From assembly GCF_030684315.1 (NCBI RefSeq), contig NC_081391.1:13865342-13929341 (forward strand): 64,000 bases of DNA, given 5' to 3'. The notes beneath the pieces are model-generated. The model did not search any database. It saw nothing but the letters and a program-made list of their open reading frames with translations, and was not told where the DNA came from. This DNA is from Stegostoma tigrinum (Eukaryota). Within the stretch, counting starts at the first letter, position 1, and the number at the start of each line of letters is the position of its first letter. The translations under genes and the position numbers were made by a program. Positions 1-64,000 of the stretch are shown here, piece by piece.

Positions 1-441
1 GGGCACTACCACTGTACCATGACAGCATTTAGGATTCACTTGTGAATATCCTCGCAATTCCATCAGATGGACCCTGATGCAAATCTTGTCATTATCCCCC
101 ACAATGACCTGTTATTCACCTTCCTCCTTCAGATCAAGGACCGACAGGCAAGGTGAAAGCAATTCGAAGGAACTGTGCTCCAGGGCTGCCTCAGGGGCTA
201 GCAGTGTTCTCAGTGCTAGGGACACAGGTTTTGATCTGGCCTCTGGTGAGGGACTGGTGTTTACATGTCCTCCCCATGTCTGCGTTGGTGTCCTCATAGT
301 ATAAGAGGATTGGCCATCTGAAATGCAGGGGTACAGGAATAGAGGGGGAGTGGGATGAGCTGGGATGCATTTCAGAGCAGTTCTGCACTGATCGATGTTG
401 TAGAGATTCTGAAGCTTCACTTTCCTTCTTTCCATCCTCAG

Positions 442-1173
442 AAGCCAGAGAGGGATGAGTGGGGTAACAGCCTGCAGGCGATGCAGGTTGCCCTGGATCT
501 GGAGAAGAATGTGAACCAGAGTTTGCTGGATCTTCACCAACTTGCCACAGCCCAGACTGACCCTCATGTAAGCTTCACCACTTCATTCTCTTCACTGCTG
601 GTCACTCAGGGCAACACCTTCAATGGTTGGTCTTTTGTGGATTAGAAGTTGCCTGCTGTCTCAGACAAGTGCCATTTGGATCTCTTCAGATCCGTACCAA
701 TGCTTATAATCTGATCAGCTCAGCAATCAAGTAAAATGGGAATTTGGATTATAATCTAGTAGGAGTGATGAAGTGATATTGGCCACTGAATGCTCATCCA
801 GGATTATTGCAGTGGAATGATCACTATCCATCATAATCCAACACAGCATCACTTAACAAACTGCAAGAGCAGTTGAAATACATGGTCCTCACTGGCATAG
901 TCTCCAGGTGTTAGGTTTTCAGGGTAGTCTAGAGCTCATATGGCTGAGTGTTTTGCAGTAGGAAATCTGAGGTTGTCTTGGATAGCATTAATGTAGCAAG
1001 TTGTCATATTCTTGCAGCTGTGTGACTTCCTGGAGACTCACTATTTGGATGAGGAGGTGGAGATCATCAAGCAACTCGGGGACTACATCACCAACCTGAA
1101 GCGCCTGGGAGCCCCTGAGAATGGGATGGGAGAGTACCTGTTTGACAGGCTCTCCCTGGAGGACAGCAGTTAG
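442..1173 (+). CDS. Ferritin subunit copy A, 3' part only (exon 3 442-567, exon 4 1018-1173); exons 1-2 lie upstream of the window
   Basis: Exon 3 [42 protein letters not shown] and exon 4 [51 protein letters not shown]; AG/GT splice sites at the canonical vertebrate ferritin intron positions; AATAAA at 1302-1307. Confidence 0.93.
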
Positions 1174-2884
1174 TGTGGCCTGGAGTACTGTCTGCTTGGC
1201 CTGAATGCATTCCCCACTTCACCCTGGGCAATCTGTCTCCTTTCAGGGGGAAGGAATTTTGTAGCAAAGAATGTAATGGCTGTACCAGCTGAATGTAAAT
1301 GAATAAAATGATATATTGATATTGGTTTTTGTCCATCATTTTGAGACCATTGATACCTTTCTTTGGTCAATCAAGCTTTCCTACTGAAGTTCACCGCCCC
1401 CCCCCCCCCCCCCCCCCACACTGTGGACAGACTCTAGGCCTATGGGAGCCAGTTCAGGTTCAAATCGGGGCCTGTGACCTACCCTTGCAATAGCCATTGA
1501 CAGTTGGCCCCACTGACCAGTTCGCATTTAAGTTTTGTCAGTTGTCTGCTGCTCCTCCCAGGGCACCTTGGGGTTTTCTAAATAACTGTCTTGGTTTAAC
1601 TGCATTGCTCTCTTTTCCCAGAAGCAATTCAAAGTTTGTCTTCCAAGTGGCTTCATCAGTTTTTTTGCTGTCTTTCCTTCACCCATGGGCTCAGCAACTT
1701 TCTCTTCCAACGGCTTCTCTTCTCGACCCCACCCTGCCTGCCCCCACCACCTAAATAACTGGAAGTCTGCCAGCCCTGAGCTGGGGAAATTCGGCCCAAA
1801 CTTTCACAACAGTCACATTCCAGGGAATCGGCTCCAGATTCTCTGGGGCTACCTGATTGATAGTGGATGGTCTTGATCCCATAAAGACAAGGATTGGTGA
1901 CCTGGGGCTTGGATGATAGCCCACGGTTTAAAAATACTCCCATTTGGTTTATGCTTGCAGCTACAACTGGCTTCTTACTGTTCAAGGGTTTGTATGAAAA
2001 GCTGCTGCCTTGGTTCTTGGAACCTTTCCATGGGCTGAAGGCTCTTTTTTCTTTTGACATGCTTCAATTTGAACAAGTGAGGGAGCAGGGATTTCTGGGG
2101 AAGGTGGGGACTGTCTCCTTCAGACAAGATGCCTGGACATGCTGACATTCCTATACAGCTGTTTCCTTGATCATTCAAGGCGTCAGATCATGGCTGAGGG
2201 AGGGGGATGAACAGAGACAGCCCAGAGTTTGTCTTGAGTTTTGTCGAAGTGCACACGGCAGCCTTAGGAAGAGTGTGGGTCATTGAGGTACTGAATATAT
2301 TTGTTCCATCACAATAATCCTTTTTATTTTGCCCAGTCTCAATCCTTGGTGATAGAATCCCTACTCTCCTGGAAGGGGCCGTTTGACCCACGTAGTATCA
2401 ACCTTCTGCCCAGCATCCTGCTCAGTCACACCACAGTCCTTTGACCCTGTGTTTCCCCTGGCCCCTCTCCCCTCAAACCTGTGCCCTCTAGTTTTGGACT
2501 TCCCTACCCTGTCGCAGCATGCTTTTTATATACAGTCATTCTTGAGTGTGCCAATGGCAAGGCTACATCTCGTGCTCAGCAGCTGGTTATTACAGATGGT
2601 CTGGTGTAGCAGACTCTGGAATGATGCTGCTGAGGAGGGGCTTCTGGGATTTTAATTCACAGAAAACCCTGAGGCCTACTGTGTATACGAGTCACTCAGC
2701 ACATTTAGCATCTTGCTTTTCAAACTGGGATTCATGAGACCCTAAGTCCCAGGGATCACAGCAGATTCAGAACAGATCTAAAGGACATCGGTTGCCTGTA
2801 TTAGACGATCCAAAAGCATACTATTCTGTTGCTGCGCAGAAATAGGAAAATGTTCATATCAACCAAATCTGGGCATTTTAGAAA

Positions 2885-4361
2885 GATGAGATTAGCCAAT
2901 GTTGTTTCCCCTGTTCAGAGGATCGCAAATGTGGTTCCCCTGTTCAAGAAGGGGAGTAGAGACAACCCTGGTAATTGTAGACCAGTGAGCCTTACCTCAG
3001 TTGTTGGTAAAGTGTTGGAAAAGGTTATAAGGGATAGGATTTATAATCATCTAGAAAAGAATAAATTGATTTTGGGATAGTCAGCACGGTTTTATGAGGG
3101 GAAAGTCATGCTCATGCCTCACAAACCTTATTGAGTTATTTCAGAAGGTGACTAAACAGGTAGATGAGAGTAAACTGGTTGATGTGGTGTATATGGATTT
3201 GAGCAAGGCATTCGATAAGCTTCTAAGGTTCCCCACAAGAGGCTATTGTACAAAATGTGGAGGAATGGGATTGTGGAAGATATAGCAGTTTGGATCAGAA
3301 ATTGGCTTGCTGAAAGAAGACAGAGGGCGGTAGTCGATGGGAAATGTTCATCCTGGAGACCAGTTACTAGTGGTGTACTGCAAGGGTCGGTGTTGGGTCC
3401 ACTGCTGTTTCTCATTTTTAATAGGTGACCTGGATGAGGGCGTAGAAGGATGGGTTAGTAAATTTGCAGACAACACGAAGGTCGGTGGAGTTGTGGATAG
3501 TGACGAAGGATGCTGTAGGTCGCAGAGAGACATAGATAAGCTGCGGAGCTGGGCTGAGAGGTGGCAAATGGAGTTTAATGCAGACGAGTGTGAGGTGATG
3601 CACTTTGGTAGGAGTAACCGGAAGGCAAAGTACAGGGCTAATGGTAAGATTCTTGGTAGTTTAGATGAGCAGAGAGATGTCGGTGTCCATGTACACATAT
3701 CCTTGAAAGTTGCCACCCAGGTTGACAGGGCGGTTAAGAAGGCATACAAAGTTTTAGCTTTTATTAATAGAGGGATCGAGTTCCGGAACCAAGAGGTTAT
3801 GGCGAAGCTGTACAAAACTCTGGTGCGGCCGCAATTGGAGTATTGTGTACAGTTCTGGTCACCCCATTATAAGAAGGATGTAGAAGCTTTGGAAAGGGTG
3901 CAGAGGAGATTTACTAGGATGTTGCCTGGTATGGTGGGAAGGTCTTAGGAGGAAATGCTGAGGGACTTGAGGCTGTTTTCATTAGAGGGAAGAAGTTTGC
4001 GAGGTGACTTAATTGAAACATATAAAATAATCAGAGGGTTAGATAGCGTGGATAGGGAGAGCCTTTTTCCTAGGATGGTGACAGCGAGCACGAGGGGGCA
4101 TAGCTTCAAATGGACGGGTGAAAGATATAGGACAGATGTCAGAGATAGTTTCTTTACTTGGAGAGTAGTGAGGGAATGGAACGCTTTGCCTGCAACAGTA
4201 GTAGATTCACCAACTTTAGGTACATTTAAGTCGTCATTGGACAAGCATATGGACGTACATGGAATAGTGTAGGTTAGATGGGCTTCATATCGGTATGACA
4301 GGTCGGCACAACATCGAGGGCCGAAGTGCCTGTACTGTGCTGTAATCTTCTATGTTCTATG
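2885..4361 (+). mobile_element. CR1 LINE, 5'-truncated (RT domain to 3' UTR), frameshifted
   Basis: ORF fragments [54 protein letters not shown]; ends in TTCTATGTTCTAT microsatellite tail. Confidence 0.92.
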
Positions 4362-4539
4362 GCTCCAACAGCAACGTTCAAAAGTTATGACGAATAATCC
4401 TTCAGATTAACAATCCAACAGAATTCTGCAAATCTGTGATGACTGTGGCTTCACGCACAACCTCAGATAGAAAAGCGAAGGTTTAGAGTATATTTTATTG
4501 TCATTTTCTGGCAAATACATTTACAGAATGTGCACTTGT

Positions 4540-4735
4540 AGAGGAGGTCAAAGATCATTCAGCAATTCCATCATCGACCAGTTGTCAACCGTGATTCGTT
4601 TCTGGATCCAGTTCCCATCCTGCACTGATTGGACGTGGCAACTGATCAATTGATTAACAAGAGTGATTGGCCATCACTGATGATGTCATTTCCTGCTTCA
4701 TAAAAAGAGGGGCTGCCCCTGGAGTATAAATAGAG
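4540..4735 (+). promoter_or_regulatory. Conserved ferritin promoter, copy B (DR1-like, two inverted CCAAT, TGATGTCA/TTCC, TATA)
   Basis: AGGTCAAAGATCA at 4545-4557, GATTGG twice, TATAAA at 4725-4730; block is near-identical upstream of 7 copies. Confidence 0.75.
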
Positions 4736-4817
4736 TCCCACGGGAATGATGTTGATTGTTCTTCCTAATTTTGTTATTTTGGTGGTGAGGAGAATAAAAG
4801 AAATTTATTGTCACAAG

Positions 4818-7800
4818 ATGGCCTCCCAGATCAGTCAGAACTATCACCAGGATTGTGAAGCTGCTGTCAACAAGCAGATTAATGTGGAGCTCACTGCCTC
4901 CTATCTCTATCAGTCTTTGGTGAGTGCTGTCTCTCGGGGTTAAACATATAAATCTGTTCTGTTGAAGTAAATTCTTTGCCTGGCCTCTAGTGAAGCTGAC
5001 AATCTAGTAGATTGAGGTTTTGTGGCTCCTACCTAAATATCAGTTCAGGATAGAGGTGGTGTTACTATCACGATGGTGTAGGATACTGATGTATGTTAAC
5101 TCAGGTCCCAGTTGGCCTTCAGTGGTATCTGGAGGGTAAAAGCCTCTTGCTTTTGTTTTCTTTCTGACACAAGTTTCCTGACTTCATTTGCCTGATCTCT
5201 GTGGTGGTCCTAAACAAACATGCTGATTTTTTTTAACACTGACTATAACAATAACTTCCCTGTTGCAGTGGCCCTTGTTAGTCTGAACAAACCTGAAGCT
5301 AGTCTGTGACTAGCATCTGTTTTAAGTAGATCTCCTTCATTGAGGCTGACTTGGCTTTACTTGTATTTATTCAAGATGTGGGTGTGGCCTATCCCGTCCC
5401 TACTGAGAGTTGATCTGCTGTGTGTGAGAAATGTTGGATCCCCACTCTGCCCCTTCTCCACCCCACCCCATGCTGGGGCTGCTGGAATGTGCTGAGGCTA
5501 TTAGCCCAGTGACAGTGAAGGAATGGAGGTTGTTCCCATATCATTTAGCTTGACCTAAAACAAAATGTCCCCTCTATCCCAGTGGTGATGTGCTTGTGCC
5601 CTTCCAAGGAGTAGACTGTGCTTGGAAGGTATGTGTTGAAGTAACCTTGGTGAGTGCTGCAGGGGACCTGGTAGGTAATGGACCCTGAAAGGAGGTGGTG
5701 AATGCAGTCCCCATGAAGTGGGCTGCTCTGTCCTGGATGGTGTCTGCTTCTTGCATGTTGCAGGTCCCCTTCTCCAGACACATGGAGAATATTCATCTCT
5801 CTCTGGGCTTGTGCCTGTTGTGAGGAAGTTGTCTTGTAATGAGGACTAAGTCCCTATAAGCCTCACTTGGGAGGTGGGACAGCTTTATTGGTGATCCAGT
5901 GGTTGGGGTTTAATCACTGTGTCCCAACTCTGTTGGCACATGCTTCCCAAGGATAAAATCCCGACTATCTTCTGCCATGACGTGTAACTACCCACTTAAA
6001 CCAGAGATTTTTGCTTGCCTGACTGTGGTTTTTGGATTTGTGGATTAAAGTAACTTTTCAGGAGTCCTTCCCCAGAATGTAACTCTTAGCTGATGCTTCC
6101 AATAGTGACGATTAGCTCTTAAACCCTTACATCGAATTGTGAACATGACAGTTTAGATATGAGTCACATGGGCTGAAAGCCGACAGGATTTTTTGCCTGT
6201 TTGGGTTAAGTCAGGGCAAATGCTTTTCCAGGTTACTGTTTTCACTAGTGACGTTATCTACAGGCCACTGATATTTGACATTTGATCATTTGTTTCAGTC
6301 ATGTGACTTGGTGCAAGTTTCTGACAGCCTGAGTTTGCACTATTTTTAGGCAGAGCAATAACCCACTGCTGCAACGATCCAAAGGCTGTTACTGGGCAGG
6401 CTTTCCTTGGCATTATCTTAGTGCTAAACATCATACTGAAGATAGCGTACCCGTGTAGAGTTAATGTGTACACTTATGTCCAAATCTCATTGATCCTGGG
6501 TTTGTAGAAAACATTCTCCCTACTATTCATTGACTAGAACAAGGTTCAACATCTTTTTTGAAAGTTTACCTGAAAGGCAAAACACAGTGCCTTGTGGCTC
6601 CTCCATCCTGTGTACATCCTGTACGCCAGCTCCTGGCACTTCCTGAAACCCTGTTCAACCAGTAACTTCATCCAATTCTGTTGGAGATTAATGAATAGAA
6701 GCATGAATTCAGCTCTGTCTCTCCACAAAGGCTGTGCCAGGCACTCCTGAGCTAATCACCAGTAGATTCAAACCAAAATAAAACAGTATTTTTGGTTCCA
6801 GGAGGAAGCTGGACTGTTGTGATTTTGCCCAGTTGCTGGTGAATTGAACAACACTGGGTTCACAATCTGTTCAGTGTCTGACACATGAGCATGCCTTCTG
6901 TCAGTTTGGTTTGAGTGCTCAAGTAGTCTTGTAGTTGAGAACTGCAATGGGGAGTGAGCCAGTGATGTCGAATGTAACTTGAACTTGTTCTTCCAGATGT
7001 CCTACTTTGCCCAAGACGATGTTGCCCTCCCCCATTTCTCCCAGTTCTTCAAAGATCAGTTCCAGGAGAAGCGGGAACATGCAGAAAAGCTGCTGAAATT
7101 CCAGAATCAGCGTGGCGGCCGAGTCCTCCTCCAGGATGTGAAGGTTGGGGTTGGGTGGTGGGGGAGTGCAGGGTGGAATGGCTGCTCTTGCGGTGTCATC
7201 TCCAGTGACAAGATTTTCAGATCCTGAGCGAGTGTGGAAAGTTCTTTTGCTTGGCTTCCCTGTTTGCTCTCCTCCATCTCCAGTGTTTCAGCATTTATAC
7301 AAGCCTGACTTCCATCAAACAACCACCTCAGCCTCACCTGCTCAAAGGACAAGGAAAACCCCAGCCTGTCCAATCTCTCTCCTCACAATGGATTTTCTGT
7401 CTCGGGGAAACAACCTGGGGACCCTCACCAGCACCCCCTGCAGTGCTATCCTGTCCTTCTGACTAGCGAGGCCAAAGATAGAATGCAGCAGAGGCCGGAA
7501 GAACAATTTTCATAAAATGTGTTCAAAGGACTTGTCCCTGTGCTGTTCCTCACAACCCTGCCCCAAACTAACACATGTTACTTGGCCTATGTCCCCTTTC
7601 ACACACAGTTTGCCTTGTGTGAGCATTGAGGGATCGATGATCCTGTGTTTATTGTAAGCACATTACTGCCCCCGACAATGAATTCAAGTAATGATGGTTC
7701 TGACCATGCCGCTCGGGCATGTATGAGGCCACAAGCACAAGTGAGACTTGAACATCAGCCTTGTCAACCGGAGCTTGGGACACTACCGCTACTTCCCCCA

Positions 7801-9026
7801 CAGCCCTTGGGATTCACTCATGAATATCCTTTTTAAGACTCCAGCAGATGGACACTGGTGCAAATGACTAATCTGGTACATATTTATTCCCTGTGGTACA
7901 AGGATATGTTCCTGAACTTCCGGCTTCAGGTCAAGGATAAATGGGGCAAGGTGAAAGGAGTCACCAAGTAGCTAATGTTTTCTTTATCTGGACTTCAGGG
8001 ATGGCACAGTGGCTCAGTGGTTGGCACTGTTGACTCAGTGCCAGGGGTACCAGTTTGGTTCTGGCCCGTGACGAGAGTTTAAACGTTATCCCAAAGCATA
8101 GCATCCCCACACAGTAGAAAAGAAGATTGGCAACTTGAAATGCAGGTTACACGAACAGGGTGGGAATGGGACCAGATGGGATGCTCTTCAGCAGTTATGG
8201 TCTCAGTGGGGTGAATGGCCTGCTCCCATGCTGCAGGGATTCTGTTTCTGAAGCTTACCTGTCCTTCTCTCCATCCATAGAAGCCAGAGAGGGATGACTG
8301 GGGTAACAGCCTGCAGGCAATTCAGGTTGCCCTGAATCTGGAAAAGAATGTGAACCAGAGTTTGCTGGATCTACACCAACTCGCCACAGCCCAGACTGAC
8401 CCTCATGTCAGCTTCACCTCCTCATTCACATCACTGCTAGACCCTCAAGGTAACGTTTCATTGGTTGGTCTGTGTGGATTGGAAATTCACTGAAGTAACA
8501 CTTTCCATCCATTACTTTCCTGAACTATTGTAACATTGATCACTTGGGATCATACTGATTACAATGAGGTATAAGGGGAATTTGATCTATAATCTAGTGG
8601 AAGTGCTGAAATGACGTTGGCCACTGAGTTCTTCATTAGTATCATTGCAGTGGAATGATCATTGTCCATCACAATCCAACTCAGCTCCATTTCACAAACA
8701 GCAAGATGGAGCAGCTGACATGTTGTCCTCACTGGCACAAATTCTCCAGGTGTTAGCTCGCTTTTCAGGGCTGTCCAGAGCTAGTCATGGCTAAGTCTGT
8801 CTTGCAGTGGGAATTCTGAAATTGTCGTGGATAGTATAAATGTACCAAGTGTCATATTCCTCTGTTGCAGCTGTGTGACTTCCTGGAGACTCACTATTTG
8901 GATGAGGAGGTGGAGATCATCAAGCAACTTGGGGACTACATCACCAACCTGAAGCGCCTGGGAGCCCCTGAGAATGGGATGGGAGAGTACCTGTTTGACA
9001 GGCTCTCCCTGGAGGACAGCAGTTAG
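4818..9026 (+). CDS. Ferritin subunit copy B (H/M-family fold, L-like active site), apparently intact; exons 4818-4919, 6997-7143, 8281-8406, 8871-9026; 176 aa
   Basis: [34 protein letters not shown] / [49 protein letters not shown] / KPERDDWGN...TDPH / LCDFLETH...EDSS*; all introns GT-AG, phase 0; collinear with the known human FTH1 protein sequence. Confidence 0.95.
5590..5940 (-). mobile_element. Ancient LINE (CR1/L2-like) 3' relic shared by intron 1 of all paralogues (also ~15270, 21760, 28570, 37560, 46280, 54640, 63540)
   Basis: Minus-strand peptide [16 protein letters not shown] resembles the C-terminal 'LDTIQDKAARLIG' segment of CR1-group ORF2; present at the same place in each intron 1. 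Confidence 0.5.
7998..8232 (+). mobile_element. Old tRNA-derived SINE at the 3' end of intron 2; the same ancestral insertion recurs at ~190, 17932, 24360, 31403, 40095, 48647, 57260
   Basis: GGGATGGCACAGTGGCTCAGTGGTTGGCACTG head and GGGTGAATGGCCTGCTCC tail, at the same position in each paralogue. Confidence 0.65.
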
Positions 9027-10704
9027 TGTGGCCTGGAGTACTGTCTGCTTGGTCTGAATGTATTCCCTACTTCACCCTGGACAACCTGTCTCCTTCCAAG
9101 GAGAAGGGGCTTGTAGCAAACAATGTAATGGCTGAACCAGCTGAGTGGAAATGAATGAAATGTATTGATGTTGCTTATTGTCCATCATTGAGACCCTTGA
9201 TATTAAAGAGCTTTTGAGAGCTTCAAGCCTGTAATTTTGGCTAATGAAATTATTAATTTGACAGAATATTTCCCTGGTCTTCCCTCCAACACCACCCCAG
9301 CATCAGTCTCGGAATTCCCGTGGAACTTCCTCTAAGTTATGAATCCAAGTTATTCCTCCAGCCAGAACTTGAGGTTGGGGCCTGCGGGGTGTCAAGTCAC
9401 TTTGTACTATTATCCCACACCCAGGTATGATGAATACAGGTGCAGCTAAAATTTTCATTGCTTTCGAAAGAGAAAACACCCCTGTTTGGCCGAAAGAAAG
9501 ACTTGACACCCACTTTCACAGAAACAGGGCTGTAGGATGCTTTATGTTCATGTCTAGTTTGCTTAGCAATAGCTTCCCTGTCAACCTCTGTCAACCTCCA
9601 CCAACCGAGACTGATTGCTAAAGTCCACACAAATCACAAGTTGATGCCAATGTAAATTCTGTGCCAGCTGGCTCAGCTTGCCTCAACAAGAGCTTAAGGG
9701 AAGAGATCCAGCAGCGTCCCCTCTCTAGCCTTGTGGAGGAACCAGCAATGCTGGGAGCAATAAAATTAAACTTAGCAACTGGGATCTGACACACCTGGTC
9801 TATTCTGTTCAAATCAATGTTATTACTTTTTCCTGACAGTGCATCCTAGATTCACTCAGACCCAGTTGAGGTTCAAGCCAAGACCAGCCCTGTGGCCTCC
9901 TGATCCCCACCACCAACTGCCTGCCTCCGGACAGCCATCAGCAGTTACTCACAATGACCAGTTCATTTGTTCCTTCGCCTGAGGAACATGCGCTGCCCTC
10001 CCAGGCGATATGGATTAAATACCCATTGTAGCTCGACAAGAAAGCTCACACGGGGGGAACCATTTCCCAGGAGTAATCCAAAGCTGTCCTAATGTGGCTT
10101 TGCTCCGTTTACTTCCTTGCTCTCTGCCAAGTCTTGGTCAAAAACCCCACCACGCCTAGTAATAAACTTCAGGCCAGCCAGCCCAGAGATGGGAATATTC
10201 AGCACAAGTCTGCTTGAAAAAATTCACCTGAACTGGATGCACTTAATGGCACCTACAGCAGGATAATAGTGACCTGGGAATAACACAGCAACGCTCCTGG
10301 TTAAATGCTGCCATTTGATTGGCTCTTGCTGCTCAAGCCAGCATTGAGCGCACTAAGCTGCTCCCTTGGTTCCTCTGAGCTTCCCCCACGGGGAGGGTTA
10401 CTCCTGATGCAGGTTGATTTCACCCGATCACATTGAAGGAGCAGTGTGACTCAGGGAGGAGAACTGGAGATGCTGACTTTCCTGAATGGCTGCTTCCTTT
10501 ATCTTTCGAGGTGTCAGAGATCGTGGTTTAGGGAGGGGGCTGTCAGAGACATCCTGGGGAATGTTTCAGGGAGCTTTGTAGCGAGTGCACACTGCAGCCT
10601 TCACTGAGGTGTGGGTCTTTAAGGCACTGAATGTATTTGTTCCACCACGTAGAGTTTTATTTTAAACCATCTTGAGTCTTGGGTGTAGAATCCCTGCAGT
10701 GCGG

Positions 10705-10787
10705 GAAGAGGTTGTTCAGCCCATTTAGTTTGCACTGATCCTCTGAAGAGGTTGTTCAGCCCATTTAGTCTGCACTGATCCTCTGAA
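10705..10787 (+). repeat. 40-bp tandem duplication
   Basis: GAAGAGGTTGTTCAGCCCATTTAGTYTGCACTGATCCTCT x2; single copy at the paralogous site ~51430. Confidence 0.9.
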
Positions 10788-10789
10788 CA

Positions 10790-10990
10790 GCATCTTGTTC
10801 AGACACACCCTGCCTTCTTACGCCATCTTTCCCACGGCCAGTCCAAAATAAACTGCATGTCTTTGGACTGTGGGAAGAGGCCCACACAGGCACGGGGAGG
10901 ATGTGCAGCCTCCACACGTGACTGAAATTGACCCCAGGTCCCTGGCACTATGAGGCAGTAATGCTGACCATTAAAATACCCTGCCATCCA
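10790..10990 (-). mobile_element. Decayed V-SINE in the intergenic spacer; related copies at ~20340-20550, 34130-34370, 42240-42480, 51480-51670, 60090-60350
   Basis: CATGTCTTTGGACTGTGGGA...GGGGAGGATGTGCAGCCTCCAC...CCAGGTCCCTGGCACT is the reverse complement of the SINE body. Confidence 0.6.
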
Positions 10991-11116
10991 AAAGTTACAA
11001 AAAACAGGAACACTCTGTTGCATAGAATTAGAGTGAATGACTCGTTTCTCACGGAAACAGACCCTTCGGTCCTACCTGTCCATGCTGACCAGATTTCCCA
11101 ACCTGACATAGTCCCA

Positions 11117-11308
11117 AGATAATAAAATGTGAGGCTGGATGAACACAGCAGGCCAAGCAGCATCTCAGGAGCACAAAATCAGAGACGAAGGGTCTAGGCC
11201 CGAAACGTCAGCTTTTGTGCTCCTGAGATGCTGCTTGACCTGCTGTGTTCATCCAGCCTCACATGTTATTATCTTGGAATTCTCCAGCATCTGCAGTTCC
11301 CATTATCA
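11117..11308. mobile_element. Short fold-back Penelope-derived insertion with 14-bp TSD
   Basis: ~60-bp inverted arms around a damaged hammerhead core (GACGAAGGGTCTAGGCCCGAAACGTC); flanked by CTGACAtAGTCCCA (11103-11116) and CTGACAtTGTCCCA (11309-11322). Confidence 0.85.
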
Positions 11309-11982
11309 CTGACATTGTCCCACTTGTCTGCCTTTGGCCCATATCCTTCTAAACCATTCCTTTCCATGCAAATCTCCAAATGTCATTTAAATGTTGTAAT
11401 TCTAACTACCTCCACCACTGTCTCTGACAGCTCGTTCTAACAATGCACACCACCTTCTGTATGAAAATGTTGCCCCTCATGTCCCCATCAAATCTTACCC
11501 CTCTCCCCTCAAACCGATGCCCTCTAATTTTGGACCCCACCTGACCCTATCACAGCATGCTTTTTATATACAGTCAATCTTGAGTGTGCCAATGGCAAGG
11601 CTACATTTAGTGCTCAGCAACTGTTACACTTCAGGAGATGGTGATGAGCTGCTTATTGCAGTCCACCTGGTGTCGGAGAGACCGGAATGATGCTGCTGCT
11701 GTTGCTGAGGAGGGGCTTCTGGGATCTTCACTCACAAACACTGATATTATTCCAAGTCAGGATGGTGATGGATTTACTTGGAGCTGCTTCAGTGTCACTG
11801 GGGCGGCATTGAGCTGGAAAATTGCAAACTACTCCAGCATTATTCCCAACTTCAGTCTTATCGATGGTGAACAGACTCTGGAAAGTCTGAAGTAGAGTTA
11901 TTCACAACAGAATTCCCAGACTCTGACTTGGTCTCAAAGCCATGAGCACATGAATTAGGATTGACCTCTGCCCATGGTTTCT

Positions 11983-13395
11983 TAGAAAATAGAACCTAGA
12001 ACAGTGCAGCACAGTTCACGCCCTTCAGCCCACGATGTTGTTTCGAACTTTTATCCTAAACCCAAGGACGATCTCACCTCCACTACCTTATATCCATCTG
12101 CTTATCTAATAGCCGCTTAAAATCCCCTAACGAGGCCGACTCCACTGCACTCTCCGGCAATGCATTCCACGCCCCAGCCACTCTCTGAGTAAAGAACCTA
12201 CCTCTGACATCCACCCTATATCTACCTCCACTCACTTCAAAACTATGCCCCCTCATAATAGCTAACTCCATCCTAGGAAAAAGTCTCTGGCTGTCATATC
12301 TGCCTATACTTATGATCATTTTGTACACCTCTATCAAGTCACCTCTCATCCTTTGTTCTGAAGAGAAAAGCACTCGTTCTCTCAACCTTTCTTCGTAAGA
12401 CCTTCCCTCCATTCCAAGCAACATCCTGGTAAATCTCCTCTGCACCTTTTCTAACACTTCCACATCTTTCCTGGAATGAGGTGACCAGAACTGGACACAA
12501 TACTCCAGATGTGGCCGAACCAGGCTTTTGTATAGCTGGAGCATAACTTCACAGCTCTTGAAATCAATCCCTCTATGAATGAAAGCTAACACACCACATG
12601 CCTTCTTGACAACTCTATCCACCTGACTGGCAGCTTTCAGGGAACTGTGGACATGAACCCCGAGATCCATCTGCTCCTCCACACTGCCAAGAATCTTTCC
12701 GTTAACCCTGTATTCTGCTTTAAAATTTGTCCTTCCAAAAGGAATCACTTCACGCTTTTCAGGGTTAAACTCTGTCTGCCACTTCTTAGCCCCGCTCGGC
12801 ATCCTATCAATGTCCTTTTGTAACCTGGAACAGCCGTCCACACTATCCACAAGTCAAATCACCTTCGTATCTTCCAAAAACTTACTAATCCGCCATTCCA
12901 CTCCTACATCCAAATCATTTACCAAAATCGTAAATAGAAGAGGACCCTGAACAGACCCTTGAGGTACACCACTCGTAACTGAGCGCCATGTTGAATATTT
13001 TCAGTCAACTGTCACCCATGTCTTCTATGGGTCAGCCAATTCTGAATCCAATCTGTCTCATTTCCCCCGTCACATGCCTCCTGACTTTCTGCATGAGCCT
13101 GCCATGGGGAACCTTATCAAACGCCTTACTTCAATCCATGTATCCCACATTCACTGATCTACCTTCATCCACACGTTTGGTCATCCCTTCAAAGAATTCA
13201 ATCAGATTTGTGAGGCATGATGTACGCCTCACAAATCCACACTGGCCATCACAAATCATACTGTGCCTATCCAAGTGATCATTAATTCTGTTTCTTACAG
13301 CCCTTCCCATTAATTTGCCAACCACTGACATAAGACTAGCTGGCCTGTAATTTCCAGGGTTACCCCATTCCCTTTTTTGAACACATGAATAATAT
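11983..13395 (-). mobile_element. CR1 LINE, 5'-truncated, decayed
   Basis: Minus-strand ORFs PGNYRPASLMS, SCLTNLIEFFE, LVRPHLEYCVQFWSPH; TAGAA-repeat tail at ~11983-12000. Confidence 0.92.
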
Positions 13396-14159
13396 TCAAA
13401 CTTGTCATTCAAAGCTAAAAGATAGCACTAGACTGCATCCTGCTTTTTGAAGCAGATATTGAGTGAAAGTAACTTGCTTCCACCAGTCTGTACATCAGTG
13501 CTGTGATCATACTCGAACGTTCATTGGGGATCCTCAATTCCCAAAGCCTCACAGGCCACCAGTGCATGGGAGGCTGCTCCATTCAACATAGTTGCTGAGC
13601 CATACATTCTACAGAATGTAATGTAAACAGGACCAGCCACTCTCCATTTGGAAACATGCTGGAGTTAAGCTCTCGATCTACTTCAAACAAATAAAAACCA
13701 AACTTTGCGATAGAAAGTTTGCATGTGCTATACATTTCCAGCAGCAATGTAGACAGGGAGGTGTGAGGTCTACTATGCAGGAGAGGCACTCAGCACATTT
13801 AGCACCTTGCTTTTCAAACTGCACTTCATGAACCCAACGTCAAGGAGATCACAGCAGATTCAGAATGGATCCACAAAGGAATGAGCTTCCTGTATGAGGT
13901 AACCCAAAAGCACATTGTTTCTGTCGATGCACAGCAATAAGAAAATGTTTACTGTTAACAAAATCTGGCCATTTTTCAATGGGCTCCAACGCTGTTATTC
14001 AACAAGTACAAAGACTAATCCCTCAGAGTAACAAACTGACAGAATTCTGCCAATCTGTGATGAGTGTGTCTTAAGATATAATCTCAGATACAATCGTGAA
14101 CTTTTAGAGTATATTTTATTGTCATTTTCACAGAGAAATATTTCCAGGATTTGCACTTG

Positions 14160-14355
14160 TGCAGGAGGTCAAAGCTCATTCAGCAATTCCATCATCGACC
14201 AGTTGTCAATTCTGATCGTTTTCTGGATCCAATTCCCATCCTGCACTGATTGGACGTGGCAGCTGATCAATTGATGAATGAGAGTGATCGGCCATCACTG
14301 ATGATGTCATTTCCTGCTCAAGAAAATAAAGGGCTGCTGCTCGAGTATAAAAATT
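14160..14355 (+). promoter_or_regulatory. Conserved ferritin promoter, copy C
   Basis: AGGTCAAAGCTCA at 14166-14178; TATAAA at 14346-14351; same conserved block. Confidence 0.72.
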
Positions 14356-14448
14356 GTCCCAAGAGAGCGATGTTTATGGTGTAGTTGATCATCTTTCTAA
14401 GTTTGTTATTTGATTTTGGAGGAAAAGGAAATCTATTTTCTTCATAAA

Positions 14449-17400
14449 ATGGCCTCCCAGATCAGTCAGAACTATCACCAGGATTGTGAAGCTGCTGTCA
14501 ACAAGCAGGTTAATGTGGAGCTCACTGCCTCCTATCTCTATCAGTCTTTGGTGAGTTTTGTCTTGATGGAGTTGAAATTAAATCTATTCTGCAAAAATGA
14601 GCTGATCCTCTTGTTTCTAATTAACTTCATAGTCTTGTAGATTTGAGGAGTTTAAGTTTGCACCTTGAAAAATCATTTTGGGATAAATGTAATGCCCTTT
14701 GGTGACAATGGATTTTGATATTGATGTGCAGTATCTAATTCACCAGCTGGGATTGAGTGATAGATGGAGGGCAAATTGTTCTGTCAATTATTTTACAATT
14801 TACTGCCAGGTCTCTGCCTGGTGGTAACTGTCGTTTTCCTCCCCAGAATTGACCAAACTTTACTAAAATTAGATGTAATGGTGTTGGGAGTTGTAGGCAC
14901 CCCTTGGCTAGTCATCCTGTAACATTTTAATTTACCTTGATCACACTTAATTTGTGCTCTGATCCTAAATACACATGCCAGTTTCCATTCTGTGATGGAG
15001 AATGATGGCAGTGACTGGCTTCTCTGAGCATATGCACTTGTAACTTGCATTGAGGAGGCCTCAGATGTGGACTAGTTGGCTTTCTGCATTCTCAGTTCAT
15101 GAATGGACTGTTAGTGGCCAGGAAGTCACTTGTTGTCCATTCCTCCAATAGATCAATACCCTCCTGTGAGTGCATGCACAGGGTGTCTGGAATAACCTGA
15201 GATCTTCACTTCACCAAAAAAGGTGAAGAATTGGAGTTTCAAATTCCCACGGTATGGGAAATAGTGCCTTTCTCCAGGGAGCACTGTGCCTATGGCCTCT
15301 CAAAATGGCAGGCTATAATGGTTTGTAAATGTTGAAGCAGCTTTTGAAGGCTGCTAGATACCTGGTAGATAGTGGACACTGGGAGTGCATTCACTCACTC
15401 CCTTCAATGAGGTGGGCTGCTCTGTCCTGCATAGTGTCTACTTTGTGCATGTTGCAGCTCCACTTCTTGGGAAAAAGGGAGAATATTCATCCCTCCATGG
15501 GGCTTATGTCTGAGAAGCATTCTCTTCCCACTCTGAGGATGAAATCCCTGTACCCTTCCCTTTAGCAGGTGGGAACAGCTATCACCAATAAGCCTGTTGG
15601 GTCTTAACTGTTAGTGGTGTCCCATATCAATTGGGCAGCATGTGCCCAAACAACCTACTATTGTATATCTGTGAGATGCAGCTACCCGAGAAAAGCCAGA
15701 GAAATTTACATGACTGTTTTTTGACAAAAGAAACTTCTCAGCCTGATCAGTTGGAACTAGATAACCTGCTCTAACAAGGTGTAGAGCTGGATGAACACAG
15801 CAGGCCAAGCACCATCAGGGGGAGCAGGAAGGCTGATGTTTTGGGCCTGGACCCTTGAGAAATGGGGAGGGGAAGGGGTCCCTGAAATAGGAAGGGGTGG
15901 GGAGGTGAATGGATGAGGGATAAAGAAACAGGTGGTGAGGAGACTCCAGTCTGAGGTAAGGATGGAGCCAATCAAGTCAAGTGAGTTGAGTAGGCCTGTC
16001 CGTGGGGATGGGATTTGAGGTGGCGGGGGTCGGCGGGAGGTGGGGTGGTGTGGGGAAGTAGGTGGGAGGAAGGACGGACCAGTCGGGGAGGTGGGAACTA
16101 GCTGAGCTGTGATTGGGGGAAGGGAGATCTTTCAGCTTAAGTCCTCACTGATACCATTGGGCTGCAGGGTTCCCAAGCAGAATACAAGGTGCTGTTCCTG
16201 CAACCTTTGGGTGGCATTGGAGGCCCAGAATGAACATCAACTGTCCCCTCCTGCCCCTCTGAAGGGGAAGTAGTTTGTGACTGGGAGGTGCAGCTGCTGG
16301 TCACGAGCCCAGCATAGGCACTCCACAAAGTGGTGTCAAGCCTCTGCTCGGATTTCCTGATGTAGAGGAGGCCACATTAGGAGCAGTGGATACAGCATAC
16401 CTAACTGCAGGTGTGTAGGTCCACTTCATCTTGATGTGGAAGGTCTTGGGGCCTGGGATGAGGGGAGGTGTAGCACAATCTGTGTGGCAGGAAAAAAGCC
16501 CTGGCTAGTGGAATGTACAAGGGAATCAGTGGTCTCTCCAGAAGGCAGCTAAGGTTGGAGAGGTAAAACATGTCTTTGTCAGATTGTAGATTGTATAAGT
16601 GCCAGAGGATGATGCACTGGGTCCTGGCATTGAGGTGGTACTGAAGGATGAGAGGATTCTGTTTTGGTTGTGTGAGGGATAAGATGCAAGACCGGTTGTG
16701 TTTTTCTTCCACTAAAGGGAAGTTACGCTCCCTCGGAAAACGAGGACATCTGGGATGCCCAGGAGTAGAATGCCTCCCCTCGGGGCTGGAGGTGAAGGAA
16801 TTGGATTAGGGGATGGCGTTTTCCTTCCACAGGAAGGTGGGTAAGGTGTATTCTAGGTAGCTGTAGGAGTCAGTAGGTTTGAAATATATCAAAGATTGAT
16901 AGACAAACTTAAGGTTGAGGTAGAAGGCTCTAATGAATTAGAGGAACCGTTCAAGCTCCTTTGTGGGATGTAATGGAGGAAGATGTGGAGTTTATGGCCC
17001 ATCTCCCTGTAGAAGGATTGTTCCACAAATCCTAACAGAAGCAGGCACAGCCTGGGCCCATGCACGTGCCTATGGCCACCCCCTTCCTCTGTAGGAGGTG
17101 GGAGGAATTGAAGGAGAAGTTAGGGGTGAGGATGAGTTGGCTAGTGGACAAGGTTGTTGGTGAATGGGGACCAGTCAGACCTGCAGGATGAGAGAAGCAG
17201 AGGGCCTTCGGCTATCTCCATGGGGAATGGATGAGGTTGGAGGCTGTGGGTGGGAGGTCATCTCCAGTGAAGTTGTAAATGGACTAGGAGATGGTTTGGT
17301 GGTCAGGGGTGGAGTCATGATGAAGGGCGGGGTGGTAGGAGGTATCGGCTGCTCTTCCACACAAGTATATGTGGCACTCCAGCTCCTGGCATTTCCTTAA

Positions 17401-19021
17401 ACCCTGTTCAGTCACGAACTTCATCCAATTCTGATGGTGCTTAGAGTGGAAATGCTCTTCTCTCTACAGACAAGAACAGGCATGGTCAATTCACAGGTTT
17501 TGGTCAAGGAATTTCAAGTTTGCCTGGTTACCAGGAGGAGGCGAGGGTTGTTTTTGATGATCCTTGAACTGGAGCTACTGGCTAATTGGACAATGGTTCT
17601 CATCCACCTTGATGTATTTAAAAAAACATGTCATGTTTATTGACTTCTCAATTTGATTGAAGGCTAAACCAGTCATGTCTGGCACCAATTGCATAATGTT
17701 TAATGGTTGTAACTTGTTTTCTCCCAGATGTCCTACTTTGACCGGGATGATGTTGCCCTCCCCCATGTCTCCCAGTTCTTCCAAGATCAGTCCCAGGAGA
17801 AGCAGGAACATGCAGAGAAGCTGCTGAAATTCCAGAATCGGCGTGGAGGCAGAGTCCTCCTCCAGGATGTGAAGGCTGGTGTTGGGTTTTTGGGGTGGGG
17901 GGAGTTGGGTGGTAGAGAGTGGCTGCTCCTCAGGGATGGCACAGTGACTCGGTGTTTACCATGCATGCCTCAGTGCCAGGGATCCAAGTTTGGTTCTTGG
18001 TTCTAGGCTCCAGTGAACGACTGGAGTTTACTTGTTCTTGCCATGTCCACATTGGCTTCACGGTTCAATGACGTGTGGGTTAGAAGGATTGCCATTTAAA
18101 ATGCAGGGTTACAGGAATAAGGTGGGATTGTTCACAGAAGGGACTTGTAGCGACGAACGCAGTGGCCGTACCTGCTGATCGGGGATGAATAAAACGATGT
18201 AGTGACCTTTGTTATTGTCACCATGTGTCAAATAGCCTGTTCCCATGCTGCAGAGATTCTGAAGCTTACCTGTCCTTCTCTCCATCCCCAGAAGCCAGAG
18301 AGGGCTGAGTGGGGTAACAGCCTGCAGGCAATGCAGGTTGCCCTGGATCTGGAGAAGAATGTGAACCAGAGTTTGCTGGATCTCCACCAACTCGCCACAG
18401 CCCAGACTGACCCTCATGTGAGCTTTCCCACCTCCTCGTTCTGATCACTGCTAGGCCCTCAGGGCAACACCTCATTGGTCTTTTGTAGATTAAAATTCAC
18501 TGGGATACTTTGATCACAATATCATATCTGAACAGTATGTTCATTTAATCAACATTAAAACAGCTCAGCAATGAGCTGAAATGGGAATTTGGATTCAGTA
18601 CCACGAGTGATGTTGGCCACTGAATTCACTTTCAGGTCCACTTGCAGTAGAATGATCATTGTCTGTCACAGTTCAGCTCGGCTCCACTTCACAAACAACA
18701 AGGTGCATCTGGAATGTTACTGTCCTCCCTGGCGCAACATCTAGATGTCAGTGGCTTTTCCAGCTGTCGAGAGCCAGTTATGGTGGGGTCTGTTTCGCAG
18801 TGGGAATTCTGAAAATTTCCTGGATCATGCAAATGTACCAAGTTGCCATAATTCCTCTGTTGCAGCTGTGTGACTTCTTGGAGACCCACTATTTGGATGA
18901 GGAGGTGGAGATCATCAAGCAACTTGGGGACTACATCACCAACCTGAAGCGCCTGGGAGCCCCTGAGAATGGGATGGGAGAGTACCTGTTTGACAGGCTC
19001 TCCCTGGAGGACAGCAGTTAG
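14449..19021 (+). CDS. Ferritin subunit copy C; exons 14449-14550, 17728-17874, 18292-18417, 18866-19021; reading frame intact but the intron-2 donor is GC (AAG|GCTGGT)
   Basis: Four in-frame ferritin exons; TATAAA at 14346; donor at 17875 is GC where paralogues have GT; poly(A) hexamer is AGTAAA. Confidence 0.88.
15770..17350 (-). mobile_element. Decayed Penelope-like retroelement (RT + GIY-YIG endonuclease relics + terminal repeat) in intron 1 of copy C
   Basis: Minus strand at ~17030-17085 reads [10 protein letters not shown] (PLE RT motif GVAMGTRMGP); ~16350-16400 reads CIHCS*CGLLYI (GIY-YIG motif); 15775-15860 matches the fold-back element arm. Confidence 0.8.
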
Positions 19022-20610
19022 TGTGGCCTGGAGTACTGTCTGCTTGGTCTGAATGCATTCCCCACTTCACCCTGGGCAATCTGTCTCCTTCCAGGGAGAA
19101 GGGACTTGTAGCAAAGAATGTAATGGCTGTACCAGCTGAATGCAAATGAGTAAAATGATGTGTTTATCTTGGTTCTTGTCCATCATTCAGACAGCTGGAC
19201 GCTGCAGGTTCTCACCAATAGGCCTATGGGAAGAGATATCAGGCTCTGCTTTCTGCCCAGGTGCAGGAAACAGCTCAGCTGGGACTGAGATGAGTTCAAC
19301 CTGACTCGTATCCTCCCAATGGGCCCTGACATGACCAGCATATTCTGTTTTACATTTGCTACCTTTATCTCATGTGGACACAGCCTAAAGTTACTGGGAG
19401 CCGGTGAAGGTTCAAACCAAGGCCAGTACTGGTGGGCTGAGACCTACCCTGCCTTGTTACAGCCTACTGTAGTTGACAGCACTGAACAGTTCATTCCTCT
19501 TGTTGTGGGAGTTAAATATGCTGCTACCCTGAAGGGATCTTGGTGTAATTACCCTTAGCCTCGAGTCAATTCTCCTAGGAGCATTCTGAAGCTGGCCTAA
19601 TGTGGCTTTTGTCAGTTTACTTTCTCTGACCTGTTCCAACACCTTCATTGCTTTTCTCACCCCTCCCACCACCCCACTCCTAGCAATAAACTTCCACCCT
19701 GCCAGTCTACAGCTGGGAAAATTCAGCCCCAACATTGACAGCACCCATATTCCATGGAGTTAGCTCAGGAAATTATCTTGAACTGTTACATGCTCATGTA
19801 TGAGCTCAATACCACTTCGAGCACCATCACTGTGTCTTTTGGAGTAACACAGCAACACTCGTGGTTCAATGCTGCCATTTGATTGGCTCTTGCTGCTAAA
19901 GCCAGCATTGAGCACACTAAGCTGCTCCCTTGGTTCCTCTGTGCTTCACACACGCTGAGGGTTACTCCTGATGAAGGTAGATTTCACCCAATCACATTGA
20001 AGCATCAGTGCGACTTGGAGAGGAGACCGTGAGATGCTGACTTTCCTGTACGACTGCTTCTTCTATCTTTTTGAGGTGTCAGAGAGATGATGGGTTGAGG
20101 AGGGGGTGATCAGAGCCAGCCTGGGGATTGTTCCAGGGAGTTGTGTAGCGAGTGCACACTGCAGCCTTCACTGAAGGTGTGGGTCGTTCAGGCACTGAAT
20201 GTATTTGTTCCACTACATAAAGTGTTTTATTTCAAATAATCTTGAGTCTTGGCTGTAGAATCTGTGAATCCGTGCAGTGCAGGAAGAGTTTGTTCAGCCC
20301 ATTTAGTCTGCACTGATCCTCTGTCCTCTGAACAGCATCTTGTTCAGACACACCCTGTCTTCTTGCCCCCATCTTTCTATCCCACAGCCATTGCAAAGTA
20401 AACTGCATGTCTCTGGACTGTGGGAGGAAAGGAACCCACACAGACACGGGGACGATGTACAGCCTCGTCAGAGTCGCCCATGACTGGAATTACATGTGGG
20501 TCCCGGGCACTATGCAGCAGCAGTGCTCATCAGTAAGATACCATGCCCCCTAAAGTAACAAAAACAGGAGAAGGTGGTGAGGAAAGTAAAGCAAGCTTTT
20601 CCTTTATAAG

Positions 20611-23600
20611 ATGAGTTCCCAGATCAGTCAGAACTATCACCAGGATTGTGAAGCTGCTGTCAAAAGGCAGATTAATGTGGAGCTCACTGCCTCCGATCTC
20701 AATCACTCTTTGGTGAGTGCTGTCCCTGTGGGGTTAAAACTTGATCTATGTAGTTGAAGTAAATGTTTTCTCTTGAATTTAATTAACTGGACCCTCTCTC
20801 TTTGTAGATTGAGTTTTGTAGTCCTTTCCTAAATATTAATTCAGGATAAGGGCAATGTTACTGTACCAATGGGGTTTGATAATGATGTACTCTGAAGCTG
20901 GGTCCCAGTTGGCCTTCAGAGATATGTGGAGGATGAAGTGTCCCTGGAGAAATTTGCCAGTTTGGTGTTTGAATTGGCAGTAGATGTCATTCCCTCTAAG
21001 ATTACCAAATGTTGGTAGGGTTACTTCAGAAAGGTATTATATTGATCATACTGTGGGACTAGAATCACCCACTGGCTAGTTACCCTCTTTCTGACAGGTT
21101 TAAGTATCTGATTTTATATTTGCTTGCTTTTGTGGTGATACTTAAATATCAATTCTGATATTGACAATGATAATTCCCTATTGCAGTCTGCTGTGGCTAA
21201 TCTGAGCAAACCTACTTGAGGTTAGGCTGAGTGTGACTGGTATCTGACTTTTTAAAGTAGATCTCAGCTGAGGCCTGCTTGGCATTTTGCACTCCCATCA
21301 TGAGATGGGTGTGGCCTATCCCTGAACCTGTAGAAAGTTGATCTGCTTTAGTGTGTGGCGTGTTGAAGCTTCTGCAAACCATGTTTGCCTCCTGCCCCCT
21401 CACCCACACCCTGCATCCCCTCTAGCTGCTGGAGTCTGAGATTCATGGTCCAGTCTCTATGCCATCCTGATAGGGAACAAACTGTCCCCTTTAGCCAGGT
21501 GGCAGTGAACCTGTAACTTTCCAATGGGTAGAATGTTTCAGACAGTAGGAACAGCAGATGCTGGAGAATCTGAGATAACAAGGTGTAGAGCTGAATGAAC
21601 ACAGCAGGCCAAGCAGCATCAGAGGAGCAGGAAGGCTGATGTCTTGGGGCATGACCCTTCTGAAGGTGGGCCTAGGCCCAAAACAGCAGCCTTCCTGCTC
21701 CTCTGCTTGGCCTGATGTTTTCATCCAGCTCTACATCATCGTATCTCAAGGGGTAGAATGTGTTTGGAAGGTGTGTGTTGAAGTAACCTTGGTGAGTGCT
21801 GCAGGGGACCTGGTAGATAATGGACCCTGAAAGGAGGTGGTGAATGCAGTCCCCATGAAGTGGGCTGCTCTGTCCTGGATGGTGTCTGCATCTTGAATGT
21901 TGCAGCTCCACTTCCACAGACACATGGAGAATCTTCTTCACTCTCAGCTTTTGTCTGTTAGAAAGAAGATGTCTCATGACAGATGGATGAAGCCCGTATA
22001 AACTCCATTTGGGAGGTGGGTACAGCTTTCATTGGTGAGCCAGTTGACGGGTTTTAATTACTGACCAGGGTCCCATTTCCCTTGGGGAACACGTGTGCCA
22101 ATTATAAAATCCTTCCTATTCTCTCCTGCCACAGCTTGTCCCTACCCCGTTAAACAGACAAGAAATTTTGTTTGACTGCTTCTACATGAAGACAATAACT
22201 TCCCACCAGGCTTCCTCGACAACAAAACTCTTAGCTCCTGTTTCAAATATCAGAAGAATAGCCCTTCATAAACCTCAAGGCATTGGATTGTGAATATCTC
22301 GGTTCGGAAGTGAGTCACATATGGGTGGACAAACAACAGAACGGTGCCAGCTGGGATAAGCCAAACTTTGTTGTCCAGCTTTGTGTTAACTAGTGACGTT
22401 AGATCAGCCATTATCTGTAGATACAGGTCACATTGGTTCTTTCTCTCCAATATTTGACCTTCCCTCAGTTTGATTCAATTTGTTTTGTTCATGTGACCCT
22501 TGTTCTCCCCCTTCTGGATGTGAGTGCACTAATTTTAGTGTGCTATAAACTATAACTGCAACAATCCAGAGGCAGTTACTGGGTAGGTTTTCCTTTGCAC
22601 TATCTTGTTGTCGCTTTCTCTCATTCGCCTCTATTATATCTTGTAGTCATAAAATATACCGTACATTCAATCTCCCTGGTTTTGAGGCCACAGAAACCTT
22701 GCTTCCTCCTGGTTATATTGTTACAGCAGTGTCTAACATGTATTTCCATGCCAGCCCCAAAGGAGCAATAGTGTTACAGCTCCCCTACTCAAGTATAGCC
22801 TGCACTCCAGCTCCTGGTGCTTGTTTCAGCTGTTTGTTTGGCACTAATATTGTCCAATTCGAATGAAGGTTAGTGAGTGCAAACATGGCTGGATACAAGA
22901 AGAGCTATAATGCTGTGCCAGGCAGCCTGAGCAATTTACTGTTTGTTTTAAGCCAAACTTTTGCCAGTTTCCAACAGGAAATTGGGATTGTTCTGTTTGA
23001 TCCCAGTTGAAGGATCTGCTGGACAGCTGGACATCATTGGGTTCTCAAACATGTTCACATACCAGGCAGTTAGTTTGCTGCAGAAGGCTGAACTAGAATT
23101 TGGAGTCAGTGCTGTGTTTAATGGGCTTTAACATGTTATCTCCCTTCCAGATGTCCTACTTTGACCGGGATGATGTGGCCCTCCCCCACTTCTCCAGGTT
23201 CTTCAAAGATCAGTCCCGGGAGAAGCAGGAACATGCAGAGAAGCTGCTGAAATTCCAGAATCAGCGTGGAGGCCGAGTCCTCCTCCAGGATGTGAAGGTT
23301 GGAGTTGGGTGGGAGGGTTGCAGCTGTGGAGGAGAGAATGGCAGCTCTTGTGGTGCTGCGTCCTGTTGGGATGTGAAAATCCTATTTTGGCATGGCTTCC
23401 CTGTTTGATTTCTTTTGAAGGCAGTTTCTAAACAAGCCCTATTGTCCACCATGTCTATGCTGCCCACAAACATCAAACTAGATTAACACAATTTCCTGCA
23501 CTTAGTCCACAGCCGACTATCTTCTGGCATGAAGAAGTTGTTGAGATTAGCCTTCAATGTTGCTGGAGTAACTGCCTCCACTGACCCCACAGGTAATGCA

Positions 23601-25343
23601 TCCCATACCTCTCCCACCCTCGACTGGGTGGGTGGGTCCTCCAATCTCCTCAAACCTGTGCCATCTGGTCTTCATGTCTGCCATGGGGACTGTGTATTGT
23701 CCATCCTCCCTGATCTTCCACACTTCCATCAGATCACCATCCCAGGCTATCCAACCTCCCTCTCATCATTGTATTTTTGTTGTCTTTTTTTGCTTCCATC
23801 TTGGGCCAACATCCTGATGACCCTCACCTGTACCCCCTGCAGTGCCACCTTGTCCCTCTGATGGTGGTTCTGGTCACCACACTACATTCCATCTTTGGTC
23901 TGGCCAATGCTGCCATGTTTGTGGCAAGACTCATCCTTTCTACTGAGCCCCAAATCATGGAGACCAGCATCATGTCAGCCCCTTGCCCACTCTGTCTACC
24001 TTTGCTGAACCTTGAGGGATGGACTTGGGCATTTGTTGCTTGTCCCTTTTACTGTAAGCACATTGCTCCCTTCAATGAATTAAATAGTAGTGATGTCTGA
24101 TCATCCTGCTCAGACATGGATGAAGCCACCAGCACAGGTGAGACATAGATGCCTGGCCTGCAAGGTGCAGATTGGTACTCTACCTCAAGAGCCCTTGAGA
24201 CTAAGGTGTCAATGTCCTCATCTAAATGCCAAATGGGCACTGGTGCAAACAGTTGAACTTTGTGTGAAATAAATCCCTAGCCCACAATGACTTCATGCTT
24301 CAGATCAAGGATAAATGGAGCAAAGTGAAGTCACTTCACAAGTAATGAATGTGGGTTTTAGGGGTGGCACAGTTGCTCAGTGCCAGGGACACAGGTTTAG
24401 CTCTGGCCTCTGATGACTGGTGATTACATGTTCAGGTTTCTTCCTACAGTCCAAATATGGGCAGGCTGGGTGAAGTAGCCATGGGGGAATTGCAGTGCAA
24501 ATGGCTCAGGTAAATCTGAGATCTTCTTCAGAAGGTTGATTGCAGACTCAATGGGCTGAATGGCCTGCTCCCATGCTGCGGCGAGTCTCTGATTCTGAAG
24601 CTTAACTGTTCCTGTTTCCATCCTCAGAAGCCTGAGAGGGATGAGTTGGGTAACAGTCTGCAGGCAATGCAGGTTGCCCTGGATGTGGAGAAGAATGTGA
24701 ACCAGAGTTTGCTGGATCTACACCAACTCGCCACAGCCCAGACTGACCCTCATGCAAGCTTCACCTCTTCATTCTCATCACTGCCAGGCCTCCTCAACTT
24801 CATTGGTTGGTCTTTGTGGAGTGGAAATTCACAGACGTAACTTTGTCCAGATGCTACATTGTACCTTTGTCATCATAATTATGATGACAATGTTAAACTG
24901 CTCAACACCGAACTGAAATAGGAATTTGGATTACAGTCTGGTGGGAATGCTGATGTGACTTTTTTGACTGCTGAATTGGGGATTGTTGCACTATACAATA
25001 CAACTTGGAGCTCTTTAAGAAGGTGAGATGAAGCAGCTGAAATGTGCTCACTGGCACAAATTCTCCACCTGTTAGCTAGATTTTCAGGGCTGTCTAGAGC
25101 TCGTTATGGCTCAGTCTTTTTCAGTAGGAATTGTGAAGTTGTCTTGGATAGTATAAATGTACCAAGTGTCATATTCCTCTGTTGCAGCTGTGTGACTTCC
25201 TGGAGACTCACTATTTGGATGAGGAGGTGGAGATCATCAAGCAACTCGGGGACTACATCACCAACCTGAAGCGCCTGGGAGCCCCTGAGAATGGGATGGG
25301 AGAGTACCTGTTTGACAGGCTCTCCCTGGAGGACAGCAGTTAG
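20611..25343 (+). pseudogene. Ferritin copy D, probable pseudogene; exons 20611-20712, 23151-23297, 24628-24753, 25188-25343
   Basis: Frame is open, but the whole conserved promoter is missing upstream of ~20570. Exon 1 reads ...[18 protein letters not shown] (both conserved Tyr lost), conserved Trp->Leu in exon 3, intron-3 donor is GC (CAT|GCAAGC). Confidence 0.75.
21537..21746. mobile_element. Short fold-back Penelope-derived insertion (older subfamily) with ~15-bp TSD, intron 1 of copy D
   Basis: Imperfect inverted arms; flanked by CAATGGGTAGAATGT (21522-21536) and CAAGGGGTAGAATGT (21747-21761); truncated duplicate at ~54505-54637. Confidence 0.8.
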
Positions 25344-26799
25344 TGTGGCCTGGAGTACTGTCTGCTTGTTCTGAATGCATTCCCCACTTCACCCTGGGCA
25401 ACCCGTCTCCTTCCAGGGAGAAGAGGCTTGTAGCAAAGAATAATGGCTGTACCAGCTGAATGCAAATGAATAAAATCATTTATGATCTTGCTTATTGTCC
25501 ATCATTCAGAGCACTGGATATTTTGGGAAATGTCTTATTGAGCTTGAAGGCAGTTCTCTTTCTGTAATTTGGCTGACCCAATTACTAATTGGACATGAAA
25601 ACAACCTTTCAATGGATGTATTTACTCACTCTCGATCATTGCACAGTAACTAGACGGACTTCCTTTTTCTCATGACACAGGAGACTCGAGACTTTCCCCT
25701 CTAAGTAGGATGAGGTTGGTGTTTCCCCAATTGTGGGGTGGAAAATCTTCCAGAGGTCAATTAGTACACTTCTGGATACTCTAGGTTCAATTGTCGATCA
25801 GAACTTGTCTTCCTTTTTGAGACAGGAAGTTCCCGTACCTGCTCGAAGGGATAAACCAGACGCCCATTCCATAGGATGTGGGATATCTACGTTCAATGCC
25901 AGGTTTCCCTTCCTACAGGCTCCCCTCAGTCACCACGAGCAATGAGATTTGTCACTCGGACGATAATCTAATGGGAAGACAAGTCTGTGATTTGGAGGCT
26001 GGATCAGTTGACAAAATGCTGGCGGAAGTAGATATATCAAGTTCTGCTCTAAATCCAGTTGCAGGAACCAGCTAAGTTAGGAAAGACACAGGCTTGACTC
26101 ATCTGGTGTAACCTCCCCAGTGAGGCCCTACCATGACCAGTATTTTCTATTCTCAGCGTTGTTGTTTTTGGTCTCCTGTGGATGTAGCCTAGGGATCTTG
26201 GAGCCGGTTATGGATCAAAGCAGGACCAGCACTGGAGGCCTGTGACCTTCTCTTTCTCCCCATCTCTTGTTCCAGCCAACTGCAGTTGCACCCCCTACCC
26301 GGTTAAATCCCTCTTGACATTTCTGAGGGAGGGTGGCTGGACTCACTGTAGGTTGGCTTTTTCATTCCTCCATCTGAGTAACATCGACCGCTCCATCTTT
26401 GCTCAAGAAGGAGTCAGTTCACACTGGGGCTGAGCTTTTCCCAAGAGCAATCCAAAATTGTCTTTCATGTGCCATCCTCCCCTTCTTCCTCCTCCTTTCT
26501 CCACCACACCCCACTTCTCTCCCAGCATTCACTCCAACAAGCTACCCAGCCCAGATCTGGGAAAACTCAGCCCAAACGTTCACAGAAGCCATTTACCAAG
26601 AGGTCAGCTGGAATTCCCCTGATCTGTATGGGATTACAATGTCTGCTCTCGATGCTAACAACAGGAAGTTGTAGTTTTTGCTGTAGAATCCCTCAATGCG
26701 GGCAGATGCCATTCAGCTGATTAAATTTGTAATGACCTACTGAGCAACCTCCTGCTCAGGGACACCCTGTTCCCTTAATCCCACATTTCCCATGGCTAA

Positions 26800-27030
26800 T
26801 CTAACAAATCCGAATGCCCCTTGTCACTGTCAGCAATTATCTTTGCCAATCGACCTAATCTGCAGGCCATTGGACGAGGGGAGGGAGTCGGAGCAGATGG
26901 TGGAAACCCATGCAGACACAGGGAGAATGTGCAAACTCCACTCATGTTGCCAAAGGCTCGAATTGAACCAGAGTCCCTGTGGCTGTGACGTAACAGTGTT
27001 AACCACTGAGCCCCCATCACGCCCAAAAGT
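26800..27030 (-). mobile_element. tRNA-derived V-SINE (HE1-like)
   Basis: Minus strand GGGCGTGATGGGGGCTCAGTGGTTAACAC (A box) ... GGTTCAATTC (B box) ... GGAGTTTGCACATTCTCCCTGTGTCTGCATGGGTTTCC (V domain). Confidence 0.75.
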
Positions 27031-27264
27031 ACCAAACAAAAGGGGGAGGCTGTTGCACAGTCATCAAGTCGTACATCATGGAAATAGACTCTTCTGCCCA
27101 CACAGTCCCTACAGACCAGGTTTCCAAAACTCTGTAGTGCCATTTGGCCCATCTTCCTCTTAGCCATTCCTTCCCACATAAGTGTCCAAATGTCTTATCA
27201 AAGTGGTAATTATACGTCTATTTTATTCTCATTTTCAGCTTGATAAACTTATACAATTTGTTCT

Positions 27265-27456
27265 TGCACAGGAGGTCAAAGGTCATTCAGCAATTCCATC
27301 ATCCACCAGTTGTCAATTCTGGTTTCTGGATCCAATTCCCATCCTGCACTGATTGGACGTGGCAACTGATCAATTGATTAACAAGAGTGATTGGCCATCA
27401 CTGATGATGTCATTTCCTGCTCAAAAAATGAGGGTCTTCTCCTGGAGTATAAATAG
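27265..27456 (+). promoter_or_regulatory. Conserved ferritin promoter, copy E
   Basis: Perfect DR1 AGGTCAAAGGTCA at 27273-27285; TATAAA at 27448-27453. Confidence 0.72.
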
Positions 27457-27550
27457 AGCCCAATGGCATTGCTATTTTAGGTGTAGCTGGTTTTCTTTCT
27501 ATATTTATAATTTGGTTTTGTTGGATAAGGAAAGCTGTTTCTATCACAAA

Positions 27551-30500
27551 ATGGCCTCCCAGATCAGTCAGAACTATCACCAGGATTGTGAAGCTGCTGT
27601 CAACAAGCAGATTAATGTGGAGCTCACTGCCTCCTATCTCTATCAGTCATTGGTGAGTGCTGTCCCTGTGGGGTTGGAGTTACTTCTGTTATGAAGTGAA
27701 CTGTTTTTTTTTAAAACAAACTAGATTAATACTCTTGTATAATAAAATGTGAGGCTGGATGAACACAGCAGGCCAAGCAGCATCTCAGGAGCACACGTTT
27801 AGCTTTTGTGCTCCTGAGATGCTGCTTGGCCTGCTGTGTTCATCCAGCCTCACATTTTATTATCTTGGAATTCTCCAGCATCTGCAGTTCCCATTATCTT
27901 TAACACTCTTGTAGACTTGTTTGTTTTTTTTTGTATCTCTCTTAGCTATTTCTTGATTCAGCGTAAATGTGGTGACAATGGGATATGATACTGATATGCA
28001 GCAACTGAGGCCCCAGTTGTCTCAATGATATATGGAGGGTGAAGCATCTTGTGATTTATCTTAAAATTCCTTTTTGGGCTGTGATTGCCTATAACTGGCT
28101 GTGGCTCTCCATAATTTTCTAAACTACTGTCAAGCTTTGATCCAGATAACCATTGGCTAACTACCTTTTTAAATCTGCCTTGATGTATCTGCTTTAGTTT
28201 TGTGCATGTAAATAAACAAACATACTGGTTTTGGTATTTACAATAAGGTGTTGTAGTAATTTGACAAATCAGATTTTTTTAAGCTGAACTGAAGTCCTTG
28301 AGGTAAGACAAGCTGCTCCCTGCTTAAGTAGGTCTCCGATATTATTTTGGCTTTCTGTGCTCTATATCATGAAGTGGGTTTGATCCATCACTTCACAACC
28401 TATAGAAAGTTGACTTGTTATAGGTGCCTGCCCCCCCCGACCCCCCCGCCCCCAAAAGGGGGCTGCTGGAACATGCTGAGGCTATTGACCCAGAGGTGAA
28501 GAAATAAATGTTCTTCCTTTACCATTTAACCAGATAAAGAAACAAACTGGCTCCTCCCACCATGTGGTGGTGCCCCTGTGCCCTTCCAAGGAGTAGAATG
28601 TGTTCAGAAGGTGTTGAGGTCCCCTTGGTGAGTGCTGCAGGGGACCTGGTAGATAATGGACCCTGAAAGGAGGTGGTGAATGCAGTCCCCACGAAGTGGG
28701 CTGCTCTGTCCTGGATGGTGTCTGCTTCTTGCACGTTGCAGCTCCACTTTTCTCCAGACACATGGAGAATATTCATCACTCTCTGGGCTTGTGCCTATTG
28801 GAAGGAAGTCCTATCTAGGGACATGAGGATAAAGTCCCTATAACTACCTTTTTGGGAGGTGGGAATAGCTTTAACTAGTGAACCAATTGTTGGGTTTTAG
28901 TCACTGACCACTGTCCCAACTCAATAGGGAATCTTGTGTGCTGATAATAAAATCCCCACTATTCTTCACCTTCTACAACTTAACTACCCAATTAAACCAC
29001 TTTTTTAAACTTTTAGTTTGTATTTGAGGATTAAACTAACTTCTCACCAGGATTCTACCAAAGAACAACTTCTTCTTTTGATGTCAATAGACTGTTCCTA
29101 ATCAGCAGTAACTTGTTGGATTGTGAATCTCAGTTGAAAAGTGAGTGAAATGAGTGGGGAAAACAATAGTTTAGCCTCTTGGAATAAGCTAAATTGAGCT
29201 CTCCAGCTTTGAACAAGTCAATAATCTATAGGTCACACAGTCCTGCAGATACCATTAGGTCTCCTGAACATTTGATCTTGTTTCAGTTGTGAATTTTAAT
29301 GCTTTGCTTTGCAAGCTTCTGGCAACCTGAGTGCATGGCATAAACAAATGTGATAAACTATTGCTGCAACAAGCCAAAGGCTGTCACTGGGCAGGCTCTC
29401 CTTTAGCACCAAGATTCTCCTAATCGCCCTCATTCTCCTGCATACTGCAAACAGCATCTCTTGTAGAGCTGCTTTATGTAAAAAAAAATACAGTACATCT
29501 GATCCAATTGGTTGCAGAAGACCTGTACCTACCAGCTATATTAATGTCCAGCATCTGCATGTTACTCTAGCACCAGGGGAGACATGTAATGACTGGAAGT
29601 TGCCTGACCCTGTGCACATCCTGCATTCCAGCTCCTGGCACTTGTTTAAACCCTATTCAGTTACCACTTCCATCCATTTCTGGAGGCTAGATGGTAGAAA
29701 TGTGCTTTCAGCTTTTCTCTCCAGGCTGTGCCAGACACCCCCCCCCCCCCAAACAATTCAGCAGGGTTTACAAACCAAAACACTGAATTTGCATCTTACG
29801 TGGAAGAAGCTGGGGTTGTTTGGTTTCCTCCAATTAAAGGAGCTGCTGGCTAATTTTGCAACACCATTAGTGAACATTGTAAGGTGTCAACAATTTTCAG
29901 CTGATTGAATCATTAGTTTGCTTTAGACTAAACCAGTCCTCCAGTTCTGAGCATGAGAAATGGGGTCAATGATGTGTTTAATGGGCTTTAACATGTTATC
30001 TCCCTTCTAGATGTCCTACTTTGACCGGGATGATGTTGCCCTCACCCATGTCTCCCGGTTCTTCAAAGATCAGTCCCAGGAGAAGCAGGAACATGCAGAG
30101 AAGCTGCTGAAATTCCAGAATCAGCGTGGAGGCAGAGTCCTCCTCCAGGATGTGAAGGTTGGAGTTTGGGAGGGGGGCATGGTGTGGTGTGCAGGAATGG
30201 TAGCTCATGGTGTTTTCTGTTAGTAGTGACAAGATTTTAATGTGGTAAAGGATGTGAAGGTTGGAGTTGGAGAAGGCAGGCAGTGGGGAGGAGATGTGAG
30301 AAATGGCTGCTTATGGTGTGGTTTCATGTCCTGAAAGAAAGTGAAAACTGTTTTGTTTGGCTCCCCTCCTTTTGATGAAAAGGAAAGAAATCCTAGAAAC
30401 ACGCCTCTTGGCTCCCCTCCACCTGCTGCTTCTCCACCCCCCCCACCCCCGCCCCCCCACACCACCCCACCCCATGCTGACCCGATAAACACCAAACCAC

Positions 30501-32413
30501 ATTAATCCCATTTACTGCACTTGGTCTACAGCCCCCATGGCATTGGTAGTTGTCTAGAAGCTGCTTAAATATTGCAGCAGGAGATGCCTCCCCCACTGCC
30601 CCACCCCCCCCATATTATTTTTCCACTACCCTCTGGGCAAAGGATTCCTCTAACCTGCTGACTCCTCACATCAGTGCCCTCTGGTCTTAATGTCTCTTTC
30701 TCCCCACCCCCTCATAGCAGACACTCCCCATCTACTATCAAGACTCCACACTAATCAAATGCCATCACATAAACATCTCAACTGACTTCACTCTGAGGAT
30801 TGGAGTGAGAAATCTAATCTCTCCTTTTAATGGATTTTTCAGTCTTGGGGCAACATCCTGGTGACCCTTCCAGTGCCATTGTGGCTCTGGTCACCACACA
30901 GTATTCCACCTTTGCATGGCCAATGCTGCAAAGTTTGTGACAAGACTGGAGTCCCTGTACTGCGCCCCAAGAAATGGGGAAGGGCATTGTGGAAGCCAAC
31001 TTCCCCACCCTGTCTACACTTATGGATCCTTGAAATATCTCTAGTCTTGTTCTCTTGGTTCCTTTTATTGTCAACATATTGCTGTCCCTTCAATGAATTA
31101 AATAGTAGTGATGCTTTTGATCATTCAGGTCAGTCCGAGATGAAGCCATAAGCACAAGTGGGACTTCAACCTGGGCCTATGCTCCAAACCTAGGGACAGT
31201 ACCACTGCTTAACGAGCCCTGGGATTAAGTTGTGAATATCTTCCTTGGGATGCCATCAGATGGGCACTGACAATTCTGTGCAAACATAACTCTTATCCCC
31301 ACTATGACCTGGTTGTGAATTGACTCTCCTTTCGGAAGAAGCAAATAGGGCTAGGTGAAAGCAATTCCTTAAATAACTGATCTGTTCTTCCTAAGGACTT
31401 CAGGGATGGCGGTGGTTAGCACAACTGCATCAGTGCTTGGGGCACAAGCTTAATTCTGGAGTTGACATGTTCACCACATCTCTACATAGGCTTCCTCCCA
31501 CAGTCCAAAGATGTGCAGGGTAGGATAGGGCATGAAAAATGCAGGATTACATGGCTGGGGCTAGGACCAGGTTGGATGCTCTTCAGATGGTCATGAGTGG
31601 GCAGAATGGCCTGATGCATGCTGCAGGGATGTTGTTTCTGAGGCTTACCTGTCCTTCTTTCCATCCTCAGAAGCCAGAGAGGGATGAGTGGGCAACAGTC
31701 TGCAGGCGCTGCAGGTTGCCCTGGATCTGGAGAAGAATGTGAACCAGAGTTTGCTGGATCTACACCAACTCTCCACGGCCCAGACTGACCCTCATGTAAG
31801 CTTCACCACTTCATTCTCATCACTGCGAGACCCTCAGGGTAACACTTCATTGGTTGGTCTGTGTGGATTGGAAATTCACAGGTGTGCACTGATCACTTTG
31901 GGTCCATGCTGCTGAGCAGTTGTTACATGGTGATCAGTAATGAAGTGAAATGGGAGTTTGGAAGGCAATCCATTGGGAGTGATGAAGTGATATTGGCCAT
32001 TGAATTCCCATTCTCACTTGGGAGCATTACAGTGGAATGATCATTGTCCATCACCATCCAACTCAGCTCCACTTCACAAGCAGCAAGATGGAGCAGCTGA
32101 AATCCTATTGTCATCACCGACACAGATTTTCCAGGTGTTAGCTAAATTTTCAGGGCTGTCTGGAACTAGTATGGTAAAGCCTGTTTTTTTCAGTGGGAAT
32201 TCTGAAATTGTCTTGGATAGTGTTAATGCACCCAGTTGTCATATTCCTCTGTTGCAGCTGTGTGACTTCCTGGAGAATCACTATTTGGATGAGGAGGTGG
32301 AGATCATCAAGCAACTCGGGGACTACATCACCAACCTGAAGCGCCTGGGAGCCCCTGAGAATGGGATGGGAGAATACCTGTTTGACAGGCTCTCCCTGGA
32401 GGACAGCAGTTAG
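27551..32413 (+). pseudogene. Ferritin copy E, frameshifted; exons 27551-27652, 30011-30157, 31671-31795, 32258-32413
   Basis: Exon 3 is 125 nt (TGGGCAAC vs TGGGGTAAC), shifting frame to TGA at 31740-31742. Everything else, including the promoter, is intact, so a sequencing indel cannot be excluded. Confidence 0.7.
27740..27899. mobile_element. Short fold-back Penelope-derived insertion with 14-bp TSD, intron 1 of copy E
   Basis: Perfect ~57-bp inverted arms with a short spacer; flanked by TTAATACTCTTGTA (27726-27739) and TTAACACTCTTGTA (27900-27913). Confidence 0.85.
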
Positions 32414-33179
32414 TGTGGCCTGGAGTACTGTCTGCTTGGTCTGAATGCATTCCCCACTTCACCCTGGACAACCTGTCTCCTTCCAAGGAGAAGGGACTTT
32501 TGTAGCAAAGAATGTAATGGCTGTACCAGCTAAATGGAAATGAATAAAATGATGTGTTGATCTTGCTTATTGTCCATCATTCAGAGCTCTGAATACTTTG
32601 GGTGATAGCTCTTGCTTGAAGCCAATTCGTTTTCTGTCATTTGATTGGTCCAATTTCTAATTGGATTAGGCAACCCTTCACAGAATAGCTCACTATCCCC
32701 ACATTAGAATGTAACTCGATGGAGTGTTTTTTTTGGTTAGTCCTGTGGAAATTGAAGGTGTTTCTCCTCCAAATAGGATAAGGTTGGAATTTGTCAATTG
32801 TGGCATTGGCTTTCTTCTAGAGGACAATTAGTGCACTTCTGGAGATGGTGGGTTCAACTGTAGCTCAAAGCAATTGTCTTCCTCTGGTGACAGGAAGTTC
32901 CCACACCTTCTAAATAGACTTCTCTACCCAGCCTGATAGAATTTGGGATAGTGGTGTTCAATTGCACATTTCCCTTAATCTCTTCCCCGCCTCAGCCATC
33001 CTGCGTACTCAATTATTGCCTGAATGATGACAGCAACACAAAGTGAAGACAGCCCTTTATCTACTGACCCAGCTGCCTGATCACCAAGGTCTAAAGGAAG
33101 AGGCCCAGCAGGCTCTGATTTCAATCCAGCTGGCGGAAGCAGCAGAGGTGTGAAACAATCTCAACTGCCTGGTATATCT

Positions 33180-33364
33180 GAGATAATGGGAACTGCAGAT
33201 GCTGGAGATTCCAAGATAATAAAATGTGAGGCTGGATGAACACAGCAGGCCAAGCAGCATCTCAGGAGCACAGGCTCTGATGAAGGGTCTAGGCCCGAAA
33301 CGTCAGCTTTTGTGCTCCTGAGATGCTGCTTGGCCTGCTGTGTTCATCCAGCCTCACATTTTAT
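33180..33364. mobile_element. Short fold-back Penelope-derived insertion with perfect 14-bp TSD
   Basis: Perfect inverted arms around a hammerhead core; TGCCTGGTATATCT at 33166-33179 and 33365-33378. Confidence 0.88.
33272..33309 (+). ncRNA. Minimal type I hammerhead ribozyme motif (Penelope-type)
   Basis: AGGCT-CTGATGA-A-GGGT(CTAG)GCCC-GAAA-CGTC-AGCTT: stem I AGGCU/AGCUU, core CUGAUGA, stem II GGGU/GCCC, GAAA, palindromic ACGU helix III, GUC cleavage triplet at 33302-33304. Confidence 0.7.
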
Positions 33365-35664
33365 TGCCTGGTATATCTCTTCTTTTTTTTTTTCCCCCCA
33401 TTGGGCCCTACCCTGACCAATAAACACTATATTCTCAGTATTGTTACTTTTGGTTTCACCATCCCAAACTGTGGCTGGAGCTCTTTCTCTTCCGCTTCTC
33501 CCCACTTCGCTCACCCCGCCCTCCCCCCACCCGACCTTTTCTATCCACGTGCCCCACCAGCCTAAACATTCACCACAGCCCCTTTCCCTGGGAGTCAGCT
33601 CAAGACGTTCACCTGAACTGTACTGGATTATAATGTAGGGCCTCATTGCTGCTTACAGCAGGATAACAGGGACCTGGGAAGAACACAGCAATGCACTTGG
33701 TTAAATGCTGCTGTTTGATTGGCTCTTGTTGCTAATGCCAGCATTGAGCACACTAAGCTGCTCCCTTGGTTCCTCTGAGCTTTCCCCCATGGTGAACATT
33801 ACTCCTGATGCAGGTTGATTGGGTGAAATCACATTGAAGGAGCAAAGTGGCTCGGAGAGGAGACATGGAGATGCTGACTTTCCTTTACGGCTGCTTCTTT
33901 TATCTTTCAAGGTGTCAGAGATCATGGGTTCGTGAGGGTGCGATCTGAGACATCCTGAGGATTGTTCCAGGGAGTTTTGTAGCGGGTGTACACTGCAGCC
34001 TTCATCGAGGTTGGCGGGGGGGGTGCTGCAGAGTCAAAAGGCACTCAACATATTTGTTCCAACCTCATAAAGCAATTTATTTTTGGTGAAAATAAGTCTA
34101 GGCTACAGTAACCCTCAAGTGCAGGAAGGGACCATTAGGCCCATTAAATCTGCATAGACCTTCTGAACAGCATCCTCCTTAGACCCAACCCCTTTGCCTT
34201 AACTCCACATTCCCCATGGTTATTCGACCAAGCCTGCATGCCCCTGCTCACTATCGACAATCTGCAAATCGTCGGGCTGTGTGAGGAAACTCAAGCACCT
34301 GGAGGAAATCCACGCAGTCCATCGCCCAGGGGTAGAATCGAACCTGGGTCCCTGGCACTGAGCCGCCAAAACATTCTAAAGTACCAAAGGAAAGGAATAC
34401 ACTGCGGCAAACTACGCCATGGGAATAGACTCTGCAGCGCAGCCCGAACTTGCAGACCAGGTTTTCATAAACTGTGTAGTGCCATTTGCCTACGTTTGGC
34501 CCATCTTTCTCTAAACCGTTCCTTTCCATGTAAATCTCCAAATGTCACTTAAATGTTGTAATTCTATCCACCTCTACCACTTCCTCTGGCAGCTCATTCC
34601 ATACACGCAACACCCTCTGTGTGACAATGTTGTCACTCACGCCCCTTTTAAATCTTGCCCCTCTCCCCTCAAACCGGTGCCCTCTAGTTTTGGAACCCCC
34701 CTACCCTGTCCCAGCATGCTTTTTATATACAGTCAATCTTGAGTGTGCCAATGGCAAGGCTACATTTAGTGCTCAGCAACTGTTACACTCCAGGAGGTGG
34801 TGATGAGCTGCTTATTACAGTCCACCTGGTGTCGGAGAGACCGGAATGATGCTGCTGCTGCTGCTGTTGCTGAGGAGGGGCTCCTGGGATTTTCATTCAC
34901 AAACAGGGATAGTGTTCCAAGTCAGGATGGTGACAGAGTTACATGGAGCTGCTTGAGTGTCGTTGGTGCTGCCTCCAGCGAGAACATTGTAAACTAATTC
35001 CAGCACTACTCCCAACTTCAGCCTTATTGAGGGTGGGCAGGTTTTGGAAACTCAGGAGTTGAGTACTTCCTGACAGAATTCCCAGCATCTGAATTCCCAG
35101 TTTCTGAGCTGTACCATCGAGAGAACGCAATGTAAACTGAACCAGAAATTCTTCACTTGGAAACATGCTGGGGTGAATCACTAGTTCTACTTCAAACAAC
35201 GAAAACGAAACTGGGAGACAGAAATGTTCAACGTGCGATACATTTCTAGCAGCAACTGAGGCATAGAGGCCTGAGGCCTACTGTGTAGAAGAGGCACTCA
35301 GCACATTTAGCGTTTTGCTTTTCAAACTGGGCTTCAAGGTCAAGGTCAGGGAGATCACATCAGATGCAGAATGGATCCACAAAGTACATCAGTTGCCTGT
35401 TTTAGATGATCCAAAAGCACATTATTTCTGTTGCTGCACAGAAATAGGAAAATGTTCAGATCAACCAAATCGAGCCATTTTTCAAAGAGCTCCAACACCA
35501 ACGTTCAAAAATTATTACGACTAATCCCTCAGAATAGCAATCCGACAGAATTCTGCAAATCTGTGATGAATGTGTCTTAACGCACAACCTCAGATAGAAA
35601 AGTGAAGTTTTAGAGTATATTTTATTCTCATTTTCAGGGAGATGTCCTTCCAGAATTTGCACTT

Positions 35665-35860
35665 GTGCGGGAGGTCAAAGGTCATTTCAGCAATTTCATC
35701 ATCAACCAGTTGTCAATTCTGATTGGGTTTTTGACCCAATTCCCATCCTGCGCTGATTGGATGTGGCAGCTGATCAATTGATTAACAAGAGTGTTTGGCC
35801 ATCACTGATGATCTCATTTCCTGCTTCAGAAAATGAGTGTTGGCTCCTGGAGTATAAATA
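35665..35860 (+). promoter_or_regulatory. Conserved ferritin promoter, copy F
   Basis: Perfect DR1 at 35672-35684; TATAAA at 35853-35858. Confidence 0.72.
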
Positions 35861-35946
35861 GAGTCCCACAGGAGGCATGTTTACTGTTGCTCTTAACTTT
35901 GTCATTTTTCTGGGGAGGAAAATAAAGCAAGTGTTTCCTTTATAAG

Positions 35947-38900
35947 ATGGCCTCCCAGATCAGTCAGAACTATCACCAGGATTGTGAAGCTGCTGTCAAC
36001 AAGCAGATTAATGTGGAGCTCACTGCCTCCTATCTCTATCAGTCTTTGGTGAGTGGAGTCTCTGTTGGGTGAAACATACTTCTGTTCTGTTGAAGTAAAC
36101 TCTTCCCCTTGGATGTAATTAAGTTGTCTATCTTATAGACTGAGTTTTGTGGCTCCTACCCCTTTCTCAATGCAGGATGAGTGTGATGTTATTATAACAA
36201 TAGTTTGGTGCCTAATGTTACTGTAACTTGGGTCCCAGTTGGTTGTCAGTGAGATGTGGAGTGTTCTTGTAGTTACTTGCCTGTCCCATGATGGTGCTGT
36301 GACTGGTGGTAATTATCGCTTCCTGTGACTGTTTGAAACTTGAGGGAACTAATTTAAAAATGAATTGGGACTCACCATTGTGGGAATGGAAGCACCATCA
36401 GCTAGTCATTGCTTTTCTTTTCCCTCTTGTATCCTTGTTTCTATTTGAATCTTGTGGGGATCTGAAGTAAACCTGCCAATTGATACTGAGAATCTTGGTT
36501 TCCTATTGCAATCAGCTTAGAATAGGCTTGTTCTTGCCCTGCAGAGCGGGGCTGAGAGGTGGCAAATGGAGTTTAATGCAGACAAGTGTGAGCTGATGCA
36601 CTGTGTTAGGAGTAACCGGAAGGCAAAGTACAGGGCTAATGGTAAGATTCTTGGTCGTGTAGATGAGCATAGAGATCTGTGTCGATAGGTAGACACGGAT
36701 TGTTGAAAGTTGCCACCCAGGTTGACAGGGCAATTAAGGCAGTGTTTTGTCTTTTATTAAGAGGATTGAGTTCTGGAACCAAGAGGTTATGGTGAAGCTA
36801 TCCAAAAACTCTGGTGCATACAGTTCTGGTCACTGCATTATAAGGATGTGAAGCTTTGGAAAGGGTGTAGAGGAGATCTGCTAGGATGTTGCCTGGTATG
36901 GAAGGAACATCTTATGAGGAAAGGCTGAGGGACTTGAGGCTCTCTTCATTAGAGAGAAGAAGGTTGAGAGGTGACTTAATTGAAACATATAAAATAATCA
37001 GAGAGGGCTAGTTCGGGTGGATAGGGAGAGCCTTTTTCCTAGATGGTGATGGTGAGCATGAGGTGGGGTAGCTTTAAATTGAGGGCTGATAAATATAGGA
37101 CAGATGTCAGGGGTAGTTTCTTTACTCAGTAAGGGAATGCAATGCTTTGCCTGTGACAATAGTAGATTTGCCCACTTTAGGTACACTTAAGTCATCATTG
37201 GATAAGCAAATGGGCGTACATGGAATAGTGTAGGTTAGATGGGCTTGAGATCAGTATGACAAGTCGGCACAACATCAAGGGCTGAAGGGCCTGCACTTGG
37301 CTGTTATGTTCTATGCTCAGATTAAACTGGGTGAGGTTGTGACTCTTATCTGATTCAGCAGATCTCCATTTGAGATCTACCTTGCTTTTCTTCATACTCA
37401 TGAGGTGGGTGTGGGCTGTCTGTATGTCAAGTGTTGGAGCTTTTCAAAGGCACAGCACTGCCATGGGGCTGAGAATGTACTGACCCAGTGACTCTGGTAA
37501 AAAGTTTGTGCCCGTTGTATTTGGCCTGATTCTAAACTAACTGGACCCTCTTTCCCCAGGTGGGGTGCTTGTGCCCTTCCAAGGGGTAGAAGGTGTTTAC
37601 GTAACCTTGGTGTTTGTTGCAGGGTGCTCTCTGGGCTTGTCCCTGTCAGCAGGAAGTCCCCCTCCTGATGAGGATCAAGCCCCTGTCAGCCCCAGTTTGG
37701 GAGGGGGAACAGCTTTCATTGAGCCAGCAGTTGGGTTTTAATCACTGACCCATTGTCCCAACACACCTTGTAAGCATGTGCCAGGAATGAAATCCTTACT
37801 ATTCTACATCTTCTAACTGCACATTTAAATCGCAAAGATAAATTGTGCTTGTGTTTGCATTTGAGAATTGAAGCAACTTTTTTCAGCAGGATTTGTAAGA
37901 ATGTGCTTGTTACTGGCTGCTTCCAATAGCAGACCTGCTAAACCTCAATACATTGAATTGTGAACATCCTGGTTTAGAAATCTACAGGACTTTGCCTGTT
38001 GGATTAAGTCAACAGTGGTTTTTCCAGGTTAATGAGGGATCTTGTCTGGAGAGTAGTTGATCTGCAGATCACTGTCATATTTGTCATGTGATCAGTTTGT
38101 TTTGTCAGTCTTTGTTTCATGTGTAATGGTACAAGTTGCTAGCAGTCTGAGTCAGTGCAGCTGTTTTAGATGCAACAATAAACTGTTGCAGTAACAACCC
38201 AAAGGCTGTCCTTAGGCAGGCTTTCCTTGGCAGATTCTTGGAGCTAACATCCTTCATTCATCTCCTCCTCCCCCCCCCCCCCCAGCCACCCCAATACTGC
38301 AGTTCTTGTCAAACTAATACATACAGTGCATCCAATTGCATTGATCCTGACTCAGCAGAAAATGTGCTTCTTCCAAGCTGTTAATTGCAGTGTCTAGGAT
38401 CTGTTTTCTGGTCTTTGCCAAAGCAGCAATACAGTGCCCTGCAGCTGTTCTATTGGTGTACATCCTGCACTCCAGCCCCTGGCATTTCTTGAAACCCTAT
38501 TCAATCAAAGATTTATCCCATTTCTGGTGGAGGTTAATCAGTAAAAACATCAATTCACACTTATTCTCACCAAATGCTGTGCCAGACCCTGGAGTTTCAA
38601 ACCAAAATAAAACACATGGTATTTACAGCTTACTGGAGGAAGCTGGGATTGTTTTGATTTTTCCAATTCAACAGCAACTGTTCAAAACTGGGTTCTGAAT
38701 TGTTAATGCATCAGGTACTTAACAGCTTATTGTCAGTTTGATTTTGAGAATGCTCAACTAGCCCTGTAGTTCTGAACTGAAATTGGCCCATGACTTGTTA
38801 ATGGACTTTACCTTGTTCTCCCTTCCAGATGTCCTACTTTGACCGGGACGATGTTGCCCTTCCCCATTTTTCCCAGTTCTTCAAACATCAGTCTCAGGAG

Positions 38901-41097
38901 AAGCGGGAACATGCAGAGAAGCTGCTGAAATTCCAGAATCAGCGTGGAGGCCGAGTCTTCCTCCAGGATGTGAAGGTTGGAGTTGGGTGGGGTGGGGAAT
39001 GGGATGGTAATGGCTGCTCTTGTGGTGTGGTTTCAAGTCAGTGACAAGGTTTTCATTTGAGTCAAAACTTTGTTCAGCCTGTTTGATCTCCTTTTTGAAG
39101 CCAGTGTGGAAAGAAGCCCTTTGGCCCACCATGTCTATGCTGACCCCACAAACACTAACAACATTAATCCCACTTACCTGCCCTTGGTCCACAGGCCACT
39201 GTCCTGGCACTAAGTATTTGTCCAGCTGGACCCTAAACTGATCTGGAGTAGCTGTCTCCACCACCATCCAACCCTTTATGTGGTTCATCTCATATTTCAA
39301 ACAGCCCCTCAGAGGGGTGGGGGTGGGGTGAAGTTTCCTCCAATCCCCTCTAACCTGCTTACTCCTCAAACCTGGTTTCTCTCCTGTCTTGGTGTCTGCC
39401 ATGGGAAGACATTCCATCAACTGGCCACTCTCTATTCTTCAATTACATCAGGTCACTCCCTCAGCTGTTCCTGCTCCACAGAAAATCCCAGCCTATCTAA
39501 CCTCCAATCAATGGATCTTGGGCAACAGCCTGGGGAACCTCACCAGCTTCCCCCTGCAGTGCCATCCTGTCCAGGTGACTGGTGAGGCCAAAGAGGAATA
39601 ATGTGGTGACCAGAAAAACAAACTGAGGAGACTGGTCCCCTTCCTGTTCCACCACACCAAACTAAGAGGTTGCTTGCCCTCTGTCACTGTTACACCCTGT
39701 TGACCTTGTCTGAACTTTGAGGGATCTATGGTTGTGGGCCTTTCTTAACTGTTAGCAGCACAACACACTTTGCAAACACCTCGCTGTCCCTTTGATGAAT
39801 TAAATAGCTGTGATGTTTCTGATCATCCTGCTCAGGCATGTATGAAGCCACCAGCACAAGTGGTACTTGAACCTTGGCCTTGTCAGCCAGAGACAGGGGC
39901 ACTACCACTGTACCATGACAGCATTTAGGATTCACTCGTGAATATCCTCGCAATTCCATCAGATGGACCCTGATGCAAATCTTGTCATTATCCCCCACAA
40001 TGACCTGTTATTCACCTTCCTCCTTCAGATCAAGGACCGACAGGCAAGGTGAAAGCAATTCTGAAGGAACTGTTCTTCAGCTGTGCTCCAGGGCTGCCTC
40101 AGGGGCTAGCAGTGTTCTCAGTGCTAGGGACACAGGTCTGGATCTGGCCTCTGGTGAGGGACTGGTGTTGACATGTCCTCCCCATGTCTGCGTTGGTGTC
40201 CTCAGAGTATAAGAGGATTGGCCATCTGAAATGCAGGGTTACAGGAATAGGGTGGGAGAAGGACGAGTTGGGATCCTCTTCAGAGCAGTTACAGACTGAT
40301 CCACGTTGTAGAGATTCTGAAGCTTAACTGTCCTTCTTTTCCCTCCTCCAGAAGCCAGAGAGGGATGAGTGGGGTAACAGCCTGCAGGCAATGCAGGTTG
40401 CCCTGGATCTGGAGAAGAATGTGAACCAGAGTTTGTTGGATCTACACCAAGTCGCCACAGCCCAGACTGACCCTCATGTAAGCTTCACCTCCTCATTGAC
40501 TTCACTGCTAGGCCCTCAGGGCAACACGTTCATTGGTTGGTCTTTTGTGGATTAGAAATTCAGTTAGACTTTGTTTTTGTGCAGATGACATGGATCACTT
40601 CAGATCCATAGTGATTACAAAATCATTGCTGAGCAGTTGACTCCAAGTCTGTATTTTAACTTGTAAACCTGTGGGGAGGACTGAGGCGATATTGGTGACT
40701 GAATTCTCATTCAGGGCCACTGCAGTGGAATGACTTTTATCCATCACAAGTCAACTCTGCTCCAGTAAATAAACAGCAAGATGAAGCAGCTAAAAAGCAG
40801 TTGTCCTCTTTGCACAATTTCTCCAGGCGTTGGCTCTAGTCATCCCTGACAATCTCCCTCCATATGCATGTTTTTCAGTGGGGATTCTGACGTTTTCTTG
40901 GATAGTGTTAATGTACCAAGTGTCATATTCCTCTGTTGCAGCTGTGTGACTTCCTGGAGACCCACTATTTGGATGAGGAGGTGAGGATCATCAAGCAACT
41001 TGGGGACTACATCACCAACCTGAAGCGCCTGGGAGCCCCTGAGAATGGGATGGGAGAGTACCTGTTTGACAGGCTCTCCCTGGAGGACAGCAGTTAG
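35947..41097 (+). CDS. Ferritin subunit copy F, apparently intact; exons 35947-36048, 38829-38975, 40352-40477, 40942-41097
   Basis: Four in-frame exons with GT-AG introns; TATAAA at 35853; AATAAA at 41224-41229. Confidence 0.95.
36538..37314 (+). mobile_element. CR1 LINE 3' fragment in intron 1 of copy F
   Basis: Nucleotide similarity to 3545-4360 (GGGCTGAGAGGTGGCAAATGGAG...TGTTCTATG). Confidence 0.88.
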
Positions 41098-43621
41098 TGT
41101 GGCCTGGAGTACTGTCTGCTTGTCTGAATGCATTCCCCACTTCACCCTGGCCAATCTGTCTCTCTCCAGGGAGAAAGGACTTTGAGCAAAGAATGTAATG
41201 GCTGTACCAGCCGAATGGAAATGAATAAAATGATCTCTTGTTCTCAGTTACTGTGCATCATTTTGAGACCACTGATACCTCTTTGGTCAAGCAAGCTTTC
41301 TTGCCTCACTTCACCACTGCTTTTGCCCAAACCCCTGTGGACAGACTCCAGGCCTATGGGAGCCAGTTGGGGTTCAAATGGGGCCTGTGACCGACCCTGA
41401 TGACAACCATCAACTAGTGGCCCTGCTGACCAGTTCACTTTGTCACTGAAGTCTGCTGCTCCTCCCAGGGGACCTTGGGTTTTCTAAACTTTCTTGGTTC
41501 ACTGCATAGATTTGTTTTTCCCCCAGAAGGAATCCAAAATTCCTTCAAGTGGCTTCCTCAGTTTGTTGCTTTCTTTCCTCCGCCCAGGGCTCAGGCCCTC
41601 CCCATAACTGGAAGTCCACCAGCCCTGAGCTGGGGGAAATTCAGCCCAAACATTCTGAACAGTCACATTCCAGAGAATCATCTCCAGATTCTCTGGGGCT
41701 ACTTGATTGATAGTGGATGCTCTTTATACCATAAATACAAGGATTGGTGACCTGGGGCTTGGATGATTGCCCATGGTTCAAAATACTCACATTTGGTTTA
41801 TGCTTGCAGCTACAACTGGCCTCTGACTGTTGAAGGGTTTGTACAAAAAGCTTCTACCTTGGTTCTTGGAACCTTTCCATGGGCTGATGAAATTTTTTTT
41901 GACCCAGTGAGGGAGCAGGGATTTCTGGGGAAGATGGGGGCTGTCTCCTTCAGTCAAGATGCCTGGACATGCTGATTTTCCTGTACAGCTGTTTCCTTGA
42001 TCATTCAAGGTGTCTGATCATGGGTTAGGGAGGGGGTGATCAGAGACAGCCCGGAGATTATCTTGAGTTTTGGCACAAGTGCACACTGTAGCCTTAGGAA
42101 GAGTGTGGGTCATTAAGGTACTGAATAGATTTGTTCCATCACAAAAATCCTTGTTGTTTGGCCCAGTCTCTATCCTTGGTGATAGAATCCCTGCTCTCTG
42201 GCAAGAGGCCATTTGACCCAGGTAGCATCAACCTTCTGACCAGAATCCTGCTCAGTCCCACCCCAGTCCTTTAACCCTGTGTCTTCCCCATGGCTAATCC
42301 AGCTTGCCCCTTGTCAATATCACCAACTTAGCATTCCCTATCCACTTGACCAGCAAATAGTTCAGATGGTGGGTGGGAAACCAAACAGACACTGTAAATG
42401 TACAAACTCCCCAGGGTGCCCTAAGGCTGTAATAAATCCCATGTCGCTGTGAGGTAAGTGTTCGCTACTGAGACACTGTCTGACCCGAAAGTACCGAACA
42501 AAGGAATATGCTGTTGCATACTGTCAGAGTCCTACAGCAGAGATACAGGTTGTTTGGCTCAAACCGTCCAGGTCGAGCAGTGTTCCAAATCTGAACTAGT
42601 TGTGTTTGCCCCATATCCCTCAACCAGTCCTTTCCCTGGAAATCACCAAATGTCTTTTAACAACTGCAATTGCACCTACTTCTCGTGCTTTATGTAGCCA
42701 CTCATTCTTGACATAAACCATTTTCTGTGGGGCAAAGCTGTTCTTCAGCTTCCCTCCCTCTCCACCCCCCTTCCCCCCCCCCCAAACACCACATGCCTGT
42801 GTGTGAAAACATTACCCCTACCACCCCTAGTTTTGGACTCCACGACCCTGTCCCAGCATGCTTACTGTATGCAGTCAATCGTGAGTCTGCCAAGGGCAAG
42901 GCCACATTTAGTGCTCAGCAAGTGTTACACTTCAGGAGGTGGTGATGAGCTGGTCATTACAGTCCCCCTGGTGTAGGAGAGACCGGAATGATAATGCTGC
43001 CGAGGAAGGGCTTCTGGGATTTTCATTCGCAAACAGGAATATTTTCCCAAGTCAGGATGGTGACAGACTTAAATGGAGCTCCATTGCGTGTTGTTGGTGC
43101 TGCCTCCAGCCAGAACATTGAAAACTGTTCCAGCATTACTCACTCCGAACTTCAGTCTTATTGATGGTGGACCGGCTTTGGAAAGTTAGAAGTTGTGTAA
43201 TCACAACAGAATTCCCTGCCTCTGACTTCCCAATTTTTGAGTTGTTCACTCTACAGAATGCAATGAAAACTGTAACAGATACTGTCACCTTGGAAACATG
43301 CTGGCGTTAAGCGCTGATTCAACTTCAACAATGAAAAACCAAACATGGAGACAGAAATGTTCAACGTGCGATACGTTTCTAGCAGCACCTGAGACACAGA
43401 ACCCTGCGGCCTACTGTGTATAAGAGGCACTCAGCACATTTAGCATCTTGCTTTTCAAACTGGGCTTCATGCGACCCTAAGTCACGCTGATCACAGCAGA
43501 TTCAGAATGGATCTACAAAGGACATCGGTTGCCTGTATCAGACGATCCAAAAGCACGTTATTCTGTTGCTGCATAGAAATAGGAAAATGTTCATATCAAC
43601 CAAATCAGGGCATTTTACAAA

Positions 43622-45055
43622 GATGAGGATTGCAAATGTGGTTCCCCTGTGCAAGAAGGGGAGTAGAGACAACCCTGGTAATTGTAGACCAGTCAGCCTT
43701 ACCTCAGTTGTTGGGAAAGTGTTGAAAAAGGTTATAAGGGATAGGATTTATAATTATCTAGAAAAGAATAAATTGGTTAGGGATAGTCAGCACGGTTTTG
43801 TGAAGGGAAGGTCGTGCCTCACAAACCTTATTGAGTTCTTTCAGAAGGTGAGCAAACAGGTATTTGAGAGTAAACCGGTTGATGTGGTGCATATGGATTT
43901 CAGCAAGTCGTTCGATTAGGTTCGCCACAGTAGGCTATTGTACAAAATGCGGAGGAATGGAATTGTGGGAGATATAGCAGTTTGGATCGGAAATTGGCTT
44001 GCTGAAAGAAGACAGAGGGTGGTAGTTGATGGGAAATGTTCATCCTGGAGACCAGTTACTAGTGGTGTACTGCAAGGGTCGGTGTTGGGTCCACTGCTGT
44101 TTGTCATTTTTATAAATGACCTGGATGAGTTTGTAGAAGGATGGGTTAGTAAATTTGCAGACGACACTAAGGTCAGTGGAGTTGTGGACAGTGACGAAGG
44201 ATGCTGTAGGTCGCAGAGAGACATAGATAAGCTGCAGAGCTGGGCTGAGAAGTGGCAAATGGAGTTTAATGCAGACAGGTGTGAGGTGATGCACTTTTGT
44301 AGGAGTAACTGGAAGGCAAAGTACAGGGCTAATGGTAAGATTCTTGGTGGTGTAGATGAGCAGAGAGATCTCGGTGTCCATGTACACAGATCCTTGAAAG
44401 TTGCCACCCAGGTTGACAGGGTGGTTGAGAAGGCATACAATGTTTTGGCTTTTATTAATAGAGGGATTGAGTTCCAGAACCAAGAGGTTATGGCGAAGCT
44501 GTACAAAACTCTGGTTAGGCCGCACTTGGAGTATTGTGTACAGTTCTGGTCACCCCATTATAAGAAGGATGTAGAAGCTTTGGAAAGGGTGCAGAGGAGA
44601 TTTACTAGGATGTTGCCTGGTATGGAGGGAAGGTCTTAAGAGGAAATGCTGAGGGACTTGAGGCTGTTTTCATTCGAGAGAAGAAGGCTGAGAGGTGACT
44701 TAATTGAAACATATGAAATAATTAGAGGGTTGGATAAGGAGAGCCTTTTTCCTAGGATGGTGACAGCGAGCACGAGGGGGCATTGCTTTAAATTGAGGTG
44801 TGAACGATATAGGACAGATTTCAGAGGTAGTTTCTCTACTCAGAGTAGTGAGGGAATGGAACGCTTTGCCTGCAACGGTCGTAGATTCGCCAACTTTAGG
44901 TACATTTGAGTCGTCATTGGACGAGCATCTGGACGTACATGGAATAGTGTAGGTTAGATGGGCTTCATATCGGTATGACTGGTCGGCACAACATCGAGGG
45001 CCGAAGGGCCTGTACTGTGCTGTAATGTTCTATGTTTTATGTTCTATATTCTATG
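43622..45055 (+). mobile_element. CR1 LINE, 5'-truncated; duplicated copy of the 2885-4361 insertion
   Basis: RT motifs [22 protein letters not shown] and SKFADDTK; same flanks; (TTCTAT)n-like tail. Confidence 0.93.
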
Positions 45056-45231
45056 GCTCCAACACCAATGTTCAAAAGTTATGACGACTATTCCCTCAGA
45101 TTAACAATCCGACGAAATTGTGCAAATCTGTGATGACTGAGTCTTAACGCACAACCTCAGATACACAAGTGAAGGTTTAGAGTATATTTTATTGTCATTT
45201 TCTGGCAAATACATTTACAGAATGTGCACTT

Positions 45232-45428
45232 GTACAGGAGGTCAAAGCTCATTCAGCAATTCCATCATCGACCAGTTGTCAACTGTGTTTCGTTTCTGGA
45301 TCCAGTTCCCATCCTGCACTGATTGGACGTGGCAGCTGATCAACTGATCATCAAGAGTGATTGGCCATCACTGATGATGTCATTTCCTGCTTCATAAAAA
45401 GAGGGTCTGCCCCTGGGGTATAAATAGA
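45232..45428 (+). promoter_or_regulatory. Conserved ferritin promoter, copy G
   Basis: AGGTCAAAGCTCA at 45239-45251; TATAAA at 45419-45424. Confidence 0.72.
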
Positions 45429-45511
45429 GTCCCACGGGAATGATGTTGATTGTTCTTCCTAATTTTGTTATTTTGGTGGTGAGGAAAATAAAAGAAATTT
45501 ATTGTCACAAG

Positions 45512-48500
45512 ATGGCCTCCCAGATCAGTCAGAACTATCACCAGGATTGTGAAGCTGCTGTCAACAAGCAGATTAATGTGGAGCTCACTGCCTCCTATCT
45601 CTATCAGTCTTTGGTGAGTGCTGTCTCTCGGGGTTAAACATATAAATCTGTTCTGTTGAAGTAAATTCTTTGCCTGGCCTCTAGTGAAGCTGACAATCTA
45701 GTAGATTGAGGTTTTGTGGCTCCTACCTAAATATCAGTTCAGGATAGAGGTGGTGTTACTATCACGATGGTGTAGGATACTGATGTATGTTAACTCAGGT
45801 CCCAGTTGGCCTTCAGTGGTATCTGGAGGGTAAAAGCCTCTTGCTTTTGTTTTCTTTCTGACACAAGTTTCCTGACTTCATTTGCCTGATCTCTGTGGTG
45901 GTCCTAAACAAACATGCTGATTTTTTTTAACACTGACAATAACAATAGCTTCCCTGTTGCAGTGGCCCTTGTTAGTCTGAAAAAACCTGAGGCTAGTCTG
46001 TGACTGGTATCTATTTTATGTAGATCTCCTTCATTGAGGCTGACTTGGCTTTACTTGTATTTATTGAAGATGTGGGTGTGGCCTATCCCGTCCCTACTGA
46101 GAGTTGATCTGCCGTGTGTGAGAAATGTTGGATCCCCTCTCTGCCCCCTCTCCTCCCCACCCCACCCCACACTGGGGCTGCGGGAATGTGCTGAGGCTAT
46201 TAGCCCAGTGACATTGAAGAAATGGAGGTTGTTCCCATATCACTTAGCTTGACCTAAAACAAAATGTCCCCTCTATCCCGGTGGTGATGTGACTGTGCCC
46301 TTCCAAGGAGTAGAATGTGCTTGGAAGGTATGTGTTGAAGTAACCTTGGTGAGTGCTGCAGGGGACCTGGTAGGTAATGGACCCTGAAAGGAGGTGGTGA
46401 ATGCAGTCCCCATGAAGTGGGCTGCCCTGTCCTGGATGGTGTCTGCTTCTTGCATGTTGTAGTTCCCCTTCTACAGACACATGGGGAATATTCATCTCTC
46501 TCTGGGCTTGTGCCTATTGGAAGGAAGTTGTCTTGTAATGAGGACTAAGTCCCTATAAGCCTCACTTGGGAGGTGGGACTGCTTTATTGGTGAGCCAGTT
46601 GGTGGGGTTTTATCACTGTGTCCCAACTCTATTGGCACATGCTTCCCAAGGATAAAATCCCGACTATCTTCTGCCACAACTTGTAACTACCCACTGAAAC
46701 CACAGATATTTGCTTGCCTGACTGTGGTTTTTGGATTTGAGGATTAAAGTAACTTTTCAGGAGTCCTTCCCCAGAATGTAATTCTTAGCTGATGCTTCCA
46801 ATAGCGAGCATTAGCTCTTAAACCCTTACATCGAATTGTGAACATGACAGTTTAGATATGAGTCACATGGGCTGAAAACCTACAGGATTTTTTGCCTGTT
46901 TGGGTAAAGTCAGGGCAAGTGTTTTTCCAGGTTACTGTTTTCACTAGTGACGTTATCTACAGGCCACTAATAGTTGACATTTGATCATTTGTTTTGCAAT
47001 TTGTTTCAGTCATGTGACTTGGTGCAAGCTTTTGACAGCCTGAGTTTGCACTATTTAGGCAGAGCAATAACCCACTGCTGCAACGATCCAAAGGCTGTTA
47101 CTGGGCAGGCTTTCCTCGGCATTATCTTAGTGCCAAACTCCAAACTGGAGACAGCACACCTTTGTAGAGTTCATGTGTACACTTACATCACAATCTCATT
47201 GATCCTGGGTTTGCAGAAAACATGCTCCCTACTAGTCGTTGACTACAGCAGGGTTTCAACATCTTTTTTTCCAGTTTTCCCCAAAGGCAAAACATAGTAC
47301 CTTGCGTCTTGTAGTTGAGAACTGGAATGGGGAGTGAGCCAGTGATGTCTGATGTAATTTTAACTTGATCTTCCAGATGTCCTACTTTGACCGGGACGAC
47401 GTTGCCCTCGCCCATTTCTCCCGGTTCTTCAAAGATCAGTCCCAGGAGAAGCGAGAACATGTAGAAAAGCTGCTGAAATTCCAGAATCAGCGTGGAGGCC
47501 GAGTCCTCCTCCAGGATGTGAAGGTTGGGGTTGGGTGGTGGGGGAGTGCAGGGGGGAATGGCTGCTCTTGCGGTGTCATCTCCAGTGACAAGATTTTCAG
47601 ATCCTGAGCGAGTGTGTAAGTTCTTTTGCTTGGCTTCCCTGTTTGCTCTCCTCCATCTCCAGTGTTTCAGCATTTATGCAAGCCCTCTGGTCCACCAGGC
47701 CTATGCTGACCCAGCAAAGACCGAACTGTACTCACCCTGTTCTTGGTCCAGGCCCTACTATACCCTAGTGTTTAGCACCCGCCCAGCTAGTCCTTTAAAC
47801 AGTGCTGCAGTAGCCATTTCCAGCACTTTGTTCTTCCGTTCCCCAACACACCCACCAAATTTCCTCCAATCCCCTCTATCCTGCTTCCTCAAACCTGTGC
47901 CCTCTGGTCTTAGTGTCTGCCATGGGGAAGACATTTTCCCCATCTACTGTCCAGACTTCCTTGTCTTCCATCAAACAACCACCTCAGCCTCACCTGCTCA
48001 AAGGAAACCCCCCAGCCCATCCAATCTCTCTCCTCAATGGATTTTCTGTCTTGGGGAAACAACCTGGGGACCCTCACCAGCACCCCCTGCAGTACCATCC
48101 TGTCCTTCTGACTAGTGAGGACAACGATAGAATGCAGCAGAGGCCGGAAGAACAATTTTCATAAAATGTGTTCAAAGGACTTGTCCCTGTGCTGTTCCTC
48201 ACAACCCTGCCCCAAACTAACACATGTTACTTGGCCTATGTCCCCTTTCACACACAGTTTGCCTTGTGTGAGCATTGAGGGATCGATGATCCTGTGTTTA
48301 TTGTAAGCACATTACTGCCCCCCACAATGAATTCAAGTAATGATGGTTCTGACCATGCTGCTCGGGCATGTATGAGGCCACAAGCACAAGTGAGACTTGA
48401 ACCTCAGCCTTGTCAACCGAAGCTTGGGACACGACCGCTACTTCCCCCACAGCCCTTGGGATTCACTCCTGAATATCCTTTTTAAGACTCCAGCAGATGG

Positions 48501-49675
48501 ACACTGGTGCAAATGACTAATCTGGTACATATTTATTCCCTGTGGTACAAGGATACGTTCCTGAGCTTCCGGCTTCAGGTCAAGGATAAATGGGGCAAGG
48601 TGAAAGGAGTCACCAAGTAGCTAATGTTTTCTTTACCTGGACTTCAGGGATGGCACAGTGGCTCAGTGGTTGGCACTGTTGACTCAGTGCCAGGGGCACC
48701 AGTTTGGTTCTGGCCTGTGACAAGAATTTAAACGTTATCCCAAAGCATGGCTTCGCCACACAGGAGAAAAGAGGATTGGCAACTTGAAATGCAGGTTACA
48801 CGAACAGGGTGGGAATGGGACCAGATGGGATGCTCTTCAGCAGTTATGGTCTCAATGGGGTGAATGGCCAGCTCCCATGCTGCAGGGATTCTGTTTCTGA
48901 AGCTTACCTGTCCTTCTCTCCATCCCCAGAAGCCAGAGAGGGATGAGTGGGCTAACAGTCTGCAGGCAATGCAGGTTGCCCTGAATCTGGAGAAGAATGT
49001 GAACCAGAGTTTGCTGGATCTACACCAACTCGCCACAGCCCAGACTGACCCTCATGTAAGCTTCACCTCCTCATTCACATCACTGCTAGACCCTCAGGGT
49101 AACATTTCATTGGTTGGTCTGTGTGGATTGGAAATTCACTGATGTAACACTTTCCATCCATTACTTTCCTGAACTATTGTAACATTGTAATCAGTATGAT
49201 CCCAAGTGATCAATGAGGTATAAGGGGAATTTGATCTCTAATCTAGTGGAAGTGCTGAAATGACGTTGGCCACTGAGTTCTTCATTAGTATCATTGCAGT
49301 GGAATGATCATTGTCCATCACAATCCAACTCAGCTCCATTTCACAAACAGCAAGATGGAGCAGCTGACATGTTGTCCTCACTGGCACAAATTCTCCAGGT
49401 GTTAGCTCGCTTTTCAGGGCTGTCCAGAGCTAGTCATGGCTAAGTCTGTCTTGCAGAGGGAATTCTGAAATTGTCTTGGATAGTATAAATGTACCAAGTG
49501 TCATATTCCTCTGTTGCAGCTGTGTGACTTCCTGGAGACTCACTATTTGGATGAGGAGGTGGAGATCATCAAGCAACTCGGGGACTACATCACCAACCTG
49601 AAGCGCCTGGGAGCCCCTGAGAATGGGATGGGAGAGTACCTGTTTGACAGGCTCTCCCTGGAGGACAGCAGTTAG
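45512..49675 (+). CDS. Ferritin subunit copy G (recent duplicate of B), apparently intact; exons 45512-45613, 47377-47523, 48930-49055, 49520-49675
   Basis: Four in-frame exons with GT-AG introns; TATAAA at 45419; AATAAA at 49803-49808. Confidence 0.95.
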
Positions 49676-51866
49676 TGTGGCCTGGAGTACTGTCTGCTTG
49701 GTCTGAATGCATTCCCCACTTCACCCTGGGCAATCTGGCTCCATCCAGGGAGAAGGGGCTTGTAGCAAACAATGTAATGGCTGTACCACCTGAATGGGAA
49801 TGAATAAAATGTATTGATGTTGCTTATTGTCCATCATTGAGACCCTTGATATTAAAGAGCTTTTGAGAGCTTCAAGCCTGTAATTTTGGCTAATGAAATT
49901 ATCAATAATTTGACAAAATATTTCCCTGGTCTTCTCTCCAACACACCCCCGCCTCAGTCTCGGAAATCCCGAGGAACTTCCTCTGTTATGAATCAAAGTT
50001 ATTCCTCCAGCCAGAGCATGAGGTTGGGGCCTGTGGGGTGTAAAATCACTTTGTACTGTTATCTCACACCCAGGAATGATGAATACACGTGCAGCTAAAA
50101 TTTTGTATTGTTTTCAAAAGAGAAAACACGCCTGCATGTGCAAAAGAAAGACTTGACACCCACTTTCAGAGAAACAGGGCTGTTGGATGCTTATTTTCAT
50201 GTCTAGCTTGCATAGCAATAGCTTCCCTGTCAACCTCCACCAACCTAGACTGATGCTAAAGTCAACTGAAATCACATGTTGATGCCAACATAAATTATGT
50301 GCGGGCTGGCTCAGCTTTCCTCAACAAGAGCTTAAGGGAAGAGATCCATCAGCGACCCCCTCTCTAGCCTTGTGGAGGAGCCAGCAATGCTGGGAGCAAT
50401 AATATTAAACTTAGCAACTGGGATCTGCCACACCTGGTCTATTCTACTCCAATCATTTTTATTACTTTGTGCTGAGAGTGCATCCTAGAACTTGAGGTTG
50501 GGGCCTGTGGGCAGGAAAATCACTTTTTGCTATTATCTCACAGCACGTACAATGAATACACATGCCGTTAAGATTCTCGGTGAGCCAGTTGAGGTTCAAG
50601 CCAAGACCAGCCGTGTGCCCTGCTGACCACCGCCACCAACTGCCTGCCTCAGGACAGCCATCAGCAGTTGCTCACAGTGACCAGTTCATTTGTTCCTTCG
50701 CCTGAGGAATATGTGCTGCTCTCCCCGGGGATGTGGATTGAATACCCATTGTAGCTCGACAAGAGAATTCACACGGGGGGATCCGTTTCCCAGGAGTAAT
50801 CCAAAGCTGTCCTAATGTGGCTTTGCTCCATTTACTTTCTTGCTCTCTGCCAAGTCTTGGTCAAAAATCCCACCACGCCTAGTAATAAACTTCAGGCCGG
50901 CCAGCCCAGAGATGGGAATATTCAGCACAAGTCTGCTTGAAAAAATTCACCTGAGCTGGATGCACTTAATGGCACCTACAGCAGGATAATAGTGACCTGG
51001 GAATAACACAGCAACGCTCCTGGTTAAATGCTGCCATTTGATTGGCTCTTGCTGCTAAAGCCAGCATTGAGCCCACGAAGCTGCTCCCTTGGTTCCTCTG
51101 AGCTTCCCCCACGGGGAGGGTTACTCCTGATGCAGGTTGATTTCACCCGATCACATTGAAGGAGCAGTGTGACTCAGGGAGGAGAACTGGAGATGCTGAC
51201 TTTCCTGAATGGCTGCTTCCTTTATCTTTCGAGGTGTCAGAGATCGTGGTTTAGGGTGGGGGCTGTCAGAGACATCCTGGGGAATGTTTCAGGGAGTTTT
51301 GTAGCGAGTGCACACTGCAGCCTTCACTGAGGTGTGGGTCTTTAAGGCACTGAATGTATTTGTTCCACCACATAAAGTGTTTTATTTTAAACAATCTTGA
51401 GTCTTGGCTGTAGAATCCCTGTCGTGCAGGAAGAGGTTTTTCAGCTCATTTCGTCTGCACTGATCCTCTGAACAGCATCTTGTTCAGACACACCCTGCCT
51501 TCTTACGCCATCTTTCCCACGGCCAGTCCAAAATAAACTGCATGTCTTTGGACTGTGGGAGGAGGTCCACACAGGCACGGGGAGGATGTGCAGCCTCTAC
51601 ACGTGACTGGAATTGACCCCAGGTCCCTGGCACGAGGGTTCAGTAATGCTAACCATTAAAATACCCTGTTTGCATACAATTAGAGTTAATGACTCATTCC
51701 ATATGCAAACAGACCCTTCGGCTACTCCAGCATTATTCCTAACTTCAGTCTTATCGATGGTGGACAGACTCTGAAAAGTCTGATGTAGAGTTATTCACAA
51801 CAGAATTCCCAGACTCTGACTTGGTCTCAAAGCCATGAGCTCATTAATTAATTGCCCATGGTTTCT

Positions 51867-53060
51867 TAGAAAATAGAACCTAGAACAGTACAGCACAGTT
51901 CAGGCCCTTCAGCCCACGATGATGTGCCGAACGTTTATCCTAAACCCAAGGCCTGTCTCACCTCCACTACTTTATGCTATCATCCATATGCTTATCTAAT
52001 AGCCGCTTAAATGCCCCTAACGAGGCCGACTCCACTACACTCTCCGGAAATGCAATCCATGCCCCGGCCACTCTCTGAGTAAAGAACCTACCTCTGACAT
52101 CTCCTCTGTATCTACCTCCACTCACTTCAAAACTATGCCCCCTCATAATAGCTAACTCCATCTTAGGAAAAAGTCTCTGGCTGTCTAATCTGCCTATACT
52201 TATGATCATTTTGTACACCTCTATCAAGTCACCTCTCATCCTTTGTTCTGAAGAGAAAAGCCCTCGTTCTCTCAACCTTTCCTCGTAAGACCTTCCCTCC
52301 ATTCCAAGCAACATCCTGGTAAATCTCCTCTGCACCTTTTCTAACGCTTCCACATCTTTGCTGGAATGAGGTGACCAGAACTGGACACAATACTCCAGAT
52401 GTGGCCGAACCAGGCTTTTGTCTAGCAGGAGCATAACTTCACAGCTCTTGAACTCAATCCCTCTATGAATGAAAGCTAACACACCACATGCCTTCTTAAC
52501 AACTCTATCCACCTGGCTGGCAGCTTTCAGGGAACTGTGGACATGAACCCTGAGATCCATCTGCTCCTCCACACTGCCAAGAATCTTTCCATTAACCCTG
52601 TATTCTGCATTCAAATTTGTCCTTCCAAAATGAATCATTTACCAAAATCATAAATAGAAGAGGACCCCGAACAGACCCTTGAGGTACACCACTCATAACT
52701 GAGCACCATGTTGAATATTTTCAGTCAACTGTCACCCATGTCTTCCATGGGTCAGCCAATTCTGAATCCAATCTGCCTCATTTCCCCCGTCGCATGCCTC
52801 CTGACTTTCTGCCCGAGCCTGCCATGGGCAACCTGATCAAACGCCTTACTTCAATCCATGTATCCCACATTCACTGATCTACCTTCATTCACATGTTTGG
52901 TCATCACTTCAAAGAATTCAATCAGATTTGTGAGGCATGATGTGATCATTAATTCTGTTTCTTAGAGTCCTTCCCATTAATTTGCCAACCACTGGCATAA
53001 GACTAGCTGGCCTGTAATTTCCAGGGTTACCCCGATTCCCTTTTTTGAACACATGAATAA
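51867..53060 (-). mobile_element. CR1 LINE; duplicated copy of the 11983-13395 insertion with internal deletions
   Basis: ORF 51967-52638 nearly identical to 12083-12850; same flanks. Confidence 0.92.
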
Positions 53061-53827
53061 TATTCACATTTGTCCTTCAAAGCAAAAAGATAGCACTAGA
53101 CTGCAACCTGCTATTTGAAGCAGATATTGAGTAAAAGTAACTTGCTTCCACCAGTCTGTACATCAGTGCTGTGATCATACTCGAACTATCATTGGGGATC
53201 CTCAATTCCCAAAGCCTCACAGGCCACCAGTGCATGGGAGGCTGCTCCATTCAACGCAGTTGCTGAGCCATACATTCTACAGAATGTAATGTAAACAGGA
53301 CCAGAAACTCTCCACTTGGAAACATGCTGGACTTAAGCTCTCGATCTACTTCAAACAATTAAAAATCAAACTTTGCGATAGAAAGTTTGCATGTGCTATA
53401 CATTTCCAGCAGCAATGTAGACAGGGAGGTGTGAGGTCTACTATGCAGGAGAGGCACTCAGCACATTTAGCGCCTTGCTTTTCAAACTGCACTTCATGAA
53501 CCCAACGTCAAGGAGATCACAGCAGATTCAGAATGGATCCACAAAGGAATGAGCTTCCTGTATGAGATAACCCAAAAGCACATTGTTTCTGTCGCTGCAC
53601 AGCAATAAGAAAATGTTTATTGTTAACAAAATCTGGCCATTTTTCAATGGGCTCCAACGCTGTTATTCAACAAGTACAAAGACTAATCCCTCAGAGTAAC
53701 AAACTGACAGAATTCTGCCAATCTGTGATGAGTGTGTCTTAAGATATAATCTCAGACACAATTGTGAACTTTTAGAGTATATTTTATTGTCATTTTCTCA
53801 TAGAAATACTTCCAGAATTTGCACTTG

Positions 53828-54020
53828 TGCAGGAGGTCAAAGGTCATTCAGCAATTCCATCATCGACCAGTTGTCAATTCTGATCGTTTTCTGGATCCAA
53901 TTCCCATCCTGCACTGGTTGGACGTGGCAGCTGATCAATTGATGAACAAGAGTGATTGGCCATCACTGATGATGTCATTTCCTGCTTCATAAAATGAGAG
54001 TCTGCTCCTGGAGTATAAGT
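53828..54020 (+). promoter_or_regulatory. Conserved ferritin promoter, copy H
   Basis: Perfect DR1 at 53834-53846; TATA variant TATAAG at 54014-54019. Confidence 0.65.
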
Positions 54021-54118
54021 AATGCCCCAAGGACGTTATGTTTTTTTGTCTAGTTGATGTTGGTTCTAAATTGGTCACTTATGTTGTGAATAGAGTAAAA
54101 CAAACTCCCCATCACAAG

Positions 54119-57100
54119 ATGGCCTCCCAGATTAGTCAGAACTATCACCAGGATTGTGAAGCTGCTGTCAACAAGCAGATTCATGTGGAACTCACTGCCT
54201 CCTATCTCTATCAGTCTTTGGTGAGTCTTGTCCCTAGGGGGTTAAAACTTGATCTATGTAGTTGCAGTAAATGGTTTCTCTTGAATTTAAATAACTGGAC
54301 ACTCTCTCTGGTCGACTGAGTTTTGTGGTCCTTTCCTAAATATTAATTCAGGATAAGGGCAATGTTACTATACCAATGGGGTTTGATAATGATGTACTCT
54401 GAAGCTGGGTCCCAGTTGGCATTTGGAGATATGTGGAGGTTTAAGTGTCCCTGGAGATATTTGCCAGTTTTGATTGGCAGTAGATGTCATTCCCTCTAAG
54501 ATTACACAGCAGGCTGAGCAGGATGGCTGATGTTTTGGGGCTTGACCCTTCTGAAGGTGTGTCTAGGCCCAAAACATCAGCTTTCCTGCTCCTTTGCTTG
54601 GCCTGATGTGTTCATTCAGCTCTACATCATTGTATCTCAAGGGGTAGAGTGTGTTTGGAAGTTGTGTTCAAGTAACCTTGGTGAGTGCTGCAGGGGACCT
54701 GGTAGATAATGGACCCTGAAAGGAGGTGGTGAATGCAGTCCCCATCAAGTGGGCTGCTCTGTCCTGGATGGTGTCTGCTTCTTGCATGTGGCAGCTCCAC
54801 CTCCACAGACACATGGAGAAGCTTCATCACACTCAGCTTTTTTCTCTTAGAAAGAAGATGCCTCATGACAGATGGATGAAGCCTGTGTAAACTCCATTTG
54901 GGAGGTGGGTACAGCTTTCATTGGTGAGCTAGTTGATGGGTGTTAATTCCTGACCAGGGTCCCAATTCCCTTGGGGAACATGTGTGCCAATTCTAAAATC
55001 CTTCCTATTCTCTCCTGCCACAGCTTGTCCCTACCCCAATTAAACAGCCAAGAAATTTTGTTTGACTGCTTCTGCTTCAAGAAAGTAACTTCCCACCAGG
55101 TTTCCTCAACAACAAAACCCTTAGCTCCTGTTTCAAATATCAGAAGAATAGCCCTTCATAAACCTCAAGGCATTGGATTGTGAATATCTCGGTTCGGAAG
55201 TGAGTCACATATGGGTGGACAAACAACAGAACGCTGCCTGCTGGAATAAGCCAAACTCTGGTGTCCAGCTTTGTGTTAACTAGTGATGTTAGATCAGCCA
55301 TTATCTGGAGGTACATGTCGCATTGGCCTGCTCCCCCTCTCCCTCTCCCCCCTGCGTGCTCTTGTGGTCATGTGACCCTTGTTTTCTCCCCCCCGACCCC
55401 TTCTGGATGTGAGTGCACTAATTTTAGTGTGCTATAAACTATAGCTGCAACAATCCAGAGGCTGTTACTGGGTAGGTTTTCCTTTGCACTATCTTGTTGT
55501 CGCTTTCTCTCATTCGCCTCTACTATATCTTGTAGTAATAAAATATACCGTACACTATCTCCCTGGTTTTGAGGCTGCAGAAACCTTGCTTCCTCCTGGT
55601 TATATTGTTACAGCAGTGTCTAACATGCATTTCCATGCCAGCCCCAAAGGAGCAATAGTGTTGCAGCTCCGCTACTCAACTATAGCCTGCACTCCAGCTC
55701 CTGGTGCTTGTTTCAGCTGTTTTTTAGGCTCTAAATTTGTCCAATTCAAATGAAGGTTAGTGAGTGAAAACATGGCTGGATGCAAGAAGAGCTATAATGC
55801 TGTGCCAGACAGCCTGAGCAATTCACTGTTTTAAGCCAAACTTTTGCCAGTTTCCAATAGGAAATTGGGATTGTTGTTAGTTCCCAGTTGAAGGATCCGC
55901 TGGCCAGCTGGATATCAGCGGATTCTCAACCATGTTCACATACCACGCAGTTAACAGCTAACTGAGCAGTTAGCTTGCTGCAGAAGGCTGAACTAGAATT
56001 TGGAGTCAGTGCTGTGTTCAATGGGCTTTAACATGTTCTCTCCCTTCCAGATGACCTACTTTGACTGGGATGATGTGGCCCTCCCCCACTTCTCCCAGTT
56101 CTTCAAAGATCAGTCCCAGGTGAAGCAGGAACCTGCAGAGAAGCTGCTGAAATTACAGAATCAGCGTGGAGGCAGAGGCTGAGTCCTCCTCCAGGATGTG
56201 AAGGTTGGAGTTGTGTGGGAGGGTTGCAGCTGTGGGGAAGAGAATGGCAGCTCTTGTGGTGCTGCTTCCTGTTGGGATGTAAAAATCCTCTTTTGGCCTG
56301 GCTTCCCTGTTTGATTTCTTTTGAAGGCAGTTTCTAAACTAGCCCTATTGTCCACCGTGTCTATGCTGCCCACAAACCTCAAACTACATTAACACAATTT
56401 CCTTGCACTTAGTCCCCAGCCTACTATCTTCTGGCATGAAGAAGTTGTTGAGATTAGGCTTAAATGTTGCTGGAGTAACTTCCTCCACTGACCCCTCAGG
56501 TCATGCATCCCATACCTCTCCCACCCTCCATTATCCTCCAATCTCCTCAAACCTGTGCCATCTGGTCTTCATGTCTGCCACAGGGACTGTCTATTGTCCA
56601 TGCTCCCTGATCTTCCACACTTCCATGAGATAACCATCCCAGTCTATCCAACCTCCCTCTCATCATTGTTTTTTTTGTCAGTTTTCTTCCCCCATCTTGG
56701 GCCAACATCCTGATGACCCTCACCTGTACCCCCTCCAGTGTCACCCTGTCCCTCTGATTGTGGTTCTGGTCACCACACTACATTCCATCTTTGGTCTGGC
56801 CAATGCTGCCATGTTTATGGCAAGACTCATCCTTTTTACTGATCCCCAACTCCTGGAGACCAGCATCATGTCAGCCCCTTCCCCACTCTGTCTACCTTTG
56901 CTGAACCTTGAGGGATGGCCTTGGGCATTTGTTGCTTGTCCCTTTTACTGTAAGCACATTGCTGCTCCCTTCAATGAATTAAACAGCAGTGATGTCTGAT
57001 CATCCTGCTCAGACATGTATGAAGCCACTGGCACAGGTGAGACATAGATGCCTGGCCTGCAAGGTCCAGATTGGTACTCTACCTCAAGAGCCCTTGAGAC

Positions 57101-58262
57101 TAAGGTGTGAATGTCCTGATCTAAATGACAAATGGGCACTGGTGCAAACAGTTTAACTTTGTGTGAAATAAATCCCTGTCCCCACAATGACTTCATGCTT
57201 CAGATCAAGGATAAATGGAGCAAAGTGAAGTCACCTACAAGTCATCAATGTGGGTTTTAGGGGTGGCACAGTTGCTCAGTGGTTAGCACTGCTGCCTCAG
57301 TGCCAGGGACACAGGTTTAGCTCTGGCCTCTGGTGACTGGTGCTGACATGATCAGTTTCTTCCTACAGTCCAAATATGGGCAGGCTGGGTGAAGTAGCTG
57401 TGGGGGAAATGCAGGGCTATGGGATCAGGTAAATCTGAGATCTGCTTCAGAAGGTTGATTGCAGACTCAATGGGCTGAATGGCCTGCTCCCATGCTGCAG
57501 GAAGTCTGATTCTGAGGCTTAACTGTTCTTCTTTTCCCCCCTCCAGAAGCCAGAGAGGGATGAGTAGGGTAACAGCCTGCAGGCAATGCAAGTTCTCCTG
57601 GATCTGGAGAAGAACGTGAACCAGAGTTTGTTGGATCTACCCCAACTCGCCACAGCCCAGACTGACCCTCATGTAAGCTTCACCTCTTCATTCTCACCAC
57701 TGCCATGCCTCCTCAACTTCATTGGTTGATCTTTGTGGAGTGGAAAGTCACAGACGTAACTCTGTCCAGATGCTACATTGTCATCATAATTATGTTATTA
57801 AGGTACAATGTTACAACTGCTCAACACTGAACTGAAATAGGAATTTGGATTACAGTCTAGTGGGAATGCTGATGTGATTTTTGGCTGCTGAATTGGGGAT
57901 TGTTGCACTATACAATACAACTTGGAGCTCTTTCAGAAGGTGAGATGGATCAGCTGAAATGTTGTCGTCACTGGCATCAATTCTCCACCTGGTAGCTAGA
58001 TTTTCAGGGCTGTCTAGAGCTAGTTATGGCTAAGGGTTTTTCAGTGGGAATTATGAAATTGTCTTGGACAGTGTTAATGCACTCAGTTGTCATCTTCCTC
58101 TGTTGCAGCTGAGACTTCCTGGAGACTCACTATTTGGATGAGGAGGTGGAGATCATCAAGCAACTGGGTGACTACATCACCAACCTGAAGCACCTGGGAG
58201 CCCCTGAGAATGGGATGGAAGAGTACCTGTTTGACAGGCTCTCCCTGGAGGACAGCAGTTAG
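54119..58262 (+). pseudogene. Ferritin copy H, pseudogene; exons 54119-54220, 56051-56203, 57547-57672, 58109-58262
   Basis: 6-nt insertion with in-frame TGA at 56180-56182; TGG->TAG at 57565-57567; 2-nt deletion at the start of exon 4; E61V and H65P. Confidence 0.95.
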
Positions 58263-58430
58263 TGTGGCCTGGAGCACTGTCTACTTGGTCTGAATGCATG
58301 CCCCACTTCACCCTGGCCAACCTGTCTCCTTCCAAGGAGAAGGGACTTGGAGCAAAGAATGTAATGGCTGTAGCAGCCGAATGGGAATGAATAAAATGAT
58401 GTGTTGATCTTGCTTATTGTCCATCATTCA
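54221..58430 (+). repeat. Segmental duplication of the copy-D gene body (20713-25500)
   Basis: Introns 1-3 of H are collinear and highly similar to those of D. Confidence 0.88.
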
Positions 58431-61400
58431 GAACTGGGTGGTGTCTCTCGAGAGCTTGAAGCCTGTAATCTTTCTGTAGTTTGATTGGCTGGTCCAATTA
58501 CAATTGGACATGAGACTAATTCACTGGGTCTTTTGACAATTTCCCCACCTCACTGGTCAGGGATAATGAGATGGAGTGCCTCCTTTGTGTGAAACAAGAT
58601 ATTCCCCTCCCACCAGAATTTGAGGTTGTGGTTTGATGCTGTTGGCCGAGAAAACGTTTTCGACAATGACTAGCATACTGTTGGATGTGGTGTGCACAAT
58701 TGTAGTTAACAGAACGTGGAATTCCTTTTGCAAAAGCAACTTCCCACACCTTTTATCAAAAGCTAGGACCAGGCCCCAACATTCTGAAAATTAGGGAAAT
58801 TTTAACTTGTACATGGATAAGGCATGGAAAAATTTACGTTAAATACCTTTCCTAATCAGCCTCCCTGAACAGTACCTTACACTCCAAGTGACAGAAATCA
58901 CAATTTGACGACAAAACTAACTAATCTGCTGGCTGGATCAGCTCAGCTGAAGGAGGTGAGATATCGGGATGTGTTTCCTTGCCCGGGGCAGGAACCAGCT
59001 CATTGGGAGAGGATACCACTTCAGCTGGTCTGCTATTCATTGACTCGGGCCCTAACATGACGTGACGAGTATATTCTATTCTCAGTTCTCAGCATTGTTG
59101 TCTCCTTTGTTTCTGTTACTTTTTTCTTTACACCCCCCTCCCCCACAACCATGTGTGCAGCCCAACAGCGTTGGGTGCTGGTAAAGGGTCAAACCAGGAC
59201 CAGCAGTCAAGGTGGTGGGGGGTGGGGTGCCACGTGCCACTCTCTAAAACCCATTCACCCTTCCCTTGTTACACGTCTCCACCAGTTGGCAATGCTCACC
59301 AGTTGATTCCTCCTTCAGTCTGAGTTACCACACGGTGACACTTCAGGGGATTTTATATCCACTTCAGCTCCAAAAGGAGTCAATGCCCATGGTTGCTGGG
59401 GGCAGTATGCGCAGAAGCAATCCCAATTTGTCCGAATGTGGCTCCCTTATTCCACTTTCTTTCCCTATCCTTGCACTTACTCTACCGCTTCATCCAAGGA
59501 AAAATTTTCAAGCCTACCACCCCCAAGACCTGGGAAAGTGCAGCCCAAATTTTCACAGCAGCCTCTATCAGACAGTCAGCTCACATTCACCTGAGCTGTA
59601 TGAGCGTATAATGCCTGCTCTTGATGCCACCCACAGTGGCAGTGTCTTGAGCATAGCATAGCACAGCAGCGCTCCTGGTTAAATGTTGCCATTTGATTGG
59701 CTCTTGCTGCTAAAGCCTGCATTGAGCGCACTAAGCTGCTCCTTTGGTTCCTCTGAGCTTCCCCCACGGTGAGCGTTACTCCTGATGCAGGTTAATTGGG
59801 TGAAATCACATTGAAGGAGCAGTGTGACTCGGAGAGGAGACTTGGAGATGCTGATTTTCCTGTCCCCCTGCTTCCCTTATCTTTCGAGGGGTCAGAGATC
59901 CTGGGTTAGGGAGGGGGCTATCAGAGACATCCTGAGGATTGTTCCAGGGAGTTTTGTAGCGAGTGCACACTGCAGCCTGCATGAGGGTGTGGGTCTTTAA
60001 GGCACTGAGCGTGTTTGTTCCTCCACAGAGAGCAGTTTAATTGCAGCAAATTGAAGTCTTGGCTGGAGAATCCCAATAGTGCAGCAAGAGGATATTAGGC
60101 CCATTAAATCTGCATCGACCCACTGAACCACATCCTGCTCAGACCCAACCCATTTGCTTAACCCCACGGTCAATCGAATTACCTTGGATGCGCATTGTCA
60201 CTATGGGGCTATTTAGTATTACCAACCCACCTACCCTGCAAATCATTGGGCTGTGTGAAGAAACTCAAGCACCTGGAGGAAATCCACGCAGGCCATCAGC
60301 CAGGGGTAGAATCGAACCTGGGTCCCTGGCACTGAGGCGCCAAAATATTCTAAAGTACCAAAGGGAAGGAATGCACTGTGGCAAACTACGTCATGGGAAT
60401 AGACTCTGCAGCCCAGCCCGAACTTGCAGACCAGGTTTTCATAAACTGTGTAGTGCCATTTGCCTACATTTGGCCCATCTTTCTCTAAACCGTTCCTTTC
60501 CATGTAAATCTCCAAATGTCACTTAAATGTTGTAATTCTATCCACCTCTACCACTTCCTCTGGCAGCTTGTTCCATGCACGTACCACCCTCTGTGTGAAA
60601 ATGTTGTCCCTCACGCCCCTTTTAAATCCTTCCCCCTCTCCCATCAAACCGGTGCCCTCTAGTTTTGGACCCCCCTACCCTGTCCCAGCATGCTTTTTAT
60701 ATACAGTCAATCTTGAGTGTGCCAATGGCAAGGCTACATTTAGTGCTCAGCAACTGTTCCACTTCAGGAGGTGGTGATGAGCTGGTTATTACAGTCCACC
60801 TGGTGTACGAGAGACCGGAATGAAGCTGCTGCTGTTGCTGAGGAGGGGCTCCTGGGATTTTCATTCACAAACAGGGATAGTGTTCCAAGTCAGGATGGTG
60901 ACAGATTTACATGGAGCTGCTTGAGTGTCGTCGGAGCTGCCTCAAGCGAGAACATTGTAAACTATTCCAGCACTACTCCCAACTTCAGCCTTATTGACGG
61001 TGGACAGGTTTTGGAAACTCAGGAGTTGAGAACTTCCTGACAGAATTCCCAGCATCTGAATTCCCAGTTTCTGAGCTGTACCATCTACAGAACGCAATTT
61101 AAACAGGACCAGAAATTCCTCACTTGGAAACCTGCTGGGGTTAATCGCTAGTTCTACTTCAAACAATGAAAAACGAAACTGGGAGACAGAAATGTTCAAC
61201 GTGCGATACATTTCCAGCAGCAACTGAGACATAGAGGCCTGAGGCCTACTGTGTAGCAGAGGCACTCAGCACATTTAGCGTTTTGCTTTTCAAACTGGGC
61301 CTTCAAGGTCAAGGTCAGGGAGATCACATCAGATGCAGATTGGATCCACAAAGTACATCAGTTGCCTGTTTTAGATGATCCAAAAGCACATTATTTCTGT

Positions 61401-61634
61401 TGTGGCACAGAAATAGGAAAATGTTCAGATCAACCAAATCGAGCCATTTTTCAAAGAGCTCCAACACCAATGTTCAAAAATTATGACGACTAATCCCTCA
61501 GAATAACAATCTGACAGAATTCTGCAAATCTGTGATGAATGTGTCTTAACGCACAACTTCAGATACAGACGTGAAGTTTTAGAGCATACTTTATTCTCAT
61601 TTTCAGGGAGATGTCCTCCCAGAATTTGCCCTTG

Positions 61635-61830
61635 TGCGGGAGGTCAAAGATCATTTCAGCAATTTCATCATCAACCACTCATCAATTCTGATTGGTTTTT
61701 TGACCCGATTCCCATCCTGCACTGATTGGATGTGGCAGCTGATCAATTGATTAACAAGAGTGATTGGCCATCACTGATGATCTCATTTCCTGCTTCATAA
61801 AATGAGTGTTGGCTCCTCGGGTATAAATAG
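61635..61830 (+). promoter_or_regulatory. Conserved ferritin promoter, copy I
   Basis: AGGTCAAAGATCA at 61641-61653; TATAAA at 61822-61827. Confidence 0.72.
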
Positions 61831-61915
61831 AGTCCCAGGGCAGGGATGTTTATTGTTGTTCTTAACTTTGTTATTTTTGTGGTGTGGAAACTAAGGCAAG
61901 CTTTTCCTTTATATG

Positions 61916-62017
61916 ATGGCCTCCCAGATCAGTCAGAACTATCACCAGGATTGTGAAGCTGCTGTCAACAAGCAGATCAATGTGGAGCTCACTGCCTCCT
62001 ATCTCTATCAGTCTTTG
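61916..62017 (+). CDS. Ferritin subunit copy I, exon 1 only (F-type copy; the rest lies beyond the window)
   Basis: [34 protein letters not shown] followed by GTGAGT; TATAAA at 61822. Confidence 0.92.
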
Positions 62018-62507
62018 GTGAGTGGTGTCTCTGTTGGGTGAAACATACTTCTGTTCTGTTGAAGTGAACTCTACCCCTTGGATGTAATTAAGTTGTCTAT
62101 CTTTTATAGACTGAGTTTTGTGGCTCCTACCTCTTTCTCAATGCAGGATGAGTGTGATGTTACTGTAACAATAGTTTGGTGTCCAATGTTACTCTAACTT
62201 GGGTCCCAGTTGGTTGTCAGTGAGATGTGGAGTGTTCTTGTAGTTACTTGCCTGTCCCATGATGGTGCTGTGACTGGTGGTAATTATAGCTTCCTGTGGC
62301 TGTTTGAAACTTGAGGGAACTAATTTAAAAATGAATTGGGACTCACCATTGTGGGAATGGAAGCACCATCAGCTAGTCACTGCTCTTCTTTTCCTTCTTG
62401 TATCCTTGCTTGTATTTGAATTTTGTGGTGATCCCAACTTAACATCTCAAATAATCTTGAGAATCTTGATTTCCTATTGCAATCAGCTTAGAATAGGCTT
62501 GTTCTAG

Positions 62508-63281
62508 CCCTACAGAGCTGGGCTGAGAGGTGGCAAATGGAGTTTAATGCAGACAAGTGAGGTGATGCACTTTGGTAGGAGTAACCGGAAGGCAAAGTAC
62601 TGGGCTAATGGTAAGATTCTTGGTAATGTAGATGAGCAGAGAGATCTCGGTGTCCACGTAAACAGGTCCTTGAAAGTTGCCATCCAGGTTGATAGGGCGG
62701 TTAAGAAGGCAGTGTTTTCTCTTTTGATTAATAGAGGCATTGAGTTCTGGAACCAAGAGGTTATGGTGAAGCTGTACCAAACTCTGGTGTGGCTGCACTT
62801 GTAGTATTGTATACAGTTCTGGTCACTGCATTATAAGGATGTGGAAGCTTTGGCAAGAGTGCAGAGGAGGTTTACTAGGATGTTGCCTGGTATCGAGGGA
62901 AGCTCTTATGAGGAAAGACTGAGGGACTTGAGGCTGTCTTCATTGGTGAGAAGGTTGAGAGTTGACTTAATTGAAACATATAATATTCTGAGGGTTGGAA
63001 AGGGAAATCCTCTTTCTGCGGACGGTGAGCATGAGGGGGCATAGCTGTAAATTGAGGGATGATAGATATAGGACAGATGTCTGAGGTAGTTTCTTTACTC
63101 AGTAGTAAGGGAATGGAATGCTTTGCCTGTGACGGTAGTAGATTTGCCAACTTTAGGTACATTTAAGTCATCATTGGACAAGCATATGGACGTACAGGGA
63201 ATAGTCTAGGTTAGATGGGCTTGAGATCAGTATGACAAGTTGACACAACATCTAGGGCCTGTACTGTGCTGTTATGTTCTA
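62508..63281 (+). mobile_element. CR1 LINE 3' fragment in intron 1 of copy I (same insertion as in F)
   Basis: [25 protein letters not shown]; identical insertion point after GAATAGGCTTGTTCT. Confidence 0.88.
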
Positions 63282-64000
63282 GTTTCAGATTAAACTGGGT
63301 GAGGTTGTGACTGGTATCTGATCAAGCAGATCTCCATTTGAGATCTACTTTGCTTTTTTTCATACTCATGAGGTGGGTGTGGGCTGTCTGTATATGAAGT
63401 GTTGGAGCTTTTCCAAGGCACGGCACTGCCGTGGGGCTGAGAATGTGCGGAGGGTACTGACCCAGTGAATATGGAAAAAATAGCTTATTCCTGTTGTATT
63501 TGGCCTGACTCGAAACTAACTAGCCCCTCTTTCCCCAGGTGGTTGGGTGCCTGTGCCCTTCCAAGGGGTAGAATGTGTTTAGAAGTAACCTTAGTGAGTG
63601 TTGCCGGGTGCTCTCTGGGCTTGTGCTTGTCAGCAGGAAGTCCTGTCATGATGAGGATCAAGTCCCTGTCAGCCCCACTTTGGGAGGTGGCAACAGCTTT
63701 CATTGAGCCAGCAGTTCAGTTTTAATCGCTGACCCATGTTCCTAACACAACTTGGAAGCATGTCCCAAGAGTAAAATCTCCACTATTCTACATCTTCTAA
63801 CTGCCCATTTAAATGGGCAATGATAAATTGTGCTTGTGTTTGCATTTGACAATTAAAGCAACTTTTTTCAGCAGGATTCCCAAGAATGTGTGTCTTAGTA
63901 GCTGCTTCCAATAGCAGACCTGGTAAACCTGAATACATTGAATTGTGAACATCCTGGTTTAGAAATCTACAGGACTTTGCCTGTTGGATTAAGTCAACAG

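Follow-up and report, generated by a model that had tools for sequence, protein, structure and literature searches.

The window (the whole 64,000-nt stretch analysed, positions 1-64000, + strand) contains a tandem array of about eight ferritin genes together with LINE remnants, which we take to be CR1-like from their resemblance to such elements. Rfam matched no iron-responsive element (IRE) at gathering score in the window. Exon 2 of the ferritins reads EKxEH at the site where H-type ferritin has EExEH. Their sequences suggest that the ferritins are L-like, ferroxidase-poor, IRE-less paralogues. A short insertion, 33180-33364, is located ca. 630 nt past the AATAAA (32543-32548) of the upstream ferritin gene, whose stop codon is at 32411-32413; the hammerhead ribozyme (HHR) motif that the insertion contains lies on the same strand as this gene.

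The insertion is 185 bp long and is enclosed by identical 14-bp direct repeats (TGCCTGGTATATCT, 33166-33179 and 33365-33378, no mismatches), just as the original prediction had described its target-site duplication (TSD). Inside, two inverted arms of 55 nt each (33218-33272 and 33311-33365), spaced by 38 nt, are 100% complementary, which agrees with the perfect arms of ca. 55 bp seen earlier; the outermost arm pair borrows the first TSD base (33365). The arm hairpin has a fold z-score of −19, and none of 200 shuffled sequences was equally stable. The native arm plus tail of the family showed no significant fold (z 0.2 to 1.0). Beyond the left arm there is a 38-nt unpaired extension (33180-33217) that is absent from the original prediction. 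The loop sequence had been quoted correctly. It consists of CTGATGA (33277-33283), A33284, helix II (33285-33296, 4-5 bp), GAAA (33297-33300) and CGTC up to 33304. No part of a minimal hammerhead core is missing; C17 is at 33304, so that the predicted cut falls after that position, where it had been placed before. Two pLTRs, the ends of a Penelope-like element (PLE), make up the insertion; both are 5'-truncated, they meet head-to-head, and the 38-nt extension is the tail of one of them. The features are collected in Table 1.

Table 1. Features of the 33180-33364 insertion, its relatives and its surroundings in the window (positions of the window)
Feature	Position	Strand	Description	Source of the concept
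Left TSD	33166..33179	+	14 bp	
PLE tail	33180..33217	−	Terminal 38 nt of the family, on the left arm only; 1 nt deleted relative to sister copies B and C	PMC3846280, PMC11167929 (excerpts)
Left inverted arm	33218..33272	−	5'-truncated pLTR copy, ends 6 nt short of the predicted cleavage site	
Junction bases	33273..33274	.	Two bases, GG, unlike the left-arm continuation (per sister B) and unlike the native upstream pyrimidine tract	
Minimal type I hammerhead motif	33275..33309	+	Hammerhead of the pLTR, including palindromic ACGU (33300-03) and C17 (33304)	Definition: PMC4209133 (excerpt)
Right inverted arm	33311..33364	+	pLTR in sense orientation, with the internal 3' end that lacks the tail	
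Right TSD	33365..33378	+	14 bp	
Copy B	11103..11322	+	Sister fold-back, young subfamily; 14-bp TSD, one mismatch; right arm bears the tail; junction disrupts the CUGAUGA box	
Copy C	27726..27913	+	Sister fold-back within the first intron of a ferritin gene; 14-bp TSD, one mismatch; no hammerhead left; arm with the tail begins at the predicted cut or 4 nt ahead of it	
Copy D	15772..17355	−	Decayed 5'-truncated PLE; RT, linker and GIY-YIG portions spread over several frames; 3' region rich in pyrimidines	
Copy E	21522..21761	.	Older-subfamily fold-back; 15-bp TSD, one mismatch; junction falls within the hammerhead core	
Copy F	about 54504-54640		Probable segmental duplicate of E	
Ferritin last exons	near 1018, 8871, 18866, 25188, 32258, 40942, 49520, 58161	+		
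LINE reverse-transcriptase remnants	3334-4349, 12083-12853, 43491-44639, 51967-52638		Duplicated with the ferritin units	

BLAST of the insertion (copy A in what follows) against the window revealed five more family copies; an intact parent of the young subfamily was not found. Over the shared arm, B and C were 97-99% identical to A. Four of the copies (A, B, C and E) are independent fold-backs, and all four have TSDs of 14-15 bp and one arm that reaches the family 3' end, the other arm lacking the last 31-40 nt. The junction between the arms is different in each of the four, and in every case it falls on the hairpin, at about −30 to +7 nt relative to the cleavage site. The earlier term "mini-retroelement", understood as a replicating unit, finds no support in these differing junctions. 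Like A, copy B seems to have extended to the end of the pyrimidine tract, ca. 30 nt upstream of the cut, and the end of this tract may be a preferred stop point. Empty paralogues of copy E are present in the window; a paralogous empty site for A was not found within the window.

Copy D connects the terminal sequence to a coding element. Its terminus aligned with the right arm of the insertion with 70 identities, 11 mismatches and 4 gaps. D is not a fold-back, is the end of a decayed ORF and ends at the tail-less 3' position; no TSD was found for it. A phmmer search with one read-through frame of D yielded 37 protein matches, and seven of the nine relatives that were looked up were whale-shark predictions, which points to an elasmobranch host. 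When 12 of the 37 matches were analysed with Pfam, one, P0005, contained both a reverse transcriptase (RVT_1, E 2e-9) and a GIY-YIG domain (E 4e-5). In tblastn, RT and nuclease pieces of the matched proteins mapped onto D (9e-10). A direct Pfam scan of the three frames of D gave no families, and a word-based homologue search with one D frame retained none of 2826 candidates. A further match, P0022, to an oyster protein of repetitive sequence, was judged spurious and set aside. As far as sequence comparison goes, the terminal sequence is tied to PLEs by way of this older-subfamily copy, and the Penelope derivation stands, the same terminal sequence closing the decayed RT and GIY-YIG ORF at 15772-17355. 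In P0005 the linker is of the form CX4CxxC and the nuclease motif includes cysteines; the CX2-5CxxC linker motif is present in P0005 and P0006, and only in degenerate form in D. A CX2-5CxxC linker before the GIY-YIG domain and cysteines within the nuclease motif are Neptune-type features (PMC8557442; this and the other PMC and DOI sources are cited from excerpts of their text). The family looks Neptune-like.

A descriptor of the minimal hammerhead (min-HHR) matched once in the window, both strands considered, and did not match in 300 first-order Markov simulations of the window. Of the traits of PLE minimal hammerheads, the core boxes, the extra nucleotide 9/10.1, the G10.1-C11.1 pair and the palindromic 15.2-16.2 segment were present. 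An Rfam search returned nothing from a hammerhead family: over the whole window there were no matches at gathering level, and in 30000-36500 there were 13 E-value matches, all under their gathering scores and none to a hammerhead family. Native sequence upstream of 33275, as seen in the contig loose ends listed, is the pyrimidine tract, and therefore only two helix I pairs are native (U33276-A33305 and C33275-G33306). The other three, which bring helix I to five pairs, are supplied by A33272 and GG 33273-33274, that is, by the left arm and the junction.

The original picture of a hairpin capped by a self-cleaving motif fared poorly on several counts, the partly junction-made 5-bp helix I being one of them. 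In the predicted fold at 37 °C, the catalytic box pairs with CGUCAG with a probability of 0.95 (the inactive CUGAUG/CGUCAG register), compared with 0.006-0.046 for the helix I pairs (0.6-4.6%). The predicted energy of a double hammerhead is −71.7 kcal/mol, 11.7 kcal/mol worse than that of two inactive hairpins (−83.4), and the minimum free energy of the dimer is −98.6; these nearest-neighbour values leave out stabilisation by tertiary contacts and by protein, and protein can assist PLE HHRs (PMC11167929). The hammerhead core is thus predicted to be locked in an inactive rod, both as a monomer and as a dimer. According to the published excerpts, a single min-HHR did not cleave in vitro and dimers cleaved weakly (PMC4209133), an anole PLE HHR cut only with protein and no RNA-seq ends occurred at its cut site (PMC11167929), and eight of nine frog dimer retrozymes tested failed to cleave (10.64898/2026.07.22.740005). 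The full hammerhead core is kept in one of the six window copies, and the CpG before GAAA carries a G-to-A change in all five older arms (D, E and F). CpG decay has removed the core from the older copies, in line with neutral decay after insertion. In copy A the hammerhead is predicted to be misfolded and has no partner; most likely it does nothing and will decay.

The comparison with public contigs covered 4 of 13 listed runs. In two of the runs, 122,177 and 101,496 contigs were matched, nearly all of them on the insertion, numbers that do not represent a copy number; the family is very abundant, i.e. very high-copy, in public contigs. The contigs contained at least 542 distinct joints, together with 86 differences and 757 loose ends, of which 40 and 24, respectively, were listed. 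Among the 15 joints listed, nine lead from the left arm to 33303-33336, four lead from the left arm to 33275, and two are strand-changing joints at the tail end; also among those listed, the joint 33208 to 33275 recurs in 15 and 10 contigs. Strand-changing joints from 33180 to 33275 and from 33180 to 33215 were present in 45 and 51 X1 contigs and in 10 and 16 X2 contigs, respectively. The former (45 + 10 contigs) is compatible with a head-to-tail pLTR tandem elsewhere, which would be retrozyme-like and could dimerise in cis. Strand-changing tail-end joints are also compatible with tail-to-tail inversions elsewhere in the genome. Among the 32 contig pieces listed (163,710 more exist), none crosses the 33272-33275 junction and none spans the locus. 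Exact-pattern scans gave no matches in viral contigs and none in metagenome contigs.

Since neither the arms nor the TSD contain a mismatch, the insertion is young, which had been proposed from the start, and the contigs point to an empty homologous site. An X5 contig with a depth of 344.3 covers 32765-33178 and has 26 letters left over, and the depth of the bin 33392-33435 is 156.5, i.e. 344.3 × 20/44. From this depth arithmetic on one contig we infer that the contig resumes at about 33386-33411, which would make it an empty site. An X2 contig likewise ends at 33178, with 35 letters left. The X5 depth also declines with distance from the ferritin gene, an observation left out of the argument. 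The contigs stopping at 33178 differ from the window flank at 13 of 416 (X5) and 10 of 422 (X2) letters and may represent another haplotype, a sister taxon or a paralogue.

By the features tested, the sequence at 33180-33364 is a truncated insertion of an endonuclease-positive (EN+) PLE with a PLE min-HHR. It shares with the complex insertions of EN+ PLEs (PMC3846280, PMC8557442) the head-to-head inverted pLTR ends, the tail at one end (38 nt here), the TSD and a near-palindrome at the junction. It differs from them in that both pLTR copies are shorter than 100 nt and lack an ORF, and the TSDs of 14-15 bp in four of four copies here are longer than the 8-10 bp of the rotifer examples in these two sources. 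With the PLE minimal type I hammerheads of Cervera and De la Pena 2014 (PMC4209133), the motif has in common the CUGAUGA and GAAA boxes, the extra nucleotide between A9 and G10.1, the G10.1-C11.1 pair, the palindromic 15.2-16.2 segment and the lack of loop 3. Helix II is 4-5 bp here and 6-8 bp in those hammerheads; the 2-bp native helix I resembles that of the D. virilis variant, whereas helix I of the PLE minimal hammerhead is 4-5 bp. One supplement of that paper contained no shark or skate min-HHR example, and the excerpted text of PMC6155905 added nothing on sharks.

PAc (Poseidon of Anolis carolinensis; PMC11167929) also has a pLTR with an HHR, two 3' ends 30-40 nt apart, and use of both target strands. 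In contrast to PAc, the shark family appears Neptune-like (CX4CxxC linker in P0005, its best full relative), its targets show no particular AT richness, and no ORF was seen to begin in helix II. Animal non-LTR retrozymes (PMC7229834, 10.64898/2026.07.22.740005) are likewise short, non-coding, pLTR-related and equipped with a type I HHR, but they are head-to-tail tandems with at least two HHRs, whereas a single HHR resides in an inverted unit here. A retrozyme was rejected as a candidate on finding one intact HHR in the 64-kb window and no tandem at the locus. No description of this shark PLE family was found in the literature searched, the scope of which did not extend to subscription journals and Repbase/Dfam, and absence from print is not claimed.

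We conclude, with a probability of ca. 0.85, that the insertion at this locus is young, was dead on arrival and derives from an abundant, Neptune-like, endonuclease-positive elasmobranch PLE. Inverted head-to-head pLTRs with a one-sided tail of 30-40 bp and a TSD are a typical Penelope structure (PMC3846280, PMC8557442, PMC8969392). In a dual-priming scheme, the GIY-YIG endonuclease would nick the two target strands ca. 14 nt apart, giving rise to the TSD, and each nick would prime reverse transcription of sense pLTR RNA. The top-strand nick would prime at the outer start site, producing the arm with the 38-nt tail, and synthesis would stop after 93 nt; the bottom-strand nick would prime at the inner start site and produce the tail-less arm of 90 nt, which extends just past the hammerhead core. 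Joining of the two cDNA ends head-to-head with two extra bases would complete the fold-back. The two cDNAs overlap over 55 nt, so that the scheme would call for two RNAs or for strand displacement. Purified PLE protein nicks and extends both strands and uses two RT start sites spaced by the tail length, and HHR mutants do not affect insertion in vitro (PMC11167929). We consider dual priming a reasonably probable origin of the fold-back.

Under the same PLE identity, a fold-back could also stem from snap-back, in which the near-palindromic hammerhead hairpin primes its own copying, perhaps with an antisense strand as template; this route was proposed for rotifer PLEs (PMC3846280). The position of all four window junctions on this hairpin, close to the cleavage site, speaks for such a route, and the geometry of B and C is as it predicts, these two copies fitting snap-back as well as dual priming. 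Copy A, however, has its tail on the shorter arm, which does not reach the hammerhead, and the strand of that arm carries the loop in sense orientation, a geometry that snap-back of a single cDNA cannot yield. The strand with the tail-primed antisense arm continues into the loop as sense sequence, and priming at the inner site would give a cDNA without any tail that could be copied. With both-strand priming also shown in vitro (PMC11167929), we regard snap-back as an unlikely, if serious, competitor of dual priming. More doubtful still is the idea that the inversion breakpoints of the young shark family are set by the hammerhead, the template being cut in vivo within a two-RNA complex that primes both target strands. 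Hints in its favour are the −30 to +7 nt range of the window junctions, the start of the tail arm of C at the cut (or 4 nt before it), and the geometry of A, which excludes a simple snap-back, but a start at 33305 fits one of the nine arm-to-arm joints listed, and the excerpted anole study found no reads ending at the HHR cut (PMC11167929). A replicating non-autonomous fold-back, whose whole 185-nt hairpin would be transcribed and re-copied in trans by PLE protein, we hold to be very unlikely. One strand of any fold-back does end in the sense pLTR end or tail used by the RT, pLTR cis-sequences suffice for mobilisation in trans (PMC3846280), and some of the joints listed recur in 10-16 contigs; against this stand the four different junctions of the independent window fold-backs, the 542 or more joints, the missing 33272-33275 junction among the contig pieces listed, and the loss of the ribozyme in B and C.

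It is highly improbable that the ribozyme or hairpin is active or exapted and acts on read-through RNA of the upstream ferritin gene with the aid of the 5-bp helix I that the junction creates. The core is intact and has the same orientation as that gene, and the junction extends helix I into the 55-bp stem, but the insertion is outside the predicted ferritin mRNA, it is apparently missing from the homologous site, its core is sequestered in the predicted fold, and the excerpted reports of a lone min-HHR left uncleaved in vitro (PMC4209133) and of eight out of nine uncleaved dimer retrozymes (10.64898/2026.07.22.740005) point the same way. We give the least credence of all to a chance motif, a miRNA precursor, a MITE or a fold-back artefact of the assembly. 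The simulations described above argue against chance. The Rfam matches to miRNA families are weak (43-45 bits, with gathering scores of 82-100), and this candidate was rejected, as the matches reflect the perfect stem only. The left arm is not terminal, being preceded by the 38-nt tail, and the TSDs are 14-15 bp long. An artefact would agree with the locus being spanned by none of the contig pieces listed, but the inverted joints recur in independent runs. The link of the sequence to an RT ORF speaks against this group of readings as well.

As one of very many truncated PLE ends, the single locus matters little. The sources cited leave open whether PLE hammerheads are active in vivo and by what route inverted pLTRs arise, and a young family with many copies and clean 14-bp TSDs would lend itself to a purely computational test through the distribution of breakpoints and the geometry of the arms. 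If the breakpoints were indeed set by the hammerhead, the very many short fold-backs would constitute a genomic record of in vivo cleavage and dual priming.

Two observations concern the sister fold-backs. At the junction of copy B (11176-11190) there is a short inverted piece of the 5' edge of the hammerhead. Copy C would place a perfect 57-bp RNA stem in ferritin pre-mRNA.
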